Assembly: GCA_964413095.1 (NCBI GenBank)
Contig: CAYPRJ010000001.1
Span: forward strand, 6,975-70,974
Length of the DNA stretch: 64,000 bases
DNA from: Candidatus Woesearchaeota archaeon
GTDB lineage: Archaea; Nanobdellota; Nanobdellia; Pacearchaeales; GW2011-AR1
Direction: 5' to 3'
The notes under the pieces: model-generated
Seen by the model: only the letters and a program-made list of their open reading frames with translations
Databases searched by the model: none
Told to the model about the DNA's origin: nothing
Translations under genes and position numbers: made by a program
In this document: positions 1 through 64,000 of the stretch, one piece after another
How positions within the stretch are numbered: the stretch's first letter is position 1
Layout of the letters: the number at the start of each line of letters is the position of its first letter

Positions 1-987
1 CCATGGACTTTACCCCTTTTTATTAAAAATAAAATGATTAATCCCTTGGCTGCAGGATTAATGAGTTTTTTAGTTGATGGTTCTAGAACACTTTTGGTTG
101 CAGGAACAAGAAGTTCTGGGAAAACTTCTTTGCTCGGAAGTTTAATGTTAGAGATAATCCCAAAATACAGAATTATTGTTGTTGAGGATTCTTTAGAGTT
201 GCCTGTTGAATCTCTTAAAGATCTTAATTATGATATTTTAAGAATGAAAGTTCGTTCTGCTTTACTTAAAACTACAACAGAGGTTTCTGCTGAAGATGGG
301 ATTAGGACTAGTTTAAGATTAGGAGATTCTTGTTTAATTGTAGGAGAGGTTAGAAGTGTTGAAGCCAAGGCTCTTTATGAGGCTATGAGGGTTGGAGCTT
401 TGGCAAATGTGGTAGCAGGAACAATTCATGGTGCTTCTCCTTATGGGGTTTTTGACAGAGTTGTAAATGATTTAGAAGTTCCAGCTACAAGTTTTAAAGC
501 AACAGATTTAATTGCTGTTTGCAATCCAGTGAAAACTCCTGATGGATTGCATTCTTACAGACGTGTCATGCAACTTTCTGAAATAAGAAAACATTGGAAA
601 GAAGATCCTATCAGTGAAAATGGATTTGTTGATTTGTTAAAATATAATGTTAAAAAAGATGAGCTTGAAGCTACTGATGATTTAATGAATGGAGATAGTG
701 AGATTATAAAAGATATTGCTTCTAATGTAAAAGGCTGGGCAGGAAACTGGGATGCTGTTTATGATAATATTTTGCTCAGAGCTAAAATAAAAAAAGAACT
801 TGTAGATATTGCAAAAAAAACTGGCAAAGAAAAAATTTTAGAAGCTAATTTTAATTTACTTTCAAATCATATGTTTCATAAAATTTCTGATAAAGTTAGG
901 GAAGAAGTTGGTCTGCCTTTAAGTGAGAGAGTTTTTCCTGAATGGCAAAAATGGTTGAATGAAGAAATTAAAAAAAGAAAATTTTGA
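1..987 (+). CDS. Type IV pilus/archaellum-type secretion ATPase (FlaI/TadA/GspE family), C-terminal part; gene begins upstream of window
   Basis: Frame 1 is open from nt 1. Walker A-like GTRSSGKTSLLGSLM, Asp box/Walker B IVGEVRSVEA and His box GTIHGASP match FlaI/VirB11-family ATPases. The M at nt 34 is internal, not the start. Confidence 0.75.
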   Translation, partial: PWTLPLFIKNKMINPLAAGLMSFLVDGSRTLLVAGTRSSGKTSLLGSLMLEIIPKYRIIVVEDSLELPVESLKDLNYDILRMKVRSALLKTTTEVSAEDGIRTSLRLGDSCLIVGEVRSVEAKALYEAMRVGALANVVAGTIHGASPYGVFDRVVNDLEVPATSFKATDLIAVCNPVKTPDGLHSYRRVMQLSEIRKHWKEDPISENGFVDLLKYNVKKDELEATDDLMNGDSEIIKDIASNVKGWAGNWDAVYDNILLRAKIKKELVDIAKKTGKEKILEANFNLLSNHMFHKISDKVREEVGLPLSERVFPEWQKWLNEEIKKRKF

Positions 988-1020
988 AAGTTTTATAAAT
1001 AATATTTTCTTAGTCTGTTT

Positions 1021-1533
1021 ATGGTTGCAAGAAAAGAAATTAAGAAAAGAGTTGAGGATTATGAACGCAGAGCCAGAGTTAATGAAGAAAGAGCTGTTTA
1101 TTTGGGAAAAGGTACTAGAGCTCCTCCTCAAGAAAAAATAGATGAATTAATTAAAAAATCAACTTCTTATAGATTAAAAGCAGGGAATTATTGGTATTCA
1201 CTGGGAAATTTTCCAAAAGCAGAAAAAAATTATAACATGGCTGATAAATATTTACAGATGTATAAAAAAGGAAGTAAGGAATTAAGAGAAAAAATAGAAG
1301 GGAAATTAAATTCAGTAAAAAAGAATAAAGGATTATTATCTAAAATTTTTGAAACTAAATTTGTTGCATTTTTATCAATGATAGTATTTGGAGTAGCATT
1401 GGTTTCTATTTCTCTTAAAATGACTGGATTTGCAATAGGCAATTCAGAAAATATTTCTGCTTTTGTTAGTGTGGGTTTTTTTGTTATTGGCTTAGTTCTT
1501 GCATTTATTTATCTTAAGCATAAGGAAAAATAA
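1021..1533 (+). CDS. hypothetical protein with C-terminal transmembrane anchor
   Basis: 170-aa ORF with a charged N-terminal half and two C-terminal hydrophobic helices. It lies between the ATPase and the platform gene. Confidence 0.3.
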   Translation: MVARKEIKKRVEDYERRARVNEERAVYLGKGTRAPPQEKIDELIKKSTSYRLKAGNYWYSLGNFPKAEKNYNMADKYLQMYKKGSKELREKIEGKLNSVKKNKGLLSKIFETKFVAFLSMIVFGVALVSISLKMTGFAIGNSENISAFVSVGFFVIGLVLAFIYLKHKEK

Positions 1534-1582
1534 TTTCAAAACATTTATTAATAAATTTTCTCTTATAAAATAGAGGTGAATA

Positions 1583-1885
1583 ATGGTTGAATGGCTAACT
1601 TATGGATTACAAGTTGAAATTGTTACAATTGGATTGCTGATTTATGGACTGGCTGTTTTTTTAAGAGCTGTAAAACGTATTGATCAAGAATATAGGTTTG
1701 CAATTTTTTTAGTTTTGCTTGCTTTAATAATGGAAGTTATTCAGGGAACTATGGGAAGAATTCTTTTAACAAGCAATATAGGTGTTGAAAGTCCCCTATG
1801 GTTAGTATCACCTTTTGTTGGGGTTGTTGGAGCATATTTTTTAGTTTTAGGAGCAAGAAAATTTCTTTCAGCAAGTGAGAAGTAA
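1583..1885 (+). CDS. small integral membrane protein
   Basis: 100 aa, three hydrophobic segments, inside the pilus locus. Confidence 0.3.
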   Translation: MVEWLTYGLQVEIVTIGLLIYGLAVFLRAVKRIDQEYRFAIFLVLLALIMEVIQGTMGRILLTSNIGVESPLWLVSPFVGVVGAYFLVLGARKFLSASEK

Positions 1886-1930
1886 GTTTAACAATATATT
1901 TATTAATTGGTTTTATTTTTTTAATAAGAG

Positions 1931-4114
1931 GTGAATATGGCAAAATCTCAGAAGAAGCCAAGTGTTGATGATATTCTTAGAAAGTATGGGGCGAAGATAG
2001 AAGGAAAAATTAAGACTTCTGGTGTAAATCGAAAAGTAAAAACAGATTATAGCAGAGAGTATGTTAAATTTAAAAGTGAGATGGCTCCTGAACTTTCAAA
2101 ATTTGAAAAATGGTGTCATAGTCTTGGAAATATTTTAAAATTAAAAATTTCAGAAAAAGACGAGAAAAAAATTAAAAGACAGATTGAAATTGCACATCTC
2201 GACATAGAGCCATGGCAGGCATTGACTTTAAGTGTTGTTGCTTTTGCAAGTGTTTTTATTTTTGGTTTGTTGGCGTCTGTATTAGTAGCTTTAATTAGAG
2301 GAGGTATTTCTGAATTTCCTTTTTTGTTTTTCTTTTTAATGATTATTGTTTCTTTTTTTTCATTTTATATTGTTAATGGAATTCCTGCAAGGCTTGCTAA
2401 CAAGTGGAGACTTAAAGCTTCTTCACAAATGGTGCCAGCAATTTTGTATATTGTTATTTATATGAGGCACACACCCAATCTTGAAAGAGCAATTTCTTTT
2501 GCTTCTGAGCATTTACAATACCCTCTTGCTTTAGATTTTAAAAGAGTTTTTTATGGTGTTTCTGTTGGAAAATTTTCTACAATTAAAGAAAGTTTAGACA
2601 ACTACTTAGAGACATGGAGAGATTATTCTATTGAATTTATTGAAAGTTTTCATTTGATAGAAAGCAGTTTGTTTGAGCCAAATGAAGAGAGGAGAATTGC
2701 TTCTCTTGAAAAAGCTTTACAGGTTGTACTTGACGGAGTTTATGGTAAGATGCTTAAATTTACCCACAAGGTAAGAAGCCCTTTGACTAATGTTTATATG
2801 CTCGGAGTTGTTTTGCCGACTCTTGGTTTAGCTTTGTTGCCATTGGCTTCTGCAATGCTTGGAGGTTTTTTAAAATGGCATCATGTTCTTATTTTGTTTA
2901 ATCTTATACTTCCTTTTTTGGTTTTTTATCTTACAGATAAAATTATGTTTTTGCGTCCTGGTGGCTATGGTGAAACAGACTTATTAGAAAGAAATCCTCT
3001 GTATTCCAAATATAAAGATAACAGCCATTACACAAAAGCTTTTTTGATTTGTCTTCCTTTTTTGCTTATAGGTTTGTTGCCTTTAATTTTTCAATACACC
3101 CCAATTCCAGAAATTCTTGGTTTGCAAAGTGATTATACTTTTTCTAATTTAGGGTTGGGTCTTTTAGGAGATGAATCTATTTTTGGGTTTATAGAAACTA
3201 CTGAAGGTTTTAAGGGACCTTTTGGTGTTGGAGCTTTAGTTTTTAGTATGTTTATTCCATTAGGAATAGCTTTATTTTTTTCAACAGCTTTTAAGTCTAA
3301 GACAAAAGAATTAATTGTAGAAAGGAAAAAAACAAAGCAATTAGAAAAAGAGTTTAATAATTCTCTTTTTCAGTTAGGAAATAGAATAGGTAATGGGACT
3401 CCTCCTGAACTTGCTTTTGGAAAAGTTGCAGAATCTTCTCGCGGTTTGATAACAGAGAATTTTTTTAACAGAGTAAATTATAATATAAGGCAAATGGGTA
3501 TGAGCGTTGAGAAAGCTATTTTTGATCCAAAAATTGGAGCTATGAGATACTATCCTTCTGCATTAATTCTTACAAGTATGAGAATTCTTATAGAATCAGC
3601 AAAAAAAGGTTTAAAGATTGCTGCTAGGAGTCTTATGAGCATTTCAGAGTATGTAAAAAATATACAAAAAATAACTAGCAGACTTAAAGATTTGCTTGCA
3701 GAAATAGTTTCTGATATGAAAAGTAATATGACTTTTTTAGCTCCTTTACTTTCTGGAGTTGTTGTTGGTTTATCTATTATGATTACTTCTATTTTAGGGA
3801 AATTAAATTTAGCAAGTCTATCAGAAACAGATGTTGGAATTGGAAACTTAGATACAATTTTAAATATTTTTAATTTAGGAAACATGATTCCTCCTTATTA
3901 TTTGCAAATAATAATTGGTGTTTATTTAATTGAAATAGTTTTTATTTTAACAAGAACACTTGTGGCAATTGATTCAGGAGAAGATAAATTAGAAAAAACA
4001 AATAAAATAGGAAAAAATCTTATGAAAGGAATTACTCTTTATTTTATTGTAGCTCTTTTAGCAACTTTAGCTTTGTTTGTTTTAAGTTCTGTGGTTCTTG
4101 GAAATTTAGTTTAA
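1931..4114 (+). CDS. FlaJ/TadC-like polytopic membrane platform protein of type IV pilus machinery
   Basis: 727 aa with many TM helices and large cytoplasmic loops, immediately downstream of the FlaI-like ATPase, which is the canonical gene order. This is a family-level call. Confidence 0.5.
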   Translation: MNMAKSQKKPSVDDILRKYGAKIEGKIKTSGVNRKVKTDYSREYVKFKSEMAPELSKFEKWCHSLGNILKLKISEKDEKKIKRQIEIAHLDIEPWQALTLSVVAFASVFIFGLLASVLVALIRGGISEFPFLFFFLMIIVSFFSFYIVNGIPARLANKWRLKASSQMVPAILYIVIYMRHTPNLERAISFASEHLQYPLALDFKRVFYGVSVGKFSTIKESLDNYLETWRDYSIEFIESFHLIESSLFEPNEERRIASLEKALQVVLDGVYGKMLKFTHKVRSPLTNVYMLGVVLPTLGLALLPLASAMLGGFLKWHHVLILFNLILPFLVFYLTDKIMFLRPGGYGETDLLERNPLYSKYKDNSHYTKAFLICLPFLLIGLLPLIFQYTPIPEILGLQSDYTFSNLGLGLLGDESIFGFIETTEGFKGPFGVGALVFSMFIPLGIALFFSTAFKSKTKELIVERKKTKQLEKEFNNSLFQLGNRIGNGTPPELAFGKVAESSRGLITENFFNRVNYNIRQMGMSVEKAIFDPKIGAMRYYPSALILTSMRILIESAKKGLKIAARSLMSISEYVKNIQKITSRLKDLLAEIVSDMKSNMTFLAPLLSGVVVGLSIMITSILGKLNLASLSETDVGIGNLDTILNIFNLGNMIPPYYLQIIIGVYLIEIVFILTRTLVAIDSGEDKLEKTNKIGKNLMKGITLYFIVALLATLALFVLSSVVLGNLV

Positions 4115-4168
4115 GTATATCTTTTTTTATAAGAAAATTTAAAAACCTGAATTTAATTTTGAAAAGTT

Positions 4169-5302
4169 ATGAAAGGATATGATAGAGAAGAACAATTAAG
4201 ACAACAAGCATCTTTTTATGGGTTTAGAAAAAACCAGGAAGAAAAAGAAAGTATAAAGAAGCTTGTTAGAAAGTTATCTTTTGCCGGAGGAATAATATTG
4301 TTTTCTATGGGAGCTTGGCAAGCATCTTCGTCTTTTGTTGAAGAATTTAAGGAAAAAGAAAAAGATATCGCTAGACTTCAAAAATCTTATGATAATAAGA
4401 TTGAAGAATTTAAAAATTTAGAAGACAAAAACAAAAACTTAGAAAAAATTATTGAAGAGATTTTACCAAAATTAGAAAACAGGATAGCTAGTATAGAAGA
4501 ATCAGATCCTGGAATTATGTGGGATGCTGAAAATCTTATTAATAAATTAAGAGGGGGATATAATCAAGAGATTGATTTAAGAGAGTTAGAATCTTTGGTG
4601 ACAATTATTCCCAATAATATTACCAGAGCACAGCATACTTTGCTTGAAAGAAAACATGGAATTAATCTTTACAAACCCACTGAATCTTTTATAAAAAATC
4701 ATTTAGCAAATAATGGACATACTTATGTTACAAGTGAGCAAGGACAGAGAACACATGTTAAATTTAATGTAAATGAGTTAGATATTAGAGATATAGGAGG
4801 TAATTGGTTTTATATTGATGGGGAGCTTGGTTCTTGGAAAAAGGAAACTGTCAAAGGAATGAATGCATTTGTAAGGGATATTTTTCATAATGCAATTGAT
4901 TTATTTAATTCTTATGATAAAAGTATTTTTGTGAGGCATGAAGGGGAGATTGTTCTTTTTGAAGATTTTCATTCTGATGGCATTGAAGACCCTTATAATG
5001 ATCCTCTTGGAAGAAGTTGTATTTATGGGTTTGAGGAAGAAGGAAAAAAATATAGAGTTCAACTTTCTCATTTGAATGATGAATTACCTATAAAATTTAA
5101 ACCAGGAGACAAAGTTTATCCAGGAGATATTTTGGGAATTATTGGGAAAACAGGATTTGCTACAGGCCCACACCTTGATGTTAGATATTTTAAAAAAGAA
5201 AATAATGGGTGGAAAGAACTGATTTTATATTCAAATCGCACTTTTAATCCAGGAGAAAATTTTCTTTATGTTGACTGGATAAATAAGGACTGGAGAGAAT
5301 AA
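4169..5302 (+). CDS. M23 (LytM/lysostaphin)-like metallopeptidase with N-terminal TM and coiled-coil
   Basis: C-terminal GDKVYPGDILGIIGKTGFATGPHLDVRYF resembles the M23 signature G.TG.STGPHLHFE. An upstream HNAID gives an HxxxD motif at about 90 aa spacing. The second His of HxH is replaced by Asp. Confidence 0.55.
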   Translation: MKGYDREEQLRQQASFYGFRKNQEEKESIKKLVRKLSFAGGIILFSMGAWQASSSFVEEFKEKEKDIARLQKSYDNKIEEFKNLEDKNKNLEKIIEEILPKLENRIASIEESDPGIMWDAENLINKLRGGYNQEIDLRELESLVTIIPNNITRAQHTLLERKHGINLYKPTESFIKNHLANNGHTYVTSEQGQRTHVKFNVNELDIRDIGGNWFYIDGELGSWKKETVKGMNAFVRDIFHNAIDLFNSYDKSIFVRHEGEIVLFEDFHSDGIEDPYNDPLGRSCIYGFEEEGKKYRVQLSHLNDELPIKFKPGDKVYPGDILGIIGKTGFATGPHLDVRYFKKENNGWKELILYSNRTFNPGENFLYVDWINKDWRE

Positions 5303-5503
5303 TATCGTCTGCTTTGTTGAAAAAGTTGTTATTTTTTTGACTTATTAAACATTTTTTGACTTATTAAACAGAAAATTAGCTTCTTTGTTCGCAGATTGAT
5401 AAATTATTATTTGTGAGATTTTATTATTAGTTATTAATCGTGAGCTGAAAGCAAAAGCAATATTTTTTAACCAGATTTTAATTATTAAACAGAGTTAATT
5501 TTA

Positions 5504-5524
5504 TCTAAACATTTATTAATATCT
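5504..5524 (+). promoter_or_regulatory. conserved 21-nt promoter motif tctaaacatttattaatatct (BRE/TATA-like) 16 nt upstream of a pilin operon ATG
   Basis: An identical 21-mer occurs at 9312-9332 with identical 16-nt spacing to the ATG at 9349. A variant aaacatttattaataaat is at 1539-1556. Confidence 0.6.
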
Positions 5525-5540
5525 TCTTCTCTTTTTATAT

Positions 5541-5699
5541 ATGAGAAAAATAAAAAAAGGTGTTGTTTCAGAATATCTTCCTTGGTTATTAATAGCAATT
5601 GCAGTTCTTGCTATAGTTATGATTACTCTTTTTTTGCTGAAAGATAGGGGATTTTCTTTGATTGATAAAATAAAAGATTTATTTACAGGGGGCATATAA
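5541..5699 (+). CDS. small pilin-like protein (class III signal peptide candidate)
   Basis: MRKIKKG|VVSEYLPWLLIAIAVLAIV: basic N-terminus, then Gly, then a hydrophobic helix. The stop overlaps the next start. Confidence 0.35.
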   Translation: MRKIKKGVVSEYLPWLLIAIAVLAIVMITLFLLKDRGFSLIDKIKDLFTGGI

Positions 5700-5866
5700 T
5701 GGCAAATTTAACAGTTCCTCAGTTAATTAAAATTATTATTGGAATTGCTGTAGTTGTTGTTGTAATTCTTGGTTTATTTTTATTTTTTAAAGAACAGGTA
5801 ATAGATTTTTTTAATAATTTTATAGGAGAAGAACCTCAAAAGTTTTTTCTTAGTTTTTTAAAATGA
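5699..5866 (+). CDS. small membrane protein
   Basis: 55 aa with one TM. Its ATG overlaps the preceding stop (ATAATGG) and its TGA overlaps the next ATG. Confidence 0.3.
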   Translation: MANLTVPQLIKIIIGIAVVVVVILGLFLFFKEQVIDFFNNFIGEEPQKFFLSFLK

Positions 5867-6378
5867 GAAATAAAAAAGGATTTTTATTAGGAGAAGAAAC
5901 CCTGAAAATAATTTTAGCTTTAGTTGCTATTGGTTTTTTAATTTATTTTTTAGTTTCTTTATATCTAGCAAACAGCAAAAGTAAAGATTTGGAACTTGCT
6001 GAAGCATCTTTAGAGCATTTAATTGAAGAAATAAATTCAAAAAATAGTGAAATTGAAATTTATAATCCTGAAGGTTGGTGGATAATTTCTTGGCCTTATG
6101 AAGGGATTATTCCTAATTCTTGTTCTAATGTTGGCTGGGAAAATTGTGTTTGTATTTATAGAGGGGAATCAGGTATAGGCAAGTTTTTTAAAAATTTAGG
6201 AAGCAGAATGGGTTTAAGCAAAGATGAAAAAGAAAGATTAGCAATTATTGTAGATGATGAGGAAAGAGCTCTTTGTCTAGAAAGTGATTTTTCTTTTGAA
6301 ACAAACCCAACAAAAATACAAAATCCTCCTTTAACATTAAACATAGAATATAATGAGGAAATAATAATAACAAGGTAA
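5863..6378 (+). CDS. pilin-like protein
   Basis: MRNKKGF|LLGEETLKIILALVAIGFLIYFLV class III signal-like N-terminus, 171 aa. Confidence 0.4.
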   Translation: MRNKKGFLLGEETLKIILALVAIGFLIYFLVSLYLANSKSKDLELAEASLEHLIEEINSKNSEIEIYNPEGWWIISWPYEGIIPNSCSNVGWENCVCIYRGESGIGKFFKNLGSRMGLSKDEKERLAIIVDDEERALCLESDFSFETNPTKIQNPPLTLNIEYNEEIIITR

Positions 6379-6379
6379 A

Positions 6380-6484
6380 ATGGATTTAGATGCATTAATA
6401 AAATATTTAATATGGATTGTTTTTTTTGGATTAGCTTTGGCTGGGATGTATTTTATGCTTAAAAGATTTGGAGTAGTAGGATGA
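6380..6484 (+). CDS. small membrane peptide
   Basis: 34 aa (MDLDALIKYLIWIVFFGLALAGMYF...). The stop overlaps the ATG of the next gene. Confidence 0.25.
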   Translation: MDLDALIKYLIWIVFFGLALAGMYFMLKRFGVVG

Positions 6485-7257
6485 AAGTTAATTCAGGTAA
6501 AAAAGGTGAAATTTCAACAAGATATTTAATTATGATAATAATTTTAATTGCAAGTTTTGCTATAATTTTGTTTTTTATTTTTAGATTGAATTTACAAGAA
6601 ACAGGTGATAAAGAAATTTGCCATAATTCTGTTGTTTTAAAATCAAAAGGAAAAGGACTTGTGGGAGATTTGGATTGCAAGACAAATTATGTTTGTATTT
6701 CTGGAGGAAAAGATTGTGAGGGAATAAATCCTACTACTACAATTAAGGTTGATCCTAAAAACAAAGAAGAAATTATGAAGGCAATAGCAGAAGAAATGGC
6801 AGATTGCTGGTGGATGTTTGGGGAAGGAGAATTGGATTATTTAGGTTTAGGAGAAGAAGGACTCTCAAAAACAACTTGCGCAATGTGTTCTATTATTAAG
6901 TTTGATGAAAAGATATTAAAAGAAGATTATAAAATAACTTATACAGAATTTTATGAATATCTTAATACAATTAAAAAAGATGAATCTCAGACTTATTTAA
7001 CTTATTTGTATGATGTTTATAATATTAAAGAACTTCAGGAAAACTTTTTCTTAGATAAGGATATTGAGAAAAATTTTATTTTAACAAAAGATAGATATGC
7101 AATTGTAACAGGAGTAAAAAAAGGAGCTACAATTAAGGTTTTTGGAAAAGATATTAATTTGCCTTGGTTTAAGAGAAATTTAATTCCTTCTTATTATATT
7201 AAATCTGAAAGTTTAAGTGAAGAGTTGGGTTGCGATGAGTATGTTACTAAGGCTTAG
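6481..7257 (+). CDS. pilin-like / Cys-containing secreted protein
   Basis: N-terminal KKGE then a hydrophobic helix. 258 aa with multiple Cys pairs in the mature part. Confidence 0.4.
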   Translation: MKVNSGKKGEISTRYLIMIIILIASFAIILFFIFRLNLQETGDKEICHNSVVLKSKGKGLVGDLDCKTNYVCISGGKDCEGINPTTTIKVDPKNKEEIMKAIAEEMADCWWMFGEGELDYLGLGEEGLSKTTCAMCSIIKFDEKILKEDYKITYTEFYEYLNTIKKDESQTYLTYLYDVYNIKELQENFFLDKDIEKNFILTKDRYAIVTGVKKGATIKVFGKDINLPWFKRNLIPSYYIKSESLSEELGCDEYVTKA

Positions 7258-9253
7258 AAAGATACTCTTTAGAACGTTTTGTTAAGTATAGTAGACCATG
7301 GTAAGTATCTATACCTTCTTCTTTAAAACTCTCAATGAATTTTTTATTTAAATTAGGTAACATAAAGATGAAATTTCTTCCCATTCTTTTTCCAAGTTCT
7401 GAAACTTTTCTTATAGCTTCTTCTTCTGGGATGTTTTTCTTTTCATAACTTTCAACTAATTCTTCAATTGGAGAAATGAAATTTCTTTTAATAAATCCAT
7501 TTAATTCTTCTTTACTCATATTATAAAGAGTCCTTTGAAATTTTGCTGCTTCTCTAAAATATTCTCCAGATTTAGAGATGGGTATATCTAAAATTTTGTA
7601 GGGATCTTCATCATATACTTCGTTGAGATAAAATTCTCCTCCTATTCTTTTTTGGTAATTTATTAAAGAATCAAGATAAGCTCTTTCAGTGTTTATATCC
7701 AGTTCTTCATCTAATATAAATATTGGAACAAAACCCTTTGATATAAAGGCCATACCTACATTTCCGTATCCAGGGAAACCGAATGTCTCTTCTTTACCCA
7801 CCTTATTTAGAAAGTCCCACGCATCTGTATTTTCCTTAAACTGCCAAATTTCTAGTTGTAGCATATTTGGATCAGATGCTTTTAAGGATTGAATGTTTTC
7901 TGTGTTATATAAAGCAGCTCCTAGACCTATAAGGTTTAGTTCATCCAATTCCCAATTTTCTTCTCTCATCTTAGCTATTTCTCTTTTATTAAGGATGTAA
8001 GGAAGTGTTCTTCCTTCAATATCTTGGATAAGTGAGATTCCTTCCAACTCCTCTCCTTGCAAGAAATAATCCTCTAATGTTTGAGGTCCTCTTTCGGCAA
8101 GTTCCTTTTCTTGTTGAAAAAGAATTTTTGAGAAATTAACTAGGTTTGCATAATAATCATCTAAATTTTTGCTGAAAACTTTAGAGTTCATTCCAAGATT
8201 TGCTTCTAATCCTCCCAGCATTTTCCAAGATGATTTTTCAGAATTTATTGCTAAAGAACCTTCTATTTCTGCACTTGGTCCAGCAATGCCGTAAACTAAG
8301 AAGTTTAGTCTTGGTTCAACATATGCATTTAAATTAGAAATCTTAGAAAGTTCAGGAGGAGAGAAATTAAAAGAGTTTGAAAAATCACTATCTTTATCCC
8401 ATTTTTTATCTTTATATGAAACTCCAGCACTTATAGAATTTTCTTCTGTTATAGAAGTTTCTATTGGAGAAATACTTCCCTCTAATCCAATATATAATTG
8501 TAATTCTGGTTTTATTATTATTGGCAGAGGAGTTCCTGGGATTACTCCTGCATTAAAAGGGGGGAAATTATATTGAGCGATTTTTATTTCTTTATTTATA
8601 TCTTCGAGGGATTCAGAAGAATTTATTTCTAATTCATATCCAATATCAGATTTATTTCTAAAAGATAATTCTTTTAAGGAGTTGTTTTGAATGTCACAAT
8701 TTATAAAAAATTTTGAATAAAAATTGAAATTTCCGTTTGCAGTTATTTGGTCTTCTGTAGTAGTTTTGTCTCCATCAGCATCATATAAAACAATTTCTTT
8801 GAAATCGTGATTTATATTAAGAGAACCTGCTTCATGGTGTTTTTTAAATGTTCCTTCTTTAGTTTTAAGAATATATTCTCCTGAAGGAGGGGATACTTCT
8901 AATTCAAAAGATGCATTTTTTACAGCCTCTTCTAAAGTGGCATCTTCTATTTGTATTGTCTTTTTATCTTCAGAAACATTATTTACTTTTTTTAAAAGTC
9001 CATAAGGGGTTGAATCGCTAATTCCTGTAGAGACTATATCTCCTGTAGAAAAAGAAACAGGTTCTGAGAAATCTATTCTGTTTTCTCCCACTGATGAAAT
9101 ATTTTTAATATCCTTTTCTGACAAAACAAGAGTATAAGGAGAAAGTTCATTTTTTGGTCCCAATAATGAAGAGATTTCTTTTTGACATCCTGCAAACAAA
9201 ACAGAAGCTCCTAGCAAAGCTCCAGCGATAATATTTCTAAGGTTTTTCTTCAT
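7247..9253 (-). CDS. secreted lipoprotein of unknown function (possible pilus-associated adhesin)
   Basis: N-terminus MKKNLRNIIAGALLGASVLFAGC has a lipobox Cys after a signal peptide. 668 aa, embedded among pilin genes. Confidence 0.5.
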   Translation of the reverse strand: MKKNLRNIIAGALLGASVLFAGCQKEISSLLGPKNELSPYTLVLSEKDIKNISSVGENRIDFSEPVSFSTGDIVSTGISDSTPYGLLKKVNNVSEDKKTIQIEDATLEEAVKNASFELEVSPPSGEYILKTKEGTFKKHHEAGSLNINHDFKEIVLYDADGDKTTTEDQITANGNFNFYSKFFINCDIQNNSLKELSFRNKSDIGYELEINSSESLEDINKEIKIAQYNFPPFNAGVIPGTPLPIIIKPELQLYIGLEGSISPIETSITEENSISAGVSYKDKKWDKDSDFSNSFNFSPPELSKISNLNAYVEPRLNFLVYGIAGPSAEIEGSLAINSEKSSWKMLGGLEANLGMNSKVFSKNLDDYYANLVNFSKILFQQEKELAERGPQTLEDYFLQGEELEGISLIQDIEGRTLPYILNKREIAKMREENWELDELNLIGLGAALYNTENIQSLKASDPNMLQLEIWQFKENTDAWDFLNKVGKEETFGFPGYGNVGMAFISKGFVPIFILDEELDINTERAYLDSLINYQKRIGGEFYLNEVYDEDPYKILDIPISKSGEYFREAAKFQRTLYNMSKEELNGFIKRNFISPIEELVESYEKKNIPEEEAIRKVSELGKRMGRNFIFMLPNLNKKFIESFKEEGIDTYHGLLYLTKRSKEYLSKP

Positions 9254-9311
9254 TCCACCATATACTATTTTTTATATTTAAATATTATTATAGTCCTTTT
9301 CATTGCTTTTT

Positions 9312-9332
9312 TCTAAACATTTATTAATATCT
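9312..9332 (+). promoter_or_regulatory. second copy of the 21-nt pilin promoter motif
   Basis: Exact match to 5504-5524. The ATG at 9349 is 16 nt downstream. Confidence 0.6.
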
Positions 9333-9348
9333 TTGTGTTTTTTAAAAT

Positions 9349-9747
9349 ATGAAGAATAAAAGAGGTGCAAATATTTTAACAGAGAACCTTATTTTTATTA
9401 TTTTGAATTTGGTTTTTATAAGTATTTTAATTATTTTTTTATTTTCTAAGACAGGAAGTGCTGCTGTTTTAGAGGAGAAATATGCTAAGCAAATAGCTTT
9501 GATAATTGATTCCGCAAAACCACAAATGACAATTAAACTTAATATGAAAGATGCTATTGATAAAGCAAAAAAAGAATGGGATGAATCAAAAATAGATGAA
9601 ATAGTGAAGATTAATGGCAATATTGTCTCAGTAAAACTTAGAGAGAAGGGAGGTTATAGTTATTCATTTTTTAATGATATAGAAGCTAATGTATATCTTG
9701 ATACTACAAATAATGAAGAATATATTATTACAGTAAATGAAAAATAA
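9349..9747 (+). CDS. pilin-like protein
   Basis: MKNKRGA|NILTENLIFIILNLVFISILIIFLF: KRG then a hydrophobic stretch typical of archaeal prepilins. 132 aa. Confidence 0.45.
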   Translation: MKNKRGANILTENLIFIILNLVFISILIIFLFSKTGSAAVLEEKYAKQIALIIDSAKPQMTIKLNMKDAIDKAKKEWDESKIDEIVKINGNIVSVKLREKGGYSYSFFNDIEANVYLDTTNNEEYIITVNEK

Positions 9748-10930
9748 AAAGCTAAGTTGGAAATTGAATAAAAAAGGGGACAAAATAATCTCTGTTTATT
9801 GGTTTGTAATTTTGTTTATTGTAGTTGCAGCTGTTGTTTATATGGCCTATCTTTTTTATGGAACTCCTTATGATGCAAGAGCTGTTGAAGCAAGAGTTTT
9901 AAAAAATAAAATTGCAGATTGTTTATCTGAAGGAGGATATTTAAAAGAAAAAGTTTTAACAGAAAATTTCAAGGATAATTTTTTAGAGAAATGCGATTTA
10001 AACTTAAATGTTGAGGATGCTTATGGTTGGGAAGATGACCAGTATTATATTAAGGTGAGTTTTTATGAATTTGATAATGATTTTTCAGGTAATTTAGGAA
10101 ATTTAATTGAAGAGATAGAAGTTGGAAATATTAATTTAGTTTCTTATGCCATTCAAGAGCAAAAAGAAAAAAGCAAAAAAGATGAGATGGATACAATTGT
10201 GATTCATTATACAGAAGGTTTTTCTGCCAGAGGAGCAATTGAAACAATAAAAGATAATAATTTAAGTGTGCATTATATGATTGATAGAGATGGAACAATT
10301 ATTTCAAAAGAAAATGCTGATAACTTTTTGGAAGGAGGAGAAAAAGCCTTTGTTGGAGAAGATGAGAGAGGAGCTCATGCTGGATGTTATGATATCAGGA
10401 AAGGAGAAGAAAGAAGAAAATGCACTGAAGAAGATTTTGAAAATTTAAATTCAATTAATAATAGTTGTGATTTATTTGATTTAAACGAGGAAGAAAAATG
10501 TTGTATTCCTAGTTTTAACACGCATTCTATTGGAATAGAGCTTGTAAATCTTGGTTCTAAGTGTAATGAAGAAACTGTTTTAACAGAAAATTATTGCGAG
10601 GATAATGAAGTAGAAATTTGTGGAAAAAAATGGGAGAATTTCACTGCAGAACAAATTAGTTCTTTAATGAATTTAGCTTCAGAAATTGCTTCAAGAAATA
10701 AGATTCCTATTGACAGGGAGCACATAATTGGACATGACGAGATTGCTTTTGGGTTTAAATCAGATCCTGGTCCTGCATTTCCCTGGAAAAGCTTTATAGA
10801 AAATTTGAAAATTAGAGAAACACTAACTCCTAATTTAGAAAGAAGTTTTTATGTTTTAGATAAAAATACTAATGAAAAATATGTAATTAAAATTTTGACA
10901 ATTGTAAGAAAAACAGAAAAAAATGCTTAA
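9737..10930 (+). CDS. N-acetylmuramoyl-L-alanine amidase (amidase_2 / AmpD-PGRP family) with N-terminal membrane anchor and Cys-rich insertion
   Basis: IVIHYTEG...SVHYMIDRDGTI, GAHAG, NTHSIGIELVN, and HIIGHDEIAFGFKSDPGPAFPW match the amidase_2 Zn-amidase blocks of T7 lysozyme and AmpD (GH..i..K.DPGP.F). Confidence 0.8.
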   Translation: MKNKKLSWKLNKKGDKIISVYWFVILFIVVAAVVYMAYLFYGTPYDARAVEARVLKNKIADCLSEGGYLKEKVLTENFKDNFLEKCDLNLNVEDAYGWEDDQYYIKVSFYEFDNDFSGNLGNLIEEIEVGNINLVSYAIQEQKEKSKKDEMDTIVIHYTEGFSARGAIETIKDNNLSVHYMIDRDGTIISKENADNFLEGGEKAFVGEDERGAHAGCYDIRKGEERRKCTEEDFENLNSINNSCDLFDLNEEEKCCIPSFNTHSIGIELVNLGSKCNEETVLTENYCEDNEVEICGKKWENFTAEQISSLMNLASEIASRNKIPIDREHIIGHDEIAFGFKSDPGPAFPWKSFIENLKIRETLTPNLERSFYVLDKNTNEKYVIKILTIVRKTEKNA

Positions 10931-11447
10931 TAAGATTTTAATAAGAAAAAAAGCTCAGATTGGGGAAACTATAACATGGGTAGTTGCAACTATCATTATA
11001 ATTGTTATTCTTGCATTTTCAATTTTTGTTACATCATCATTAACAAAAGGAAAAGGAATTTCAGGAGCAGGGAATGGTAAAGAAATTGGAGTGATTAATG
11101 AAAAAGATTTAATTGCTGCAAAATCTTTATCTAGCTATTTATTGACAAAAGATGCTTCTGGAGAAATTGTTTTTGAGCAGATAAAAACCGAAGGAAATTT
11201 AAATGATTTTAATGGAGAATTAGCTGAGGCAATTTTTGAGGGGCTTTATAGTAAAGATTACTCTCATGTTATTTGGTTTGGAGTGGTTAAAAATGTAGGA
11301 TTATTTAATAATGATTATTTTGGTAGTAGGGGAAAGACAGTACAGCGAAAAGGAGGAGATACAGTTCCTGGATATTATTCTTCTGTTGGTGAAAAATTAA
11401 TGTTAGATGAAAATAAATGGTTGGAATTAATCTTAATGGATGATTAA
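10923..11447 (+). CDS. pilin-like protein
   Basis: N-terminal basic stretch then TITWVVATIIIIVILAFSIFV helix. 174 aa. The start overlaps the upstream stop. Confidence 0.35.
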   Translation: MLNKILIRKKAQIGETITWVVATIIIIVILAFSIFVTSSLTKGKGISGAGNGKEIGVINEKDLIAAKSLSSYLLTKDASGEIVFEQIKTEGNLNDFNGELAEAIFEGLYSKDYSHVIWFGVVKNVGLFNNDYFGSRGKTVQRKGGDTVPGYYSSVGEKLMLDENKWLELILMDD

Positions 11448-11793
11448 AATGAGAAAAATCACAAAAAATAAGAAAGCAGATATTCCTGTGACAATTTTAG
11501 TAATTGGTATTGTTGCAGTTTGTGTTTTGGCGATTATAAGTTTTGTAATCTCTGGAAGTTCAAATCAAACAGGAGTCGAAGCTTTTGAAGAAATAGATTC
11601 TTATGTTGAAAAATTTTATTTTTATTTAAATGCTGGTTTTTCAGAAGAGGAAGCTTTGGAAAAAGTTTCTGCAGAAAAAATTTCTGGAAAGAATTTGGAA
11701 ATGAAAATTGAGGAAAATAATTTAATTATAAAAAAATATTATAAAGAAAGAGATGTTGTTTTGGATATTAAATATGCAAAGCCCTTGAAATAA
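11440..11793 (+). CDS. pilin-like protein
   Basis: N-terminal KNKKADIPVTILVIGIVAVCVLAIISFV. 117 aa. The start overlaps the upstream stop. Confidence 0.35.
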   Translation: MIKMRKITKNKKADIPVTILVIGIVAVCVLAIISFVISGSSNQTGVEAFEEIDSYVEKFYFYLNAGFSEEEALEKVSAEKISGKNLEMKIEENNLIIKKYYKERDVVLDIKYAKPLK

Positions 11794-11831
11794 TTGGAAA
11801 GTTTTATAAATAAAATATTCTTCAAATATTT

Positions 11832-12323
11832 ATGTTGAATAAAAGAGGTCAGGGTTTAAGCACTAATGCTATAATATTAATTATTTTGGGTGTTGTTGTT
11901 TTAGTTATTTTAATAATAGGATTTACTCTTGGATGGGGAACCTTGAAAGACAGAATAACTGGTGGAGGAAATAATGTTGATGATGTTGTTCAGGAATGTA
12001 GTTCAGCATGCGCTACTTTAAGCAGATATAGTTATTGTTCTGCAAAAAAGGAATTAAAAACAGAAGATGAAACATTAACTAATGTTACTTGTTATTATTT
12101 AGCTGAAAAGCAACCACAATATGGAATTGAAAAATGTTCTGCTTTGAGTTGTGATTATGTGTTTGTAGATGTAGATGTAAATGAAGGAGAGACAATTGAA
12201 GACAAGTGTAAAGATAATGAAGAAAATGCAATTCAGGCATTAAAAGGAGAGACAATTCAGGCCTTAATAGATAATGAATTAATTAGTCATGATTGTCCTG
12301 CACAATCTGAAACTGCTGAATAA
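11832..12323 (+). CDS. archaeal type IV pilin (class III signal peptide)
   Basis: MLNKRGQ|GLSTNAIILIILGVVVLVILIIGF has the canonical KRGQ prepilin-peptidase site. The mature part is Cys-rich. Confidence 0.55.
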   Translation: MLNKRGQGLSTNAIILIILGVVVLVILIIGFTLGWGTLKDRITGGGNNVDDVVQECSSACATLSRYSYCSAKKELKTEDETLTNVTCYYLAEKQPQYGIEKCSALSCDYVFVDVDVNEGETIEDKCKDNEENAIQALKGETIQALIDNELISHDCPAQSETAE

Positions 12324-12673
12324 ATTAATTTTCTAAAAATATTTAAAGTATTTTTTCTTATTTAAATTATGGATTATAATTCAGGAAGCGACAAGAGGAA
12401 AAAGAGAAAAGATAAGAAAAAAGATAAAAAGAAACACCCTTATAAAAAAGGTGGGAAGAGGAGAACGCAGAAGAAGTAATCTTGTTGAAAATATCTATTA
12501 TCTGCCATTCACTACTCTCCAACCTCCCAATTAGCTGCTCATTATTATTCCAGAAATTTGCTTATTAACTTTAATCAATCAATTTGCGAAGCAGCATTTT
12601 TTCAACTAAAGATTCTGATACACTAATAATTCTAAATACAAAATAATTTAAATAAACCACACATTTTTACTTA

Positions 12674-13522
12674 ATGGAAGAGGTGATTTTTTTAATAATT
12701 TTAGCATTAATCTGGATTATTTTTGCTGTTGTTCAGGATTTAAGAAATAGAGAAATTGCTAATTGGTTAAATTTTTCTTTAATAATTTTTGCCTTGGGGT
12801 TTAGGTTTTTTTATTCTCTGTTTTCTGAAACAGTGAGTTTTTCTTTTTTTTATCAAGGACTTTTAGGTCTGGGAATTTTTTTTGCATTAGGAAACTTGCT
12901 TTATTATAGTAGAATGTTTGCAGGAGGAGATGCAAAACTTATGATTTCTTTAGGGGCTGTGCTTCCTTTTTATAATGTTTTTTTTGACAATCTAAAAAAC
13001 TTTGTATTATTCTTTTTAATCTTTTTAGTTGTTGGTGCTTGTTATGGTTTTATTTCAAGTATTATTGTAACAGTAAAAAACTTTCAACCATTTAAAAAAG
13101 AATTTTCTTCACAAATAAAATCAAGAAAAAAAATATTATATGTTTTGATGGTTTTTGGTTTGGTATTAATGATTTTAGGATTTTTTGAAAATCTTTTTTT
13201 TCTTTTTGGTATTTTTTCTTTTATTTTCCCCTGGTTCTATATCTATGCAAAATCTGTTGATGAAGCATGTATGATTAAAAAAATCGAAGTGAAAAAATTA
13301 AGAGAAGGAGATTGGCTTTATAATAATGTAAAAATTGGGAAGAAGATAATTAAGGCAAAATGGGATGGTTTATCAAAAAAGGAAATCAAGGAGATAAGGA
13401 AGAAAAAGAAAAACGTGAAAATAAGAGAAGGAATTGCTTTTAGTCCTGTTTTTTTAATTAGTTTTATAATTTTGGCTTTATTTTATTTTTTGAAAATAGA
13501 TTTATGGAATTTTATAATTTAA
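12674..13522 (+). CDS. prepilin/preflagellin peptidase (A24 family, PibD/FlaK-like) with Lys-rich C-terminal extension
   Basis: Polytopic membrane protein with VQDLRNREIANW (first Asp motif) and FAGGDAKLMISLGAV (the GxGD-type second catalytic Asp motif of A24 peptidases). Confidence 0.65.
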   Translation: MEEVIFLIILALIWIIFAVVQDLRNREIANWLNFSLIIFALGFRFFYSLFSETVSFSFFYQGLLGLGIFFALGNLLYYSRMFAGGDAKLMISLGAVLPFYNVFFDNLKNFVLFFLIFLVVGACYGFISSIIVTVKNFQPFKKEFSSQIKSRKKILYVLMVFGLVLMILGFFENLFFLFGIFSFIFPWFYIYAKSVDEACMIKKIEVKKLREGDWLYNNVKIGKKIIKAKWDGLSKKEIKEIRKKKKNVKIREGIAFSPVFLISFIILALFYFLKIDLWNFII

Positions 13523-14140
13523 TTAAGGAATTCTCTTTGGCAACCAAATTTTTTCTTTTATTTTTTTAGTTTTAGGTTTTTTTGATTTGTTTTCTCTTTG
13601 TTTGTTTTTTTCTAAATCTTGCTGAAGTTGTTCAAGTTCTTCTGGTTTTGCTTGGTTTCTTTTTGATTCAGGAGTTTCATTGTTATAAATTGGAAGAATA
13701 TTTATTATTTCATGACCAAAAAGATTTGAGGAAAATGTTTTTACTTCTTTTGGTTTAAGTTTTGATTTTATTTTTTTTGTTATTTGTTCTTCTAAGGTTT
13801 TCATTTCTTTTGGTAATTTTTCTGGAGATGAAATATGCTCTTTTGGAACTATAAGTGTATGTCCTTTTGATATTGGATTTATTTCAAGAATTGCTATAGA
13901 CTTTTCATTTTCTTCTATTTTATAGGATTTTGTATCACCAAAAATTATCGAGCAAAAAATACACTGTTGCTGGTTTTGGTTTTTTATCAGGTTATTTTGT
14001 TCTAAGAATTGTTCAAGTTGCTCATTGTTCATTGAATTTACCTGATTTATTGCAGACTCTTTTTTATCTTCAGGAAAAGTAGATTTTATCTGTTGTATTA
14101 TTTCTTCTTTTATTTTAGAAGATTGTTCATCTGATAACAT
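13523..14140 (-). CDS. HIT-like (HINT-fold) protein with Q/N-rich N-terminal region
   Basis: CIFCSIIFGDTKSYKIEENEKSIAILEINPISKGHTLIVPKEH matches the HINT N-terminal block. The histidine triad is degenerate (FGHEIINILP). Confidence 0.5.
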   Translation of the reverse strand: MLSDEQSSKIKEEIIQQIKSTFPEDKKESAINQVNSMNNEQLEQFLEQNNLIKNQNQQQCIFCSIIFGDTKSYKIEENEKSIAILEINPISKGHTLIVPKEHISSPEKLPKEMKTLEEQITKKIKSKLKPKEVKTFSSNLFGHEIINILPIYNNETPESKRNQAKPEELEQLQQDLEKNKQRENKSKKPKTKKIKEKIWLPKRIP

Positions 14141-14170
14141 AGATTTATATTAAAATTATAATTAATAAAT

Positions 14171-14443
14171 TTATCCAAAAGCTCTTCTCATATCAACAAC
14201 TTCAATAGAATTAATATTTTTGATTTCTTTTAATTTTTCTTCAATTGGTTCTATAGGAGTTTCTTCATCAATATCAAAAGAAGTTATAACTGCTTTTAAT
14301 CCGAATGCTATTGGCTCTTCTTCAAATGAGGTTCTTTTTCCGTTGTTTTTTTCAATTATCTCTTTTGCAGATTTTTTAATATCTTCTAAATCCACTTCTG
14401 GAGAAGACGGCATAATTTTTATTTTAACTAATACTATTCCCAT
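14171..14443 (-). CDS. ef1b: translation elongation factor aEF-1 beta
   Basis: 90 aa. MGIVLVKIKIMPSSPEVDLEDIKK...EEEPIAFGLKAV...IEVVDMRRA matches archaeal EF-1beta. Confidence 0.8.
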   Translation of the reverse strand: MGIVLVKIKIMPSSPEVDLEDIKKSAKEIIEKNNGKRTSFEEEPIAFGLKAVITSFDIDEETPIEPIEEKLKEIKNINSIEVVDMRRAFG

Positions 14444-14488
14444 AATTTTAGTGTAATTTAATGTGTTTATAAGTTTTCTGATGTTTAT

Positions 14489-14652
14489 AGTATCTCTGAT
14501 ACTTATAAATGGTATTCTTATTTTTCAATAACTTGGCTCACTTCATTCGCTATTAATAAATATAATTAATGCTAAAACCAACGAGGATTGCAGTTATTTG
14601 TGGATTAATTTGAGCTGATAGGCGAACTATTTTTCATTCAAAAAAACTCATC
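14489..14652. repeat. ~165-bp element, copy A of an inverted repeat pair (partner at 60348-60510, about 95% identical)
   Basis: Direct comparison: the reverse complement of 60348-60510 aligns to 14489-14652 with about 5 mismatches or indels. Confidence 0.85.
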
Positions 14653-14707
14653 GGAGACTAGTTTAGTTTATAATAATACTTAAAAAGATTTAATCTTTTT
14701 TTATTAG

Positions 14708-15655
14708 ATGGCTGATGGAAATTATGAGAGAATTTTGAATAGAATTTCTAAGTCTTCAGGATTAGATAAGGAAGAAGTAGAGAGAAGAGTTGAAGCTAAA
14801 AGAGCAAAACTTTCTGGTCTTATTAGCCACGAAGGAGCTGCGCAGATTATTGCTGCTGAGCTGGGAGTTAATTTTGATAATGAAAGATTGAAGATTAATG
14901 AATTATTACCTGGGATGAAAAAAGTCAATGTTGTTGGAAAAGTTATTAATTTATTTCCTGTAAGAACTTTTGTTAGAAATGGTAAGGAAGGAAAAGTAGC
15001 AAATCTTATTATTGCTGATGAAACTTCAAATATGAAACTTGTTTTATGGGATGTTAATCATATTGAGTTGATTGAAAAAGGAAAAATTGACAAAGGAAGT
15101 GTGATTGAAGCTATTAATGGGGGTGTTAGAGATAATGAAATACATCTGGGTAGTTTTTCTGAATTGAAATTAAGTGATAAGAATTTAGAAGATAAAGATA
15201 TTAAAAAAGAAAAAGTTTACAAAGAAAGAAAAATATTTGATTTCAAAATTTCAAGCAATATCAAAGCAAGAGCTTTTATTGTTCAGGTCTTTGAGCCTAG
15301 ATTTTTTACTGTTTGTCCTGAATGCAAAAGAAAGGTTGTATCAGAAGGAGAAAACTTTGTTTGTTCTGAGCATGGGAAAGTTACTGGAGAAAAAAGAGCA
15401 GTTATGAATGTTATTCTTGATGATGGCAGTGAAACAATTCGTTCAGTTATTTTTCATGATAAATTAAAAGATTTAGGAATTACAGATTTAGAAAATCAAG
15501 AGACATTATCAAAACAAAAACAAGAACTTTTAGGCAAAGAAATGTTTTTTTTCGGAGCTGTTAGGAACAATAATTATTTTAATAATTTGGAATTTATAAT
15601 AGACAAAGCAGAGGAAGTAAATCTTGACGAATTGTTGCAAGAGCTAGAGGGTTAA
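14708..15655 (+). CDS. rpa: replication protein A (RPA/SSB) with OB fold and C-terminal zinc ribbon
   Basis: The N-terminus LISHEGAAQIIAAELGV is typical of archaeal RPA. OB-fold region, and CPECKRKV...CSEHGKV is a Zn ribbon. Confidence 0.6.
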   Translation: MADGNYERILNRISKSSGLDKEEVERRVEAKRAKLSGLISHEGAAQIIAAELGVNFDNERLKINELLPGMKKVNVVGKVINLFPVRTFVRNGKEGKVANLIIADETSNMKLVLWDVNHIELIEKGKIDKGSVIEAINGGVRDNEIHLGSFSELKLSDKNLEDKDIKKEKVYKERKIFDFKISSNIKARAFIVQVFEPRFFTVCPECKRKVVSEGENFVCSEHGKVTGEKRAVMNVILDDGSETIRSVIFHDKLKDLGITDLENQETLSKQKQELLGKEMFFFGAVRNNNYFNNLEFIIDKAEEVNLDELLQELEG

Positions 15656-16105
15656 ATGTTAATAAGAACACATTTGGTTATAACTCTTTTTTTTGTTATT
15701 CTTTTTTTATCTAAAGTAGAGAGCAAATTATCTTTTGTTTTAATTGCAGTTATTGCGACAATTATTCCAGACATTGATTCTCCTTTTTCTAAAATAGGAA
15801 AAAGAAAAACTTTGAAAGTTTTGCAGTTTTTTACTAAACATCGTGGAATGATTCATAGTTTTACTTTTCTTTTTTTAATTGTTCTTTTTTTTGCTTTGTT
15901 TTTTCCAGTGATTGCATTGCCTTTTTTCTTAGGATATAGTTTGCATTTAATTGCAGATAGTTTTACAATTAAAGGAATAAAGCCTTTTTATCCTTTGAAA
16001 AGAAGGATTTTTGGAAAAATTAGAACAGGAGGTAGAGTAGAGACAATTATTTTTGTCATTTTTTTGATTGCTGATTTAGTTTTGATTCTTTTAAGGTTTT
16101 TCTAA
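15656..16105 (+). CDS. membrane-bound metal-dependent hydrolase-like protein (DUF457/YdjM-like)
   Basis: IPDIDSP...HRGMIHS motifs in a 4-TM protein. Confidence 0.4.
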   Translation: MLIRTHLVITLFFVILFLSKVESKLSFVLIAVIATIIPDIDSPFSKIGKRKTLKVLQFFTKHRGMIHSFTFLFLIVLFFALFFPVIALPFFLGYSLHLIADSFTIKGIKPFYPLKRRIFGKIRTGGRVETIIFVIFLIADLVLILLRFF

Positions 16106-16158
16106 CATATCTAAAACATCCAAATAATCTTTATAAATAAGAGAAATTTTAATTATTT

Positions 16159-19100
16159 ATGGCTACTAAAAAAGATGTTGAAGAAATTAAGAATGCTGTT
16201 TCTGGAGAGGAGAAGGAGGAAAAAGAGCCTCAGCTTACAGATTTGCCGGGAATTGGTCCTGCAGTAGCAACAAAGCTTGAATCTGCAGGAATATATGATT
16301 TAATGTCTTTAGCTGTTATGGGTCCTGCTGAGTTAGGGAATATTGCTGGTGTTAGTGCTGGTGTTGCAAGAAAAGCTATTCAAGCAGCGCGTAGTATGTT
16401 GAAACTAGGTTTTACAGATGGCTTTGAATATGCACAGAGAAGAGCTAATGTTAATTATATTACTACTGGAAGTAAAAATATTGATAATCTTCTTGGGGGA
16501 AAAGGTGTAGAAAGCAGAGCAGTTACAGAAGCATTTGGAGCTTATGGTTCTGGAAAGTGTGTAAGTAAAGACACTGCGGTTAGTTATTTTAATGATACAA
16601 GGATGCATGTTGAGCAGATACAGGAAACTTACAATAAATACAACAAAAATAATGAGTTTAAGTTTGAGGAAGGATTTGCTGTCCCTGTTTCAAGCGTAAA
16701 GGTTCTTGCTTGGAATAAGGGAAAATTAAAAGTTGCAAGAGCTTCACATTTATATAAGGAAAAAGTAAAGCAGTTATTCTTAGTAAAAACAAAAAGAGGC
16801 AGGGTTTTAAAAGTTACAGGAAAACACAGGATTTTAAGTTTTGATAATGGGGTTAAATGGAAAAAAACATCGGATTTAAAAAAAGGAGACTTAATTGCTT
16901 CTCCAAGAAAATTAGATTTGGTTACAGAAAATATTTATGATGAAGATGATGCTTATTTTTTGGGGTTGTTTGTAGCAGAAGGAACTTCAAATCCTTTTTC
17001 AATTTCAACTGGCTCTGAAAAAATAAAGAATTGGGTTTGCAATTACATAAAAAATAAATTTAGATATGTTCCTCTGGTGAGATATAATCAAAGAGGTGAA
17101 AAACCAGTTTATACAATTTTATCAAAAAATAAAACCCGCGGAATAATGGCTGGACTTGATAAATGCAACTCCTCTAATAAGTTTATTCCTGAAGCTATTT
17201 TTCTTTCAGATGAAAATGTTGTTTCTTCATTTTTAGGAGGATATCTTGATGGAGATGGAGAGGTTTCTAAAACAGATGTCTCTGCGACTACAAAAAGCTC
17301 TAAACTGGCTACACAATTAAGTTATTTGTTTTTAAGATTGGGAATTAGCGTAAGTATTAAAGAAAGAAAAAATGAAAAATATGGAAACTATAAGGTAGTT
17401 AGGGTAAGTGGTGAAGATAGAAAAAGGCTAAAAAATGTTTCTTTTAAGATAAAAAGATTTTCTCCTGATATAAGAAATAGTGCTTATGGCTATCCTCGAA
17501 AAATAATTTCTTTTCTTCACCAACTTTATAAAGAGTGTCTTGGAGGTAATAGGGGAAGATTAAGAAAAGAAGTAGGCAAAAGAAGTTTGGACAGAACTGT
17601 TTATTCTAATTTAATAAACCAATATCAGGGAAAGGTGGTAAATACAAAAACATTTAGAAGAATAGAAGATGTTTTTGAAAAACAGAAAGACAGATTTGTT
17701 CATATTTTAAAGAAACTCGAAGATGAAGAATTTAGCCAGGAAATTTTAAATGAAATCTATCCTAGTTTGCCTTTTGCTTTTAGTTCATTGGCAGAAGATA
17801 TGGGCCTGAAGAAAAAAAGCATAAGAAATTATTATCATAGAAATATTCCTAATTCAAAAAAAGAGATTTTAAAGAATCTTATTTTTAATGAATTAAAAAC
17901 CAGGGTTGATATGATTTACCTGGCTTTGGAAATTATTTCAGAAATAAAGATGTTTAATTGGGATGTTGTGGAGAGTGTTGAAGTTATTGATTATGATGAT
18001 TATGTTTATGACTTTGTTGTTCCAGAGGGGCATTCTTTTATTGGGGGCAATCTTCCTACAATGATGCATAATACTCAGCTTGGTTTAACTCTTGCTGTTA
18101 ATGTTCAATTGCCTGTTGAAAAAGGTGGTGCAAATGGAAAGTGTGTTTTTATTGATACAGAAGGAACTTTCAGACCAGCGCGTATAAAACAAATTGCTGA
18201 AATTTTAGGAGCCAATCAAGAAAAAGTTTTGAAAAATATTTTAGTTGCAAGAGCTTTTAATTCAGATCATCAAATTTTGCTTTTAGAAAAAATCTCTGAA
18301 ATGGTTAAACAAGGAGAACCAATTAAATTATTAATTGTTGATTCTTTAACTGCACATTTTAGAGCAGAGTTTTCAGGAAGAGGACAATTAGCAGACAGGC
18401 AGCAAAAATTGAATAAATATCTTCATAATTTAATGAGGCTTGCTGAACAGCACAATCTTGCAGTTTATGTTACAAATCAAGTAATGGCAAATCCTGCGCA
18501 GATGTTTGGAGATCCTACAACTGCAATTGGGGGGAATATTGTGGGACACGCTTGTTTAACAGGAGATAGTTTAATTCAATTAGCTGATGGAAGTATAAGG
18601 GAAATTAAAAATATTAGTAAGAATAATGTTATTTCTGGAAATTTAAATAAATTAAGCTTTGAACAAGCAGGCTCTGAAAAAACTTTTATCAATCCAGACA
18701 TCAAAAAAATTTACAATATTAAAACAACAAATCAAATAAAGTGTTCTCCTCTCCATAGATTTTTTTCAATAGAAAATTTTTCTATTATTGAAAAAGAAGC
18801 CAAAGATTTGAGAGAGGGGGATTTTATTGCTCATGCAGGAAGAATTGAGATAGGGGGAGAAGAGCAGGAGTTGCCGACTCTAAATTTAAGAAGAATTGGA
18901 AAAATATCTAAAGATGAGGGAAAATTAATTTCAGAGGAGCTTGGAAAAGGAAATATTTCAAGAAATGAAATATGCAAGAAAGTGGGGATAACTTCAAGGC
19001 AGTTTAGAAGGGTTTTAAATCAGTCATATCCTACAAATATTAAAGTTTTTGATGCTTTAAAAAAGCATTTTGCAAATAATCTTCAGTTACAGGTTGTTCC

Positions 19101-20166
19101 TTTTTATACTTATAAACATCAGAATATTATGATTCCTGAAACTTTAAATCCTCGGTTAGCACAAATTTGTGGCTATTTTATTGGTGATGGAAATTTTGAG
19201 GCAAGAGGTTTAAGATTTAGAGATGAAAGGGAGGGGGTTTTACAATTTTACAATAAACTCTTTTCAGAAACATTTAGGATTCAGGGAAAGATTTCTAAAA
19301 TGAAAAATAAAAATTGTTTTACTTTAAATATTAATTCAAAAGAAATTGCTGATTTTTTTAGACTTATTCTTCCGGATATTTTTGATTATGTTGCTAAATC
19401 CAAGAAAGATGTGGTAGCAGGTTTTATCAAGGGCTTTATTGATGCAGAAGGGCATGTCAATAAAAAAAGACCAAAAATAACAATTGCTCAAAAAGAAAAA
19501 CTAATTTTAAGATATTTGCAATTATTTTTGCTGAGATTTGGAATCAGAAGTTTTTTGAGATTTGATGGTGGTAAGAAAAAAATTTCAAATCTTTCAATAA
19601 GAGATCGGAGCGTTAAGGATTATTTGCAGATTGGTTTTAGTGCTGAAAGTAAACAGAAGCAATTATTAAAATGGATAAAGCATGTTAATAAGACATATCA
19701 AAAAGAAATGATGCCTATTCAAAGAAACGAGATTTTAGAACTTCTTAAAAGTGTTGGGTTAAAACCCTCTTTAATCATTAAGTCTAGACCCTCTTCTTAT
19801 AAATGGATAAATGGGGAGGAGTTAAAAAAAGCACATAATGCTCTCATGAATAGTAGAGTAAATGATAGACAAATAAAACAGAAAATTGAATTTATATTTA
19901 AACTATTAAATTCAGATATAAGATTTGAAAAAATTAGAAAGATATCAGTTTCTGAAAATAAAGGAAAAGAATTATTTTATGATTTTTCTGTTCCTAAAAA
20001 GGAGAATTATATGGCTAATGGTTTTATTGTTCATAACTCCACATACAGAATGTATTTAAGAAGAGGAAAAAAAGATTCACGAGTTGCAAAGTTAATTGAC
20101 TCTCCGAATTTGCCAGATAATGAAACAGTTTTTTATCTTACAGAGTCTGGTGTTAGAGATGAATAA
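16159..20166 (+). CDS. radA: DNA repair and recombination protein RadA containing two inteins
   Basis: The N-terminal HhH domain, Walker A GAYGSGK|..|TQLGLTLAV, Walker B LLIVDSL and C-terminal GGNIVGHA|..|STYRMYLRRGKK...LIDSPNLPD are contiguous RadA sequence once two intein blocks are removed. Confidence 0.9.
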   Translation: MATKKDVEEIKNAVSGEEKEEKEPQLTDLPGIGPAVATKLESAGIYDLMSLAVMGPAELGNIAGVSAGVARKAIQAARSMLKLGFTDGFEYAQRRANVNYITTGSKNIDNLLGGKGVESRAVTEAFGAYGSGKCVSKDTAVSYFNDTRMHVEQIQETYNKYNKNNEFKFEEGFAVPVSSVKVLAWNKGKLKVARASHLYKEKVKQLFLVKTKRGRVLKVTGKHRILSFDNGVKWKKTSDLKKGDLIASPRKLDLVTENIYDEDDAYFLGLFVAEGTSNPFSISTGSEKIKNWVCNYIKNKFRYVPLVRYNQRGEKPVYTILSKNKTRGIMAGLDKCNSSNKFIPEAIFLSDENVVSSFLGGYLDGDGEVSKTDVSATTKSSKLATQLSYLFLRLGISVSIKERKNEKYGNYKVVRVSGEDRKRLKNVSFKIKRFSPDIRNSAYGYPRKIISFLHQLYKECLGGNRGRLRKEVGKRSLDRTVYSNLINQYQGKVVNTKTFRRIEDVFEKQKDRFVHILKKLEDEEFSQEILNEIYPSLPFAFSSLAEDMGLKKKSIRNYYHRNIPNSKKEILKNLIFNELKTRVDMIYLALEIISEIKMFNWDVVESVEVIDYDDYVYDFVVPEGHSFIGGNLPTMMHNTQLGLTLAVNVQLPVEKGGANGKCVFIDTEGTFRPARIKQIAEILGANQEKVLKNILVARAFNSDHQILLLEKISEMVKQGEPIKLLIVDSLTAHFRAEFSGRGQLADRQQKLNKYLHNLMRLAEQHNLAVYVTNQVMANPAQMFGDPTTAIGGNIVGHACLTGDSLIQLADGSIREIKNISKNNVISGNLNKLSFEQAGSEKTFINPDIKKIYNIKTTNQIKCSPLHRFFSIENFSIIEKEAKDLREGDFIAHAGRIEIGGEEQELPTLNLRRIGKISKDEGKLISEELGKGNISRNEICKKVGITSRQFRRVLNQSYPTNIKVFDALKKHFANNLQLQVVPFYTYKHQNIMIPETLNPRLAQICGYFIGDGNFEARGLRFRDEREGVLQFYNKLFSETFRIQGKISKMKNKNCFTLNINSKEIADFFRLILPDIFDYVAKSKKDVVAGFIKGFIDAEGHVNKKRPKITIAQKEKLILRYLQLFLLRFGIRSFLRFDGGKKKISNLSIRDRSVKDYLQIGFSAESKQKQLLKWIKHVNKTYQKEMMPIQRNEILELLKSVGLKPSLIIKSRPSSYKWINGEELKKAHNALMNSRVNDRQIKQKIEFIFKLLNSDIRFEKIRKISVSENKGKELFYDFSVPKKENYMANGFIVHNSTYRMYLRRGKKDSRVAKLIDSPNLPDNETVFYLTESGVRDE
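16558..18072 (+). mobile_element. RadA intein 1 (505 aa) inserted in the P-loop, with LAGLIDADG homing endonuclease domain
   Basis: Starts with Cys right after GSGK, ends ...MMHN before TQL. LAGLIDADG blocks are LGLFVAEGTS and LGGYLDGDGEV. Confidence 0.85.
18553..20037 (+). mobile_element. RadA intein 2 (495 aa) with LAGLIDADG domain
   Basis: Starts CLTGDSLIQLADG, ends GFIVHN|S. LAGLIDADG blocks are ICGYFIGDGNFE and VAGFIKGFIDAEGHV. Confidence 0.85.
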
Positions 20167-20499
20167 TTAGTAAGTTTTTAATTAATTAAACTGGTGAGAA
20201 ATGTTATTAATAAATTTATCTTGTGTAAGTATCTAATAGGATAGTAGAATAATTAAATCTGCCATAAATCAATAATGCAGTTATTGTAAGAGGATAACCT
20301 AATGAGATTAATGTTGGTAAAATTATAAGATCTTTTATTATACCCTCTATAACTAATTTTTTATCTTTTTCATCAGGCCTGTTTTTTATCAGTGTTCCCC
20401 GCGAGGAATCAAACCCGAGTTTGCCGATCACAAGGGTATATTTTTTATTCGTTAAACTAAGGGATTTGCAATTTTTTTTGAGTTTTTGAAACGTAAAAA

Positions 20500-20958
20500 C
20501 TATTCAACTAATTCTTGTTTGTTAAACCAAAGTGTGATTTCTCTTTCTGCACTCTCGACGCTGTTAGAAGCATGAATTACTGTTTCATGGCAATTTGTTA
20601 TGCTGTGAATTCTTCCGTATTTTCCTCTAAGGGAATTTGGAGTTGCTTTGTCAGGATTTGTTTCTCCAACAAGGTTTCTTATTTTTTGAATTGCGTTTTC
20701 TCCTTTATATATAATTGCAATGACATTTTCATTTCCATGTAATTCTCCTGTAATGTGTTTTATTAATTCTTCAAAAAAAGGCTTGTTTTTGTGTTCACTG
20801 TAATGTTGTTCTGCAAGTTCTTTTTGAACATTCACAAGTTTTAAGCCAATCATTTTTAATCCAAGATTATCAATATCATAAATAATATTTCCTGCAAGTT
20901 TTTTTGCCATGGCATCTGGCTTTATTAGGACGAGAGTTCTTTCTTTATTCTTTTCCAT
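20500..20958 (-). CDS. ndk: nucleoside diphosphate kinase
   Basis: ERTLVLIKPDA...NVIHASNSVESAEREI are canonical NDK motifs. 152 aa. Confidence 0.9.
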   Translation of the reverse strand: MEKNKERTLVLIKPDAMAKKLAGNIIYDIDNLGLKMIGLKLVNVQKELAEQHYSEHKNKPFFEELIKHITGELHGNENVIAIIYKGENAIQKIRNLVGETNPDKATPNSLRGKYGRIHSITNCHETVIHASNSVESAEREITLWFNKQELVE

Positions 20959-21057
20959 TGGATTATTTTAGAAAATTAATTTATAAATTTTTGTAATTAA
21001 AAAAAAACATTTATAAAGGATAGTTTTTTATATTAACTATAATTTAATATTAAAGAG

Positions 21058-22335
21058 GTGGAGATGGAGCAAAAAAAATATTCAAAAGAGCTTTTGATAG
21101 GGATTTTTATTTTTGGAATAGCATTAACAATTTTTTTAGGAAGTTTTGTAGTTGCAGATTTTTATAATAAAGTAACAACCACTTATGTTCAAAATGGAAC
21201 TAACATAACAGTTCTTGTTTTTAATATTTCTAACACAACTGCAGCAAATGGAACAGAAAGTCCAACTTTGTTACATAATATAACAATAAATAATACTGGA
21301 ACTAGTGCAGTGGGAAATAATATAACAAGGGTTACTATCACAAATGGTACTTGGATATTTTCTAATGCCTCGCTTAATGGAATTCCATATATTATAGCTA
21401 TAGATAAGAATATAACACATGAGATGAATTTAACAATAAATTTCACAATAAATTCAAGTATGCAAACAGATGGAGCAACAATCCAGGCAAATATTACAGC
21501 TTTGGAAAATAGCTCAGGAGCTCTTAATTATACTGCATTACCTTTCAATTCTTCTACAACCACAATTGATGGAGCAGGACCAACAGTTAGCGCATCGTGT
21601 AATGATGTGAATAAAGGAGATGCATTAGATTGTTCATGTTCAGCAAGTGATAATGTTGGAGGAGTTAATTCAACCTCAACTAAAACTGATTCAGATTCAG
21701 GAACAGGAACACAGGAGCATACTACATCTCTTGGGTTTACATTCACGTGTAAAGCGACAGATTGGTTTGGAAGAACAAATAGTACTACTGCAAAATATAT
21801 TGTAAGTGAAACCTCATCTAATAGAGATAGAGGAACAAGCGGAACTACGGGAACAACATGGTCAACCCACGCAATAACTCAAGAGCAATTTCAAAACGGA
21901 TATACTAGCCAAATTCAAGTAAACAAGAGAATAAGAGTCCAAGTTGAAGGAGAAGATCATCATGTTGGAGTTAAGGAGGTAAGTAGCGAGACAGTAAAAT
22001 TAGAAATTTCTTCTGAGCTTCAAGAAGCAAATCTTGCAATAGGAGATTCAAGAAGATTTGATGTTACAGGAGATGGTTATTATGATATTCTTGTGACATT
22101 AAATGATATTGTTGATGGCAAAGCAGATTTGACAATTAAGTCAATACACGAGGAAATAACAGAAGAAACAGAACAAGAGGAAGCTGAAAAAGAAACTACT
22201 TCTACAGGCGAAGGTGAAGAAGAGCCTATAAGTGAAGAAGAAGATTTAACTTGGTTGTGGATTGTTATTGGTGTAGTTGTTTTAGCTGCTGTAATTGGTG
22301 GTGGAGTTGCGGCTAAAAAAAGAAAGAGACAATAA
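21058..22335 (+). CDS. surface (S-layer-like) glycoprotein candidate with N-terminal signal/TM, dense N-glycosylation sequons and C-terminal TM anchor
   Basis: More than 25 N-x-S/T sequons in the first 200 aa. C-terminal hydrophobic helix followed by KKRKRQ. Confidence 0.45.
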   Translation: MEMEQKKYSKELLIGIFIFGIALTIFLGSFVVADFYNKVTTTYVQNGTNITVLVFNISNTTAANGTESPTLLHNITINNTGTSAVGNNITRVTITNGTWIFSNASLNGIPYIIAIDKNITHEMNLTINFTINSSMQTDGATIQANITALENSSGALNYTALPFNSSTTTIDGAGPTVSASCNDVNKGDALDCSCSASDNVGGVNSTSTKTDSDSGTGTQEHTTSLGFTFTCKATDWFGRTNSTTAKYIVSETSSNRDRGTSGTTGTTWSTHAITQEQFQNGYTSQIQVNKRIRVQVEGEDHHVGVKEVSSETVKLEISSELQEANLAIGDSRRFDVTGDGYYDILVTLNDIVDGKADLTIKSIHEEITEETEQEEAEKETTSTGEGEEEPISEEEDLTWLWIVIGVVVLAAVIGGGVAAKKRKRQ

Positions 22336-22366
22336 TCTTTTTATTTATGTTTATTTTTCTTTTTAG

Positions 22367-24700
22367 ATGGATAATTTAACAAATAAAGATGTAATCTTTT
22401 CTGACTTTCATATACATTCACGATTTTCTAGAGCTTGTAGCAAAAATATTACTTTTGAGAATTTAACTAAGTGGGCGAAAATTAAAGGGCTTAACTTATT
22501 AGGTACTGGAGATTTTACTCATCCAATTTGGTTTAAAGAGATTAAGGATAAATTAATTGATAATGGAAATGGTTTTTACCTTGATTCTGCAACAGGTTTT
22601 CCGTTTATTATTACAGGAGAAATTTCTTTGATGTATTCTCAAGGAGGAAAAGGAAGAAGAGTTCATCTTGTATTGCTTGTTCCTTCAATTGAAATTGCTG
22701 AGAAGATAAATTCTTATTTTGATAAAAGAGGAAGAAGAGATTATGATGGCAGGCCTATTTTTAAAATTTCATGTGAAGATTTTGTTAAAGATATGATGGC
22801 TATCTCTGAAAGCATTGAAATAATCCCTGCTCACATTTGGACTCCCTGGTTTGGTATTTTCGGAAGCCAAACAGGATTTGATAGTTTAAAAGAAGCTTTT
22901 GGAGAACAAGTTGAAAATATTCATGCAATTGAAACCGGGATCTCATGTTATGATTCTAAAACAGAGATTTTAACAGAGAAAGGTTGGAAATTTTTTAAAG
23001 ATGTAAATAAATCTGATAATATTTGTACACTTGATCCAGAAAATTATAATATTGAATTTCAAAAGCCTCTTAATATTTTTAAAAGAAAATATAAAGGTAA
23101 AATGTATAAATTAGAAACTAAGAGAGTAAATCTTTTAGTTACCCCTAATCATAAGCTGTTTTATAGCCACTGTGATTTTAGAAAGAAACCAAATTTTTCT
23201 CTGAAAAAGGCAGAGTTATTATTCAATAAATCAAAAAGGTTTAAGAAGGATGGGAACTGGAGAGGGAAAAATCAAAAATATTTTGTTTTACCAAAAGTGA
23301 GAATTAAGCATGGAAGCAAATATTACTCAGGTGAGAGAAACAAAGAGATTAAGAAATTTCCAATTAAAGAGTGGTTGAGATTTTTTGGTTTTTGGATTGC
23401 CGAAGGATGTACACATCAGGGAAAGAATGGAGATTATGGGGTTTATATTTTTAATGATAAAAAAGATGTTCTTTTGGAAATGAAAAAGATTTTAGAGGGT
23501 TTTGGATACAGACCTTATCTTGATAAAAATATTCTTAGAGTAAGAGATTTTCAATTATTTAAATATCTAGATCAGTTTGGAAAATCTGGAGATAAATATA
23601 TCCCTTTAGAGATTAAATCTCTTTCTAAGGAATTGCTTCAACTTTTTTTTGATTATTATATTAAGGGAGATGGCCATAGATATGGAAGAAATAACAAAGG
23701 TCTTTCTGCAACAACTATCTCTAAAAAATTAAGAGATGATTTACAAGAAGTAGCTTTAAAATTAGGAATGTCTGCATATTATAAATTACATAATAAAAAA
23801 GGAACATCCATAAACTCTCTTCCAGTAGCAAAATCAAAAGGTTATAAACAATCTAAAGATTCTTGGAATGTTTATTTTATTAAAGAAAATCTTCATACAG
23901 TTATTCCCTCTACTATTAAAAAATGGAATTATAAAGAGAAATGGATTCAGTATAATGATTATGTTTATTGTGTTCAAGTTCCAAATCATGTGATTTATAT
24001 TAGAAGAAACGGCATTCCTGTTTGGTGTGGTAATTCAGACCCTGAAATGAATTGGAAAATTAAAGAGCTGACAGAGAATAATATTTCAATTGTTAGTTTT
24101 TCAGATGCTCACTCTCACTGGCCATTTAGATTAGGAAGAGAAACAACTATTTTCAAAAAAACAAATTCATATAAAGAAATTATAAGACAAATTAGAGAAA
24201 ATGATTTTATTGGAACAATTGAAACAGAGCCTGCCTATGGAAAATACCATTGGGATGGACACAGAAATTGTAATTTTTCTTGTTCTCCGAATGAAGCAAA
24301 AGAGCTTAATTATATTTGCCCTATTTGTGGAAATCCTTTGACAAGAGGAGTAGAAAACAGAGTTGAATTCTTAGCAGGAAATCCAGAGAATTTTAAACCA
24401 AAAAGTGCAAAATTTTTTTACAAACTTCTTCCTTTACATGAGCTAATTGTTTTAGTTTATGGAGGAAGTTTACAAAGCAAAAAAAACTGGGAAATTTATG
24501 ATTCTTTGATAAAAGAATTTGGAAATGAGTTCAATGTTTTGCTGAATGTTTCTAAAGAAAAATTATTAAGAATTAATTTAAATGATAAATTAGTTGAGAT
24601 GATTTTGAAAAACAGAGAGGGTAAGATTAAAGTCAAGCCAGGTTATGATGGTGTTTATGGAGAGGCATTGTTAGAAGAGAAACAATCAAAATTATTTTAA
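22367..24700 (+). CDS. endonuclease Q (EndoQ, PHP-fold) containing one intein
   Basis: The N-terminus DFHIHSRFSRACSKNITFENLTKWAKIKGLNLLGTGDFTHP matches the EndoQ PHP domain. C-terminal Zn finger CPICGNP. Intein blocks in between. Confidence 0.6.
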   Translation: MDNLTNKDVIFSDFHIHSRFSRACSKNITFENLTKWAKIKGLNLLGTGDFTHPIWFKEIKDKLIDNGNGFYLDSATGFPFIITGEISLMYSQGGKGRRVHLVLLVPSIEIAEKINSYFDKRGRRDYDGRPIFKISCEDFVKDMMAISESIEIIPAHIWTPWFGIFGSQTGFDSLKEAFGEQVENIHAIETGISCYDSKTEILTEKGWKFFKDVNKSDNICTLDPENYNIEFQKPLNIFKRKYKGKMYKLETKRVNLLVTPNHKLFYSHCDFRKKPNFSLKKAELLFNKSKRFKKDGNWRGKNQKYFVLPKVRIKHGSKYYSGERNKEIKKFPIKEWLRFFGFWIAEGCTHQGKNGDYGVYIFNDKKDVLLEMKKILEGFGYRPYLDKNILRVRDFQLFKYLDQFGKSGDKYIPLEIKSLSKELLQLFFDYYIKGDGHRYGRNNKGLSATTISKKLRDDLQEVALKLGMSAYYKLHNKKGTSINSLPVAKSKGYKQSKDSWNVYFIKENLHTVIPSTIKKWNYKEKWIQYNDYVYCVQVPNHVIYIRRNGIPVWCGNSDPEMNWKIKELTENNISIVSFSDAHSHWPFRLGRETTIFKKTNSYKEIIRQIRENDFIGTIETEPAYGKYHWDGHRNCNFSCSPNEAKELNYICPICGNPLTRGVENRVEFLAGNPENFKPKSAKFFYKLLPLHELIVLVYGGSLQSKKNWEIYDSLIKEFGNEFNVLLNVSKEKLLRINLNDKLVEMILKNREGKIKVKPGYDGVYGEALLEEKQSKLF
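22946..24034 (+). mobile_element. EndoQ intein (~363 aa) with LAGLIDADG domain; C-terminal boundary uncertain by 3 residues
   Basis: Starts CYDSKTEILTEKGWKF (block A), LAGLIDADG block FFGFWIAEGC, block F/G YVYCVQVPNHVIYIRRNGIPVWCGN|S. The terminal motif is atypical, GN rather than HN. Confidence 0.6.
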
Positions 24701-25123
24701 GTTGAGAATGTATTCTTTAAGTTTTGGATGGAATGAAGTTGTAAAATAATTTTCAAGTTCTTCTGGGTTGACCCATTTAAGTTCTTCAAAATCTTCACCT
24801 ACTTTTTCCTCTCCTTTAATTATCTCACATAAAAAATAAATCGCTAATAAATCTCTTTTTTCTGGATAGGTTTTTGCAAATATTACACCAAGACTTTCTG
24901 CATCATAACCAGTTTCTTGTTTTACTTCTCTTTTAATTGATTCTTCTAATTCTTCTCCATGTTCTGGGCGGCCTCCAGGAAATGCCCACGTTAAATTTTC
25001 TATTTCTTCATCTTTTTTTCTTTTTCCAATAAGTATTTTTTTTGTTTCAGGATCAAAAATTATTCCAAGCACAATTGGAAAATATGCTTTTTCTAATGTC
25101 TTTTGATTTTCTTCTTCCATCAT
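24692..25123 (-). CDS. NUDIX hydrolase
   Basis: The Nudix box GGRPEHGEELEESIKREVKQETGY is present. Confidence 0.8.
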   Translation of the reverse strand: MMEEENQKTLEKAYFPIVLGIIFDPETKKILIGKRKKDEEIENLTWAFPGGRPEHGEELEESIKREVKQETGYDAESLGVIFAKTYPEKRDLLAIYFLCEIIKGEEKVGEDFEELKWVNPEELENYFTTSFHPKLKEYILNLK

Positions 25124-25180
25124 GTTCTTAGTTTCAAAAATGTCTATTTAAACCTTTTGTCCTACTTTTTTATAGTAAAT

Positions 25181-25897
25181 TTATTTTTCTTTTACATTCA
25201 GTGAAAGCCCTTTTTGTTTAGATGCTTTTTCAATTTTTGAGGTAGTTTCTTTGATTTTTTTATCTGCGTCTTTAGGGTTGTCTGATTCTGCTTTTATAGA
25301 GTATTTTCCTGCAGAAATATATTTTATTTCAACATCCTTTATGCTTCCTAAAATATTTTTTATTAATTCTAATCCATTTGGTTTTGTGGATGTTAAATAG
25401 ATTTCTCTTTTTATAGAAATTTTTTTTGGTTTTTGTGTTTTTAAAATGTCTAAAACTTTTTTTGCGTCTTCTTTATTGATTAATTTTTCTAATATTTTTG
25501 GATTCTCCTTAACTTCTTCAAAAAAATCAAAGATTTCTTTTTCCTTTTCTATTTTTTTTATTGTTTCTTCTACTTCTTTTCCTAACACACTTTTTAATAT
25601 ACTTATGTAACTTTTTTCTTTTTTCTCTCTTTCTAATGCTTCTTTTTTTTCTTTTTGAGTTACTCTTCGTAAGGATAATTCTATATTTCCCCTGGGAGAA
25701 ATTCTTAAAACTTTGCAGACTATTCTTTTTTTTGGAACAACATAACTTCTTAGATTACGAATTCTTCCTGGAGCTATTTCATTTATCACAATACTTCCTT
25801 CAAGTTCTTTTCCTGCTAAATGCACTTTTACAAAAACCATAGTTCCAACTATTTTTTCAACAGTGCATATAACTATGTCTCCAGATTCTATTTCCAT
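25181..25897 (-). CDS. eif2a: translation initiation factor aIF-2 alpha subunit
   Basis: The N-terminal S1 domain has the eIF2alpha pattern (GDIVICTV...RISPRGNIELSLRRV) and the C-terminal domain has ISAGKYSIKAE (compare YLGAPRYRI). Confidence 0.6.
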   Translation of the reverse strand: MEIESGDIVICTVEKIVGTMVFVKVHLAGKELEGSIVINEIAPGRIRNLRSYVVPKKRIVCKVLRISPRGNIELSLRRVTQKEKKEALEREKKEKSYISILKSVLGKEVEETIKKIEKEKEIFDFFEEVKENPKILEKLINKEDAKKVLDILKTQKPKKISIKREIYLTSTKPNGLELIKNILGSIKDVEIKYISAGKYSIKAESDNPKDADKKIKETTSKIEKASKQKGLSLNVKEK

Positions 25898-25962
25898 AAT
25901 TTATGAAGAAAAATCGCAGTTTTAAAGGTTATGATATTTTTTTCTGGATAAAACTTGCATAA

Positions 25963-27303
25963 TTAAACTTTTACAAGTTCAATTTCTAAATTCTTTTTTA
26001 AGGTTTTTATAAATTCATCTTCTTTTTCTTTGTGAATCATGCATCCTGCAGCATTTTTGTGACCTCCAACTTCTCCTCCAATTTTCTTTACAATACTATT
26101 TAAGATTTCTCTTATGTTTCTTTCATCTTCTCCTACTTTTCTTGCTGAAACTTTTATTTTATCTTCATAATATGCCATGGTTGTTATAATTGTTCCTTCT
26201 GTGTATATTGAAGAATTTGAGAGAATACTTGCTATTGTTCCTATTATTGTGTCTTTTATGTTGTCTTTTGCATTTATTATAATAAATCTATCTCCTGTTA
26301 TTTTCTCTGTTTCTGAGACAAATTTTAATGCAGATATTATTAATTGTTTGTATTTTACATGAATATGCTCTGCTTCTTTTTTTGCTTTTGAAATTTCCAT
26401 GCAGAACTGGAGTGCTAAATCACTTCTTCCTAGTTTTGAACAAGCATTTATTATTGCGCTAAGTTCTCTTGCATCTTCTAATTTATTGAAGATTTTTATT
26501 AAAAAAATATCTCCTATTATTGAATTGTTTTTTGCTTTTGGATTTCTTAGCATTATTGCAGTTACTAATTTTGACATGTCCTCTTTATTGAGTTCTATTA
26601 AACTTTTGCATTTTCCATTAGAACTACTTCCGTTCAGTCCAGCTTCTCTTAGTAGTTCAGTTACTCCTTCTGCATTTCCTGTAACTCCGGGGATATAGGG
26701 TGCAGAGCAATATTCTAAAACTCTGTTCAAAGGTCTGGTTGAAGGATAGATAAGAAGCCCTCTTTTTCTTTGTAAATCTCCGTCATTTAAAATTTCATTA
26801 TTTAATTTTTCAATATTTTTTTCTAAAGAATCCCCTATCATTCCTAAAACTGCAAGTTTGGCAAATTTTCTGTTTTCTTGATTTATCTCTTTACAGAATA
26901 AATAGGTTAATCCAGAACTGCTTATTTTTTCTTTTCCATTAATCATAGGATTTACCATTCTTACATTTTTTGGTATTTCTCTGATTACTTCATGGTGGTC
27001 TATTATAAAAACATTCTCTAAATTTGTCTTTTCAATTTCATCTAAGCTTCCTGATGCTAAATCTAAAAAGAGAGTTAGTTTATCTTTAGAAAGATTTTCA
27101 ATAAAGTTTCCTTCAATTCTTTTGACAATTTTTAAAGAGAATGGTTTATCTAATTTCTTTAATGTTTGAATCATGATGGCAGCAGAAGTAATTCCATCTG
27201 TATCAAAATGACTTATTATTTGAATCTCTTTATTCTTTGATTTTTCTAAAAATTCTTTTGTTATATTCTTGATTCTAAATTCTAAATTTTCCTCTTTTTC
27301 CAT
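25963..27303 (-). CDS. DHH-family phosphoesterase, archaeal RecJ/GAN (Cdc45-like) homolog
   Basis: DHH motif SHFDTDGITSAAI near the N-terminus and DHHA1 motif GGGHKNAAG near the C-terminus. Confidence 0.65.
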   Translation of the reverse strand: MEKEENLEFRIKNITKEFLEKSKNKEIQIISHFDTDGITSAAIMIQTLKKLDKPFSLKIVKRIEGNFIENLSKDKLTLFLDLASGSLDEIEKTNLENVFIIDHHEVIREIPKNVRMVNPMINGKEKISSSGLTYLFCKEINQENRKFAKLAVLGMIGDSLEKNIEKLNNEILNDGDLQRKRGLLIYPSTRPLNRVLEYCSAPYIPGVTGNAEGVTELLREAGLNGSSSNGKCKSLIELNKEDMSKLVTAIMLRNPKAKNNSIIGDIFLIKIFNKLEDARELSAIINACSKLGRSDLALQFCMEISKAKKEAEHIHVKYKQLIISALKFVSETEKITGDRFIIINAKDNIKDTIIGTIASILSNSSIYTEGTIITTMAYYEDKIKVSARKVGEDERNIREILNSIVKKIGGEVGGHKNAAGCMIHKEKEDEFIKTLKKNLEIELVKV

Positions 27304-27319
27304 TTTTAAAAGAAATTAA

Positions 27320-27661
27320 TTATTTTTTAAAATATTTTTTGAGTCTTCTTAGTTTTGCAAAAATTCTGTCTTTTTCTCTTATAGATCTTTTATCTTGTTT
27401 GTTGCTTTTACAATGTTCTTGAATTTTTTCTAATTTGTTTTCAAGATTTTTTATATCTGGATTAACATAATTTCCTTTTTCTTTTAAAATTCTTAATATT
27501 TTTTTATTATATTCTTTTATATGTATCCCTTCTTTTTTTAATGTTTCTCCGATTTTTTCAGCTGTCAATCCTTTATTAGCTAATTCAACTATTTTTTTCT
27601 CTAGTTCTTTTTCTGTTGGTTTTTGTTTTTTTACTTTTTTTGTTGTTTTTTTCTGAACCAT
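27320..27661 (-). CDS. rps15: 30S ribosomal protein uS15 (S15P/S13e)
   Basis: LANKGLTAEKIGETLKKEGIH and the C-terminal KLRRLKKYF match archaeal S15. Confidence 0.75.
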   Translation of the reverse strand: MVQKKTTKKVKKQKPTEKELEKKIVELANKGLTAEKIGETLKKEGIHIKEYNKKILRILKEKGNYVNPDIKNLENKLEKIQEHCKSNKQDKRSIREKDRIFAKLRRLKKYFKK

Positions 27662-27745
27662 CTTTTAGAAAAATATTGTGGGCTTTTAAATTTTGCTATG
27701 TTTGATTAGTGAAAGATATTTAAATTATAATAGTTTTTCTTAGTT

Positions 27746-28537
27746 ATGGGGAAAAGCATAGGTATTATAAGTCTTAAAGGGGGTGTTGGAAAGACATCTA
27801 TTGTTGCTGGATTAGGCGCTTCTATTGCAAATTTTGATAAAAAAGTTTTGTTGGTTGATGGAAATCTTTCTGCTCCTAATTTGGGTTTTCATCTTAATGT
27901 TATAAATCCTAAGATTAGTTTACACCATGTTTTAACAAGAAAAGTTAATCCAAGTGATGCAATTTGTTCATTAAGAAATTTTGATATAATACCTGCTTCT
28001 GTTTTTGATAGTTCGAGAGTTAATAATTTTGCTTTGAAAAATAGAATTAAATTTCTTAAAAATAAATATGATGTTATTTTATTTGATTCTTCTCCTGCCC
28101 TGAATGAAGAAACTCTTGCAGTTATGCTTGCTTCTGATTCTTTGTTTGTTGTAACAACTCCAGATTATCCTTCTTTGAGTACTACAATAAAAGCAATTAA
28201 AGAAGCTAAGCAAAGAGGAACTTCAATACATGGTTTAATTTTAAATAAAGTTAATAATAAAAATTTTGATATTTCTCTTAATGAAATTGAAAAGATTGCA
28301 GAAGTTCCTGTTCTTGCAGTTTTGCCTTATGATATTAATTGTCTTAAAGCTCTGTCTGAATTGGTTCCTTTTGCAGATTATAAACCTAATTCAGAGGGGA
28401 GTAGAGAACTTAGAAAACTGGCAGCTGCTTTAATAGGAGAAAAAGGTAAAGAAAAGGGTTTTAAGAGAATTTTTAGATTTATTCCAAAAAAGCAGGACAT
28501 TAACAGAGAAGTTTTTTATGAGAGTTTTTTTAGTTAG
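27746..28537 (+). CDS. MinD/ParA-family P-loop ATPase
   Basis: Deviant Walker A ISLKGGVGKTS. 263 aa. Confidence 0.8.
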   Translation: MGKSIGIISLKGGVGKTSIVAGLGASIANFDKKVLLVDGNLSAPNLGFHLNVINPKISLHHVLTRKVNPSDAICSLRNFDIIPASVFDSSRVNNFALKNRIKFLKNKYDVILFDSSPALNEETLAVMLASDSLFVVTTPDYPSLSTTIKAIKEAKQRGTSIHGLILNKVNNKNFDISLNEIEKIAEVPVLAVLPYDINCLKALSELVPFADYKPNSEGSRELRKLAAALIGEKGKEKGFKRIFRFIPKKQDINREVFYESFFS

Positions 28538-28784
28538 CTTCAAATTTATCTAATATATTTTCATTATATTTCTTGATGAACTTTCCTGCTTCATCCATCT
28601 CTTCTATTGTTGATGCTATATGCATATTAGCTCTTTCTTCAAGTTTTGCTCTTATTCTAACTGGTGTTTTATCTAATTGTTTATGAAACCAGATTTTATT
28701 GATATTATTATTGCCTTGGACATATATATAATTCCCCTTTATTCTCTTGACTAAGAAATATTCCCAGGCCATATCTGTGAGCAA
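28530..28784 (-). CDS. hypothetical protein
   Basis: 84-aa ORF with no recognised motif. Confidence 0.25.
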   Translation of the reverse strand: MLTDMAWEYFLVKRIKGNYIYVQGNNNINKIWFHKQLDKTPVRIRAKLEERANMHIASTIEEMDEAGKFIKKYNENILDKFEAN

Positions 28785-28813
28785 TAATAAATATATTTAA
28801 TAATTTCTGTCTT

Positions 28814-29074
28814 TTGTTATATATTCCAAAAACTTATAAATTAAAAAATCAGAACTCCTATCAATTTTGTTTTACTAATTATAATAAACATTTACTTAGA
28901 GGTGTTAGAAATTCTCTATTGAGTATTGGTATTAATTGTTCAAAAATTAGTAGTAGGGATATTTATATTACTAAAAAATCTGAATTAAGAAAGTTTTTAA
29001 AACTAATAGGGTTCAATAATGATAGGCATCTTAAAAAAATTAAGATGTGGAAACTTGATAGCCCCATAGTCTAG
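28814..29074 (+). pseudogene. truncated paralog (C-terminal half only) of the LAGLIDADG protein at 40711-41334, abutting a tRNA
   Basis: LLRGVRNSLLSIGINCSKISS aligns to LIKGVSKLCDELNLNCSKIKI of the 207-aa LAGLIDADG protein. No LAGLIDADG motif is retained. The stop lies inside the 5' end of the downstream tRNA. Confidence 0.45.
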
Positions 29075-29202
29075 CGGTCAAATTCTTTTGTGCTGTAAAA
29101 AGTACATAGAAGACTATAGATACAGCCCTTTGGACAGGAGATTTAATAACTAAGTCAAATGATGGAAAGGCTGTGACCTCGGTTCGAATCCGAGTGGGGC
29201 TA
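29060..29202 (+). tRNA. tRNA-Gln(TTG) candidate with two introns (D-loop ~36 nt, anticodon loop ~34 nt)
   Basis: Acceptor AGCCCCA/TGGGGCT, T-arm CTCGG-TTCGAAT-CCGAG, anticodon stem CAGCC/GGCTG with loop CTTTGG..A. Folded by hand, so the anticodon is tentative. Confidence 0.5.
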
Positions 29203-29285
29203 TTTATTTTTTTAATGAGGATAATATTTTCTTATAAATATCAAGATATATAATATTCTTATGGTGCTCTTACTAAACTGATTTT

Positions 29286-29645
29286 TTGTTTGGAAAAATA
29301 TTTATACTACTGTTCTTGATTAAGATTATGAAACCAGCGCAGTTAACTTCTGAAGAAGAATGTTTAGTTAATTGTGAAAAGGAAAAAATTTTATTAGAAA
29401 TTATTAAAGGTATGGATTTAAAAGAAATGAAATCTTTTGATTGTTATCAGCCCCGTGATTTAAAGCATTATAATTCTTTGGAGAAATATTGGTGTGATAC
29501 AGAAAGACATCTTATAAGAGATAAATTGCATAAAGAGCCTAATGATTTGGAGTTAATAGAAGATGCTAAGGTTAATCATAACTTTGAAAGATTTAGAGTT
29601 TGGTATGTTTTGAATTTTCCAGAAAAAGTAAAGAGAAAAGATTAA
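29286..29645 (+). CDS. hypothetical protein (likely starts at internal MKPAQL, nt ~29328)
   Basis: ORF only. The Cys pattern CLVNCEKE...CYQP...WCD is unassigned. Confidence 0.3.
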   Translation: MFGKIFILLFLIKIMKPAQLTSEEECLVNCEKEKILLEIIKGMDLKEMKSFDCYQPRDLKHYNSLEKYWCDTERHLIRDKLHKEPNDLELIEDAKVNHNFERFRVWYVLNFPEKVKRKD

Positions 29646-30376
29646 TGTTTATATCTTCCTCTTTTTTCTACTTTGTTTAATTGATTTAATGTTTTTTTAG
29701 CATCTTTTGATTTTTTATAACCTTTAAGGAATTGTTCATAGAGTGTTTTCCAATTTTTGAAGTGTTTTGATTCAAGTGCTTGACGCAATAAATGGATATC
29801 AACTGCTTTGTCCTCATATTTCCTACTTATAAAACCTAAGCCAAAGTCTATGAAGAAGATTATAGGTTCGCTTCGCTCACTTATTGATTTAGATTTTGTT
29901 AAAGTTTTAGTTTGTTGAGAGTTTTTGTTATTAGCATCTAAATTATCAATCTGCGAGAGTGAGCGAGCAGGAGTCTCAAATGCCGATGGCACGAAAATCA
30001 TATTGCTTGTGGTTAAATCTCCATGAATTATATTTTCATCATGAAGTTTTGCTACTTGATTTCCTATTTGTTCGCAAATTTGTTTTTGTTTTGTTAAAGA
30101 AAAATCATCTAGATGTTCAGAAAGTTTTTTGCCGTCGATAAAAAGCATTTTTATAATTGTCTTATCTTTTGATTCTTGAGGAGTTGGTGAATTTATTATT
30201 TTGCCTGCTTTTGTTAAAAGTTTTTTTTCTGCTTTTGTTCTTCGTTTTCTGATTGTTTCATCAAGTTCTTTTAATCTATAAGATTTTGGAATTCTGTCTT
30301 TGATAATGATATTATTCTTTTTATCTAAAATGATTTTTGCTTCAGCTCCTTGTTGTATTAAGGTTTTTTGTGTCAT
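29642..30376 (-). CDS. bud32: KEOPS complex Bud32-type atypical protein kinase with low-complexity insertion
   Basis: IIHGDLTTSNMI catalytic loop, FIDFGLGF and AVDIHLL match the Bud32/RIO-type kinase. Confidence 0.7.
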   Translation of the reverse strand: MTQKTLIQQGAEAKIILDKKNNIIIKDRIPKSYRLKELDETIRKRRTKAEKKLLTKAGKIINSPTPQESKDKTIIKMLFIDGKKLSEHLDDFSLTKQKQICEQIGNQVAKLHDENIIHGDLTTSNMIFVPSAFETPARSLSQIDNLDANNKNSQQTKTLTKSKSISERSEPIIFFIDFGLGFISRKYEDKAVDIHLLRQALESKHFKNWKTLYEQFLKGYKKSKDAKKTLNQLNKVEKRGRYKH

Positions 30377-30851
30377 GATTATTTTGCAAGATTTTATTTA
30401 TTATATTCGTTGTTGAATATCCTTTTTCAATTGGAAAAGTTATAAATTTCCCGTTCCATAATTTTAATAATTCTTTTTCCTGACTTATTCTTTTCTTTAT
30501 AAAAGTTCCTCCTTTTACATGTATGTCTGGTTTTATTCTTTTTAATATTTCTAAGGGAGTTTCTTGTTCAAAGATTATTATATAATCTATGTATTGAATT
30601 CCTGAGAGTATTATTGCCCTATCTTTTTGATTGAGTATTGGTCTCCCCTCCCCTTTGTTTTTCTTTATTGAGGAATCTGAATTTAATAGAACAATTAATA
30701 TATCTCCTCTTTTCTTTGCTTTTTCAAAAATTCTAATATGTGCAGGATGAATTATATCAAAAGAACCATTTGTGGTTACAATTTTTTTATTTTGCTCTCT
30801 TATTTTCTCTATAATAGGTAATGCTTCTTTTAATGTTTTTAATTTCTTCAT
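30342..30851 (-). CDS. D-glycero-beta-D-manno-heptose 1-phosphate adenylyltransferase (RfaE/HldE domain II, cytidylyltransferase fold)
   Basis: TNGSFDIIHPAHIRIFEKAKKRGD is the GxFDxxHxGH nucleotidyltransferase motif. 169 aa, adjacent to the kinase domain gene. Confidence 0.6.
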   Translation of the reverse strand: MKKLKTLKEALPIIEKIREQNKKIVTTNGSFDIIHPAHIRIFEKAKKRGDILIVLLNSDSSIKKNKGEGRPILNQKDRAIILSGIQYIDYIIIFEQETPLEILKRIKPDIHVKGGTFIKKRISQEKELLKLWNGKFITFPIEKGYSTTNIINKILQNNHDTKNLNTTRS

Positions 30852-30907
30852 TTTATTTATTTAAAATTCAAATTTTTGATTTATATAGCACCAAAGAATA
30901 GTATAAA

Positions 30908-31870
30908 TTATTTTTGGTTATAAATAGAAGATTGAAGTTCTTTAAGAGTTACTTTTGCAGTTCCTGGTTTGGCTATAACTATCCCTGCTGCGTAATTTGC
31001 AATTTCTGCTGATTGATTTAAGTTAGCACTTGAAGCTAAAGATAGAGCAATTGCCGAAATGACTGTATCACCTGCTCCAGTAATATCAAAAATTTTTTTT
31101 GCCTTTGTAGGTATGTCATGAACCCCCTTATTAAAAATACTCATTCCCTCTTTTCCACGAGTAATAATTATATTTGTGTTTAAATCCTCTGTTAATTTTT
31201 TTCCTGCATAATGAATATCTTTTAGTGAGTTATAATCTAAATTTTGAGAAATCATTTGTATAGATTCTTCTTTATTTGGGGTAATTAGGTAAATATCTTT
31301 ATAGCTATTCATATTTTTGGGTTTTGGGTCTGCAATTATTCTTTTTCCTGTAGCACGTAAGTAATTTATTAAAGACGAATTTACTACCCCTTTTGCATAA
31401 TCTGAAATAACTATTAGATCTGAATTTTTTATCATCTCATAATGTTCTTTTAAATTTATTTTTTTAGGAGCTATTTCTTCATCATCTATTCTTGTAATTT
31501 GTTGGCCATTGGATATTATTCTTGTTTTTTGTGTTGTTTTTTTATTATAAAAGGGGATAAAATGAATATTTTCTTTTTTAATTATCTCTTTGAATTTTTC
31601 TCCTGCAAAATTTTTTCCAATACTTCCAAAAAGAGTCACTTTTCCTTCAAGAGAAGAAATATTTGCTGCAACATTTGCAGCTCCCCCTAAAGTATAAATT
31701 TCATTTTCTAATTTTACAACTGGGACTGGTGCTTCTGGACTAATTCTCACAGAATTTCCGTAGATAAAATGGTCAAGAATTAGATCTCCAATAACAATAA
31801 TTTTTTTATCTTTGAAATTTTTTGTTATCTCTAATAAATTTTTTTTGCAAGAAGAATTAAAAAATTTCAT
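30908..31870 (-). CDS. PfkB-family sugar kinase, RfaE/HldE domain I-like (heptose 7-phosphate kinase)
   Basis: The GGAANVAANI and DITGAGDTVISAIALSLA motifs of the ribokinase/HldE kinase family. Confidence 0.6.
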   Translation of the reverse strand: MKFFNSSCKKNLLEITKNFKDKKIIVIGDLILDHFIYGNSVRISPEAPVPVVKLENEIYTLGGAANVAANISSLEGKVTLFGSIGKNFAGEKFKEIIKKENIHFIPFYNKKTTQKTRIISNGQQITRIDDEEIAPKKINLKEHYEMIKNSDLIVISDYAKGVVNSSLINYLRATGKRIIADPKPKNMNSYKDIYLITPNKEESIQMISQNLDYNSLKDIHYAGKKLTEDLNTNIIITRGKEGMSIFNKGVHDIPTKAKKIFDITGAGDTVISAIALSLASSANLNQSAEIANYAAGIVIAKPGTAKVTLKELQSSIYNQK

Positions 31871-31882
31871 TTTGAAATTTCT

Positions 31883-34800
31883 TTATAGCCGAAATTTCCC
31901 TCCTTTCATAAACTTCTTAGCCATTTTCATAAGTTGCTTTTGTGACATGGCTTTTTCTGGGTTCATACCAGACATGCCTTCTTTAATCATTTCATTAAGC
32001 ATTTTGTATTGTTTTAATAAAGAACGAACATCACTTCCATGAACTCCTGCTCCTTTTGCTATTCTGGCAATGCGGGAAGTTTCTTTTTCCAAGAGCTCTG
32101 GATTTTCTTTTTCTTCTGGTGTCATTGATTTAACTATATGCTCCCATTTTGAAATTTTAGCTTCTTGATTTTCTAAGAGATTTTCAGGAACCTTTTTTTC
32201 TATGTTCGCAAAACCAGGAACCATGTTTTTTATTTTATCTAAACCTCCCATAGAGCCCATTGATTTAACTTGTTCTATAACATCTTCAATAGAAAGTTTT
32301 CCTTCCTGAAGCCGCTTTTGCATAGCTTCTTGTTTTTTTCCTCCTGTTGCTGATTTTATTTTTTCAATCAAGGACTGCAAATCACCCATACCAAGAAGTC
32401 TTGAGAGAAAATTTTCTGGATTAAATTCTTCTATGTCATTTGCTTTTTCTCCTGTTCCTATAAAATAAACAGGAGCCTTCACTTCATTACAAGCTGTTAA
32501 AGCTCCTCCTGCCTTGGCAGTTGAGTCCATTCTCGTTATTATAACTCCAGAGATATTTACTGCTTCTTTAAATTGAGAAGCTTGTTGGTGTGCTGCCTGC
32601 CCAATATCTGCAGGCATAACTAGGATGTTTTCAGTTGGTTTTATTGTTTTTTCTAGTTGTTTTATCTCTTTAATTAGCTCTTTGTCTAAAGTGTGTCTAC
32701 CTGCTGTATCAATAAGAATTAAATCATAATCTTTCAGTTCTCTTTCAAACTTTTTCCAGATTTTTATTGGATTTTTTTCTTTGGCATCTATGAAGCAATT
32801 TAAATTATATTTTTCTGCAAGTTGTTTTAATTGTTCTGGAGCTGCTGGTCTATGTGTGTCCAATCCTACAAGAGCAACTTTGTGCCCTCTTTTAGCGTAA
32901 TAATTTCCAATTTTTGCAATTGTTGTTGTATTGTGCACAACTATTCCATCAGCCAAAAAACTGTGATTATCTTCCACTGTTAAATCATAAACAAATTTTT
33001 CATCATTTTTAATATGATTAATCTCTTTTACTGGAGTCCAACAAATATTAGAAGATGAAAGAAGTTCAAAAGATTTTAACAGAGGCTCTAATTTACTTTT
33101 ATGTATAATTTGTAAATATTGCATTCCTCTTTCAGTTAGAGAATTTTTAATTCCTTTTTCTACAAATCCTTCTTGTTTCAAATGTTTTAAAATACCATTA
33201 ACTGCCCTATATGAATATTTATTTGATATGGATATATTATTTGAGATATCATTTAAGATACCCAAAAAAACTCCTTCTTTTTTCATTCTGTAATATAATA
33301 GGAGTTTTTTCAATTGTTCTTTTGAGATCAATCCTTTTTTTTCATATATTCCATAGCTATAAACCGCATTTTCTTGTATTTCTCCTATTGAGAAACCAAG
33401 AGCAAACCTTAATGCTTTTAATGAATTTCCTAAAGGAATCATGTCTTGATTCCCTGCTCCTTGTATCTTTCCAATCTGATTATACTTTTCTGTTATTTTT
33501 TGTTTGTAATTTATCAAATATCCTATTTTTTCAGAATAAATCTCAGCATATTTTCCTTTAATATATAATGTCCAATAAGAAATATTATTAATAATCTTTT
33601 TAGATATAGATGATAATATTCCAAGTCTTCTAAGGAGTAAGGACATTTGTTGTAGATTTATGTAGCTTTCTGATGATACTTCTATATACCTCTTATTTTT
33701 GCTTGGTGAAGAATCACAATCAAAATAAGCTTTTATGAATGACCTAATTACTTCATTATTTGAAAGCATTATCTGCTTTGGGATTTCAAGATTTCTTCCT
33801 TTCTTTCCTACGTTAAATCCAAATTTCTGTAATATTTTAACTAAAGTAACTGAATTTAATCTAATGTAGTAAAGATTTTTACTTCTCTTATCTTTTGTTA
33901 AAGTAGGAGTTAAATTAAAAATAATTTTGGATAGCTCAATAATTCTATTTATTATTTCAATATCCTCGTTTGATATATGTATACTTCTTTCGCTAATATA
34001 ACCATCACCTATGACATATCCTATAAATTCTGACAATTCTTGAGTTAGATGAAGGGGAAAAGATATTATTTTACTACTCTTTACATGTTTTAATCTTAAG
34101 AAATTATATTTTTCTTTTTCTATAAATTCTATTGGTATTCTTCCTTTGTTAATAATTGAGGTAAGGTAACTATAATTTTTTTTATATTTTAAATTACTGT
34201 ATCCCTCCTTTATTGAATTGTATTTTTTTAAGATATTTTGTTTAGCTTCTTTGGGGGTTAAATAAGCTTCTAAATTGAGATTTTTTATATAATCGAATAA
34301 ATTTATTGTTTTCCCTTCTATTTCTATTTTATTGGGAATAGATATGAAATCCTCTTTTGTTAACTCATCAGCCCTTATTTGAGTGATTTGTCCATTTTTT
34401 AGGACAAAAAAGGGATGCTCTGGTGTTACTTTAATTGAAGAGTCATTTCCATTACCAATTTTGACTTCAATCAATTCATCTTTTTTTAATTTCCATAAAT
34501 AAGTCGCTTTTTTATTCTCAATTTTTAAAGTTTTAGGATTAAATGATGGGATCTGTAATCTTTTATCTTGTATGTTGATTATTTTTCCATCCTCTATATT
34601 TTCTTCTAAATCTTTATATCTTTCATATAATTTTTTTGCTTTGATTATCTCTCCATTTCCCAGCTGGATTTTACTTTCTGAATGAACACATTTTCCTGCT
34701 CCATATAAACCAAGGAGTATAATTCTGTTTTGTTCTTTGCTTTGTAAAGCTAATTGTTTATGCTCTCCAAGAATTTCAACTAACTCATCATGTAATAGTT

Positions 34801-35023
34801 TTATTATATGTTCTTTTTTGTCTATTTCTTTTATTTTTTCATCTAATGCAGTTTTTTTTATTTTATCACTTAAATCCTTAACTAAAGACACATTTACATC
34901 TGCTTCAATCATAGCTCTTTGCAAATCTCTGACAACAGAATCAACAAGATTTTTATCTAAGAATATAGCATTAGCTATTTTGTTTGTTGCTTTTCTTAAC
35001 ACTTCTCCTAATTTTTCTAGCAT
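31883..35023 (-). CDS. srp54: signal recognition particle protein SRP54 containing one intein
   Basis: N domain, G domain with GLYGAGK|..|TTTIAKIG, DTAGRH, and an M domain with a Met-rich C-terminus. 1046 aa because of the intein. Confidence 0.9.
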   Translation of the reverse strand: MLEKLGEVLRKATNKIANAIFLDKNLVDSVVRDLQRAMIEADVNVSLVKDLSDKIKKTALDEKIKEIDKKEHIIKLLHDELVEILGEHKQLALQSKEQNRIILLGLYGAGKCVHSESKIQLGNGEIIKAKKLYERYKDLEENIEDGKIINIQDKRLQIPSFNPKTLKIENKKATYLWKLKKDELIEVKIGNGNDSSIKVTPEHPFFVLKNGQITQIRADELTKEDFISIPNKIEIEGKTINLFDYIKNLNLEAYLTPKEAKQNILKKYNSIKEGYSNLKYKKNYSYLTSIINKGRIPIEFIEKEKYNFLRLKHVKSSKIISFPLHLTQELSEFIGYVIGDGYISERSIHISNEDIEIINRIIELSKIIFNLTPTLTKDKRSKNLYYIRLNSVTLVKILQKFGFNVGKKGRNLEIPKQIMLSNNEVIRSFIKAYFDCDSSPSKNKRYIEVSSESYINLQQMSLLLRRLGILSSISKKIINNISYWTLYIKGKYAEIYSEKIGYLINYKQKITEKYNQIGKIQGAGNQDMIPLGNSLKALRFALGFSIGEIQENAVYSYGIYEKKGLISKEQLKKLLLYYRMKKEGVFLGILNDISNNISISNKYSYRAVNGILKHLKQEGFVEKGIKNSLTERGMQYLQIIHKSKLEPLLKSFELLSSSNICWTPVKEINHIKNDEKFVYDLTVEDNHSFLADGIVVHNTTTIAKIGNYYAKRGHKVALVGLDTHRPAAPEQLKQLAEKYNLNCFIDAKEKNPIKIWKKFERELKDYDLILIDTAGRHTLDKELIKEIKQLEKTIKPTENILVMPADIGQAAHQQASQFKEAVNISGVIITRMDSTAKAGGALTACNEVKAPVYFIGTGEKANDIEEFNPENFLSRLLGMGDLQSLIEKIKSATGGKKQEAMQKRLQEGKLSIEDVIEQVKSMGSMGGLDKIKNMVPGFANIEKKVPENLLENQEAKISKWEHIVKSMTPEEKENPELLEKETSRIARIAKGAGVHGSDVRSLLKQYKMLNEMIKEGMSGMNPEKAMSQKQLMKMAKKFMKGGKFRL
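32930..34690 (-). mobile_element. SRP54 intein (587 aa) in the P-loop, with LAGLIDADG domain
   Basis: Begins CVHSESKIQLGNGE after GAGK and ends DGIVVHN|TTT. LAGLIDADG blocks are FIGYVIGDGYIS and the surrounding DOD blocks. Confidence 0.85.
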
Positions 35024-35176
35024 TTTATATTAAATCCTATGAGACGGTAACTTTAAAATTTATTGCTTCTTTAGATTATTATGGAAAGAGATGAAAAATG
35101 TCATTGTGGAGCTAAGGCAACTTGTCCTAATGTTTGGGCTAGACCTATTAACCTAATAGAACTAGTTCATAGAGAA

Positions 35177-35392
35177 TTAATAAAGTTGTGGTTTTGAATT
35201 ATACTGGTTTTTTAAGTTCTTCATGTAAATTGAGGGAATCTTAAGAATTGTTACAATCTCATCAGTTTCCAGATTTTTCCTTTCATAATAAGAGGAGTGC
35301 TTTTTTTGTTGTTGAATCTGCTTTTCTATTTCTTTTATTTCCAGTCCTGTTTGTCTTCCTGCTTGAAATAGGGTTTTTATCAGATTTGTCAT
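35177..35392 (-). CDS. hypothetical small protein
   Basis: 71-aa ORF. Its upstream region contains a duplicated ftsY 3' end. Confidence 0.2.
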   Translation of the reverse strand: MTNLIKTLFQAGRQTGLEIKEIEKQIQQQKKHSSYYERKNLETDEIVTILKIPSIYMKNLKNQYNSKPQLY

Positions 35393-35443
35393 TTTTTAAT
35401 TATAATCCAAGTCTCTTAATAAATTTTTCCTTGTCAAATAAAA

Positions 35444-35575
35444 GAAACCAGCGGGTTTCTTTTTAACTTCCTCTAAATACTGAACGGCGACTCAGGAATT
35501 AAAATTCCTGGAACTTCAACTTTCACAAGATTGAAGTTTTTTAATTTCCTCCAATGAAATCGCAATGACTGCAGA
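35444..35575. repeat. repeated intergenic element, copy 1 (partner 42036-42120), possible small ncRNA
   Basis: Shared blocks aacttcctc.aa..actgaacggc and aatttcctccaatgaa.tcgcaatga. Begins with hairpin gaaaccagcgggtttc. Copy 1 carries an extra ~50-nt insertion with two hairpins. Confidence 0.6.
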
Positions 35576-35584
35576 AAAATTCAT

Positions 35585-36685
35585 TTATAATCCAAGTCTC
35601 TTAACAAATTTCTTTTTATCAAAAGGTTCAATTTTGTCATAAGCCTGTCCTGTGCCGAGGTAGAGAATTGGTTTTTTTGTTATATAGCCAACACTTAATG
35701 CAGTTCCGCCTTTTTCGTCTATGTCTGCTTTTGTTAAAACTATTCCATCTATTCCTATTGCCCAGTCAAAACTTTTTGCTTGTTCAATTGCATCGTTTCC
35801 TGTAATGCTTTCTCCTACAAAAATTTTCAAATCTGGTTTTGCAACTTTTGATATTTTTTCAATTTCTTTAATTAAATTTTTTGCAGTATGCATTCTTCCA
35901 GCAGTGTCTATTAACACACAATCAATGAAATTCTTTTTTGCATATTTTATTGCATCAAAAGCAACTGAAGCAGGATCACTTCCATATTCATTTGCTATTA
36001 CTTTTGTTCCTGTTTTTTCTCCATGCTCTTTTATTTGTTCTATAGAAGCAGCTCTGAATGTATCTGAAGCAGCAATCACACAAGAAACATCTTTCCCTTT
36101 TAACTGCTCTGCAACTTTTGCAATTGTTGTTGTTTTTCCTGAACCATTAATGCCACAAAATAAAATAACATAAGGCTCTTTACTTTGGTCAGAAAGTTTC
36201 TCTTTAATTTTTTCAGATAAATCAAAAGGCTCTATGAGAATTTCATTAATTATTTCTTTAAATGCATCTTTGATTTCTTCTTCTACTTCTTTTTTTAAAA
36301 GTTCTTTTCCAACAATTTTTTCTTTGAGTTGTTTGATAATTTTTTTAGAAACATCTAAAGCAACATTATTTTCTAAAAGGAGCATTTCAAGTTCTTCAGC
36401 ATAAATATTGAATTTTTCTTCAGAAATTTTAATTTTTGAAACTCTTGAAGTTATTTTTTTGAAAAAACCTTTTTCTCCAGGTTTTGGCTCCTCTTTTTCA
36501 ATTTCACTTTCTATTTCTGAAATTTTTTCTAAGTCAGGTTCATATTTATGTCCAGCAACATCGTACTTTTTTGGTATTTCTATTTCTTTCTCAGTTTTTT
36601 CTTTGTTTTTTTTAGAAACTTTTTTTGTCCAGTTTTGTATTTTCTCTTTTAATTTTCCAAACATATTTTTATGAATGTACTGCAA
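35585..36685 (-). CDS. ftsY: signal recognition particle receptor FtsY
   Basis: ILFCGINGSGKTTTIAKVA, DTAGR and the C-terminal G domain. 366 aa. Confidence 0.9.
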   Translation of the reverse strand: MQYIHKNMFGKLKEKIQNWTKKVSKKNKEKTEKEIEIPKKYDVAGHKYEPDLEKISEIESEIEKEEPKPGEKGFFKKITSRVSKIKISEEKFNIYAEELEMLLLENNVALDVSKKIIKQLKEKIVGKELLKKEVEEEIKDAFKEIINEILIEPFDLSEKIKEKLSDQSKEPYVILFCGINGSGKTTTIAKVAEQLKGKDVSCVIAASDTFRAASIEQIKEHGEKTGTKVIANEYGSDPASVAFDAIKYAKKNFIDCVLIDTAGRMHTAKNLIKEIEKISKVAKPDLKIFVGESITGNDAIEQAKSFDWAIGIDGIVLTKADIDEKGGTALSVGYITKKPILYLGTGQAYDKIEPFDKKKFVKRLGL

Positions 36686-36701
36686 TTTATAATGCTTTTT
36701 A

Positions 36702-37979
36702 TTGAGTATAAATTTTTATAAACAAGTGTTTCTCTATTATAATATGAAAGGAATATTAGTTATAATTGATGGGATGGGTGATTTGCCGCATAAGCTTTTG
36801 GAAGGCAAAACTCCTTTAGAAGCTGCAAATACTCCAAATCTTGATTTTTTTGCTACAAGAGGAGAGCTTGGTTTTTTATATCCTGTTAAACCAGGGTTTA
36901 TTCCAGAATCTGATGAAGCAATTGTTTCTATTTTTGGAAATGATTTGATTTCTAGTACAAGAGGGCAGTTAGAAGCAATTGGAGCAGGAATAAAAATGAC
37001 TCGTGGAGATTTAGCTTTAAGAGTTAATTTTGCAACAACTAATGAAGAAGGAGAAATTATTGATAGAAGAGCAGGAAGAACACTTACAAATTCTGAAGCA
37101 GAAAAACTTGCTAAATCAATTAATAAAATAAAAATGCCTGTTGATTTTGTTTTTAAAGCAACTATTCAACATAGAGGGGCACTTGTTTTTCGTGGTGGTT
37201 TTTCAGATAATATTTTACCAAATGATATGACTTATATTCAAGGAAAATCAAGCAGTATTTCTAGAATTAAAAACTGCAAGCCAACTGATGATGATGAAAA
37301 TTCTCAGTATACTGCAAATGTTGTTAATGAATTTTTAGACAAGGTTTATGAAGTTCTTAATAAACATCCAGTAAATGAGGAAAGAAGGAAAAAAGGTTTG
37401 TTGCCTGCTAATTATCTGCTTGTTAGAGGAGCAGGAATTGAATATCCTAAATTAAAAAAATACAAAAAATGGATATCTTTAAGTTATATGCCTCTTGAGA
37501 TAGGATTTTCAGAAGCTAGTGGCATGGATGTAATGAGTTTCAAATATCCTGCTTTAAAAAAATTAGATGCTTATGAAAATCTTTGGGAAGGTTTGAAAAA
37601 AGCATGTAAATTCTGTGCTAAGGAAATAAAGAAAAATCACAAGAAATTTGATTATGCTTATATTCACTTAAAAGAAACTGATTTGCCTGGGCACGATAAC
37701 AAGCCAATTGAAAAAAAAGAAATGATTGAATATATTGATAAAAATTTCTTTAGTTTTTTGAGAAAATTTACTCCTTCAAAAGATATTAAAATTGCTGTAA
37801 CAGCAGACCATTCAACTCCTTGCAAACTTAAAGATCATTCAGCAGACCCGGTTCCTGTTTTATTGTATAATAATTCTCTGCCAAAAGAAAAACACTTTTG
37901 TGAAAAAGAAGCAAGAAAAGGAACTTTAGGTAGAATTGTGGGAAAAGAGTTTTTAGAAAGGATAAGATTTGATAAATAG
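36702..37979 (+). CDS. apgM: 2,3-bisphosphoglycerate-independent phosphoglycerate mutase, archaeal type
   Basis: ILVIIDGMGD...TPNLD and the overall apgM pattern. The likely true start is MKGIL at ~36744. Confidence 0.8.
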   Translation: MSINFYKQVFLYYNMKGILVIIDGMGDLPHKLLEGKTPLEAANTPNLDFFATRGELGFLYPVKPGFIPESDEAIVSIFGNDLISSTRGQLEAIGAGIKMTRGDLALRVNFATTNEEGEIIDRRAGRTLTNSEAEKLAKSINKIKMPVDFVFKATIQHRGALVFRGGFSDNILPNDMTYIQGKSSSISRIKNCKPTDDDENSQYTANVVNEFLDKVYEVLNKHPVNEERRKKGLLPANYLLVRGAGIEYPKLKKYKKWISLSYMPLEIGFSEASGMDVMSFKYPALKKLDAYENLWEGLKKACKFCAKEIKKNHKKFDYAYIHLKETDLPGHDNKPIEKKEMIEYIDKNFFSFLRKFTPSKDIKIAVTADHSTPCKLKDHSADPVPVLLYNNSLPKEKHFCEKEARKGTLGRIVGKEFLERIRFDK

Positions 37980-38036
37980 TTTATTCTAATTATTAAATAT
38001 AGCAATAATTAAAAATCTTGAAGAACTTTTTGAAAT

Positions 38037-38591
38037 ATGATAACATATAATGATATTTATGAGGCTTCCAGAAAGGAAAGATATTCTGAACAGTTGCAAA
38101 AATTGCCTAAGAATTTTATTTCAGATGTTGCAGAATATTTGAGAGATAAAAAGAGTATTTCATCCAAAGAGGAAGGAATTTTTTCTGATGTTGTTACAAA
38201 AACAAAAAAACAACTTGAAAATGCAAGGACTTTATTTAAGGAATTGGTTTTGAGGAGGAGAAAAAAGATTTTAAATTTAGTTTTGATTGCAGGAGAGACA
38301 GGAATTTCAAGACAGGATTTTGAAAATATGATTGATTTTGAGAAACGATTTTTTGAAGAACTTATGAAATGTGTTGAGAATTTTGATAAAGAACTTGATT
38401 ATGCTTTGAATGGAGAAAATGAAGAAAAACAAAAAAATACTCTTGTTATTTTCAAAGAGAATGTTGAAGAATTTGTTGGTATGAATGGGGAGAAAATGGG
38501 GCCTTTTGAAAAAGGACAGATAGCTAATCTTCCTTATGATATTGCTAGTATTCTTATAGAAGACAAGAAAGCTGAAAAAACAGAAGAATAA
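38037..38591 (+). CDS. GINS complex subunit (Gins51/Gins15-like) candidate
   Basis: The N-terminal L..LPKNFISDVAEYL pattern resembles the archaeal Gins51 A domain. 184 aa. Weak. Confidence 0.35.
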   Translation: MITYNDIYEASRKERYSEQLQKLPKNFISDVAEYLRDKKSISSKEEGIFSDVVTKTKKQLENARTLFKELVLRRRKKILNLVLIAGETGISRQDFENMIDFEKRFFEELMKCVENFDKELDYALNGENEEKQKNTLVIFKENVEEFVGMNGEKMGPFEKGQIANLPYDIASILIEDKKAEKTEE

Positions 38592-38703
38592 TTATGAATT
38601 CTTATTCAAAGCAAAAAATTTAAAAAGTATTATGAATATATATTCATAATAGGAATCTTAGGTTCCTGAAAAATTAAAATAAGCTTTATGGCTAGGAGAA
38701 AAA

Positions 38704-38988
38704 ATGCCAAGAGGAGATAAAACAGGACCATTAGGAGAAGGACCAATGACAGGAAGAAGAATGGGTTTATGTGCAGGATTTAATGCTCCAGGTTTTATGA
38801 ATTCAGGATCTGGCAGAGGTCTTGGATTTAGAAGAGGATTTGGCAGAGGATTCAGAAGAGTTTTTATACCTTTTGCACAACCACAAGTAATAACAGAGAA
38901 AGAAGAAAAACAAATGCTTGAAGAAAATTTAAAGTCTTTGAAGCAAGAAATGGAAGAAATACAAAAAAGACTAAAAGAGCTTAAATAA
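38704..38988 (+). CDS. DUF5320-like protein (MPRGD...GPMTGR Gly/Arg-rich N-terminus, coiled-coil C-terminus)
   Basis: MPRGDKTGPLGEGPMTGRRMGLCAGF resembles the DUF5320 N-terminal signature. Confidence 0.4.
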   Translation: MPRGDKTGPLGEGPMTGRRMGLCAGFNAPGFMNSGSGRGLGFRRGFGRGFRRVFIPFAQPQVITEKEEKQMLEENLKSLKQEMEEIQKRLKELK

Positions 38989-39035
38989 GTTTTTTAACTT
39001 CTTTTTCTTTTTTAAGCATAAAATAAAAAATAAAA

Positions 39036-39527
39036 ATGCCAAGACCTATTAGAGCCAGAAGAATTTATTTTGATCCTGAAATAACTTATTTTAAACCTGC
39101 AGGAATTATGTTGAGAGATTTAGAAGAAGTTGTTCTAACAAAAGAAGAATTAGAAGCTATACGATGGATTGATCTTGAAGAAGTTGGACAGGAAAAAGCA
39201 GCTAAAAAAATGAAAGTAAGTCAGCCAACTTTGTCTAGGATTTTGATTTCAGCAAGAAAAAAAATAGCTAAAGCATTAATTAAAGGTTATGCTATAAGAA
39301 TAAAAGGAGGTGATTTTAAGATGGCAATTCCAAGAGGTTTAGGACGTGGAATGAGAAATAGAGTTCCTGTTGGAGGAGGCAGAGGCAGAATGGGTGGTCC
39401 AAAAGCTGCTGGTCCAGGAGGAAATTGTGTCTGTCCAAAATGCGATTATAAAGAACCGCAAGTAAGAGGACAACCCTGCATGAACAAAAAATGTCCTAAA
39501 TGTGGAACAAAAATGAGAAGAGAATAA
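39036..39527 (+). CDS. DUF134/UPF0251-family putative DNA-binding protein with C-terminal Gly/Arg-rich segment and zinc ribbon
   Basis: MPRPIRARRIYFDPEITYFKPAG...L..EE.EAIRWIDLEEVGQEKAAKKMKVSQPTLSRIL (sigma-70 region 4-like HTH), then CPKCD...CPKCG. Confidence 0.55.
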   Translation: MPRPIRARRIYFDPEITYFKPAGIMLRDLEEVVLTKEELEAIRWIDLEEVGQEKAAKKMKVSQPTLSRILISARKKIAKALIKGYAIRIKGGDFKMAIPRGLGRGMRNRVPVGGGRGRMGGPKAAGPGGNCVCPKCDYKEPQVRGQPCMNKKCPKCGTKMRRE

Positions 39528-39528
39528 G

Positions 39529-39948
39529 ATGAATGAAAGTTCAAAACAAGCTGTAATAAAATCAGTTAGAGCTTTAGGAAAGATGTTACCTTTAATTTTT
39601 GGAACAATCTTACTTGTAAGTTTAATTTCTGTTTTGATTCCAAAAACTTTTTATACAAAAATTTTTACAGAGTCTTTTCTTGATCCTTTGTTAGGAAGTT
39701 TAATTGGTAGTATTTCTACTGGTACACCAGTAGTTAGTTATATTATCGGGGGAGAACTTTTGAAACAAGGTGTTGGTTTTTTAGCTGTTACAGCATTTTT
39801 AGTTGCATGGATTACTGTAGGAATGGTCCAGCTTCCTGCAGAAATAGTAATTTTGGGAAAAAAGTTTGCTTTAATTAGAAATTTTAGTGCGTTTCTCTTA
39901 GCTATAATAGTTGCTCTAATTACAATTTTCTTTTTTAATTTAATATGA
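39529..39948 (+). CDS. membrane protein (putative permease subunit)
   Basis: 139 aa, 4 TM helices. The stop overlaps the next ORF. Confidence 0.3.
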   Translation: MNESSKQAVIKSVRALGKMLPLIFGTILLVSLISVLIPKTFYTKIFTESFLDPLLGSLIGSISTGTPVVSYIIGGELLKQGVGFLAVTAFLVAWITVGMVQLPAEIVILGKKFALIRNFSAFLLAIIVALITIFFFNLI

Positions 39949-40445
39949 AAATAAAAAAAATTTCAGGAAAATGGTATTTTTTAATAGCTGTAGCTGCTGT
40001 CTATGTTTTTCTATTATTTTTTAAAACAGAATTATTTATTTCTACTTCAAATTTTTTTCTTGATATTTTGAAAAAGATTATTCCTATTTTTCTTATTGTT
40101 TTTATTTTAATGTCTTTGTCAAATTATTTTTTTACTCCAAAGTTTGTTTCAAAACATCTTAAAAGCAAGGGAATCAAAAAATGGTTTTTTGTTATTATCG
40201 GAGGAGTTTTGTCAACAGGAGCAGTTTATATGTGGTATCCTCTGCTAGCTGATTTAAAATCAAAAGGTTTGTCTTATGGTTTAATTGCTTGTTTTCTTTA
40301 TAATAGAGGGATTAAAATTCCATTAATTCCTTTAATGGTTTATTATTTCTCTTTAAAATATGTTATTATTTTGAGCCTTGTTATGATAGCTGTCTCTGTT
40401 ATTCAGGGAGTAATTATAAACAGAATTATGGAAGTTAGAAAATGA
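39945..40445 (+). CDS. membrane protein (putative permease subunit)
   Basis: 166 aa, about 5 TM helices. Confidence 0.3.
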   Translation: MKIKKISGKWYFLIAVAAVYVFLLFFKTELFISTSNFFLDILKKIIPIFLIVFILMSLSNYFFTPKFVSKHLKSKGIKKWFFVIIGGVLSTGAVYMWYPLLADLKSKGLSYGLIACFLYNRGIKIPLIPLMVYYFSLKYVIILSLVMIAVSVIQGVIINRIMEVRK

Positions 40446-40584
40446 ATTGTATCTAAGTAAGTTTGTTAATTCTTTATTTTGTTTTTTTATGAATGGAAGG
40501 AAGATTATAAGCATTATTTTTTTATGTTAATTGGAATTTGATTAACTTTAGCTTATTAATACAATGCTATCTGTGATAGTATGA

Positions 40585-40720
40585 AGCCTGTGGAGGGATT
40601 CTAACCCCCGGCCTACTGCTGGCTTTCTGAACATGTAGTTGGCTCAGATACAAGGCAGTTGAGCATATCTTAACCTTTTAGAGTCACAGATATTCCGCTC
40701 TAACACTGAGCTACACAGGC
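40585..40720 (-). tRNA. tRNA-Thr(TGT) with two introns (~36 nt after the D-arm, ~28 nt at 37/38)
   Basis: Reverse complement: acceptor GCCTGTG/CACAGGC, D-arm GCTC..GAGC, anticodon stem ACTGC/GCAGT with loop CTTGTA|intron|A, T-arm GGGGG-TTAGAAT-CCCTC. Confidence 0.6.
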
Positions 40721-41334
40721 TTAATATTAGACAGAGTTATATTCTTTAAAAAGTTTTGTCCCTTCAATCTTAATGGAAGTTTATTATCAAATCTTATATA
40801 ATAAAAAGGAATTTTATTTGTATAATTTATTTTTATTTTGGAACAATTTAGATTAAGTTCGTCGCATAATTTACTTACCCCTTTTATTAAATTAAATCTT
40901 TTCTGTTTAAGCTGAATTCTTTTATTATACACAGAACCATCTGTATCAACTAATCCTGCTAGATAATTTAGTGCACAAGTTTTATTTGTTTTAACTATCT
41001 TTGGGATTTTCCCAAATTTCTTCTTTCCAATTTCACTTTCTAATTTTACAAAATAAAAAAATAACCCTGCGTTTTCTATCTTTAAATAATATGAATTTTG
41101 TTTTCTATTATCTTTGTTAATCTTTCCATTAACTGAAAAAAGTTTGTTTAACACGTTTCTAATGTAATCAATATAGATTTCACTCCCTGAATAAACTCTG
41201 AGAAGATAATGATAACCTCCTTTTTTTCTTTTCGTTATACTTAAAGAACCATCACCTTCTATAACTCCTAAAAGATATGCAATATCTTTATTTATTGTGG
41301 GTATGTTTATTTCACTCCTTCTTGTTTTTATCAT
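40711..41334 (-). CDS. free-standing LAGLIDADG homing endonuclease-like protein
   Basis: Two LAGLIDADG motifs, YLLGVIEGDGSL and YLAGLVDTDGSV. 207 aa. The stop codon lies inside the 5' acceptor stem of tRNA-Thr. Confidence 0.8.
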   Translation of the reverse strand: MIKTRRSEINIPTINKDIAYLLGVIEGDGSLSITKRKKGGYHYLLRVYSGSEIYIDYIRNVLNKLFSVNGKINKDNRKQNSYYLKIENAGLFFYFVKLESEIGKKKFGKIPKIVKTNKTCALNYLAGLVDTDGSVYNKRIQLKQKRFNLIKGVSKLCDELNLNCSKIKINYTNKIPFYYIRFDNKLPLRLKGQNFLKNITLSNIKPV

Positions 41335-41474
41335 ATCTCTTTCTACTTTGTGATATATTCCTTTATTGGATAATTCTTTATTCCTTTATTGGATAATTCT
41401 TTAGATATCTTTTTAATCATCTTTTAGAGCGTCTGAACTGCACTTAATAAGAAAGATTTAGTTTAAAAGATTTC

Positions 41475-42023
41475 TTATTGTTTAGATGAATTTTCTTCCT
41501 CAACTTCTAAAACTCTTATATCGCAGAAACTTAATGGATAAATTTTTTTGAGTTCTGAGCTTAATTGTTTTTGCAGTCTGTTTTTTAATATTTCTTCAAA
41601 AAGTTGTTCAGGTGTTTTGTCTTTTGTATATTCTATTAAGAATTTTTTTGCTCTTTCTCTTAAAGTTTTTCTAATAACTCTGGAAACTTTTCTTCTTGTG
41701 ACTAAAAAAGGTTTTATTCTTATTTGCGCGTTTTTGCAGTTTGTTAAGAGAGAATCTTCAACCTGATTAGTTCCTTTTCTTACAACTCTTTTTAAAAAAT
41801 AAGGCATTATTTTTATTTTCTGCGGAATTGAACTAATTTCTTCTCCTTCTGTTTTTACTTTAAATTGTATGATTGCCCCTTTTCCTCTTAAAATTCGTGT
41901 TAAATCAAATCTTATTATTCTGTTGTTTAATTCTTTTGGTTCATATGCTAAAAGTTGTGTTTGATTTTCTATTAAGGGAATTTTAACTTCAAAGAATTTT
42001 TTTCTGCGTTTTGCTCTTGCCAT
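41475..42023 (-). CDS. rps3ae: 30S ribosomal protein eS1 (S3Ae)
   Basis: MARAKRRKKFFEVKIP...KKIYPL...IRVLEVEE is the S3Ae pattern. Confidence 0.8.
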   Translation of the reverse strand: MARAKRRKKFFEVKIPLIENQTQLLAYEPKELNNRIIRFDLTRILRGKGAIIQFKVKTEGEEISSIPQKIKIMPYFLKRVVRKGTNQVEDSLLTNCKNAQIRIKPFLVTRRKVSRVIRKTLRERAKKFLIEYTKDKTPEQLFEEILKNRLQKQLSSELKKIYPLSFCDIRVLEVEEENSSKQ

Positions 42024-42035
42024 TTAAAAAAAACC

Positions 42036-42120
42036 CGCTGGTTTCTTCTGAACTTCCTCGAAGCACTGAACGGCAATTTCTAATTTCCTCCAATGAAGTC
42101 GCAATGAAATTTTTGTACCA
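42036..42120. repeat. repeated intergenic element, copy 2 (partner 35444-35575)
   Basis: See copy 1. On the minus strand it ends in hairpin aaaccagcggguuu plus a T-run, which is terminator-like. Confidence 0.6.
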
Positions 42121-42142
42121 GTTTTGTTTAATTGTTTGAACA

Positions 42143-42457
42143 TCATTCTTGAATTAATTTATTTGTTCTTTTATTTTTTGTTGAAGAACGATATTTTGAT
42201 TTTTTACATTCTTGGCATGTATACATAATATTTGGTTTTTTTGTTGTTTTAGTTTTTCTTTTAAATTTACTTACTGCTGGCTTAGACCATCTTCCAAGAT
42301 TACCTATTCCTCTTGCTCTTCCTCTCAGAGCAGCTCTTTGTTTAGAACCTCTTTTAAGTGAACCTCTTTTTGCTCCAGTTGATACTAATTTAATTTTTTG
42401 TTCTGTTTTTTTCTTACAATGTGGGCAATATCTTTTTGTTGTTTTAGGAATTTTCAT
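42143..42457 (-). CDS. rpl44e: 50S ribosomal protein eL42 (L44e)
   Basis: MKIPKTTKRYCPHCKKKTEQ...GIGN.GRWSK...YTCQECKK is the L44e zinc-ribbon pattern. Confidence 0.65.
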   Translation of the reverse strand: MKIPKTTKRYCPHCKKKTEQKIKLVSTGAKRGSLKRGSKQRAALRGRARGIGNLGRWSKPAVSKFKRKTKTTKKPNIMYTCQECKKSKYRSSTKNKRTNKLIQE

Positions 42458-42610
42458 TTATTTTTTCTCCAAATTCCTGAAACTTAAAAAATTCTTTGAA
42501 ATTTTTTTCAGTCGTAGGAATTTTCATGTTGAGAGAAGAAAAATTTAATTTATAAGGCTTTCCCACCCACTCCACCCATGAAAAAGGAATAATTAGAATT
42601 AAAAATAAAA

Positions 42611-42719
42611 TGGTCCTGCGCGGAATTGAACCGCGGTTTTATCCATTTTGTGAACAGCTTACAGATTTAAGTGAACTGAACTCGTCAAGGACATGTCTTA
42701 GCCACTGGACTACAGGACC
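42611..42719 (-). tRNA. tRNA-Val(GAC) with ~37-nt anticodon-loop intron
   Basis: Reverse complement: acceptor GGTCCTG/CAGGACC, D-arm GTC-AGTGGCTAA-GAC, anticodon stem TGTCC/GGATA with loop TTGACG, T-arm CGCGG-TTCAATT-CCGCG. Confidence 0.6.
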
Positions 42720-42770
42720 CCTTAGTATTATGTTAGAAATATTTAAATAGTTTATTTTTATGTTATTGTT

Positions 42771-42965
42771 ATGAAGAGGATATTTAAAATAATAATTTTT
42801 TTAGTGTATTTGGTTTTTGGAATTTATTTTATAAACTCTTTTTTGAATTTTTTTGAAATTTCAGAATTCTTTGCTAATTTTAGTAAATGGATAAATTTAA
42901 TTGGTGGTATTTTGATTCTTATTGGAGGAATTAATTATTTAAGAGCTGGAAGAGAGCGCTATTAA
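42771..42965 (+). CDS. small membrane protein
   Basis: 64 aa, two hydrophobic helices. Confidence 0.2.
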   Translation: MKRIFKIIIFLVYLVFGIYFINSFLNFFEISEFFANFSKWINLIGGILILIGGINYLRAGRERY

Positions 42966-43123
42966 TTTTTTAAAAATTTTTTCTATTTCTAATTTAATTT
43001 TAATTGCTGGTTTTTTAGGTATTAAAAAAATTATTCTTAATTACTAAGTAAGTTAGTAATTAAGTTATTAAGAAACATTTAAATAAGGAAAATTATTGTA
43101 AATAATAAGAAAAGAAGTTACAA

Positions 43124-43255
43124 ATGAAAAAATATCTGCTTTTAATTGAAGATGAGAAACTTTGGAACAAATTTAAGAATTCTATTAATAAAGATATCAA
43201 TACAGAGATAATTAATTTAATAAAGAAAAAACTCAATATAGAGGTAAAAAAATGA
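43124..43255 (+). CDS. ribbon-helix-helix (CopG-like) small regulator candidate
   Basis: MKKYLLLIEDEKLWNKFKNSINKDINTEIINLIKKKL has a beta-strand then two helices as in RHH proteins. The stop overlaps the ATG of the downstream gene. Confidence 0.4.
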   Translation: MKKYLLLIEDEKLWNKFKNSINKDINTEIINLIKKKLNIEVKK

Positions 43256-45069
43256 GAAATAAAGGACAGGTGACAATTTTTATAATAATTGCAATAATAA
43301 TAGTTAGTGCTGTGATTGGTTTTTTTGTTTTAAGAGATACAATTAGTTTTAAAATGATTCCAAGTAGTGTAGAGCCAGTTTATACTACTTTTCAATCTTG
43401 TTTAGAAGAAGAAGTTTTGATAGGTGTTAATGTTTTGGAAAGTCAAGGAGGTTATATAGAACTTCCTGGATTTAAAGCAGGTTCATATTACTCTCCTTTT
43501 TCTTCTCAGCTTAATTTTCTGGGAAATGAAATTCCCTATTGGTATTACTTATCTGCAAGCAACCTTGAAAAAGAACAAGTTCCTTCAAAAAAAGATATGG
43601 GGGAGCAACTTGAAAAATTTGTTGAAGAAAACATAAGAGAATGCGTATTTGATGAATATTATGAGCAGGGTTTTGAAATTGATATGGGAGAACCAGAAGC
43701 TCAAATTGTGATTTTAGATAAAAAAATAAACTTAAATTTAGATATGGATTTGAGTATTAGTAATGAAAAAGATAAAGTATTAGTTGAGAACCATGATATT
43801 TCTGTTGATTCAAATCTAGGAAATCTGTATGATTCTGCAAAAGAAATTTATGAAGAAGAGCAAGAGAATTTATTTTTAGAAAATTATGCTGTGGATAATT
43901 TAAGATTGTATGCTCCTGTTGATGGAACTGAGTTAAGCTGTTCTCCTGAAATTTGGAATGCAGATAATGTCTTTTCTGATTTGCAAGAAGCAATTGAGTT
44001 TAATACTTTGTCTTTGAAAACACAGGGAAATGAAAACGATTATTTTGTTATTGATACTTCTGTTGATAATACTAGATTTATTAATTCAAAAAATTGGCCA
44101 AGTTATTTTGAAGTTGTTCCTTCTGATGGAAATATGTTAATTGCAGAGCCAATAGGCAATCAAGAAGGACTAGGAATTTTAGGATTTTGTTATGTTCCTT
44201 ATCATTTTGTTTATGATTTAAAATATCCTGTTTTAGTTCAGGTTTATGAAGGAGAAGAAATTTTTCAGTTTCCTTTAGTAGTTTCTATAGAAAAAAATAA
44301 GCCAAGAAAACCATTGAATGCAAGTGCTGGGAATGTCAAGGAATCTGAAGTTTGCAAATATCAAACTACTCCTGTGGAAATTAGAACTTATGACAGAAAC
44401 TTAAATTCTATTGAATCAAAAATAACTTATGAATGTCTTGGTGAAACTTGTTATATTGGAGAAACTTCTTCTGGTGTTTTAGAGAATAATTTTCCTCAAT
44501 GTGTTAATGGTTATATAGTTGTAAAATCAAACGGTTTTAAAGAAACTAAGCATCTTTATTCAACAACTCAGTCAGGAAGTGTAGATATCATATTAGATAA
44601 ATTATATGAAATGGAACTTGAATTGAGTTTAGATGGAGCAAGTTATAATGGTGAAGCAATGGTTACTTTTATTTCTGGAGATGATTCAAAAACAATTATT
44701 TATCCAGAGCAGAATTCAATTGAACTAAGCGAGGGACAGTATGAAATACAAGTTTATATTTATGAAGAATCTTCTTTGAATCTGGAGTCAACTACTTCAG
44801 AACAGTGTGTTGATGTTTCTTCTGGTTTAGGCGGAGTTTTTGGAATAACAGAGGAGAAATGTTTTGAGATGGAAATTCCTTCGCAAATTGTTTCAAGTGC
44901 TTTATCAGGAGGAGGCAAAGAGAATTATTATATTCTAGAAAATGAATTAATAGACTCTAATATTATTAAGATAAACGCAGAAAGTTTACCAAAGCCAAAA
45001 ACAATTGAACAATTGCAAGATAATTATTTATTATTTGAAAATAAAGAGTTGGGAATTGTATTTAGATGA
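43252..45069 (+). CDS. large secreted pilin-like/adhesin protein with class III signal peptide
   Basis: MRNKG|QVTIFIIIAIIIVSAVIGFFVL is a KGQ prepilin-type N-terminus. 605 aa, Cys pairs. Confidence 0.45.
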   Translation: MRNKGQVTIFIIIAIIIVSAVIGFFVLRDTISFKMIPSSVEPVYTTFQSCLEEEVLIGVNVLESQGGYIELPGFKAGSYYSPFSSQLNFLGNEIPYWYYLSASNLEKEQVPSKKDMGEQLEKFVEENIRECVFDEYYEQGFEIDMGEPEAQIVILDKKINLNLDMDLSISNEKDKVLVENHDISVDSNLGNLYDSAKEIYEEEQENLFLENYAVDNLRLYAPVDGTELSCSPEIWNADNVFSDLQEAIEFNTLSLKTQGNENDYFVIDTSVDNTRFINSKNWPSYFEVVPSDGNMLIAEPIGNQEGLGILGFCYVPYHFVYDLKYPVLVQVYEGEEIFQFPLVVSIEKNKPRKPLNASAGNVKESEVCKYQTTPVEIRTYDRNLNSIESKITYECLGETCYIGETSSGVLENNFPQCVNGYIVVKSNGFKETKHLYSTTQSGSVDIILDKLYEMELELSLDGASYNGEAMVTFISGDDSKTIIYPEQNSIELSEGQYEIQVYIYEESSLNLESTTSEQCVDVSSGLGGVFGITEEKCFEMEIPSQIVSSALSGGGKENYYILENELIDSNIIKINAESLPKPKTIEQLQDNYLLFENKELGIVFR

Positions 45070-45362
45070 AAAAAAGAGTAGAAAAAAAACTTTTGAATTT
45101 ATTAAAAATAGCCAGCTTGATATTAGGAGTTATAGCAATTGTGCTTTTAATTATTGCTATTATTAAAAATGTTATATAAAAATGAGATAGTTGACAATAG
45201 AATGGATAATAAATGTAGTGAATTTTCTAATTTATATTTTAATATTTGTCAGAGCCATAGCAGCAGGATATTTCAATACTTTCGATTTGTTTGCTACATT
45301 AATCGGAGTTTTAGCAGGAGTAATGTTTTTGACATTCAAAATACTAAGGAGCAAAGAACAAA

Positions 45363-48300
45363 ATGAATAAGCAAAAAGCAAATAAAATTGAAAGATTTTT
45401 TTTAGCAGGAATTTTGTTAGTTGTTTTAATCTCTTTTGTTTCAGCGTCGTATTCTTTGTCAAATTTTGGTATTGGTGATTCTGATAAATCTTTAAGTTTT
45501 GATGATAAAAGTTGTGAAGCTGGACAGGATTTTCTAATAAAAATTTCTTCTTTTGGATGTACACCAAGTGTTGTTAGAAGTGATTTGCTTGAAGAACAAA
45601 ACGTTCCTGTTTTTTGTCAGCTTTCAGCCACAAAATTAAATCCTTTGATTGATGTTGAAGCTATTGAAAGTATTTCATTTAAAGGAGATTATCCAGATGC
45701 AGTTTCTGGTATTGGTTTTTATCCTGCAAAATCTGCTTTAAGTGCTAAACAAGATATTAATTATCCTGTTTTGAATAATATTGGTTATGTTACTATAGTC
45801 TTGAAAGAGCAAGCCAATGAATCTTCAATGCCAGATGTTGTCAAAGGAAATTTAACTGCTAATATAAAATATGATATAAAAAATGCTTTTGGTGTTGGAA
45901 AAGCTAATTTTTATCTTCCGAGTTTAACAGATGAAGAATGGGAAGAAAGATATTTTCAATATGGTTTTTGGGAGAAAAAAGGATATTTAAGAGCAGAAAA
46001 TATTGAATCAAACAGTGCAACAATTTCTGTTTATAATAAAAATTTGCAAAAAACATCTAGTGTTAATTTAGAAAAAGGAAAAACTTCTAAAGAAATTTAT
46101 ATTCCAGGTTTTGATTATTGTCAGGGAAGTTTACAGTTGAGGTTAGATAGTGTAGAAGCTGCAGATACAAGAGCAAGATTAAGAGTAAATGAAGATATTG
46201 TTGAAGTTGCAAGAAGAGAGAAGTTTTTAGATAATAAATGTACTGTTATTGGTTTAGAAAGAGATGGTTTAGTTCAAAATGTAGAAATTAGATGTGATGA
46301 AGATGAAGGAAGGAAAACCATTACACTAAGAATTGAGCCAAAAATTAAAATTAGTATTGATGGAGAAGAAAGAGAAGTAGGAGTTGGAGATTATTTATAT
46401 GAAGATGAGGAAAAAAATGAATTTGTGTATTTAGGGCATATAGGAGCAAAAAAAGACAGCACCAACATAGAAGATATTTATTTATTTGTTGTTAGATTAC
46501 CTGAGTTTGAAAAAAAATTAAGCCAAGATAAAATTTCTTCTATTGGAAATTTTGTTGATAAACTTGAGTATAAAGATTTAACTGGAAATGTAGTGACAGA
46601 TGTGCTGTTAAATTCTTTGAGATTATTTGGAGCAGGAAGTGAAGCATTATTTAGGCGTATTGTTGAAGGACAAGCTTATAGAATTGTTTCTTATCCTGAA
46701 ATAGAAGAGGTTTTTGGGCAAGAAATTCAAATAATTGATTTTGTTGATGTTCAAGATAAAGAACTTAATGGAGCAGAAGAATATTATCAAAATGCTATAG
46801 GTGATTATAAAAATATAGTTGAGAATTTTGCTGGAGAAAAATATCCAGAAAATAGCAGAGTTAACTTAGGAGAAGAAGCTTTATATCAGCAGATAATTCT
46901 TGCAAGAGATTTAGGACAAGGAAAAACTATGGTTGATTTATGCGAGAACTTTAAAGAAAAATATCCTGATTCTGATATAGACCTTAGTGATTGTGATGAT
47001 AGTTACAAACTTTCTAATTCAGAGATTTCAACAGATTATGTTAAAATTAATGGAAAAACTGAGAAAATTTCTTTTGATGGAATTTATGAACCAGGATTTT
47101 ATGATTATGGAGCAGAAGTTTTAGTTGAGGGGCCTAATGGTGAAAGGTCATTATTGTATCTTTCAAAGGATCAAACTATTAATTTGGATGATTTTAGAGA
47201 TGAAGAAAATCTAAATGAATTTATTCAACTAGTTTCTCTTGATGATGATTCTGCTAGATTAAAGATAAATCTTGCTGAAACTGGTTTGAAAAAATTGATT
47301 TCTTCAGATAATAAAAATCTGAAAAAAGATATTTCTGAAAGTTTTGGAAGTGATTATATTTTTACATTAAAAGATATACATCTTGAAAAATCAGCAAAAG
47401 TTTCTGTGATTCCTAATATTAATAATGTTGGAACAGAGGCGAATTTTAGTTTTCAAATTGGAATAGAAAAAAGATGGAATTTAACTTTAGCTCCTGATAC
47501 AATTGAAAAAAGGATTGATGCTTTGAATGGAACAATTGGCAAATTGCAGAATATTTCTGATACTCTTGGAGACGTAATTAAAGTTGGAAAAACTGCATGT
47601 CTTGGTACAGGAGCTGTTTTAACTATTAAAAATTTCTTAGCTAATCTTGAGGGAACAGGAATTGCAAGGCAAAAAGTTATGAGAGGAGAAAATGGTTGGT
47701 ATGAGAAATGCACTGATTTAGTTGAAAAAGGAGAATATGTTTCTTTAGAACAATGTTTTCTTGAAAACTCTGATAAGATTGATAAAGATGTTGAAGAGGT
47801 AACTGAAATAATAAATAAACAAGATAAAGAAATAAAAAAAATTCAAGAGCAGTTCACCGAGAGTAAATTTTTATCTGAAAAAGTTGTTGATACAGATAAA
47901 TTTATGGAAGAATTCACTGAAAAAGTTCAAGAAGAGATTTCTGTTTTAGGAAATAGTTTTGAAGATCCAAGAGGTAAGGGAGAGAGTATTAATATTGAAG
48001 AAATGAGAAAAACTCTTTCTTATGAAGGATGGAAACAAGGTTATTATAGTACAGAGAAACTTAAAGAAATAGAACTTGCTTTAATGGTTTTGGAATCTGG
48101 TGCTGATGAAGATTTGAAAAATATTTATAGGGAGAGACTTTATTCTGACCTTTCAGAAGTGCAAGCGAACTCAGAAAGTTTTGCAGAAATTTCAAATTTA
48201 GCAAATGACTTGAATGTTCAATCAAGCCAGATTTCATTTTTAGAAGTTGGAGAAAGAGTTAAGGAAATTACTTATGGTGGTTTAACAAATAAAGATACAG

Positions 48301-51300
48301 AAATACAAGAAATTGATGAGAATGTTCCTGTTTCTGTTTTGCAAACTTCTAGGGGAGATAAGCTTATACTTATTTTAGATGATTCTTCAGGAACAGAGAT
48401 TTTACCTATTAAAAGAGATGAAGATGACTCTTTAGTTGTTTATGGTGTGAATGGCAATAGGCTCTCTTCAGAAGAGCTTTCTGGAAGTTTAGTTAAAGAA
48501 TTAGATCAGATTTATTTTAAGAAATATGATAAATCTTCTTATGAGAATTCTTATAAAAACGCAGAATTGAAATATTATGAAACAGAGCCGTACAAAGGTT
48601 TTCCTGCTATTGTGCCTTTTGATTTAGGTAATGGTTGGTATGCAGCAACAAAACAAACAATTTCAACTGGAGCAAGTATTGCAAGTTATGATAAATCTGG
48701 GCAAGTTAATAGTTTTTATTTGTGCAATGTTGGAAAAAATGGAATACAGGAATTTTACTCTTCAGCAGGAGATGATAATTGCAGAGGATTTAATTTAGGA
48801 ACAGGGCAAGCTTATGACCAGTTTGCTGGTTTAAAAGAGAAAGAAACAAAAGATTTAGTGGAGTGTGCAGTTGATGCTATTGAACAAGCTTCTGATGCAT
48901 ATGAATCAGAGGTTAGTAGAGTTAGAATAAGAACTAGTTGTGGAGGAACAGTAACTTTAAAGGTTGGTGAGCCAGCAGCAGATATTCCTGATATTCAGTG
49001 CCAGGATTTTATGTCTCCAAAGGATTGTAATTTGCTTTTTAATGTTTGTGATCCTTTTATTTGCCCTTCAAGTAGGTGTGATTTTGGAGGAGCCTACCCT
49101 GTAAAAGATGTTGTTCAATCAGGAATAATTGGAAGTTTAATTCTTTGTCTTCCAAATGCCCAAGAAGGAATTGCTGTCCCAGTTTGTATAACTGGAATAA
49201 AAGCAGGAACTGATGGCTGGCTTTCTGTTATGGAATCTTATAGAGATTGTTTGCAAGAAAGTTTAGAGACAGGAAAAAATATGGGAATATGTGATGAAAT
49301 GCATAGTGTTTATTTATGTGAGTTTTTCTGGAAGCAAGCACTTCCTTTAGCTGATTTAGCAGTACCAAAAGTATTGGAGGCTTTTTCAGGACAAGGTACT
49401 CAAGGTGGAGGAGAATATCTTTCTGTTCAAAATGCTTGGGAAAATGCAGAAAATTCTTTAGATTATTTTACTCAGTCTTATGCAACTGAATCTTATAAAG
49501 CATTTCAGGCAAGATCTACAGGAGAAGCAGGAACTTTAGTTTGCAAAACATTTGCTTCAGCAGCATATGCTGATACAGGAAGTTTATTTGATGCAATGAC
49601 TGAAGCAGAATCACCAGCACAGTATCATGGGAACTTTGAAGAGATTACTTTTAGCACTGTAACTTCACCTCCAACTTCTCATTATAAGGTGTTTTATCAT
49701 ATTTATGCAGGAGAAAATTCTGGAGCTTATTATAAAGTTTATTTGAAAGGAAGTTCTGAAAGCTTTTATCAGGATGCTTCAAGAACCAGACAAGTAGCTT
49801 CAGGATATGTGGCTGCAGGAGATTATGCTTCTGAGACAGAAGATTTTACTGCTCCTTCTGGCTATACTCAGATGTGTATAAATGTTAATGGAGAAGAAGA
49901 GTGCGGTTTCAAAGAAGTTTCAACTTCTTTTGCTGCTGATTATATTACAGATAGTTATGCGAAAGAGCAGATTGAAAAATCAGATATTACTACAGAGGAG
50001 GAATGTGTTTCAGGAACTGTCAGTGTTTATAGTTTGCTTGATTTGAATCTTCAAAGTTCTGTTGAGGAATTAATTGACCCTGCTATTTATGAAAAAGGAA
50101 TAACAAGAGTTTGTGCTACAGACAATCCTGGAAAAGGAACTGATCCTTATTCAGGAACTGAAGATTCAAGGTGGGTTGAAGTTGGTTATTGTGATTCAGA
50201 GAATATGAAATGCTGGCTTGATACTAAAAGCATTAAAGATGCAATAGAACTTGAAGGTGTAGAAGAAGAAGCATTAGATACAGTTACAAAAAGTTATATG
50301 GATATTTTGAGAGAAGAAGGAGATTATCTTTCTGAAAAGGAGTTTGAAAAGAAACTTGAAGAAATTGAGGAAGAAGAAAATTCAGAAGAAAAAATTAAGT
50401 TAGTTGAAGAAATTCTTGACAGAGTTTTCCTTAATAATAAAAGAGCTTACTTGTTATTGTTAAGAGGAAATGCTTATGGAGATTTGGCTTTAAATGCATT
50501 TAGAGGAGTAATATCTAAAGTAACTGGAGGAGAAGCTGGTGGAAGTGCTGGTGTTGGAGATGAGACTGGTGCTGAGACAGGTGTTGAAGGAGATATGTCA
50601 GATATAGAGAAAACTTATGAAATAGATAGAATTGGTTTTAAAATAGATGATAAAGAAGCTGAGTTTAAAGAAGATGTTAAAAAGCAAGCAGATGAAGATG
50701 TTGAGCTTGTTGTAGAATATGAGTATAATTGTGAATATGCAGAGTATCAAGTTTTTTCTCCTCAAGGTTTCTTTAAGGGTTTAGTTAGTGGTTTTGATTG
50801 GAATAAGCAAGTTTCTGGAAGAATTGATAAAGAAAGAGTGGACTTGCTTTTGAATAAACTTGATGAAGAGACTTATTATGTTAATGGTTATTGTTTTGAT
50901 GAAAAAGGGAATTCAAAGAAAACTAAATCTAATAATTTAATTGTAGCAGAAGTTTCTGGAGAAGAAATTATTGAAACTCCTTCTTTGTTTGATAGGTATG
51001 AAAAAATTGTGGATGAAAATGATGAGAATTTGTTTGATAAATATGCTGAAGAGAATTTGCCAGAAGGATGGAATCCTAATAAATTTAAAGCTTTACTTGT
51101 TGCTATTGCTATAAGACAGAGTAATCTTGGTTATCCTGAAGGAATTTATGATCCAAGATGGATTATGGAATATGGCTGGGAAGTAAGAGAAGACAAATTA
51201 CAAAGAATAGAAAAGTATGTTTGCCAAGAAGGAACTGATGTTAATGGATTATCTTCTGAAGAAGTTTTAAAGTGTGCAGAAGCACAAATTAAAGATGCTT

Positions 51301-51533
51301 CTAAAACTTTGAAGTTTGCTTTGGATAAGAGTGTGAATAAAGAAAGTGATTACTCAAAATGTGATAAAACAATTTATAGGTTAAGAAGTGATTCTTTGAT
51401 AAAATGTGTTTTAAGTGTTTATATGACTGGAGAGAATTCTAAGATTATTGGAGAGAGTGAAGGAGAAAAATATGCTAAAGAAGTAATGGAAATAATGAAA
51501 GAGTGGGAAGATTATTTTTCTAAGAATTCTTAA
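45363..51533 (+). CDS. giant secreted surface protein (2056 aa) with Cys-rich central module
   Basis: N-terminal signal peptide FFLAGILLVVLISFVSASYS, a 6.2-kb uninterrupted ORF, a central dense Cys cluster (CQDFMSPKDCNLLFNVCDPFICPSSRCDF...), and an acidic linker EEEENSEEKIK. Confidence 0.6.
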   Translation: MNKQKANKIERFFLAGILLVVLISFVSASYSLSNFGIGDSDKSLSFDDKSCEAGQDFLIKISSFGCTPSVVRSDLLEEQNVPVFCQLSATKLNPLIDVEAIESISFKGDYPDAVSGIGFYPAKSALSAKQDINYPVLNNIGYVTIVLKEQANESSMPDVVKGNLTANIKYDIKNAFGVGKANFYLPSLTDEEWEERYFQYGFWEKKGYLRAENIESNSATISVYNKNLQKTSSVNLEKGKTSKEIYIPGFDYCQGSLQLRLDSVEAADTRARLRVNEDIVEVARREKFLDNKCTVIGLERDGLVQNVEIRCDEDEGRKTITLRIEPKIKISIDGEEREVGVGDYLYEDEEKNEFVYLGHIGAKKDSTNIEDIYLFVVRLPEFEKKLSQDKISSIGNFVDKLEYKDLTGNVVTDVLLNSLRLFGAGSEALFRRIVEGQAYRIVSYPEIEEVFGQEIQIIDFVDVQDKELNGAEEYYQNAIGDYKNIVENFAGEKYPENSRVNLGEEALYQQIILARDLGQGKTMVDLCENFKEKYPDSDIDLSDCDDSYKLSNSEISTDYVKINGKTEKISFDGIYEPGFYDYGAEVLVEGPNGERSLLYLSKDQTINLDDFRDEENLNEFIQLVSLDDDSARLKINLAETGLKKLISSDNKNLKKDISESFGSDYIFTLKDIHLEKSAKVSVIPNINNVGTEANFSFQIGIEKRWNLTLAPDTIEKRIDALNGTIGKLQNISDTLGDVIKVGKTACLGTGAVLTIKNFLANLEGTGIARQKVMRGENGWYEKCTDLVEKGEYVSLEQCFLENSDKIDKDVEEVTEIINKQDKEIKKIQEQFTESKFLSEKVVDTDKFMEEFTEKVQEEISVLGNSFEDPRGKGESINIEEMRKTLSYEGWKQGYYSTEKLKEIELALMVLESGADEDLKNIYRERLYSDLSEVQANSESFAEISNLANDLNVQSSQISFLEVGERVKEITYGGLTNKDTEIQEIDENVPVSVLQTSRGDKLILILDDSSGTEILPIKRDEDDSLVVYGVNGNRLSSEELSGSLVKELDQIYFKKYDKSSYENSYKNAELKYYETEPYKGFPAIVPFDLGNGWYAATKQTISTGASIASYDKSGQVNSFYLCNVGKNGIQEFYSSAGDDNCRGFNLGTGQAYDQFAGLKEKETKDLVECAVDAIEQASDAYESEVSRVRIRTSCGGTVTLKVGEPAADIPDIQCQDFMSPKDCNLLFNVCDPFICPSSRCDFGGAYPVKDVVQSGIIGSLILCLPNAQEGIAVPVCITGIKAGTDGWLSVMESYRDCLQESLETGKNMGICDEMHSVYLCEFFWKQALPLADLAVPKVLEAFSGQGTQGGGEYLSVQNAWENAENSLDYFTQSYATESYKAFQARSTGEAGTLVCKTFASAAYADTGSLFDAMTEAESPAQYHGNFEEITFSTVTSPPTSHYKVFYHIYAGENSGAYYKVYLKGSSESFYQDASRTRQVASGYVAAGDYASETEDFTAPSGYTQMCINVNGEEECGFKEVSTSFAADYITDSYAKEQIEKSDITTEEECVSGTVSVYSLLDLNLQSSVEELIDPAIYEKGITRVCATDNPGKGTDPYSGTEDSRWVEVGYCDSENMKCWLDTKSIKDAIELEGVEEEALDTVTKSYMDILREEGDYLSEKEFEKKLEEIEEEENSEEKIKLVEEILDRVFLNNKRAYLLLLRGNAYGDLALNAFRGVISKVTGGEAGGSAGVGDETGAETGVEGDMSDIEKTYEIDRIGFKIDDKEAEFKEDVKKQADEDVELVVEYEYNCEYAEYQVFSPQGFFKGLVSGFDWNKQVSGRIDKERVDLLLNKLDEETYYVNGYCFDEKGNSKKTKSNNLIVAEVSGEEIIETPSLFDRYEKIVDENDENLFDKYAEENLPEGWNPNKFKALLVAIAIRQSNLGYPEGIYDPRWIMEYGWEVREDKLQRIEKYVCQEGTDVNGLSSEEVLKCAEAQIKDASKTLKFALDKSVNKESDYSKCDKTIYRLRSDSLIKCVLSVYMTGENSKIIGESEGEKYAKEVMEIMKEWEDYFSKNS

Positions 51534-51720
51534 TAGTTAAATTACGCGGGAGAAAGGATTCGAATGAAAACTTCTGACTCTGAAATCACACTTCCAGCAA
51601 CCTGAATCCTATTTATGCGGGAGAAAGGATTCAAATTCAAAACCTCGCGGTTTTGTATCCAGATGCAACTTCCTCTTTTTGCCTTTGAAGGAAGTTATCA
51701 TATAGTTCGAATCCTATTTA

Positions 51721-51858
51721 TGCGGGAGAAAGGATTCGAACCTTCGCAGGCACTAAGCCAACAGGTTTCTTCGAGTTAGTTTGCGTTATTTGTGAGACAT
51801 AATCTCTCGCAATCTTCTCGCCTAAGCCTGTCCCGTTTGACCACTCCGGCACTCCCGC
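51721..51858 (-). tRNA. tRNA-Leu(TAG), class II with long variable arm, 54-nt intron at 37/38
   Basis: Reverse complement: acceptor GCGGGAG/CTCCCGC, anticodon stem ACAGG/CCTGT with loop CTTAGG|intron|A, variable arm TGGCTTAGTGCCTGC, T-arm GAAGG-TTCGAAT-CCTTT. Confidence 0.7.
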
Positions 51859-52012
51859 ATTCAAGAGGAGTGGGAAAACTCGTTTGACCCGAAAGTTCTC
51901 GTGAACTTCCTGTAGCCCTTAATTTGAGCGAGGGCTTGAGTTCTCCGGCACTCCCGCATAGAATTAAAGAGAATTTTGAATATAAAAAGCTTTTTAGAAT
52001 TAATGGTTGAGA

Positions 52013-53011
52013 TTATTTCTTTTTTAAATCAGCTTCTTTTTGTTTTATTTTTTCTTCAAGTTTTAATTTTTCTATGAGTTCTTTATAACGATTTCTTATT
52101 GTAACTTCTGTTATGCCTGCAATATCTGCAACTTCTCTTTGTGTTTTTTTCTCGTCGTTCATTAAAGCTGCCACATATAAAGCTGCTGCAGCAATTCCTG
52201 CTGGTCCACGTCCTGAAGTTAATTCAACTTTTTCTGCTTGTTTTAAAATTTTTAATGCGTCGTTTTGTGTTTTTGGAGAGAGTTTTAATATTGAGGAAAA
52301 TCTGGAAATATAATCTTTTGGAGAACTTTGTTTTACTTTTATTCCTAACTTTCTAATTATGAATCTGTAAGTTCTTCCTATTTCTTTCCTCTCAACATCT
52401 GAAGCAGTTGCCATCTCGTCTAATGTTCGTGGGATGTTGTAACTTCTGCAAGCAGCATATAAACAAGCTGCAATTACTGATTCCATGCTTCTCCCTCTTA
52501 CTAAACCTCTTTGTAAAACATAATTGTAAATTCTCGCAGCTTCATCTCTTACTACATTTGGCAAATTTAAATAAGAAGCAATAACTCTAAGTTCTGCCAT
52601 TGCTAATCTTAAATTTCTTTCAATAGAAGTTGAAACTCTTTCTTGCCATTTTTTTAGCCGTAAAAATTTCCGAGTTTGTCCTGGTTCTAGTTTGTAGATG
52701 TCTGAAATTTCTCCAACATTTGTTGTTAGACCTTTGTCAAATTTTTGCATACTTATTGGAGCTCCACCACGACCTTTTTTTTCATCTTTGTCAAAACTTC
52801 CAGATAAATCTATTCCTGTATCTGTCATTTTTTCTTCTATGACAAGACCACAATCATTACAAATAATTTCTCCTAAATGAGGATCATAAGTAATATTTAC
52901 ACTTCCACATTCAGGACATTTTTTTATAGAGGTCATTTGAGTTGTTTTTAGCCATTTTAAGACTAAAGAAATTTTGTTACTTAGAGGTTGGTAAAAAGGT
53001 TTATAAACCAA
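52013..53011 (-). CDS. tfb: transcription initiation factor TFB (TFIIB homolog)
   Basis: N-terminal Zn ribbon CPECGS...CNDCG, the B-linker and two cyclin repeats. 332 aa. Confidence 0.9.
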   Translation of the reverse strand: MVYKPFYQPLSNKISLVLKWLKTTQMTSIKKCPECGSVNITYDPHLGEIICNDCGLVIEEKMTDTGIDLSGSFDKDEKKGRGGAPISMQKFDKGLTTNVGEISDIYKLEPGQTRKFLRLKKWQERVSTSIERNLRLAMAELRVIASYLNLPNVVRDEAARIYNYVLQRGLVRGRSMESVIAACLYAACRSYNIPRTLDEMATASDVERKEIGRTYRFIIRKLGIKVKQSSPKDYISRFSSILKLSPKTQNDALKILKQAEKVELTSGRGPAGIAAAALYVAALMNDEKKTQREVADIAGITEVTIRNRYKELIEKLKLEEKIKQKEADLKKK

Positions 53012-53145
53012 CTTTGTACAGCGTTTATAAACTTTTCGTCATTTATAAAGCTTTCGGTTCTGTTTTTTGTGTGATGTCTTAAAATAAGTTTACAAATATT
53101 AAATCCCTAAGAATATTTATAAAAAAGAATTTCTTAAAAGATAAT

Positions 53146-53535
53146 ATGAAAAGGTGGATAATTTATGGATTGATTTTTCTAATATTTCCCTTGTTAGTGG
53201 TTCTCGCAAGTTTGTTAGAAATCAATGTTTTTAGAAACATATTTAACATTCCAGCATTATTTCTAGGGATGTTTCTTCTTGGAGCACTTATAGGAGAATT
53301 TACTGATAGAATTAATGCCATGACTACAAAAAGGAACAAGAAAAGAACATATGTGCTGCTTGGATGTTTATGGGGGCTAACATTTTTTGTGTTAACATTC
53401 ACTTTTTTCTACAGGGCAATCTATTTAACTGGATTAAATGAAGATTTAATTTCTATATTTAGTCTGGGATTGATGGTCGTTCTTACTCTAATTGGAGCAT
53501 ATATAGGATATATATTCTGGAAGAGAAGCAAATAG
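53146..53535 (+). CDS. membrane protein, unknown function
   Basis: 129 aa, 4 TM helices. Confidence 0.3.
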   Translation: MKRWIIYGLIFLIFPLLVVLASLLEINVFRNIFNIPALFLGMFLLGALIGEFTDRINAMTTKRNKKRTYVLLGCLWGLTFFVLTFTFFYRAIYLTGLNEDLISIFSLGLMVVLTLIGAYIGYIFWKRSK

Positions 53536-53600
53536 TATTTAAGGTATTCTTAGACGTTTCTTCAATATAATTAATTTTGTAAGAACAGTTTGGTTTTTGG

Positions 53601-53972
53601 TTAGGCTTTTTCTGATTCGATCAAAATTCCGTTAACAACACTTTCCTGGCTTGGACGGTTTGTTATTTTTACTTTTCCAAGTTCTGTATCTACAATTGTT
53701 CCCTTTGTCAAGATATTTTGCCTTGCAAGAAATCTGTTTGAAGGAGTTTCAAGAACTTTTTTAATTTCAACTTTTTTTGATTTATTATCTTTTAGAACAT
53801 TTACAAATTTTCCTTGAAGCAAAAATGTCTTTTCTTTTCTTCCTCTGACTTTTCTTTTTCTTCTTTTTTCTTCTCCTAATTTTACAATTTTTTTCTGTCC
53901 TGATTTTTCAAATAATTTTCTTTTTGTAGTTTTCTTATATTTTCCACCAGTAATTTTTCTTCCTTTTTTCAT
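53601..53972 (-). CDS. rps8e: 30S ribosomal protein eS8 (S8e)
   Basis: GRKITGGKYKK...TKGTIVDTELGKVKITNRPSQESVVNGILIE matches S8e. Confidence 0.8.
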   Translation of the reverse strand: MKKGRKITGGKYKKTTKRKLFEKSGQKKIVKLGEEKRRKRKVRGRKEKTFLLQGKFVNVLKDNKSKKVEIKKVLETPSNRFLARQNILTKGTIVDTELGKVKITNRPSQESVVNGILIESEKA

Positions 53973-54299
53973 GTTAAAGAAGAATAAAATTGATTTAAAT
54001 ATCTTTTTATTGTAATAATTTATATAAATATAAATTCTATGAAAATTTATGAGATATATAACAGTAAATTATAATCTAGCAAACAATCTTAATCTTAGAT
54101 ATGATACTTTGGAAAAAGTTATTGATGGATATGACTTATTGGTTGTAGCATCTGGCAATATTTCAATAGAAAAGTCTATTAATTTTTCCTTTCAAAGAAA
54201 ACCTTGATTTGGAACTGTTAAAAGCAGAATTATTTTCAATTCAAATAATCTAGTTTTTGTTAACGAAATATTTATAAATAAATTAAACACAGATTAATT

Positions 54300-54548
54300 A
54301 TGAATGGAATAGAAAGACCTTTAGATTTGTTGAATAATTCAAAAGGCAAAGAAGTTTTGGTGCACCTGAAAGGAGACAGGCAATTTGTGGGAACTTTGTT
54401 AGCATTTGATATTCATCTTAATCTCGTCTTGGATAACATAAAAGAAATCCAAAACAGCGAGATAAAAAGAAATTTTGGAATAACTTTTTTAAGAGGAGAT
54501 ACAATAATTTTTATTTCACCTGCTTCTACTGCTATGAAGAAAGAATAG
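54300..54548 (+). CDS. Sm-like archaeal protein (SmAP/LSm)
   Basis: Sm1/Sm2 motifs: VLVHLKGDRQFVGTLLAFDIHLNLVL...RGDTIIFI. Confidence 0.8.
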   Translation: MNGIERPLDLLNNSKGKEVLVHLKGDRQFVGTLLAFDIHLNLVLDNIKEIQNSEIKRNFGITFLRGDTIIFISPASTAMKKE

Positions 54549-54585
54549 TCATAACAAATAAAAACTCTTTTTTCTTTATTGATTT

Positions 54586-55488
54586 ATGTCAGAGAAAATA
54601 AAAATTGTTTTTTTAGGAACTTCTGATGCTGTTCCAACACCCTCTAGAAATCATACTGCTATTTTGTTGAGCTATAAAGGAGAAAATATTTTAATAGATT
54701 GTGGAGAAGGAACGCAGAGGCAATTTCGCAAAGCAAAAATAAACCAGTGTAAGCTAACAAAAATTTTAGTTACTCATTGGCATGCTGATCATATTTTAGG
54801 AATACCTGGCTTGTTGCAAACATTAGCTCTAAATGAATATAATAAGCCACTTGAAATTTATGGACCAAAAGGAACTAAAAAATTTATGAAAAAAATTTTA
54901 GAGACTTTTGTTTTCAGAGGAAAACATCCTTTAAAGATAAAAGAGGTTAAAGGGAAATTTCTTGAAACAAAAGATTTTTTTCTTGGAGCAAAATCTATGA
55001 CTCATGGAACTCCTTGTAATGGTTATACTTTTGCTAAAAAAGGTGAAATAAAAATTGATAAAAAAAAATTAGAGAAAACAAATATAGCTTTTGGAAAATG
55101 GCTTCAAAAATTAAAACAAGGAAAAGATATTGTTTACAAAGGGAAAAAATATAAAGCAGAAGATTTGACATTTAAAGAAGAAGACAAAAAGATTTCTTTT
55201 ATTCTCGATACTTCAATGAACAAAAAAATTGTTTCTTTTGTAAAAAATTCTGATTTGCTTATTTGTGAATCAAGTTTTGGAGAAAATCTTAAAGAAAAAG
55301 CTAAAGAATACAAGCATTTAACTGCAAGTCAAGCAGCTCAAATTGCAAAAAAAGCTAATGTGAAAAAACTTGTTTTAACACATTTAGGACAAAGATATGA
55401 AAAAAATAAAAAAGATATTTTGAAAGAAGCAAAAAAAGTTTTCAAGAATGTTTGTATAGCAGAAGACTTTGATAAGCTTGAAATTTAG
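54586..55488 (+). CDS. rnz: ribonuclease Z (tRNA 3' endonuclease), metallo-beta-lactamase fold
   Basis: FLGTSDAVPT...ILIDCGEGTQRQ...ILVTHWHADHILGIPGLL. Confidence 0.8.
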   Translation: MSEKIKIVFLGTSDAVPTPSRNHTAILLSYKGENILIDCGEGTQRQFRKAKINQCKLTKILVTHWHADHILGIPGLLQTLALNEYNKPLEIYGPKGTKKFMKKILETFVFRGKHPLKIKEVKGKFLETKDFFLGAKSMTHGTPCNGYTFAKKGEIKIDKKKLEKTNIAFGKWLQKLKQGKDIVYKGKKYKAEDLTFKEEDKKISFILDTSMNKKIVSFVKNSDLLICESSFGENLKEKAKEYKHLTASQAAQIAKKANVKKLVLTHLGQRYEKNKKDILKEAKKVFKNVCIAEDFDKLEI

Positions 55489-55504
55489 AAAAGATTAAAA
55501 AGAT

Positions 55505-55738
55505 TTGATTCTTATTTTTAGAATGAGCATGCTTGGAGATTATATGTGTCCTTTTATTGATGGATGTGAACCTTGTATTTCAAAAAATGATTGTCCTTCT
55601 GATCCTGAAAATTGTTCATACTACCAAATGATGATTTTTAAAGCTAAACACGAGATGAGAGATATGTCTAACAAAGAATTAACTGATTACTTTGATACAA
55701 AGGATTTAGCTTTAGAAACATGGGATTTTGGTGATTAA
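55505..55738 (+). CDS. hypothetical small Cys-containing protein
   Basis: 77-aa ORF (CPFIDGCEPCISKNDCPSDPENC). Confidence 0.2.
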   Translation: MILIFRMSMLGDYMCPFIDGCEPCISKNDCPSDPENCSYYQMMIFKAKHEMRDMSNKELTDYFDTKDLALETWDFGD

Positions 55739-55913
55739 TTTTTTGAATTGGTTAATAGAAAGATTTTAAATATTCTATTTTTCTTTGATTAATAGTGAGC
55801 CCCTGTAGCTCACGTAAGAAACCAAGGTTCCTTGACGTTCAACCTCCTTTGTGGCACTGTTGGGTGATTTCAAGTTGCCTTCGGTGAAATCGCGGACGCT
55901 ACAGGAGACAAGC

Positions 55914-56037
55914 CCCTGTAGCTCAGCCTGGATAGAGCGACTGCCTTCTATGCTATTGGCAGTGTCGTACATTGTTGCGATTATTTGTCTTCAGCGGATA
56001 GCAGTAGGCCGCAGGTTCGAATCCTGTCGGGGGCATT
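55914..56037 (+). tRNA. tRNA-Arg(TCT) with 49-nt intron at 37/38
   Basis: Acceptor GCCCCTG/CGGGGGC, D-arm GCTC-AGCCTGGATA-GAGC, anticodon stem ACTGC/GCAGT with loop CTTCTA|intron|A, T-arm GCAGG-TTCGAAT-CCTGT. Confidence 0.65.
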
Positions 56038-56128
56038 TAGGATTCGATAAATTAGTTTAAACGCATTCAAATAGGAAGGTTAAGCGAAGGAAACTTCGTG
56101 TCCTCGCTTCGAATCCTGTCAGGGGCAT

Positions 56129-56986
56129 TTGAAAAAAATGAAAAGCAAAAAAGAGGTGGAATTAAAATTTCCCTTAAGTAAAAAAGAAAAATATGTAGCA
56201 ATGCTTGCTCCTAGTTTTGTTGTTGATTTCTCTTATCCTAAAATAATTCATCAACTTAGGGAATTAGGTTTTGATAAAATTGTTGAATTGACTTTTGGAG
56301 CAAAAATGATTAATAGAGATTATCATAAAAAATTGAAAAAATCTAAAGAATTAGTTATTGCAAGTGTTTGTCCTGGTGTTGTTGAAACAATAAAAAATAA
56401 ATTTCCAAGGTATAAAAAAAATCTTATTAAAGTTGACAGTCCCATGATTGCTACAGCAAAGATTTGTAAAAAAATTTATCCAAATTATAAGATAGTCTTT
56501 ATTTCTCCTTGTGATTATAAAAAAACAGAAGCACAGAAAACAAATTATATTGATTATGTTGTTGACTATGGAAGATTGAAAAAATTACTCAAAAAAATTA
56601 AGATTAAAAAGAAGGGAAAAATTTTGTTTGATAAATTTTATAATGATTACACTAAAATTTATCCTGTTGCAGGAGGGCTCTCAAAAACAGCGAATCTTAA
56701 AGGATCTTTAAAAGAAAATGAGGTTATGATTATTGATGGAATTAATGATGTTATTAAATTTCTTAAAAAACCAAAAAAAGGAATAAGGTTTCTTGATGCT
56801 ACTTTTTGCAAGGGAAGTTGTGTTGGAGGTCCTTGTATAAATTCTAAATTACCTATTAAATTGAGAAAAAAGAAGATTTTGAATTATTTAAAAAAAGCAA
56901 AACAAGAGGATATTCCTGATACTAGAAAAGGAATTATTAAGAGAGCTAAAGGAATTTCTTTTTCTTCTAATTTCCCAAGCAAATAA
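56129..56986 (+). CDS. minimal [FeFe]-hydrogenase H-cluster domain-like protein (HydA/Narf-like, 285 aa)
   Basis: LAPSFVV..LRELGFDKIVELTFGAKM, L1-like IASVCPGVV (TSCCP with the first Cys replaced by Val), L2 ISPCDYKKTEAQ (MPCxxKxxE) and L3 FCKGSCVGGP (CxxGCxxGG). Confidence 0.6.
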   Translation: MKKMKSKKEVELKFPLSKKEKYVAMLAPSFVVDFSYPKIIHQLRELGFDKIVELTFGAKMINRDYHKKLKKSKELVIASVCPGVVETIKNKFPRYKKNLIKVDSPMIATAKICKKIYPNYKIVFISPCDYKKTEAQKTNYIDYVVDYGRLKKLLKKIKIKKKGKILFDKFYNDYTKIYPVAGGLSKTANLKGSLKENEVMIIDGINDVIKFLKKPKKGIRFLDATFCKGSCVGGPCINSKLPIKLRKKKILNYLKKAKQEDIPDTRKGIIKRAKGISFSSNFPSK

Positions 56987-57017
56987 TTTAAATAAGGTTT
57001 TCTTTTATTTTGAATAT

Positions 57018-57090
57018 GCGGAGGTGGCACAGTGGCTACTGCATCTGGTTGCAGCCCAGATTTTCGTGGGTTCGAATCCCACCCTCCGCT
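57018..57090 (+). tRNA. tRNA-Cys(GCA), intronless
   Basis: Acceptor GCGGAGG/CCTCCGC, anticodon arm TCTGG-TTGCAGC-CCAGA, T-arm GTGGG-TTCGAAT-CCCAC. 73 nt. Confidence 0.85.
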
Positions 57091-57260
57091 TAAACAATCT
57101 AAGGATTGTTTAATGGACGTGACTCTTCGAGTCCTAACTCGGTCATTGAAAAGTCGTTATTGATAAATTAAATTTGTCGCTTTCCAATAACCTCGCCCTC
57201 CGCTTATCTGTTACGTATAGGTATAGTGGACATTTAAAAAATAAAAATCAGGATTGTAAA

Positions 57261-57674
57261 ATGAAAACCCATACAAAATATTTGAAAATACATACTAAAG
57301 AAAGAATAGAATTTGTTAATATAACTTCTAAAATTGAAGAAGCTGTTAGAGAATCAGGAATTAAAGAAGGAATTGTTTTGGTAAATCCAATGCACATAAC
57401 AGCCTCGGTTTTTATTAATGATAATGAATCTGGTTTGTTAAATGACTTTAAAGAATGGCTGGAAAAACTCGCTCCAAAAGACTTTCAGTATAAGCACCAT
57501 CAAACAGGAGAAGATAATGCTTACGCACATTTGTGGAGAACAATCATGGGCCGAGAAACTACAATTGCAATCAGCGACGGGGAACTTGACTTTGGTCCTT
57601 GGGAAACTATTTTTTACGGAGAATTTGACGGACAAAGAGAGAAGAGAATTTTGATTAAGGTTTTGGGTGAATAG
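57261..57674 (+). CDS. YjbQ/UPF0047-family protein
   Basis: [14 protein letters not shown]...[34 protein letters not shown] matches the UPF0047 signature. The ORF-table start at 57174 runs over the tRNA trailer, so the true start is probably the M at 57261. Confidence 0.6.
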
Positions 57675-57716
57675 TAACTACATAAAATATTTAAATAAGA
57701 AAATGTAGTTATTAAT

Positions 57717-59390
57717 ATGGCATTCATTGTTAAGCAGAAAATTCATGGAAAAGATTATTATTATCTTAGGAAAAGTTTTAGAAAAGGAGATAAAGTTATA
57801 AGCAAACACATCGCATATCTTGGCAAGACTAAAAAAGAAGCTGAGAAAAAAGCTAAAAAGATTTTGAAAAAAATGGAAGGAAAAAATATAGAGAATAAAG
57901 AAAAAAATAGAATAGAAATCAAAAAAATTTCTATTGATGACATGGCGAAGTTTTGCAAAAGAAAAGGTTTTGTTTATCCTTCTGCTGAAATTTACGGAGG
58001 TTTTTCTGGTTTCTGGGATTTTGGGCATCTTGGAACTGAATTAAAAAATAATATTAAAAAAGAATGGTGGGATTTTTTTGTAAGGCAAAGAGAAGACATT
58101 GTTGGAATTGATGGAGCTGTTATTACAAATCCTAAAGTTTGGGAAGCGTCAGGACATGTTAAAAATTTTATAGATGTTTCTGTTGTTTGTAAAAAATGTG
58201 GAAATAAAACAAAAATTGATAAGTTTGAAATAGGAAAAGTTAAATGTGAAAAGTGCGGTGGAGATTTTGAAGTTAAAGAAGAATTTAATCCAATGTTTAC
58301 AACACGGGTAGGACCAACAAAAGAAAATTCTATAACCTCTTATTTAAGACCAGAGACAGCACAATTAATTTTTACTAATTTTAAGTTTGTTCAAGAAAAT
58401 GCAAGAATGAAATTACCTTTTGGAATTGCTCAGATTGGAAAAGCTTTTAGGAATGAAATAGCTCCAAGAGATTTTTTATTTAGAACAAGAGAATTTGAAC
58501 AAATGGAGATAGAATATTTTATTGAACCAGGAAGTAAATGTCCTTATAAATTAAGCACTGAAAATAAAAAAATTTTAGTTTATTCAGATAAAATGCAGGA
58601 GAAAGGCGAAGAGCCGATAAGAATGAGTTTTAAAGAAGCTTATGAGAAAAAAATAATAAAAACTGATTGGCACGCTTATTGGCTTGAACAAAATTTTCTT
58701 TGGTTTATTAATCTTGGAGCAAATCCTGAAAAGTTTAGAATAAGGCAGCATATTTCAGAAGAAAAATCACACTATGCTTTGGATACTTGGGATTTGGAAT
58801 ATAATTTTCCTTTTGGTTGGAAAGAATTACAAGGAATGGCTAATAGAACTGATTTTGATTTAAGGCAACATCAAAAAAATTCAGGAGTTAAATTAGAAGT
58901 TACTAATGATAAAGGAGAAAAATTTTTACCTCATGTAGTTTGTGAACCAAGTCAAGGAATTGAAAGAGCAATGTTAGTTTTTTTATTTGATTCTTATTTT
59001 TACGACGAGAAAAGAGATAATATCATTTTAAGATTAAATCCAAAACTTTCTCCAATTAAAGTTGCAGTTTTTCCTATAGTTAAAAGAAAAGACATGGAAA
59101 AAATTGCTACAGAAATTTATAATGATTTAAAAAAAGAATTTAATGTTCTTTATGATAAAAGTGGAAGTATAGGTAGAAGATATTCTAGACAAGATGAAAT
59201 AGGAACACCTTTTTGTGTAACTGTCGACGAGGATTCTTTAAAAAATAAAAACGTTACAATTCGTGAAAGAGATACTGGAGAGCAAGTTAAAGTTAAAATA
59301 AAAAATTTAAAGAATGTTTTATCTAAATCAGTTAAAGATGAATCAATTTTAACTTTAGGAAAAAAAATTAATACAAGGAAACAAAATTAA
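57717..59390 (+). CDS. glyS: glycyl-tRNA synthetase (archaeal/eukaryotic type) with ~70-aa N-terminal extension
   Basis: Class II motifs (FRNEIAPRDFLFRTREFEQME, the Zn-ribbon insertion CKKCGN..CEKCGG and the C-terminal anticodon-binding domain). Confidence 0.85.
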   Translation: MAFIVKQKIHGKDYYYLRKSFRKGDKVISKHIAYLGKTKKEAEKKAKKILKKMEGKNIENKEKNRIEIKKISIDDMAKFCKRKGFVYPSAEIYGGFSGFWDFGHLGTELKNNIKKEWWDFFVRQREDIVGIDGAVITNPKVWEASGHVKNFIDVSVVCKKCGNKTKIDKFEIGKVKCEKCGGDFEVKEEFNPMFTTRVGPTKENSITSYLRPETAQLIFTNFKFVQENARMKLPFGIAQIGKAFRNEIAPRDFLFRTREFEQMEIEYFIEPGSKCPYKLSTENKKILVYSDKMQEKGEEPIRMSFKEAYEKKIIKTDWHAYWLEQNFLWFINLGANPEKFRIRQHISEEKSHYALDTWDLEYNFPFGWKELQGMANRTDFDLRQHQKNSGVKLEVTNDKGEKFLPHVVCEPSQGIERAMLVFLFDSYFYDEKRDNIILRLNPKLSPIKVAVFPIVKRKDMEKIATEIYNDLKKEFNVLYDKSGSIGRRYSRQDEIGTPFCVTVDEDSLKNKNVTIRERDTGEQVKVKIKNLKNVLSKSVKDESILTLGKKINTRKQN

Positions 59391-59500
59391 TGAAGTAATT
59401 TGTCGACGGAAAATTGTTTTGAAAATTTTTTGAGATTTTTTTTACAAAAACTTTATAAATAAATGATTCTTAATATAATTAATTAAAAGAGGGGTGAAAA

Positions 59501-59698
59501 ATGGCAAAAGCTAAAACACCAAAGCAGATTGCAGTGAAGATAAAATCTCTTAAGAAACAAGTAACAAAACTTGAACAACAAAAGAAGAAAGCAGCTGCTG
59601 CTAAGAAGAAGACTTCTAAGAAAAAGTCAACCAAGAAGAAATCAACTAAGAAGAAGTCTACAAAAAAGAAGTCTGCTAAGAAGAAAAAAAGAAGATAA
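59501..59698 (+). CDS. small lysine-rich basic protein with tandem (KKKSTK) repeats
   Basis: 65 aa. TSKKKSTKKKSTKKKSTKKKSAKKKKRR is encoded by 15-nt tandem repeats, behind an N-terminal coiled-coil. Confidence 0.4.
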   Translation: MAKAKTPKQIAVKIKSLKKQVTKLEQQKKKAAAAKKKTSKKKSTKKKSTKKKSTKKKSAKKKKRR

Positions 59699-59736
59699 GA
59701 ACAATCTTTTAATTATATTTTTTATTTAATCTATTT

Positions 59737-60114
59737 TTAATTATATTTTTTATTTATGAGAGTATGAATTCCTATTGCAGAAAATATTCCTAATGAATCA
59801 ATAAATATGTCAGTTATACTTGCATCTCTTAAAGGGACAAACATTTGGTGAAATTCATCGAATATTGCATGTATTATGGAAATTGTTAATACTAGAATAA
59901 TTGTTTTTAGAGTAATATCTTTTTTACCTTTTATTAAGATAAATAAGAAGAAAGTAAATAGAAAAAAAGCAGTTAAATGATATGTCCTTGGGATCCAGGG
60001 GTTTCCCCCTATTCCAGTTGAAGATGCTCCAGTAATACTTGAAAAAAGGAATATTTCCAGTGTAATGAGGACTGTTATTATTAATGCAAATAATCTATTT
60101 TTGAAAAGTTCCAT
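59737..60114 (-). CDS. VanZ-like membrane protein
   Basis: 125 aa, 4 TM helices. The family call is weak. Confidence 0.3.
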   Translation of the reverse strand: MELFKNRLFALIITVLITLEIFLFSSITGASSTGIGGNPWIPRTYHLTAFFLFTFFLFILIKGKKDITLKTIILVLTISIIHAIFDEFHQMFVPLRDASITDIFIDSLGIFSAIGIHTLINKKYN

Positions 60115-60153
60115 TTTTGGAGATTGGTTTTTTTGTTTAAAAGAATTACTATG

Positions 60154-60225
60154 ATGTCTCTGGAGGGAGTTTAACCCTCGACTTCTGCCTCATGAGAGCA
60201 GCGCTCTGACGCTGAGCTACAGAGA
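60154..60225 (-). tRNA. tRNA-Met(CAT) (elongator or Ile2-type), intronless
   Basis: Reverse complement: acceptor GTCTCTG/CAGAGAC, D-arm GCTC-AGCGTCA-GAGC, anticodon arm CTGCT-CTCATGA-GGCAG, T-arm GAGGG-TTAAACT-CCCTC. Confidence 0.8.
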
Positions 60226-60347
60226 CAAGATTACTAGAGAAAATTGATTTAAAAGTTTTAGTATTAAAGGCTTTGATAAAACATAAGAATTTCTTAACTT
60301 CCTGCTCATTACTCGCAGGTTTTTTTAGATTTAATAGAACTATCTCA

Positions 60348-60510
60348 GATGAGTTTTTTTGAATGAAAAATAGTTCGCCTATCAGCTCAAATTAATCACA
60401 AATAACTGCAATCCTCGTTGGTTTTAGCATTAATTATATTATCAATAGCGAATGAAGTGAGCCAAATTATTGAAAAATACGAATACCATTTATAAGTATC
60501 AGAGATACTC
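60348..60510. repeat. ~165-bp element, copy B (inverted relative to 14489-14652)
   Basis: See copy A. It lies immediately 5' of tRNA-Met on the minus strand. Confidence 0.85.
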
Positions 60511-61177
60511 ATAGAAGACGAAATTTTAATGAATAAACTAAATAGATTTTAGATTTAATTTTAATAAAGATAGTTAAAAATTTTACATTCTTTAGATTTA
60601 ATAAAGAAACGACTATGTTCAATTTACAATTTAATCTACAACACAATTTTAATTTATAACACAAAAAGAAGTGATAAAAATAAAAAAATAAACAGGAATT
60701 CACCAAAGCTGTATTAAAGAAAAAAGGGAAAAATAAAGAGGATTATTGAAAAAATTATTTTCTATATTTTTTCTTTGTATTCTCTTTCATCCTGTTGCTC
60801 TGCTTGTATCTTGTATGTTGCTTCTTGAGAAGGTTGATTTGATTCTATTATAAGGCAGCCTTCAGGATTTTCAGCCCATATGGCTCTTTTTTCCCACATT
60901 AGTTTCTCTTCTATTGTTCTTAGATTTTCTTCATTACTCATTCTTACCTCCGATATTTAATTTTGCTCTGTAAACCAGGACCAGATTCAAAGTATATAAT
61001 AAATTTATAAGAATCAAAAGCCCAGTAAAATTAATACAGAGCTTTAATCACAGATATACTTTTTGTTTTATTCTTAAAGTACAGCTGTGAATTATTCATT
61101 CTTTTTTTAATATTATAAAGTTTATATATTTTTCCGTAAAAAATAAAAAAAGAAGAAATAGTAATAATTAATTTTAA

Positions 61178-61504
61178 CTAACTATTGTTTTTAACTAAAG
61201 TTATCTCAATTGTAGATACACTAACTTTTTTTCCTTCTTTGTTTTCAAATTCTTCACTGCCTGTTTTTATTTCCTTTATTTCAACTTCTTGGTCTTTTAG
61301 AAATCTCTTTTTGACAACTTCTGCAATGTCAACAGCTCTGCTTATGAATTTTCCTCTTGCTTTTACAATCACTTCGTTTTTTCCCTTGGTTGTGAACTGC
61401 ATAACAACACTTGTCACATAATTCATAAAAGGTTTAGTTCCAACATAAACAACATTTTCATCTTCGGCAGATTTGTTGGGTTTGTTTTCAAGTTCTTCAG
61501 TCAT
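61178..61504 (-). CDS. albA: DNA/RNA-binding protein Alba
   Basis: [21 protein letters not shown]...[24 protein letters not shown]...STIEITL. Confidence 0.85.
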
Positions 61505-61532
61505 TTTTGTTACCTTAGTTTATTTAGTTTAA

Positions 61533-61712
61533 TTAATGTTTTTGTTTTTTTAATTTTGTTATTAATCCTGCTATTTGATTTCTTATTTTTTTGCTAGGTG
61601 CTGTATTTTTAAGAATTTTTTTGTTTTCTTCAAAATTGTTAGTGAAAGGTATATCTTTTTCTAAGAGAGTTTTTGCAGCTTTTTTTATTGATTTTGATTT
61701 TATTTTACCCAT
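61533..61712 (-). CDS. rps17e: 30S ribosomal protein eS17 (S17e)
   Basis: Translates to MGKIKSKSIKKAAKTLLEKDIPFTNNFEENKKILKNTAPSKKIRNQIAGLITKLKKQKH. This 59-aa protein is below the ORF-table cutoff. Confidence 0.7.
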   Translation of the reverse strand: MGKIKSKSIKKAAKTLLEKDIPFTNNFEENKKILKNTAPSKKIRNQIAGLITKLKKQKH

Positions 61713-61753
61713 GTTAATTTGTTCTATTTCAAGTTTTTAAAGTTTATTGAAAT

Positions 61754-62620
61754 TTATTCTTCATTTATTTTTTCTATCTGGTCAAGTTTTTCTATTGCGT
61801 CAATTAATTTCCTTGTTTTTTTCAATGGCTCTCCCATACTTAGAATTTTATAATCCAGGTTACTTTCTAATGCCTTTTTATATGCTTTTACAATATCTTC
61901 TTCATCGATTCTTTTTTTATTGTAAGCCACCAGCAATAAATCCTTTCCAGAATCTTTTATTTTCATTATTAATTCATTTTTGTTAAAAGATTCAATGTCT
62001 AAAATTTCAGTTGACTTTGATATTAAAAATTCTTTTACTTTATTGAAAAATTTTTGATTTTTCTTTGAGCTTTGTTTTTTCTTTTTAGATTTTTTATTTG
62101 TTGTTTTCTTCTTTTTTGGTTCTTTGTCAAAAATCTCTAATTCTTTTTCTTTTTTAACCTGAGGTTCTGATTTGGGTTGTTCAGATTTTTCTTCTTTTGG
62201 GATTTCTTCTTTGGCTGTGAAATATCTCCAGAAAATTTCATCTGAATTTGGTTTTTTGAAAGGTATTGCAAAATCCTGGATATTTCTAAGAGCTACTCTT
62301 ATTGCAGGAACTTGTTCTCTGTCTGATAAAATTTTTTTCTCTTTTAGAATTTGGAATGCATCTTTTTCTCTACTCTTTAAATATTGTGAAAAATTTTCTA
62401 ATTTTGGCTCTTGTCCTGGAAGAAAATATATCGGAGAACTGCCGACTTTCATATTACTTATTTTTATCTTTTTTTCTGATAATAGTTCTGATAAAAAAGC
62501 AGAAGTGAAGAGTATACTTTGTTCTATTTCTCTTGCTATTCTTGCAGGAAGGCTTGGCCCTTTTGCCTTAAGAACAGATATTATTTTCTCTTTTAATGGT
62601 GTTGTATCTTGTGTTGGCAT
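61754..62620 (-). CDS. hypothetical protein with N-terminal winged-helix-like domain and Lys-rich linker
   Basis: ORF only, with no confident family assignment. Confidence 0.3.
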   Translation of the reverse strand: MPTQDTTPLKEKIISVLKAKGPSLPARIAREIEQSILFTSAFLSELLSEKKIKISNMKVGSSPIYFLPGQEPKLENFSQYLKSREKDAFQILKEKKILSDREQVPAIRVALRNIQDFAIPFKKPNSDEIFWRYFTAKEEIPKEEKSEQPKSEPQVKKEKELEIFDKEPKKKKTTNKKSKKKKQSSKKNQKFFNKVKEFLISKSTEILDIESFNKNELIMKIKDSGKDLLLVAYNKKRIDEEDIVKAYKKALESNLDYKILSMGEPLKKTRKLIDAIEKLDQIEKINEE

Positions 62621-62654
62621 AATTGAATTAAATGTAATAGAATTATAAAGTTTA

Positions 62655-63173
62655 TTATGGCCTTATCCATCCCACTTCATAATATGTGACATCTCCTTCT
62701 TCATCAACAATTGCTAGAAGTAAGTTCTTTTTTGTAGAGTGTGCTATTCTTGTTTTTGCTGAAAATTCGTGCCAGGTTAATTTTCCAGATTCATGGTCTG
62801 TGAATACAAGCCATTTTGCATGTTTTTTTCCTGGGCGTGCTCCTTTTTCATAAACTCTAAATTCTGCACCAAATTTCAATGCTGTTTTTACTATATAACC
62901 TCTTTCTCTTAAATCTTTAAACACAGGATATTTTATTTGAATTTTCTTATCTATTCTTCTTAACTTTGATATTAGGTCCTTTTTTGAAATTTTTTTGGTT
63001 TTTGAAAATGCTTCTGCTTTTCCTTTTTCAACTAAGAATAAAACTTCTGATGGGGAGTATTGGATTTTTTCTCCTACAGGCTCACCAAAACAACTTTTTT
63101 TATATAGAGAAAATGCTTCTGCATCATTGCTTGAGATTATTTCTCCTATGATATATATTTTAATTTTTTCCAT
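62655..63173 (-). CDS. endA: tRNA-splicing endonuclease EndA
   Basis: The catalytic C-terminal domain ALKFGAEFRVYEKG...HAKWLVF with the conserved Tyr, His and Lys. 172 aa. Confidence 0.8.
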   Translation of the reverse strand: MEKIKIYIIGEIISSNDAEAFSLYKKSCFGEPVGEKIQYSPSEVLFLVEKGKAEAFSKTKKISKKDLISKLRRIDKKIQIKYPVFKDLRERGYIVKTALKFGAEFRVYEKGARPGKKHAKWLVFTDHESGKLTWHEFSAKTRIAHSTKKNLLLAIVDEEGDVTYYEVGWIRP

Positions 63174-63385
63174 CGTATCTCCTATGTTCGACGAGGTAAT
63201 TTTCGCTTTGCGAAAATAAGACGAACTTTCTTGAATAAATTCAATTATTAATTAAAGAAAATGATAATATTTAAAAATATGGTTTTTTTTATTGAACTTA
63301 TGAAGCTGATACAATTAGTTTTAGTTCTTGTACTTGTGTTAGTGGTGGCTCTTTTATAGAGTCATTAATTAAATTTTTTTATAAA

Positions 63386-63625
63386 ATGGCTCTTGAATTT
63401 ATTTCATCTGAGGGGATTTTTAACGGAAAGAGAATTTCTATACCTGAAGGAGCAAATTGTTATAGGATTAAATCTGAAAAAATTAAATTTTTCAGAAAAG
63501 ATTTAGAAGGAATTGAGAGAGTTAAATTTATTCCAAAAAATCCAAAGCCAAGAAAAATGAGTTTTGAAGGAGTAGAAAAAAATGCACATAATATTGAGTA
63601 CGGAGAACCTGTTTTTTATGAATGA
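63386..63625 (+). CDS. hypothetical protein
   Basis: 79-aa ORF. Confidence 0.25.
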   Translation: MALEFISSEGIFNGKRISIPEGANCYRIKSEKIKFFRKDLEGIERVKFIPKNPKPRKMSFEGVEKNAHNIEYGEPVFYE

Positions 63626-63658
63626 AAATATTTTAAACTACAAAATTAATATAATAAT

Positions 63659-64000
63659 ATGAAAACAAGTTTTAAAACAATAGAAAAAAGGTGGCAGACT
63701 GAGTGGGAAAAGAAAAGAATTTTTGAAATATCTCGAAAGTCAAGCACAAAAAAAGAAAAATATTATATTTTAGAAATGTTTCCTTATCCTTCTGGTTCTG
63801 GATTGCATATGGGACATGCTCTTAATTTCACAATAGGAGATATTTTTGCTAGATACAAAAGAATGAAAGGATTTAATGTTTTACATCCTATGGGTTATGA
63901 TGCTCTTGGTTTGCCAGCAGAAAATGCTGCTATAAAAGTAGGAGAACATCCAAAGAATTATACTAAGAAATCTATAAGGTATTTTACTAAGCAGATGAAA
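63659..64000 (+). CDS. leuS: leucyl-tRNA synthetase, N-terminal part (continues past window end)
   Basis: [54 protein letters not shown] has the class I HIGH region typical of LeuRS. The frame is open to nt 64000. Confidence 0.8.

Follow-up and report, generated by a model that had tools for sequence, protein, structure and literature searches.

Synteny and sequence comparison identify p605, a 605-aa protein with a class III prepilin-type signal, and the 2,056-aa secreted protein encoded after it (here called the giant) as a core gene pair that is inherited vertically, evolves slowly, and keeps a fixed place in the genome. The two genes lie in a cluster of six on the plus strand (tm64, orf43, p605, tm37, tm59, and giant) at 42771-51533 of the window, the whole stretch of 64,000 nucleotides that was analyzed (Table 1). 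This operon-like cluster may well encode a tethered host-wall-engaging surface complex that is lineage-defining for Pacearchaeota/Woesearchaeota, a reading to which we give about half of our confidence. Because the swappable tails of the giant's relatives bear enzymes that cut bacterial walls, the pair makes a good candidate for the means by which such tiny archaea grip bacterial hosts. The original prediction had described a second surface module of four ORFs. All four are present and the module is a cell-surface one, but it is larger, tm64 and tm59 having been missed, and it is not variable but a core gene pair at a fixed position.

Table 1. Features of the six-gene cluster and of the giant protein (window coordinates).
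Feature	Coordinates	Strand	Description	Relation to neighbors
TATA-like ATTTAAATA	42741..42749	+	Palindromic	30 nt 5' of tm64
tm64	42771..42965	+	64 aa, two hydrophobic segments (2 TM)	Kept upstream of p605/giant pair
Second TATA-like ATTTAAATA	43077..43085	+		47 nt 5' of orf43
orf43	43124..43255	+	43 aa, basic, soluble, MKKYLLLIEDEKLWNKFKNSINKDINTEIINLIKKK...	Stop overlaps p605 start (ATGA)
p605	43252..45069	+	605 aa, class III prepilin-type signal	
tm37	45066..45179	+	37 aa (plus stop), single TM	Start overlaps p605 stop (ATGA)
tm59	45191..45370	+	59 aa, 2 TM, TTG start	Overlaps giant ATG by 8 nt
Giant ORF	45363-51533	+	2056 aa, 6171 nt	
Giant signal peptide, aa 1-28	45363..45446	+	Sec-type, MNKQKANKIERFFLAGILLVVLISFVSA|SY, ...SFVSA|SY; putative cleavage site	
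Giant conserved core, aa 29-1705	45447..50477	+		
Cys-rich block, aa 1121-1617	48723..50213	+		Most conserved part of giant
Core/tail linker, aa 1706-1745	50478..50597	+	Gly/acidic, low complexity	
Tail module 1, aa 1746-1865	50598..50957	+	~120-aa beta-sandwich	
Tail module 2, aa 1877-2053	50991..51521	+	~180 aa, helical	

The conservation of the pair is evident in its layout. Of 83 loci, 81 have the giant gene directly after p605; the remaining two stop at p605 or shortly past it. The two genes overlap by exactly 4 nt in 42 of these 81 loci, with a gap or overlap of 50 nt or less in most others. The neighborhood is likewise fixed, with S3Ae-L44e upstream and TFB downstream, and each contig examined carries a single p605/giant locus. 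Median identities in the same genomes were 57% for p605, 53% for the giant core block, and 58% for S3Ae. Cysteine counts are conserved and mostly even (10 in p605, 30 or 32 in giant cores). Both families avoid N-glycosylation sequons, with observed/expected ratios of 0.44 and 0.24, and cytoplasmic control proteins have sequons at or slightly above expectation. Elsewhere in the window, ORF 21058-22335 carries 20 sequons (z=+6) and is a far better glycoprotein candidate.

The N terminus of p605, MRNKG|QVTIFIIIAIIIV, consists of the leader MRNKG, a junction at G5|Q6, and a hydrophobic helix extending to about aa 27, followed by an ectodomain of ~575 aa with 10 Cys. Nearly all of 120 family members share the junction motif [KR][GAS]|Q[VIL]T[IV]F, with leaders of varying length, which agrees with the class III prepilin signal originally predicted. 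More than 2400 relatives were found, and the best 120 are uniform in length; 111 of these 120 have 10 Cys. A relative is encoded by 225 species-representative genomes of Pacearchaeota/Woesearchaeota. Searches with p605, itself sequon-depleted, gave no match in Pfam, NCBIfam, PHROG, or PDB and none to any pilin HMM, and 605 aa far exceeds the size of a structural pilin. A PF01478 (A24) prepilin peptidase is encoded elsewhere in the window (12674-13522), adjoined by a small pilin-like ORF whose leader resembles that of p605; the genes adjacent to the module include neither a pilus assembly ATPase nor a platform gene.

The giant begins with the Sec-type signal peptide that had been predicted, and no other segment exceeds the TM threshold in hydrophobicity. 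Most of the ortholog N termini examined have the same basic n-region, hydrophobic core, and small-residue site (VSA, ISA, or SSA). Sequence comparison divides the protein into a conserved core and an exchangeable tail. The core runs from a beta-sandwich-rich N-terminal half through long helical segments and the Cys-rich block to a terminal helical region; upward of 120 orthologs match it at 44-55% identity, in alignments that cover about 83% of the query. The acidic EEEENSEE stretch, previously taken for a linker, is present at aa 1669 but lies inside this last helical part and not in the core/tail linker, for which pLDDT is <50 (fragment residues 662-689). A domain search, the check proposed for the giant at the outset, yielded no sequence match for the core in Pfam, NCBIfam, or PDB, and its AlphaFold models (pLDDT 64-69) have no fold relative in PDB or BFVD.

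The Cys-rich block contains 21 of the 38 Cys of the giant, at least 17 of them invariant in 36 aligned sequences. The densest 350-aa window holds 15 Cys and the densest 500 aa hold 21, so that the >20 Cys in 350 aa claimed before was an overstatement. Within the block, a Gly-rich hydrophobic stretch, VVQSGIIGSLILCLPNAQEGIAVPVCITGIKAG (aa about 1245-1279), reaches Kyte-Doolittle values of 1.25-1.43, which are sub-TM, and aa 1207-1417 are modeled with an AlphaFold confidence of about 30. An exhaustive HMMER search with the core block returned 1083 representative clusters (50% identity), 923 of them at E<=1e-30. The best 150 of the 1083 are all giant-family proteins or fragments thereof, and judged by these the core block is a closed family among 1.84 billion representatives.

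The C-terminal ~250 aa singled out in the original prediction do contain a discrete module that recurs in 23 of 120 orthologous tails and also exists by itself, in standalone proteins of 229-246 aa bearing QES/KES, but this module (tail module 2) is only about 180 aa long and is preceded by a separate one (tail module 1), which occurs in 8 of 120 tails and is sometimes duplicated. Structure prediction of the region resolved strands in module 1 (pLDDT 80-90), with weak, generic beta-sandwich fold matches, but gave no fold match for module 2, which also lacks Pfam and PDB matches. Module 2, with KALLVAIAIRQS at aa 1909, has colinear SLT-like motifs (AIAIRQS / xQI / SVYMTG / KYAKEV), and hhalign aligned it with SLT tails in the expected register at 6.7-9.6% probability. 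Its SLT membership is only putative. Gln1919 occupies the position of the SLT catalytic Glu, so that of the two roles first suggested for the tail, enzymatic or binding, the enzymatic one is doubtful. The window's tail yielded no hydrolase or wall-binding domain with statistical support. Orthologous tails carry SLT (PF01464), Glucosaminidase, Trypsin_2, and weak CHAP/Amidase_6 domains; the canonical ES...GLMQ motif is present in 22 of 119 tails (about 18%), and 82 of 119 lack both this SLT motif and that of the C-terminal module.

The giant almost certainly belongs to a family already noted, in passages of Castelle 2021 (PMC8204110) as fam00969 and in those of Vigneron et al. 2022 (PMC9723730) as the “large lytic murein transglycosylase.” The published proteins resemble the giant in lineage, in size class (reaching 3000 aa or more), and in predicted extracellular location, and orthologs of the giant have PF01464 SLT tails, whereas the giant itself has no detectable SLT domain, only the SLT-like module with Gln for the catalytic Glu. 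The same passages define the family by its SLT domain, but here the defining part is the ~1700-aa core, with canonical SLT in only the minority of tails given above. They propose that the large murein-transglycosylase proteins found in these lineages attach to bacterial walls or attack them (PMC8204110, PMC9723730), and the host-interaction role originally suggested for the giant agrees with this. A prepilin-signal partner, small ORFs, a fixed locus, and sequon avoidance are not described in the pertinent passages and supplements of PMC8204110 and PMC9723730; relative to these accounts, the partner gene, the small ORFs, and the core/tail anatomy appear to be new.

In the reading that we favor, p605 would be cleaved by the A24 peptidase of the window, and its N-terminal hydrophobic helix would hold it either in the membrane or at one end (tip or base) of a pilus-like fiber. 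There it would tether the secreted giant to the cell surface, and the tail of the giant might contact the murein of a bacterial partner. Because of the Gln at the catalytic Glu position of its SLT-like module, the window's tail probably binds rather than cuts, and cutting may be left to separately encoded M23 and Amidase_2 proteins. Counting against host engagement, host-contact proteins usually diversify fast, which makes the slow evolution of the pair atypical, and we know of no bacterial host for any member of these lineages.

Type IVb pilus pairs resemble such an arrangement: in CofB-CofJ (ETEC CFA/III) and TcpB-TcpF (Vibrio cholerae), a tip pilin presents or exports a secreted partner. 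As in the window, an outsized pilin-signal protein is encoded beside an anchorless Sec-secreted protein, but these systems are bacterial, lack sequence or fold similarity to p605 and the giant, and have small secreted partners (about 30-40 kDa), and the p605-giant interaction is only putative. Phage tail-associated lysins and tape-measure proteins, like polymorphic toxins, join a conserved delivery part to interchangeable C-terminal enzymatic domains, and the giant is similar in its conserved body and in C-terminal domains (SLT, glucosaminidase, CHAP, or protease) that vary from one relative to the next. However, no relatives were found in viral contigs, PHROGs, or BFVD, and the locus is chromosomal, single, vertically inherited, and without immunity genes. 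Other ultra-small or predatory microbes also have giant surface or wall-degrading proteins. Among these, the SPEARE proteins of Nanohaloarchaeota are very large, secreted, and multidomain, and their proposed role is to attach to, or degrade, the envelope of a partner. Similar roles are proposed, in passages on Omnitrophota giant genes, for the multidomain products of those genes (bioRxiv 10.1101/2023.11.21.568195). Neither group showed a detectable sequence relationship to the giant core block among the best 150 of 1083 clusters.

The pair could instead be structural, the giant forming an S-layer-like outer canopy on a p605 membrane stalk or anchor, with the tail as decoration. Its near-universal presence in the lineage, at one locus per contig examined and in a fixed housekeeping position, is consistent with this, as are the translational coupling of the genes and the combination of a large, beta-sandwich-rich secreted protein with a smaller membrane-anchored one. 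SlaA/SlaB of the Sulfolobales S-layer is likewise a two-gene unit of a large secreted outer protein and a smaller membrane-anchored partner, although SlaB is anchored C-terminally. Archaeal S-layer proteins are typically glycoproteins, heavily glycosylated, fast-evolving, and Cys-poor, whereas p605 and the giant are both strongly sequon-avoiding, Cys-rich, and as slow to evolve as ribosomal proteins. The window offers a better glycoprotein candidate in ORF 21058-22335, the tails of the giant family bear interchangeable enzymes, and no fold match to any PDB S-layer structure was obtained, all of which leaves an envelope role rather unlikely.

We consider it quite improbable that the giant is a freely secreted antibacterial or bacteriolytic enzyme, shed into the medium so as to kill or digest bacteria, and merely sharing an operon with an unrelated pilus component, p605. 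It does have a Sec signal and no anchor, orthologous tails do contain hydrolases, and archaeal peptidoglycan hydrolases, which are especially common in Nanoarchaeota, have been demonstrated to kill bacteria (PMC12352652). However, a diffusible lysin needs no 1700-aa core kept at about 50% identity, the catalytic Glu is missing from the window's tail, most tails lack both motifs, and the 4-nt coupling and matched evolutionary rates argue for a shared function of p605 and the giant. A device for the host membrane, in which the hydrophobic Cys/Gly-rich core block would insert into the partner membrane after the tail had dealt with the wall and form a pore, fusion bridge, or lipid/nutrient conduit, seems to us very unlikely. 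It would suit the fact that the most conserved part of the giant is a Cys-stabilized block with a sub-TM Gly-rich stretch, belonging to a closed family without known relatives, and the minimal genomes that, in passages of PMC8204110, make building blocks from partners necessary. But it is purely inferential, the block is modeled at very low confidence, and fold comparison matched it to no fusogen, pore former, or lipid-transfer protein. An assembly artifact or decaying pseudogene has practically no probability left. Nothing was found in its favor, and it is refuted by the unbroken 6171-nt ORF, the more than 720 homologs, and the conserved synteny; frameshifts or stop codons on resequencing had been named as signs of an artifact, but end-to-end colinear alignment with the homologs P0010 and P0023 revealed no frameshift, so the giant is not an assembly artifact.

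The TATA-like ATTTAAATA occurs 18 times in the window against 9 expected, and several copies sit 22-32 nt 5' of gene starts, where they may act as promoters. The copy at 42741..42749 also faces a minus-strand tRNA (42611-42719). Since no additional copy follows on the plus strand between 43077..43085 and the end of the giant gene, the region from orf43 to giant weakly fits one transcription unit. The ATGA overlap of orf43 with p605, noted earlier, was borne out, and p605 and tm37 overlap in the same way.

Within the tethered complex that we favor, the membrane peptides tm64, tm37, and tm59 and the soluble orf43 product might serve as accessory or assembly factors. A tblastn search matched tm64 at 59 of the 83 loci (median identity 47%). 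Orthologs of tm64 occur in L001 and L003, and it has no family in Pfam or NCBIfam. Comparison across loci marks orf43 as a genuine, highly conserved ORF, with 67-87% (about 79%) identity among the 38-39 loci, out of 83, that have it. In all of these except one or two it runs into the p605 start, the overlap being 4-11 nt in most cases. Its proposed identity as a ribbon-helix-helix (RHH) regulator found no support in Pfam, NCBIfam, PDB profile search, or hhalign. For tm37 there was no sequence match at the other loci of the 83-locus set; its position is occupied by a 33-35-aa single-TM peptide in L008, L020, L027, L030, L056, L062, L066, L071, and L075. Eight of these nine loci have a 56-65-aa peptide at the tm59 position, and the tm59-like peptides share the pattern W..N..NF...I / F......L....G.

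Comparison of the window with 83 related loci revealed a cluster of six same-strand genes (table below), in which the gene for a 605-aa protein with a prepilin-type signal (p605) precedes that for a secreted protein of 2056 aa (the giant). The original prediction had listed orf43, p605, tm37, and the giant gene; the coordinates of these four open reading frames (ORFs) and their ATGA overlaps were confirmed in the sequence, but the module is larger than predicted, since tm64 and tm59 also belong to it. The p605 gene is followed by the giant gene in 81 of the 83 loci, with an overlap of exactly 4 nt in 42; the remaining two loci stop at p605 or a little way beyond it. In most genomes the block is flanked by S3Ae/L44e and TFB. 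The pair had been described as a second surface module; it is instead lineage-wide, vertically inherited, and found at a fixed housekeeping position. The window itself is archaeal, encoding TFB, S3Ae, L44e, intron-containing tRNAs, and intein-bearing RadA and SRP54 at a G+C content of ~29%. A phage or mobile-element origin was considered and rejected, as IMG/VR yielded no relatives and the chromosomal context is fixed.

Genes of the module and other features of the window
Feature	Position	Strand	Description
tm64	42771-42965	+	two TM segments; seen in 59 of the 83 loci
orf43	43124-43255	+	43 aa; 38-39 of 83 loci, identity 67-87%
p605	43252-45069	+	605 aa
tm37	45066-45179	+	37 aa; same position as 33-35-aa single-TM peptides of other loci
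tm59	45191-45370	+	TTG start; 2 TM segments; overlaps ATG of giant gene
giant gene	45363-51533	+	2056 aa
M23 peptidase	4169-5302		accompanies upstream pilin-like locus
Upstream pilin-like locus	5863-13522		at least 6 ORFs with prepilin-type N termini, starting at 5863, 6481, 9349, 10923, 11440, 11832
Amidase_2 murein amidase	9737-10930		basic leader and hydrophobic helix at N terminus
A24 prepilin peptidase	12674-13522		PF01478 match, E=1.3e-12; part of upstream pilin-like locus
RadA	16159-20166		LAGLIDADG-bearing intein
425-aa ORF	21058-22335	+	N-terminal hydrophobic segment; no Pfam family
ORF	22367-24700		LAGLIDADG-bearing intein
SRP54	31883-35023		LAGLIDADG-bearing intein
tRNA	40585-40720		contains intron
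LAGLIDADG homing endonuclease	40711-41334	-	free-standing ORF
tRNA 3'-end copies	51533-51564, 51604-51635, 51709-51740		32 nt each
tRNA, source of copies	51721-51858	-	contains intron

Both partners are widespread and strongly conserved. The giant has more than 720 homologs of ~1700 to 3800 aa, the best 120 of which share 44 to 55% identity across ~83% of the query. More than 2400 homologs of p605 were found, and the listed top 120 are 603 to 640 aa long, ~60% identical, and without annotation. When one genome per species was scanned, a p605 relative turned up in 225 genomes, the best 80 of which are titled Pacearchaeota, Woesearchaeota, Nanoarchaeota/Nanoarchaeia, or “archaeon,” with one exception titled Bacillota. 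p605 shows a median identity to the window of 57%; in the giant the figure is 53% over the core block and 46% over the N-terminal part, and in the same genomes S3Ae stands at 58% and L44e at 71%. By this measure, p605 and the giant change unusually slowly for surface proteins. With the core block (aa 1061 to 1706) as query, an exhaustive HMMER search of 1.84 billion representatives returned 1083 clusters, of which 923 reached E<=1e-30; the best 150 of the 1083 were without exception giant-family proteins or their fragments. The family is closed and has no remote relatives. The contig titled “Bacillota bacterium” (DATKUW010000047.1) carries the full archaeal S3Ae-L44e-tm64-orf43-p605-giant-TFB block and is probably mis-binned.

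The N terminus of p605, MRNKG/QVTIFIIIAIIIVSAVIGFFVL (beginning MRNKG/QVTIFIIIAIIIV, with the slash marking the junction), combines a short basic leader, a small residue at -1, and an uncharged hydrophobic stretch of ~20 residues. Among the listed top 120 relatives, the junction [KR][GAS]/Q[VIL]T[IV]F is nearly universal, and the basic leader preceding it is mostly 5 to 25 aa. A fixed junction behind a leader of variable length is the pattern expected of a class III (prepilin-type) processing site, and the class III signal of the original prediction is thus upheld across the family. No Pfam or NCBIfam pilin N-terminal profile matched p605, a comparison of low power given that the pilin-like ORF at 11832 was likewise without an NCBIfam match. 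We infer that p605 is cut by the window's A24 prepilin peptidase, next to which lies a 163-aa ORF whose leader, MLNKRG/QGLST..., closely resembles that of p605. Ten Cys residues occur in 111 of the 120 p605 members. Wall-active enzymes accompany the upstream pilin-like locus, namely an M23 peptidase and the Amidase_2 murein amidase, and the idea of a bacterial host would agree with wall hydrolases being carried on pilin-like anchors.

The giant begins, at the level of motifs, with a Sec-type signal ending in a small-residue site (...SFVSA/SY) and has no further TM segment; most orthologs inspected carry a Sec-type signal likewise, and the protein is predicted to be extracellular. In AlphaFold2 models of its two halves, the core (aa 29 to 1705) contains abundant beta-sandwiches and long helices. 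Foldseek searches of both halves against PDB, and of the C-terminal half against BFVD, gave weak generic beta-sandwich matches (best E ~3e-3), and no significant family was found for any protein of the module in Pfam, NCBIfam, PHROGs, or PDB sequence searches. A block at aa 1121 to 1617 is highly conserved and contains at least 17 invariant Cys residues, and AlphaFold confidence there is very low. The giant had been correctly read as Cys-rich, but the predicted density of more than 20 Cys in 350 aa is too high, the maximum being 15 in 350 aa and 21 in 500 aa. Similarly, the acidic EEEENSEE motif is present (aa 1669) but sits within the conserved core and not in a linker.

Giant cores mostly carry 30 or 32 Cys residues, and N-x-S/T sequons are avoided throughout both the giant and the p605 family. 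The window's giant contains 6 such sequons versus 13.7 expected; family-wide, cores have an observed/expected ratio of 0.44 and p605 one of 0.24, and 118 of 120 members of each fall below expectation, while the window's cytoplasmic proteins show no such avoidance. The prevalence of even Cys counts and the scarcity of sequons suit proteins that are translocated, bonded by disulfides, and in need of glycan-free surfaces. Elsewhere in the window, the 425-aa ORF at 21058 has 20 sequons versus 7.2 expected (z=+6) and is the window's best candidate for an envelope or S-layer-type protein with heavy N-glycosylation.

Past aa 1705 the orthologs part ways, their modular tails being roughly 180 to 1200 aa long. 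Pfam domains in these tails include SLT (in four scanned tails), Glucosaminidase, Trypsin_2, DUF1615, and TPM, with weak matches to CHAP/Amidase_6. The canonical ES...GLMQ motif occurs in 22 of 119 tails; about 82 of the 119, many of them ~470 to 500 aa long, have neither the SLT motif nor that of the window's C-terminal module. An unannotated module with the signature [FY]x(1-3)[WF]xW[SDT] (e.g., YKYINNEWYWSADQTNWMT) was seen in 21 of 119 tails (for example, in homologs P0012, P0018, P0029, P0044, and P0064) and is sometimes duplicated. The C-terminal ~250 aa singled out in the original prediction need correction in size, the end unit being a helical module of ~180 aa preceded by a separate beta-sandwich module of ~120 aa. 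The beta-sandwich module occurs in 8 of 120 tails, the helical module in 23 of 120 and also as standalone proteins of 229 to 246 aa. A profile of the latter searched against 5.8 billion proteins returned four short standalone relatives, none annotated.

Colinear similarities suggest that the helical module is SLT-like. The pairs AIAxRQS/AIIxQES, the invariant xQI/GxMQI, VYxTG/xYNG, and KYAxEV/NYVxxV align in order, and the AlphaFold2 model of the module (helix, beta-hairpin, helices) has an order fitting SLT. With hhalign, the module and the SLT tails of orthologs were colinear in the expected register, at a low probability of 9.6% (6.7% or 2.3% with larger alignments). At the Pfam threshold, SLT (PF01464) was absent from the giant, from 19 module instances, and from three standalone relatives; the module alignment gave nothing in a PDB profile search or a Pfam scan, and the listed Foldseek matches of the giant's C-terminal half included no lysozyme or SLT structure. 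Membership in the SLT family is therefore best called unproven. In the window and its close relatives, Gln (R-Q1919-S in the window) occupies the position matching the SLT catalytic Glu, where divergent and standalone members have Glu; 13 module instances matched by regular expression read Q-S, and three tail instances and two standalone relatives read E-S/T. If derived from SLT, the module is probably catalytically inactive. The enzymatic or binding C-terminal domain of the original prediction survives as a recurrent, discrete module, but one that matches no hydrolase in Pfam, PDB, or fold searches.

These observations support, at about even chances in our judgment, a model in which p605, processed by the A24 peptidase and kept in place by its hydrophobic N terminus, would tether the giant, which has no anchor of its own, at the cell surface, and in which the giant's tail would engage bacterial murein. 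The tail encoded in the window would serve for binding and not for cutting, and the separate M23 and Amidase_2 proteins could provide hydrolysis. The elements from which the model is built, namely architecture, export signals, gene coupling, conservation, and the wall-hydrolase tails of orthologs, are demonstrated at the level of sequence. An S-layer-like structural pair seems unlikely: the mostly even Cys counts and the avoidance of sequons argue against an S-layer glycoprotein role, and the giant has no abundance of sequons and no S-layer structure among its Foldseek fold matches.

Other readings concern what the giant would do outside the cell. A freely secreted lysin, in favor of which the hydrolase tails of orthologs speak and against which the Gln at the position matching the catalytic Glu in the window's tail does, is improbable; a device that engages the host membrane through the Cys-rich hydrophobic block, highly conserved and modeled at very low confidence, is at least as doubtful. 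A composite proposal, to which we likewise assign a low probability, is that the pair serves Pacearchaeota and Woesearchaeota as a conserved machine for host contact: p605 forms a prepilin-type stalk presenting the giant, the giant's interchangeable tail opens or grips the bacterial wall, and the invariant Cys-rich, Gly-rich hydrophobic block then inserts into the host membrane, providing these minimal archaea with a conduit (pore, fusion bridge, or lipid channel) for feeding. If true, the pair would constitute an inter-domain apparatus for cell-cell contact of a new class, unrelated to known secretion systems, fusogens, and toxins. Because the 6.2-kb ORF is colinear with its orthologs from end to end, an assembly artefact, of which frameshifts or stop codons would have been the sign, is hardly conceivable. 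Among the closest functional analogies are CofB-CofJ and TcpB-TcpF, type IVb pairs of a tip pilin and a secreted partner, to which p605 and the giant show no homology. Phage tail proteins and polymorphic toxins, also without homology, belong here too, resembling the giant in joining a conserved body to interchangeable lysin tails.

Giant proteins of this kind have been noted before. Earlier reports describe a giant extracellular “murein transglycosylase” of up to ~3000 aa (fam00969) in Pacearchaeota and Woesearchaeota (Castelle 2021; PMC8204110), a “large lytic murein transglycosylase” from a small number of metagenome-assembled genomes of Woesearchaeota (PMC9723730; PMC10936187), and, touching the family indirectly, prominent peptidoglycan hydrolases in Nanoarchaeota (PMC12352652). 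The window's protein agrees with fam00969 in size class and lineage and lacks a PF01464 match, though orthologs sharing its core have one; judged by core orthology, it belongs to this known, uncharacterized family, whereas a literal reading of the SLT domain would place it outside. The available passages and supplements of these four reports contain neither the conserved core, the prepilin-signal partner, and the small ORFs nor the fixed locus, sequon avoidance, and Glu-to-Gln tail variant. The SLT domain is the basis of those reports, whereas the family is defined here by a ~1700-aa core, and reliance on SLT explains why surveys recover the “large murein transglycosylase” from so few genomes. 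SLT is one among many swappable tails on a lineage-wide core that is always encoded together with a prepilin-signal partner and changes at the slow pace of a ribosomal protein.

The minimal-genome archaea of the Pacearchaeota and Woesearchaeota are abundant and uncultured. The existence of such giants will not surprise specialists, but the universal operon partner and the core/tail anatomy open host attachment to experiment. p605, the core, and the tail modules offer lineage-wide targets for antibodies, pull-downs, cryo-ET labeling, and the study of host range by tail type, and the pair bears on the possibility that bacteria serve as hosts to some DPANN archaea. Overall, the original prediction was largely right in observation and partly right in interpretation: the surface module stands, the ribbon-helix-helix (RHH) assignment is unsupported, the Cys density was too high, and an enzymatic tail is doubtful, since in the Q1919 module Gln sits at the position matching the SLT catalytic Glu.

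The RHH assignment concerned orf43, a real small protein conserved at ~79% identity (consensus MKKYLLLIEDEKLWxKFKxxIxKDINTEIIxLIKKK). It overlaps the p605 start, mostly by 4 to 11 nt, in the 38 to 39 loci that have it, with one or two exceptions. By eye, its length and residue pattern are compatible with a ~45-aa strand, helix, turn, helix. Membership in the CopG/Arc/MetJ class was rejected as unsupported: no RHH family matched in Pfam (20 members) or NCBIfam, the sole PDB profile match was a de novo designed protein (E=0.02), and hhalign against CopG/Arc/Mnt sequences gave 1% probability. For tm37 and tm59, no sequence matches were detectable in the 83 loci. About nine other loci encode a 33- to 35-aa single-TM peptide inside the corresponding ~300-nt gap between p605 and the giant gene, and eight of these add a two-TM peptide of 56 to 65 aa; the pair is therefore a recurrent, optional insert. 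This junction is a hot spot of small insertions in other genomes, including a ~50-aa zinc-ribbon ORF (MKxKFCPRCKG...; L033 11824-12102 and L034 11806-11964), a ~287-aa ORF that L036 and L071 have in common, and, in L004, ORFs resembling methyltransferases or acetyltransferases.

A TATA-like sequence, ATTTAAATA, lies 30 nt 5' of tm64 and again 47 nt 5' of orf43, with no more plus-strand copies from there to the end of the giant gene, a placement that would weakly fit a single transcription unit from orf43 to the giant. Window-wide there are 18 copies versus 9 expected (e.g., at 12646, 42741, 43077, 56986, and 57689), frequently 22 to 32 nt before start codons or tRNA genes, a position as expected of an archaeal TATA box with leaderless transcripts. 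Immediately behind the giant's stop codon (51533-51740), three direct copies of the 3' end of an intron-containing tRNA, 72 to 100% identical, could be att-site remnants of integration events. LAGLIDADG sequences recur in the window, in three inteins and in a free-standing homing-endonuclease ORF that abuts or overlaps another intron-containing tRNA.

Follow-up and report, generated by a model that had tools for sequence, protein, structure and literature searches.

The window analysed here, a stretch of 64,000 nucleotides from a Candidatus Woesearchaeota archaeon, contains three tRNA genes (tRNA-Leu, tRNA-Arg and tRNA-Cys) that are accompanied by partial copies of their own ends roughly 100 nt away, and the question raised by these loci is how a complete tRNA gene comes to lie beside stray pieces of itself. 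The G+C content, taken per 2 kb, is 27–35% across the window, and the ORFs include those for an archaeal TFB, ribosomal protein S8e, an Sm protein, RNase Z and GlyRS. On the basis of GlyRS and TFB the sequence was placed among the Pacearchaeota/Woesearchaeota of the DPANN group, with GlyRS identities reaching 64% against reference genomes and 78% against metagenomes (L088) and with TFB identities to relatives of up to 93%. All of the relatives, designated here by L numbers, are metagenome assemblies, some of them with masked stretches (L193).

Six tRNAs were identified in the window by Rfam, four of which have long insertions, and a seventh, an unannotated tRNA-Gln at 29060–29202 with both a D-loop intron and a canonical intron, was located by hand. 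The tRNA at 40585–40720 likewise carries a non-canonical intron, and this genome thus already has tRNA genes that are heavily interrupted. End copies are absent at the other tRNAs of the window, namely tRNA-Met, 42611–42719, 40585–40720 and tRNA-Gln. No recombinase, integrase or transposase was detected when 20 of the window's 30 ORFs with 180 aa or more were scanned against Pfam, the sole mobility gene among those scanned being a LAGLIDADG endonuclease located at another tRNA.

A sequence-only reading of the window had reported partial end copies at tRNA-Leu and the same pattern at tRNA-Arg and tRNA-Cys, and both observations were confirmed (Table 1). The 16-mer GCGGGAGAAAGGATTC is present three times in the window (at 51546, 51617 and 51722) and TCCGGCACTCCCGCAT twice (at 51845 and 51944), with no matches expected for either in dinucleotide-preserving shuffles of the window. 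The inner tRNA-Leu, which was missed by ARAGORN with default settings, has a canonical intron at ~51767–51820; the Rfam call places an insertion of ~57 nt after the anticodon. Copy 2 of the tRNA-Leu 3' end is an exact match over 29 nt, including 12 nt of trailer (with the anti-T-loop), and has in addition TTT for TTC. Decay is found in the orphan copies, the inner genes being canonical: copy 3 of tRNA-Leu has G rather than A as the discriminator (position 73), the tRNA-Arg 3' copy has one change, and the tRNA-Cys copy, exact over 11 nt (57196–57206), has three changes in all.

Table 1. Features of the three tRNA loci that have end copies (positions in the window; offsets in nt).
Locus	Feature	Position	Strand	Remarks
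tRNA-Leu	TATA-like box TTTTTATAT within AAAGCTTTTTATAT	51980–51988	-	22 nt upstream of outer 5' copy
tRNA-Leu	Orphan 5' end, tRNA positions -2 to 15, ATGCGGGAGTGCCGGAG	51943–51959	-	Exact repeat, offset 99
tRNA-Leu	5' filler block, 84 nt	51859–51942	-	~45% G+C; missing at orthologous loci
tRNA-Leu	Complete tRNA-Leu(TAG)	51721–51858	-	Rfam tRNA model 44.9 bits; ARAGORN with introns allowed agrees
tRNA-Leu	Anti-T-loop AGGATTCGAAC	51705–51715	-	Reverse complement of T-arm GTTCGAATCCT; 5 nt past tRNA 3' end
tRNA-Leu	3' filler block 1, with hairpin AACTTCCT...AGGAAGTT	51636–51704	-	
tRNA-Leu	3' copy 2, T-loop to 3' end	51604–51635	-	Offset 105
tRNA-Leu	3' filler block 2	51565–51603	-	Has GGTTGCTGGA, common to L009 tRNA-Leu blocks
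tRNA-Leu	Outermost orphan 3' end (copy 3), TTCGAATCCTTTCTCCCGCG	51545–51564	-	Offset 176
tRNA-Arg	TATA-like box	55764–55773	+	~25 nt upstream of orphan 5' end
tRNA-Arg	Orphan 5' end, tRNA positions 0–14	55798–55812	+	Offset 113
tRNA-Arg	Putative intron-derived module opening the 5' block	55813–55865	+	Homologous to L091 tRNA-Met intron
tRNA-Arg	Remainder of 5' block	55866–55911	+	Inverted piece GCTACAGG at 55898–55905, complementary to CCTGTAGC of the tRNA
tRNA-Arg	Complete tRNA-Arg(TCT) with canonical intron	55912–56035	+	Rfam tRNA model 55.9 bits
tRNA-Arg	3' block	56039–56107	+	Anti-T-loop AGGATTCGA at 56039–56047, then module X at ~56054–56107
tRNA-Arg	Orphan 3' end TTCGAATCCTGTCaGGGGCATTT	56108–56130	+	Offset 92, one G-to-A change
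tRNA-Cys	tRNA-Cys	57018–57090	+	
tRNA-Cys	3' block and orphan 3' end	57091–57206	+	Orphan end at 57189–57206, offset 114

Comparison with orthologous tRNA loci, which the same reading had proposed, revealed that the ~100-nt segments are missing at the tRNA-Leu and tRNA-Arg of relatives. The tRNA-Leu beside TFB has neither copies nor an intron in L006, L010, L011, L055, L175 and L184, and in L175 and L184 this plain gene adjoins a TFB that is 91–93% identical to that of the window. Upstream of the intact tRNA-Leu the AAAGCTTTTTATAT / AAAGTTTTTTATAT motif is found, exact or nearly so, in L006, L011 and L055, and as a variant, AAACTTTTTATAC, in L010; in the window no TATA-like sequence was found upstream of the inner tRNA-Leu copy. 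At the other end of the locus, 12 nt separate the outermost 3' copy from the stop codon of its neighbour, a 2056-aa gene; in L175 the corresponding gap, between the real tRNA-Leu 3' end and the stop codon of the orthologous neighbour, is 14 nt. The tRNA-Arg of L088, the closest relative, has neither block; its promoter lies directly upstream and the same downstream gene directly after, and both match the flanks of the outer tRNA-Arg copies in the window, where the next gene begins directly after the orphan 3' end. As the conserved promoter and neighbour flanks adjoin the outer copies, and the relatives are without the blocks, the tRNA genes were expanded from inside. Each block consists of new filler DNA and a second copy of the gene end, the latter now joined to the tRNA body, and since the filler in the window always lies between copies and never past the last one, new DNA must have been inserted. 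The ~100-nt segments are thus shown to be insertions and the outer partial copies to be the ancestral gene ends. In one relative (L185) a DDE transposase adjoins TFB and shows no association with the blocks.

The arrangement was found to recur in related DNA. A survey of the fetched loci by ARAGORN with introns allowed, combined with a repeat scan (~0.8 Mb of DPANN-like sequence), identified end copies at 15 of 110 tRNAs (~14%; Leu, Arg, Cys, Met and Phe), a count that refers to the genes seen by ARAGORN, which misses those with non-canonical introns. The unit length on the DPANN-like contigs is always 51–124 nt, with no copies in the kb range within 10 kb of any tRNA, and the DNA between repeats is 39–98 bp long and non-coding. 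The duplicated pieces measure 11–37 nt and extend from the D- or T-loop to the gene end in every case: 3' copies start in the T-loop (positions 54–60, up to 62) and reach the gene end plus 0–12 nt, and 5' copies run from +1 or just before it to positions 11–25. In every genome the copies follow the sequence of their own tRNA. The near-identical strains L175 and L176 are exactly one 94-nt unit apart at tRNA-Cys, the intron of which also differs by a 60-nt repeat; the copy number of the blocks is polymorphic between near-identical strains. In a control of mostly bacterial loci, 3' copies were present 93–370 nt away at five of 36 tRNAs and 5' copies at none, so that DPANN are not alone in having the 3' form.

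The fillers have a G+C content of 40–50%, compared with 29% for the genome, and are unrelated between most loci. The exceptions connect them to tRNA introns and to each other, each link resting on a single sequence pair. The first 52 nt of the tRNA-Arg 5' block correspond to the whole canonical 37/38 intron of the L091 tRNA-Met (nhmmer E = 4e-5), with ~85% identity over 52 nt as counted on the alignment. The match opens 1 base past the outer tRNA-Arg copy and includes TTGGG, which is paired with CTCA in the home gene. This module alone exceeds 70% identity to the intron of an evolutionarily distinct tRNA, the other blocks having no match, and the canonical tRNA-Cys intron of L175/L176 holds a related module. 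Module X is identical at 43 of 53 positions to the tRNA-Arg 5' block of L184 in antisense (0 of 2000 shuffles reach this score), and in the window (Arg 3') as in L184 (Arg 5') it is the same module end, CTTCGTGTyCTCGC, that adjoins the orphan copy. In L193 tRNA-Leu and tRNA-Arg have one hairpin element of ~35 nt in common, placed in their D-loop blocks. Such homologies show the fillers to be mobile modules that are kin to tRNA introns and used in both orientations. A search for homologues of tRNA-Leu 3' filler block 1 elsewhere gave no match, and neither a free or circular form of a module nor a module copy outside tRNA loci was seen.

Two further candidate origins of the fillers were rejected. 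A degenerate tandem copy of the tRNA is ruled out by the failure of the fillers to align to the tRNA body. A viral origin was considered and set aside: the att-like 19-mer of the tRNA-Leu 3' end had no match in an exact-match search of one collection, IMG/VR, and four matches there to a 17-mer of the intron module (exact pattern) lie inside apparent coding sequence and were judged to be chance. A 35-nt element 'E' (GGTTGCTGrACTCATAGAAC...GTTGTA) occurs before the tRNA-Leu start and before the 3' copy in L009, with fragments in the window and in L001, and gives a thin hint of shared modules.

On either strand the blocks have the same layout, in which the inner gene end is followed by a spacer of 3–13 nt, a short inverted loop-proximal piece, a module of fixed polarity and the orphan end. 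This layout does not depend on the direction in which the gene is transcribed, which indicates a process that acts on DNA and not on RNA. The inverted pieces mirror the host tRNA and not a consensus of any element, and they reach significance in five of the 20 blocks tested (tRNA-Leu 3', tRNA-Arg 3' and tRNA-Arg 5' of the window, L184 tRNA-Arg 3' and L014). The tRNA-Leu anti-T-loop forms an 11-bp perfect inverted repeat (shuffle p = 0.003) and recurs after copy 2 with C:G changed to T:A on both arms. Shuffle tests gave p = 0.007 for the tRNA-Arg anti-T-loop AGGATTCGA, p = 0.04 for the tRNA-Arg 5' inverted piece GCTACAGG and p = 0.01 for L014, and no shuffle reached the score of L184 tRNA-Arg 3'. 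The tRNA-Leu 5' filler terminates with CCCACTCC, an inverted GGAGTGG(G) situated 8–10 nt before the inner +1, which is not significant alone (p = 0.36). The anti-T-loop was rejected as a general feature, being significant only in the window tRNA-Leu, the window tRNA-Arg, L184 tRNA-Arg and L014; this limitation to a few loci suggests that it marks a subfamily and not the whole class.

Covariation was observed between the window and L184, the T-arm pair being TTCGAATCCT/AGGATTCGA in the former and TTCAAGTCCT/AGGATTTGAAC in the latter, and the 5' pair CCTGTAGC/GCTACAGG and CGTAGC/GCTACG, respectively. The sequence-only reading had held that an identical structure with covarying changes in related genomes would speak against duplication scars. 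The tRNA-Arg of L184 does display the same architecture with covarying pieces, which goes some way in that direction; however, the shared module lies in opposite orientations with respect to transcription in the two genomes, and this points to an architecture set at the DNA level and not by an RNA fold.

We favour, at slightly better than an even chance, the explanation that the tRNA genes received end-regenerating insertions, which arose and were reshaped in the DNA itself. A G+C-rich, hairpin-forming module of ~35–100 bp, drawn from the same sequence pool as the mobile bulge-helix-bulge (BHB) tRNA introns of the lineage, would enter a tRNA gene at the D-loop or T-loop. It would come joined to a copy of the tRNA segment from the entry loop to the gene end, the source being a small circular or donor DNA with an att-like copy of the tRNA end that recombines with the gene. 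The incoming end copy would join the tRNA body, allowing a complete tRNA to persist, and the original end would stay by the native promoter (5') or the neighbouring gene (3') and become an orphan at a distance of one unit. Units would subsequently be added or removed as the direct repeats slip or recombine unequally.

Under the same explanation, transcription would start from the native promoter, which lies a short way before the outer 5' copy; the inner tRNA would be cut out of a long precursor by RNase P and RNase Z, and the splicing endonuclease would take out the canonical intron, with orphan ends and fillers as by-products. The inner tRNA is presumed to be the functional gene, cut from such a precursor; what we infer here is how the recombination proceeds, which kind of enzyme would carry it out and how the RNA is processed. 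In the subfamily comprising the window tRNA-Leu and tRNA-Arg and the L184 tRNA-Arg, the inverted piece may stop the duplicated strands from disturbing the folding of the tRNA. The tight size range of 51–124 nt is left unexplained by end-regenerating insertion, and the covarying inverted pieces are only loosely explained. In L019 the copy is identical to the tRNA at 25 of 25 positions and the adjacent homologous filler is ~75% identical, a difference that would also fit selection on the copies. Counting against the favoured explanation, too, are the negative Pfam result for a recombinase in the 20 ORFs scanned, the failure to see modules in free or circular form or away from tRNA loci, and two features discussed below, the conservation of part of the tRNA-Cys block in L088 and the self-complementary 4-mers of the 5' cases.

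The foremost rival, which we regard as unlikely, takes the blocks to be non-canonical introns. The outer copies would be the real exons and the inner copies intronic, and the splicing endonuclease would cut BHB-like motifs between the copies, with a ligase sealing the exons and ~100-nt circles set free, giving a mature tRNA identical to the inner gene. Many non-canonical introns are present in the genome (40585–40720 and the tRNA-Gln D-loop intron), and DPANN splicing endonucleases with an L3 loop have been linked to increased tRNA gene disruption (PMC5829648). In each of the first three 5' cases tested, the duplication ends precisely on a self-complementary 4-mer plus 2 nt (CCGG-AG, AGCT-CA and TGTA-GC), which is the geometry that a BHB between two copies would need, and the putative intron-derived module begins 1 nt further on, just as in the canonical position. 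The L002 tRNA-Cys has a proper BHB motif at 59/60 with a 5-bp outer helix. A strict search for a BHB between copies nevertheless gave mixed results: the central 4-bp helix, with bulges in the right places, is possible in the 5' cases and at 59/60 of the L002 tRNA-Cys, but the flanking helices are absent or of 0–3 bp, a BHB near the repeat boundary is missing in most 3' cases, and no palindrome is present at the boundary in the L193 cases. The intron explanation is further opposed by the wrong discriminator of tRNA-Leu copy 3, by the T-stem part of the tRNA-Cys outer copy, which cannot pair, by the antisense orientation of one module and by the nested splicing that arrays of two or three units would require. 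Moreover, with an intact inner tRNA splicing is unnecessary, the gene not being dependent on removal of the insert. Excision of the 5' blocks by a broad-specificity DPANN endonuclease is possible.

Somewhat less likely still are ordinary att scars, left by viruses or plasmids of normal size that integrated via their own integrase and were later deleted to little but the junctions. It is a matter of record that such integration produces this geometry. For the tRNA-Thr of Caldiarchaeum subterraneum, Sugahara et al. (2012; PMC3293823) linked integration both to a gained intron and to a stray fragment of a tRNA 5' end, and there, as in SSV1- and pNOB8-type integration, a partial repeat of the tRNA end flanks the insert, the copy brought by the element restoring the tRNA and the host end being displaced outside (PMC3293823). 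The segments described here also reach from the T-loop (or D-arm) as far as the gene end with the tRNA reconstituted, as in known att sites, and the 3' copies downstream of bacterial tRNAs are similar. However, the inserts of those systems are at least 1.8 kb in length and encode a recombinase, whereas those described here are 51–124 bp without coding capacity, occupy both sides of one gene and form short arrays, with no integrase in sight. Random deletion would not yield the one narrow range into which all units of the surveyed ~0.8 Mb fall; in addition, the fillers are common to tRNA introns and not to viral contigs, exact units are gained or lost at the strain level, and no integrase remnants were found in or beside the blocks. 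Of the suggestion in the sequence-only reading that these are scars of integration and excision at tRNA att sites, the att-type, end-regenerating geometry thus survives, and decayed kb-sized elements do not. CIMEs, which are att-flanked, non-autonomous remnants of integrative elements in bacteria, kb-sized and with known integrase partners, are comparable in that non-coding DNA between attL and attR is amplified or lost by site-specific or homologous recombination; they differ from the tRNA blocks, for which no integrase partner was identified.

Lower again we place the view that selection maintains the copies within a structured precursor or within small RNAs, so that leader and trailer RNAs with mimics of the tRNA ends would have roles of their own, for example in processing control, as decoys for enzymes or integrases, or in an outer acceptor-like helix. 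The G+C-rich fillers and the tracking by the copies of their own tRNA's sequence agree with this, as does the covariation of anti-T-loop and anti-5'-exon pieces between the window and L184. In structure prediction the precursor gave z = -4.8 and -2.8, a better fold than that of shuffles, and the model joins the outer 5' copy to the outermost 3' copy by pairing. Furthermore, ~63 nt of the tRNA-Cys block (~57133–57195) are ~90% conserved in L088 (nhmmer E ~5e-9) even though neutral intergenic DNA is saturated in this comparison, which suggests function or recent exchange rather than junk. Against a selected RNA stand the patchy distribution, with close relatives that are without the blocks, the unrelated fillers at most loci, the use of both orientations by one module and the strain-variable copy number. 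In L002 the outer copies flank a unit of two tRNAs, belong to different tRNAs and cannot pair together. An Rfam scan of 51400–57300 with permissive E-values returned only the three tRNAs, and inspection of the fillers by eye revealed no C/D or H/ACA boxes. The outer acceptor helix as a processing stem was predicted by folding and then rejected, as it is impossible in L002.

Least probable is plain tandem duplication via replication slippage at heavily transcribed tRNA genes without a mobile element, which has in its favour the perfect tandem units and copy-number polymorphism of L175/L176, L193 and the bacterial L057 and the filler homology beyond the outer copy in L019 and L002, and against it the confinement of filler in the window to the space between copies, the flanks of L088 and L175 without filler, and the existence of filler homologues in other genomes, one of them an intron and one a block; slippage accounts for the amplification of the units, not for their origin.

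Several other arrangements were rejected. A ~100-nt insertion element that duplicates its target, as envisaged by the sequence-only reading, is supported in outline, as to insertion, duplication of the tRNA end and mobile fillers, but an ordinary target-site duplication does not fit pieces of 11–37 nt that always run to the gene end, with the outer copy at the ancestral position. A transposon or MITE with a target-site duplication of fixed length is at odds with the same variable lengths, and element-specific terminal inverted repeats are not present. The remnants of a permuted or split precursor that were also proposed found no support: the inner genes are complete, canonical tRNAs, the pieces duplicate rather than complement them, one outer copy has the wrong discriminator and the outer copies of L002 cannot pair. 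Known split, tri-split and permuted tRNAs (Nanoarchaeum, Caldivirga, Thermofilum, Cyanidioschyzon) are alike in having stray tRNA pieces beside intron-related leaders; in those systems, however, there is no complete gene and complementary halves are joined via a BHB, whereas the pieces here are redundant end copies of a complete gene. A hidden second tRNA (nested, split or tri-split) is excluded by the lack of an anticodon arm in the fillers and by the redundancy of the copies with the inner gene.

A wider form of end-regenerating insertion can be put forward tentatively, and we believe it less likely to be true than false. An undescribed class of miniature non-coding modules, of ~35–100 bp, would colonise the D-, anticodon- and T-loops of DPANN tRNA genes in either orientation, persisting as BHB introns in the anticodon loop and surviving in the D- and T-loops by means of a replacement gene end; splicing endonuclease and ligase may excise, and perhaps re-insert, ~100-nt circles. 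In the Thermoproteales, Fujishima and colleagues reportedly described in 2010 that BHB tRNA introns transpose between tRNA genes and positions. The likeness lies in near-identical short introns in different tRNAs and positions, as with the passage here from the tRNA-Met 37/38 intron to tRNA-Arg 14/15. We know of no report for those transposed introns of an exon-to-gene-end duplicate, of a complete tRNA inside or of an antisense orientation. Intron transposition in the Thermoproteales has been covered by reviews (PMC4390854, PMC4090602). Compared with known disruption of tRNA genes by mobile elements, what is new here is the combination of miniature non-coding units, both gene sides, both orientations, a narrow size range and strain-level arrays, with no recombinase found.

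The origin of archaeal non-canonical introns and split tRNAs is an old question that has been argued mainly from end states. The loci described here resemble intermediates, with modules shared with introns, gene ends left behind next to the promoter and the adjacent gene, and a unit number that varies between strains. If the miniature modules are real, a live route would lead from intact to multi-intron and split tRNA genes, and if they are mobilised by a defined enzyme or by RNA circles the process would be open to experiment. For annotation, orphan ends and long precursors mislead tRNA calling in DPANN, and the orphan copies could pass for prophage att sites. Default tools already miss genes, manual work having been needed for two of the seven tRNAs in the window.

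A stretch of ~63 nt in the block 3' of tRNA-Cys (57133-57195 of the window) is matched at ~90% identity in L088, the locus of the closest relative (1575-1637), whereas the GlyRS proteins of the two genomes are only 78% identical. The conserved stretch contains a GTTATTG/CAATAAC hairpin, of which only the loop differs between the window and L088. Its conservation could reflect function or recent exchange. Differences at tRNA-Cys were also found between the near-identical strains represented by loci L175 (7743-7941) and L176 (7803-7941), in which the canonical intron is 126 and 66 nt, respectively. This gap results from a 60-nt tandem duplication internal to the intron, and the two loci differ additionally by one extra 94-nt unit (3' end plus filler).

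Partial 3'-end copies were also identified 93-370 nt downstream of the tRNA in bacterial loci (Omnitrophota and others) retrieved via GlyRS, some of them being perfect tandem units. A G+C-rich core is conserved between the fillers of two Omnitrophota tRNA-Arg genes. A longer partial copy occurs in another fetched locus (L103, 2142-2265), lying 3' of tRNA-Phe past a T-rich stretch; it begins at the variable loop and is broken in its T-loop by ~55 nt, and thus looks like a fragment with an insertion of its own. On the minus strand of locus L009 (463-653), tRNA-Leu +1 and the orphan 3' copy are each immediately preceded by a 35-nt element, GGTTGCTGrACTCATAGAAC...GTTGTA. Fragments of this element are present at 51580-51603 of the window, and others in L001, within its tRNA-Met block.

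Two further interrupted tRNAs of the window lie beside ORFs (see table). The 207-aa LAGLIDADG protein may be a free-standing homing endonuclease partnered with the intron that interrupts its target. The stop codon of its ORF falls within the first 10 nt of the adjacent tRNA, and no orphan tRNA copy was found upstream of that tRNA. The tRNA-Gln was undetected by Rfam at gathering score and by default ARAGORN, and was wrongly called Ile by ARAGORN with introns. The neighboring 86-aa ORF weakly resembles the C-terminal end of this LAGLIDADG protein (E = 0.012).

Features of the window and bacterial loci with copies
Feature	Location	Strand	Remarks
86-aa ORF	28814-29074	+	Extends into 5' end of tRNA-Gln
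tRNA-Gln(TTG)	29060-29202	+	Unannotated; D-loop and canonical introns
Interrupted tRNA	40585-40720	-	Non-canonical intron directly 3' of D-arm
LAGLIDADG homing-endonuclease ORF	40711-41334	-	207 aa; PF14528, PF05204
2056-aa protein gene	45363-51533	+	Secreted-looking; adjoins tRNA-Leu locus
Bacterial partial 3'-end copies	L057 5673-5920; L059 9700-9960; L157 1041-1116 and downstream; L135; L031		

The 2056-aa protein gene keeps its position in relatives, where its homologues are 2051-2087 aa long and some of them have an SLT domain (PF01464). L185 and L186 carry inserted genes immediately upstream of the gene for the archaeal transcription factor TFB, namely a DDE transposase and a restriction-modification cluster.

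Follow-up and report, generated by a model that had tools for sequence, protein, structure and literature searches.

Duplicated ends of an archaeal tRNA-Arg(UCU) gene as probable footprints of two miniature DNA insertions

The tRNA-Arg(UCU) locus described here lies in a window of 64,000 nucleotides (the whole stretch of DNA that was analysed) from a Candidatus Woesearchaeota archaeon. It is one functional gene with a canonical intron, and its duplicated termini are probably the footprints of two independent small DNA insertions by miniature non-autonomous elements. As the best reading, these footprints represent a small-scale variant of the known att duplications at tRNA genes. The gene decodes AGA codons and is encoded once in the window. 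The features of the locus are as follows.

55757-55772, plus strand: predicted archaeal promoter, BRE/TATA-like AGAAAGATTTTAAATA
55798-55812, plus strand: outer 5' copy (base -1 and tRNA positions 1-14), 15/15 identical to 55911-55925
55813-55910, plus strand: upstream insert, 98 nt, 52% G+C, T runs of at most 3
55898-55905, plus strand: anti-segment GCTACAGG, complementary over 8 bp to tRNA positions 4-11 (CCTGTAGC) in both 5' copies
55912-56035, plus strand: tRNA-Arg(UCU), with exon 1 at 55912-55950, intron at 55951-55999 and exon 2 at 56000-56035
56016-56038, plus strand: inner 3' copy, T-loop through discriminator A73 followed by TTT (repeat family D1)
56039-56107, plus strand: downstream insert, 69 nt, starting with AGGATTCGA (56039-56047) and ending with GTGTCCTCGC
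56108-56130, plus strand: outer 3' copy, T54 to A73 followed by TTT, with A for G67, 22/23 identical to 56016-56038
56138-56986, plus strand: downstream gene for an Fe_hyd_lg_C domain protein (Pfam, 2.6e-38), used as synteny anchor

The tRNA-Arg(UCU) gene reached 55.9 bits with the Rfam tRNA model (RF00005), being the sole tRNA match in 55600-56300, and ARAGORN with introns allowed (-i) reported it as tRNA-Arg(tct) i(40,49). According to both programs the inner tRNA is complete without excision of either insert. Its canonical 49-nt intron is bounded by a relaxed form of the archaeal splicing signal, a bulge-helix-bulge (BHB) junction consisting of a 5-bp anticodon stem and a central helix of 3/4 bp without an intron-side helix. 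At least five tRNAs in the window contain introns, and the splicing endonuclease EndA is encoded at 62655-63173. Two short ORFs, 55775-55972(-) and 55851-56060(+), overlap the tRNA and have no Pfam match, consistent with the view of the first-pass annotation that they are artefacts.

Both termini of the gene are present twice. The 5' repeat AGCCCCTGTAGCTCA is found at 55798-55812 and 55911-55925, with a spacing of 113 nt, and the 3' repeat TTCGAATCCTGTC[G/A]GGGGCATTT, which comprises the last 20 nt of the tRNA and TTT, occurs in two copies spaced 92 nt. Neither of the terminal 14-mers was found elsewhere in the 64-kb window on either strand, and a second exact 15-mer on the same strand within 400 nt is expected about 4e-7 times by chance (an estimate from a uniform base model). 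The first-pass annotation had described a 14-nt 5' repeat at 55801-55814, 113 nt from a tRNA start at 55914; repeat and distance are real, but the coordinates are 2 nt too high, the start being 55912, and three coordinates in that annotation are shifted by +2 altogether. The 3' near-copy it had placed at 56109-56132, with 22/24 identities and a distance of 91 nt, is likewise real, but lies at 56108-56130, with 22/23 identities at a spacing of 92 nt. The outer copies are the bounds of a G+C island (55798-56130) of about 47-55%, compared to 29% in the window.

In addition, each insert contains a segment complementary to the adjacent tRNA end. The 8-bp stem partner GCTACAGG lies exactly where it had been reported and pairs with both copies of CCTGTAGC, and at the other end of the gene AGGATTCGA (56039-56047) is complementary over 9 bp to the T-loop segment TCGAATCCT in both 3' copies. 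Taken alone, the 8-bp and 9-bp complements have chance probabilities of roughly p = 0.01 and 0.004 by our own count, and they become more telling in view of equivalent anti-segments at other loci. Anti-segments 6-9 nt upstream of the inner tRNA are also present at the tRNA-Met of L008 (GCTACAG) and the tRNA-Leu of the window (CACTCC). They are often tailored to the local tRNA, as seen at the tRNA-Arg of L005, where ATTTGAACC faces a T-loop that reads TTCAAAT.

The native context of the gene is found outside the duplicated termini. The predicted promoter AGAAAGATTTTAAATA has an equivalent with the same motif at the same distance upstream of tRNA-Arg in the relatives L008, L015, L047, L068 and L073, and it precedes the outer 5' copy, which lies at the orthologous distance from it, rather than the inner one. 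No TATA-like box was found in the 40 nt before the inner tRNA-Arg. On the other side, the outer 3' copy ends 10 nt before the ATG at 56138, which is the position of the tRNA 3' end in relatives. That the outer copies are the ones in native context leads to the conclusion that DNA of 98 nt and of 69 nt entered within the two ends of the gene, in each case together with a duplicated terminal segment.

Using the Fe_hyd_lg_C gene as anchor, 80 related loci were obtained, and tRNA-Arg(TCT) is syntenic with this gene in about 35 of them. Flanking copies at the syntenic tRNA were present only in L012 and L017 (5') and in L005 and L026 (3'), with inserts unrelated to those of the window, while most orthologous loci have none, so that presence or absence varies between species. 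This comparison of orthologous loci had been proposed as a check on a second tRNA, and the lack of flanking copies at most syntenic genes speaks against it. The relatives also bear on the remark that the outer 3' copy, with its A67, would give a better U6-A67 pair than the genuine tRNA: A67 is indeed present, but U6-G67 also occurs in L023 and L032, and A67 is probably a derived change.

As we picture it, a 98-nt insert would have entered tRNA-Arg after position 14 and a 69-nt insert before position 54, each bringing a second terminal tRNA segment, which would leave a complete tRNA in the middle and the original ends outside as fragments. A presumed recombinase or transposase acting in trans would insert the putatively mobile miniature elements, in the manner of a small attL/attR duplication. 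Transcription of the whole unit probably starts at the native promoter, which lies ahead of the outer 5' copy; if the unit is co-transcribed in this way, tRNA-Arg would carry a leader of about 113-117 nt and a longer trailer, to be removed by ordinary end-processing.

The same architecture recurs at other tRNAs in Woesearchaeota/Pacearchaeota contigs, and the window itself contains a second such locus, at tRNA-Leu(UAA), as well as a repeated tRNA-Cys end.

51545-51959, minus strand: tRNA-Leu(UAA) locus of the same architecture, with the tRNA at 51858-51721 and a 5' copy at about 51957-51943
about 51635-51604 and about 51564-51545, minus strand: two 3' copies of tRNA-Leu(UAA)
57082-57092 and again 57196-57206, plus strand: 3' end of tRNA-Cys CCCTCCGCTTA, an 11-nt exact repeat 114 nt downstream

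The copies are directed strictly outward: among the 77 tRNAs of L001-L080 and the window, 5' copies were found upstream of six tRNAs and downstream of none, 3' copies downstream of eight and upstream of none, and antisense copies of tRNA termini at none. In independent data, an exact 3' copy 62-125 nt downstream is present in 10 of 17 low-GC metagenome contigs that contain a tRNA followed by GGATTCGA, and at none of about 25 high-GC bacterial tRNAs. The insert sizes are discrete, the 24 near copies giving 43-256 nt and mostly 53-120 nt, and only two copies are more than 400 nt away within the flanks examined. Exact repeats have lengths of 13-32 nt, or 12-17 nt when the T-loop is assigned to the element. 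Over the 24 instances the 3' repeats start 13 to 30 nt before the tRNA 3' end and stop between -2 and +11 nt from it (+28 in the tandem unit of L026). Tandem amplification is seen in L008 (3 x 48 nt) and L012 (2 x 66 nt), with tandem units in L016 and L026 too, and the outer copies have decayed at L086, L100, L107 and L164. An apparent upstream copy in L043 was discarded as a likely scaffold-gap artefact, a run of N standing between identical sequences.

Furthermore, the inserts are related to each other across genes. The downstream insert is homologous to the one that follows tRNA-Leu(AAG) in contig L129 of a metagenome (95% over 43 nt, E = 3e-14). In the upstream insert, about 55815-55855 shows homology, when inverted, with a module that adjoins the tRNA-Cys 3' copy of L030 (90% over 31 nt, E = 7e-7). 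Five module families are common to different tRNAs or genomes. One module occurs at L005 Arg, L005 Cys and L008 Met, another at both L184 Asp and L184 Lys, and a 22-nt hairpin is identical but inverted between L199 and L133, both of them tRNA-Gln genes that differ at many positions. The inserts form part of a loose population of hairpin-containing, non-coding sequences of 40-120 nt at the ends of Woesearchaeota/Pacearchaeota-type tRNAs.

Candidate functions at the RNA level were searched for in the inserts. Their folds are no more stable than those of shuffled sequences, with z = -0.69 for the upstream and z = -0.33 for the downstream insert, and on these values a structured RNA was rejected; the z = -2.77 of the whole 351 nt is due mainly to the tRNA and to pairing between the repeats. 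A credible Rfam family was not found for the downstream insert, and the only Rfam match in the flanks was SNORD57 on the opposite strand, with 18.9 bits against a gathering score of 47. A C/D-box guide RNA was discarded, as C or D boxes were not found in the flanks by eye. BLAST gave no matches when the inserts were compared with genuine introns from this set of loci, and the likeness of 55879-55900 to an intron of L098 (20/27) is within chance.

The 3' insert has candidate terminal inverted repeats, AGGATTCGA at 56039-56047 and its inverted counterpart TCGAATCCT at 56109-56117 (9 bp), the right end merging into the tRNA copy. The left end (A)GGATTCGAA(C) recurs in other 3' inserts, but this set was chosen using that very pattern. 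Neither inverted termini nor a terminus complementary to the T-loop, as in the 3' inserts, was found in 5' inserts.

Other known systems for comparison are MITEs and also casposon/CRISPR-type integration, which makes long target duplications at tRNA 3' ends. The inserts described here resemble them in being small and non-coding, in the putative 9-bp inverted termini of the 3' insert, in the duplication of the target segment between T-loop and insert over 12-17 nt and, as regards MITEs, in the multiple related copies at different sites formed by the five module families. They differ in that the length of the duplication is not fixed, in the 5' inserts without inverted termini and in that neither a Cas1 nor a transposase partner was seen. 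Duplication lengths of 13-32 nt do not agree with a transposase of fixed stagger, and the tailored anti-segments are not predicted by a simple cut-and-paste element. A retro-copy origin, in which the cDNA of a mature tRNA replaced an intron-containing gene, was rejected because the inner copy has no CCA and keeps the genomic trailer TTT.

Going beyond insertion by miniature elements, it is conceivable, though we would put it forward only tentatively, that the inserts belong to an undescribed miniature mobile class which homes to both ends of tRNA genes and is a vehicle for non-canonical introns or gene splitting. The hosts of such a class may be DPANN archaea together with some bacterial-type contigs of unclear affiliation. 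Its 3' version would end in the complement of the universal T-loop, and the duplicated segment would let the gene survive. The inserts, being probably co-transcribed, G+C-rich and placed at 14/15 and 53/54, could be the DNA-level vehicle for non-canonical introns; the duplicated inner segment would then decay and a BHB motif evolve, giving rise to an intron or a split gene. Very short inserts that share modules and come with duplicated gene ends are found again and again at the tRNA genes of these reduced archaeal genomes, and the element-bearing loci look like possible early intermediates that are open to metagenomic and transcriptomic study.

Partial duplication of a tRNA by an integrase, giving attL and attR, is the closest known process (Reiter 1989; Williams 2002; outlined in the archaeal review PMC9897764). 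As there, a complete tRNA stands beside a same-strand partial copy of one of its terminal segments, the 3' repeats begin in the T-loop and extend a little past the 3' end, and relatives differ in having or lacking the copies. The gene also remains intact in both, since the segment that is displaced is replaced from the incoming DNA. This extent of the 3' repeats agrees with one class of att sites at tRNA genes, the T-loop class (Williams 2002, as cited in PMC9897764). In contrast to attL and attR, however, the repeats are 69-98 nt rather than kilobases apart, both ends of one gene are hit, the only ORFs are the two artefactual ones overlapping tRNA-Arg and no integrase lies between the repeats, the same short module accompanies different tRNAs, and the classification of att sites includes nothing comparable to the 5' repeats. 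The suggestion of att-type scars, as at tRNA-Leu, came close to the best explanation, with the reservation that the repeats are separated by a short distance and enclose no element body.

Classical integrases carry one specific tRNA segment, and the presence of the same module beside different tRNAs is a point against the miniature att-like insertion proposed above. It is unlikely that full-size integrase elements were integrated into the 5' and 3' parts of the gene and then almost wholly deleted, leaving attL and attR 69-98 nt apart. Such scars would agree with the extent of the 3' repeats, typical of att sites, with the 1.05-kb cargo-bearing insert between the 3' copies of L164 and with the frequency of partial tRNA duplication upon archaeal integration, in which complete and partial copy commonly flank 9-23 kb (PMC9897764); in another integration case a 5' tRNA fragment lies 1.8 kb upstream (PMC3293823). 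However, random decay should yield a broad range of sizes instead of the narrow one seen in the 24 near copies, independent deletion remnants are not expected to share modules across tRNAs and genomes, and no integrase remnants were found.

An insert next to a tRNA fragment is also known from the tRNA-Thr(GGU) of Caldiarchaeum subterraneum, where a 5' fragment and a 1.8-kb recombinase-bearing element led to a model of tRNA disruption and intron gain (Sugahara et al. 2012, PMC3293823). Here, too, inserted DNA separates a 5' tRNA fragment from the complete gene downstream, and the insertion is linked to the way in which disrupted tRNA genes evolved; the insert at tRNA-Arg differs in being 98 nt long, non-coding and probably co-transcribed.

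Local repair or replication errors, i.e. template switching or snap-back at breaks in highly transcribed tRNA genes that leave direct or inverted copies and filler, appear improbable as the origin of the repeats. They would account for the anti-segments, which are inverted copies of the adjacent tRNA segment and often tailored to it, for the variable duplication lengths and for the tandem amplification once a repeat exists. Local filler should not, however, be 90-100% identical between different tRNAs in different genomes, and most of the insert sequence has no local template in the window.

The flanks had also been suspected of hiding a second, nested or fragmented tRNA with the entire tRNA-Arg in its intron, which is not supported by our results: no anticodon arm was found in the flanks, nor a convincing BHB to join the outer pieces in register. 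The proposed use of ACAGG (55901-55905) as a T-stem strand fails as well: the chimera of 55791-55905 and 56108-56140 is not a tRNA by ARAGORN defaults, and at -ps80 it yields only a malformed Leu(caa), in which the D arm and the anticodon stem are defective. Prediction of BHB motifs, likewise suggested as a check, was carried out manually and by script, scoring central-helix base pairs, exon-side helix length and intron-side helix length. The best junctions that preserve the tRNA register scored 4, 0, 3 at the 5' side (with two G-U pairs and a central palindrome) and 4, 0, 0 at the 3' side (central palindrome only), compared to 3, 5, 0 for the genuine intron. A motif with flanking helices other than very weak ones was not found in a tRNA-preserving register, in a search of limited power as the genuine intron is itself relaxed. 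Other BHB-like matches in the region would delete essential parts of the tRNA.

Register-preserving splices across either duplication would recreate the same tRNA-Arg. Most improbable among the explanations considered here is that the outer fragments are exons and that the inserts and inner duplicates are non-canonical introns or young proto-introns at 14/15 and 53/54, removed by EndA to give a nested or alternatively spliced tRNA-Arg. The organism does splice tRNA introns, as the EndA gene and the intron-bearing tRNAs in the window indicate, the promoter precedes the outer 5' copy, and a 4-bp palindrome lies at -6 to -3 from the end of the 5' duplication in both Arg (AGCT) and Leu (CCGG), the position of a BHB central helix. 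Moreover, 53/54 is a known site of non-canonical introns, similar ones having spread between tRNAs by a DNA-level mechanism that is unexplained (PMC4090602). Nevertheless, these central helices have no supporting flanking helices, L012 and L017 have no palindrome, the outer chimera does not adopt a tRNA fold, and the inner tRNA is complete at 55.9 bits without removal of an intron. The modules are found in both orientations and the outer copies decay. In addition, the architecture also occurs beside CCA-encoding, bacterial-type tRNA-Ser genes (L090, L123), and bacterial-type tRNAs have no BHB splicing, which argues against dependence on the archaeal splicing machinery.

Non-canonical BHB introns have been reported to undergo intron transposition between archaeal tRNA genes (Fujishima et al. 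2010, as summarised in PMC4090602). In that summary they resemble our inserts as short, G+C-rich sequences at positions such as 53/54 that are near-identical in different tRNA genes and whose mechanism is presumed to act on DNA. The inserts at tRNA-Arg differ by junctions that form no convincing BHB, by their location outside a complete tRNA and by the flanking exon duplications, which are not known from transposed introns. Split and permuted tRNA genes, known from Nanoarchaeum equitans and from Desulfurococcales and Thermoproteales (PMC3218864), share the occurrence of tRNA fragments in DPANN and other archaea and the complementary leader and trailer segments. At tRNA-Arg, in contrast, the fragments duplicate an intact gene and no half is missing, so that neither trans- nor cis-splicing is needed.

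For annotation, the terminal fragments could pass for tRNA pseudogenes or for att sites of non-existent proviruses, and the tRNA set of this region is partly missed by ARAGORN defaults and by the Rfam gathering thresholds, each on its own. As to the enzyme that miniature insertions would require, searches of the window turned up neither an integrase nor a transposase nor any other mobilising gene, and mobilising families are absent among the Pfam families hit by at least two of the 149 ORFs next to element-bearing tRNAs. Free-standing LAGLIDADG genes lie beside tRNA genes here and would count among the candidates, together with tyrosine or serine recombinases and Cas1-like proteins. Neither a pair of empty and filled sites within one population nor a free form of the element was seen. 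The patterns TTCGAATCCT..AGGATTCGA and TTTCACRAGTGC..GCAACGAGTG gave no matches in the viral contigs of IMG/VR. The one match of GGAAGGTTAAGCGAAGG lies in a coding region and was attributed to chance. Finally, GGAACCAAGGTTCCTTRACG has one match there; a tRNA-like minihelix precedes it by about 100 nt in the viral contig, which as a single case is suggestive.

The source of the window (29% G+C) is a DPANN archaeon belonging to the Woesearchaeota/Pacearchaeota group (Nanoarchaeota in GTDB), and 80 related loci, nearly all from Woesearchaeota/Pacearchaeota-type genomes, were retrieved with the protein encoded downstream of its tRNA-Arg locus. At least five tRNAs of the window contain introns, and a tRNA splicing endonuclease is encoded. 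A single tRNA was placed at the locus, which ARAGORN called with a 49-nt intron when introns were allowed and overlooked when they were disallowed. At the intron junction the bulge-helix-bulge (BHB) is no more than a relaxed one: the anticodon stem has 5 bp, the central helix 3/4 bp, and the intron side lacks a helix. Both termini of this complete tRNA (inner copies) are repeated in flanking segments (outer copies).

Features of the locus and of related sites (positions in the window)
51545-51959, -: tRNA-Leu(UAA) locus; one 5' copy upstream, two successive 3' copies downstream
55798-55812 and 55911-55925: 5' repeat AGCCCCTGTAGCTCA, 15/15 identical
55898-55905: anti-segment GCTACAGG, complement of both 5' copies
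55912-56035, +: tRNA-Arg(tct), Rfam 55.9 bits
55912-55950, +: exon 1 (by counting)
55951-55999, +: intron (by counting)
56000-56035, +: exon 2 (by counting)
56016-56038 and 56108-56130: 3' repeat TTCGAATCCTGTC[G/A]GGGGCATTT, 22/23 identical
56039-56047: AGGATTCGA, complement of the T-loop segment in both 3' copies
57082-57206, +: tRNA-Cys 3' end CCCTCCGCTTA, 11-nt copy 114 nt downstream
62655-63173, -: tRNA splicing endonuclease, 172 aa, N- and C-terminal domains both present

The tRNA-Arg locus is best read as a small-scale variant of the duplications produced by integration into tRNA genes. Chance is a most unlikely source of the direct repeats, since neither terminal 14-mer of the tRNA occurs elsewhere in the window, and an island of about 47-55% G+C spans from outer copy to outer copy. 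The first-pass annotation had recognized the repeats and placed GCTACAGG exactly; its coordinates for two of the copies and for the tRNA start were 2 nt too high, and AGGATTCGA was absent from it.

Which copies are original was settled by aligning the junctions with syntenic loci. The motif AGAAAGATTTTAAATA (55757-55772) precedes the outer 5' copy and lies at equal distance upstream of tRNA-Arg in five relatives (L008, L015, L047, L068 and L073), and no TATA-like box was found in the sequence preceding the inner tRNA. The Fe_hyd_lg_C gene has its ATG (56138) 10 nt past the end of the outer 3' copy; in relatives the distance from tRNA end to this ATG is about 4-16 nt. Motif and ATG spacing thus identify the outer fragments as the gene's native ends, with DNA inserted inside them. 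On the 5' side the gain was 98 nt together with a second copy of positions -1 to 14; on the 3' side, positions 54 to +3 were copied anew and 69 nt added. With native outer ends, the transcript would probably start near the outer copy and carry a leader of roughly 113-117 nt.

The feature recurs with a fixed direction. Among 77 tRNAs of the related genome loci and the window, 5' 12-mers recur upstream of six (one probably a scaffold artefact) and downstream of none, 3' 16-mers recur downstream of eight and upstream of none, and antisense copies were not found. At tRNA-Leu(UAA), taaatAGGATTC follows each of the first two of three 3' segments, namely that of the tRNA itself and the nearer copy, and the array resembles a pair of tandem insertions. 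At tRNA-Cys, a G+C-rich stretch extends to about 57236. Tandem units of tRNA end plus insert were also seen downstream of tRNA-Met in L008 (6520-6681, -; three of 48 nt) and upstream of tRNA-Arg in L012 (2469-2543, +; two of 66 nt). In L016, L026 and L043, runs of N fall exactly within such repeats, suggesting that the repeats break assemblies.

When metagenomes were scanned for T-loops with the loop's complement behind them, many low-GC contigs of archaeal type came up with the arrangement tRNA, (A)GGATTCGAA(C), 50-120 nt, copy of the tRNA's own 3' end; this copy was present at 10/17 of the low-GC tRNAs with GGATTCGAA behind them versus 0/~25 high-GC bacterial tRNAs. The same insert-plus-3'-copy pattern occurs at bacterial-type tRNA-Ser genes with encoded CCA (L090, L123). 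Within the flanks examined, near copies are far more numerous than distant ones: 24 are near, their inserts measuring 43-256 nt and mostly 53-120 nt, against two that lie more than 400 nt away. The 3' end in L164 (reverse strand, ~1383-2715) is a cassette-like array of tRNA, 125-nt insert, decayed 3' copy, ~1.05-kb insert and second, exact 3' copy; the larger insert holds two small ORFs, and inspection by eye gave a RelE/ParE-like motif in one of them.

Inserts at different tRNAs share modules. The 3' insert at tRNA-Arg is 95% identical over 43 nt to that of a tRNA-Leu(AAG) in L129, with the shared ending ...GTGTCCTCGC, then TTCGAATCC, and the 5' insert (~55815-55855) is homologous, in inverted orientation, to the 3' module of a tRNA-Cys in L030, the same module end facing the outer tRNA fragment in both. 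TTTCACGAGTGC...GCAACGAGTG is common to tRNA-Arg and tRNA-Cys of L005 and tRNA-Met of L008, a hairpin module to tRNA-Asp and tRNA-Lys of L184, and an identical, inverted 22-nt hairpin to the tRNA-Gln genes of L199 and L133, which themselves differ at many positions. Such identity between different tRNAs and divergent hosts, irrespective of orientation, speaks for spread at the DNA level and against vertical inheritance or an RNA function that depends on orientation. The outer copies in L086, L100, L107 and L164 carry 2-3 mismatches that would disrupt acceptor pairing, as expected of non-functional fragments. A viral contig from IMG/VR (L202, 1224-1401, -) contains a tRNA-like minihelix that consists solely of an acceptor stem and a T arm (weak tmRNA match, 14.9 bits); the hairpin AAGGAACCAAGGTTCCTTAACG, about 100 nt downstream of it, is also found at 55818-55840 of the window and beside the tRNA-Cys of L030.

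Site-specific integration into tRNA genes, which leaves complete and partial tRNA copies at the two ends of an element (PMC9897764; PMC3293823), is the closest known process and fits in part. The alternative of att-site scars, raised in the first-pass annotation, agrees with the extent of the 3' repeats, which reach from the T-loop to just beyond the 3' end. Unlike in such integration, however, element body and integrase are both absent here, one module lies beside different tRNAs, the repeats are much more closely spaced, repeat length varies, and in many cases the anti-segments are fitted to the adjacent tRNA. Given these misfits, the favoured reading is miniature non-autonomous units, which would be mobilised in trans and inserted at tRNA ends. 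Decay of large integrated elements and repair-synthesis artefacts are lesser rivals. So is the use of outer pieces or inserts as proto-introns or exons, which gains slightly from the 5' duplications at tRNA-Arg and tRNA-Leu ending exactly 2 nt past a 4-nt palindrome, just as the central helix of a BHB would be placed; this geometry is however missing at L012 and L017, and a staggered DNA cut at the palindrome would yield the identical pattern. The locus is of interest mainly because it may represent an intermediate stage on the way to disrupted tRNA genes in archaea.

A second, nested tRNA, as first proposed, is unsupported by flank content, construct and junctions alike. The flanks offer nothing usable as D-arm 3' strand, anticodon arm or variable region, and the proposed construct (outer 5' piece ... 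ACAGG plus outer 3' piece) was not called a tRNA at default thresholds and gave a malformed structure at the 80% threshold. In-register splicing from outer to inner copies just rebuilds tRNA-Arg(tct). Its central BHB helix would have to form between a sequence and the duplicate of that sequence, which restricts it to 4-nt palindromes; AGCT (tRNA positions 9-12) and TCGA (T-loop) are present, with no supporting helices. Scored as central-helix base pairs, exon-side and intron-side helix length, the register-preserving junctions reach 4, 0, 3 with two G-U pairs, and 4, 0, 0. At the remaining BHB-like matches in the region, splicing would remove essential tRNA parts. In fold stability the inserts do not exceed shuffled sequence (z = -0.69 and z = -0.33), and they matched no Rfam family. 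The U6-A67 pair of the outer copy, first taken as the better pair, would most simply be a mutation in a non-functional fragment, U6-G67 being common to the relatives L023 and L032. Comparison with orthologous loci likewise went against nesting: most relatives' tRNA-Arg genes lack flanking copies. Copies are found 5' in L012 and L017 and 3' in L005 and L026, with inserts unrelated to those of the window, and the feature is therefore repeatedly acquired, not conserved.

No integrase family recurs near the element-bearing tRNAs; LAGLIDADG_3 is among the few families that do. In the window, a free-standing LAGLIDADG endonuclease gene (40711-41334, -) and a LAGLIDADG fragment (28814-29074, +) lie directly upstream of tRNA genes, read into them and stop within the first 15 nt, an arrangement also seen at a tRNA-Gln in L107. 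The window's tRNA-Gln(UUG) (29060-29202, +) apparently has two introns, in the D-loop region and after the anticodon; it is labelled 'Ile(aat)' by ARAGORN -i, falls below the Rfam gathering threshold and has no flanking insert. Two inteins with LAGLIDADG domains split the RadA/Rad51 gene (16159-20166, +), and a second intein-containing protein is encoded at 22367-24700 (+). Finally, among the loci L001-L080 the tRNA-Arg(TCT) beside the Fe_hyd_lg_C gene lies on the + strand relative to its neighbours in about 17 cases and on the - strand in about 10, and this flip between related genomes suggests local inversions at the tRNA-Arg gene.
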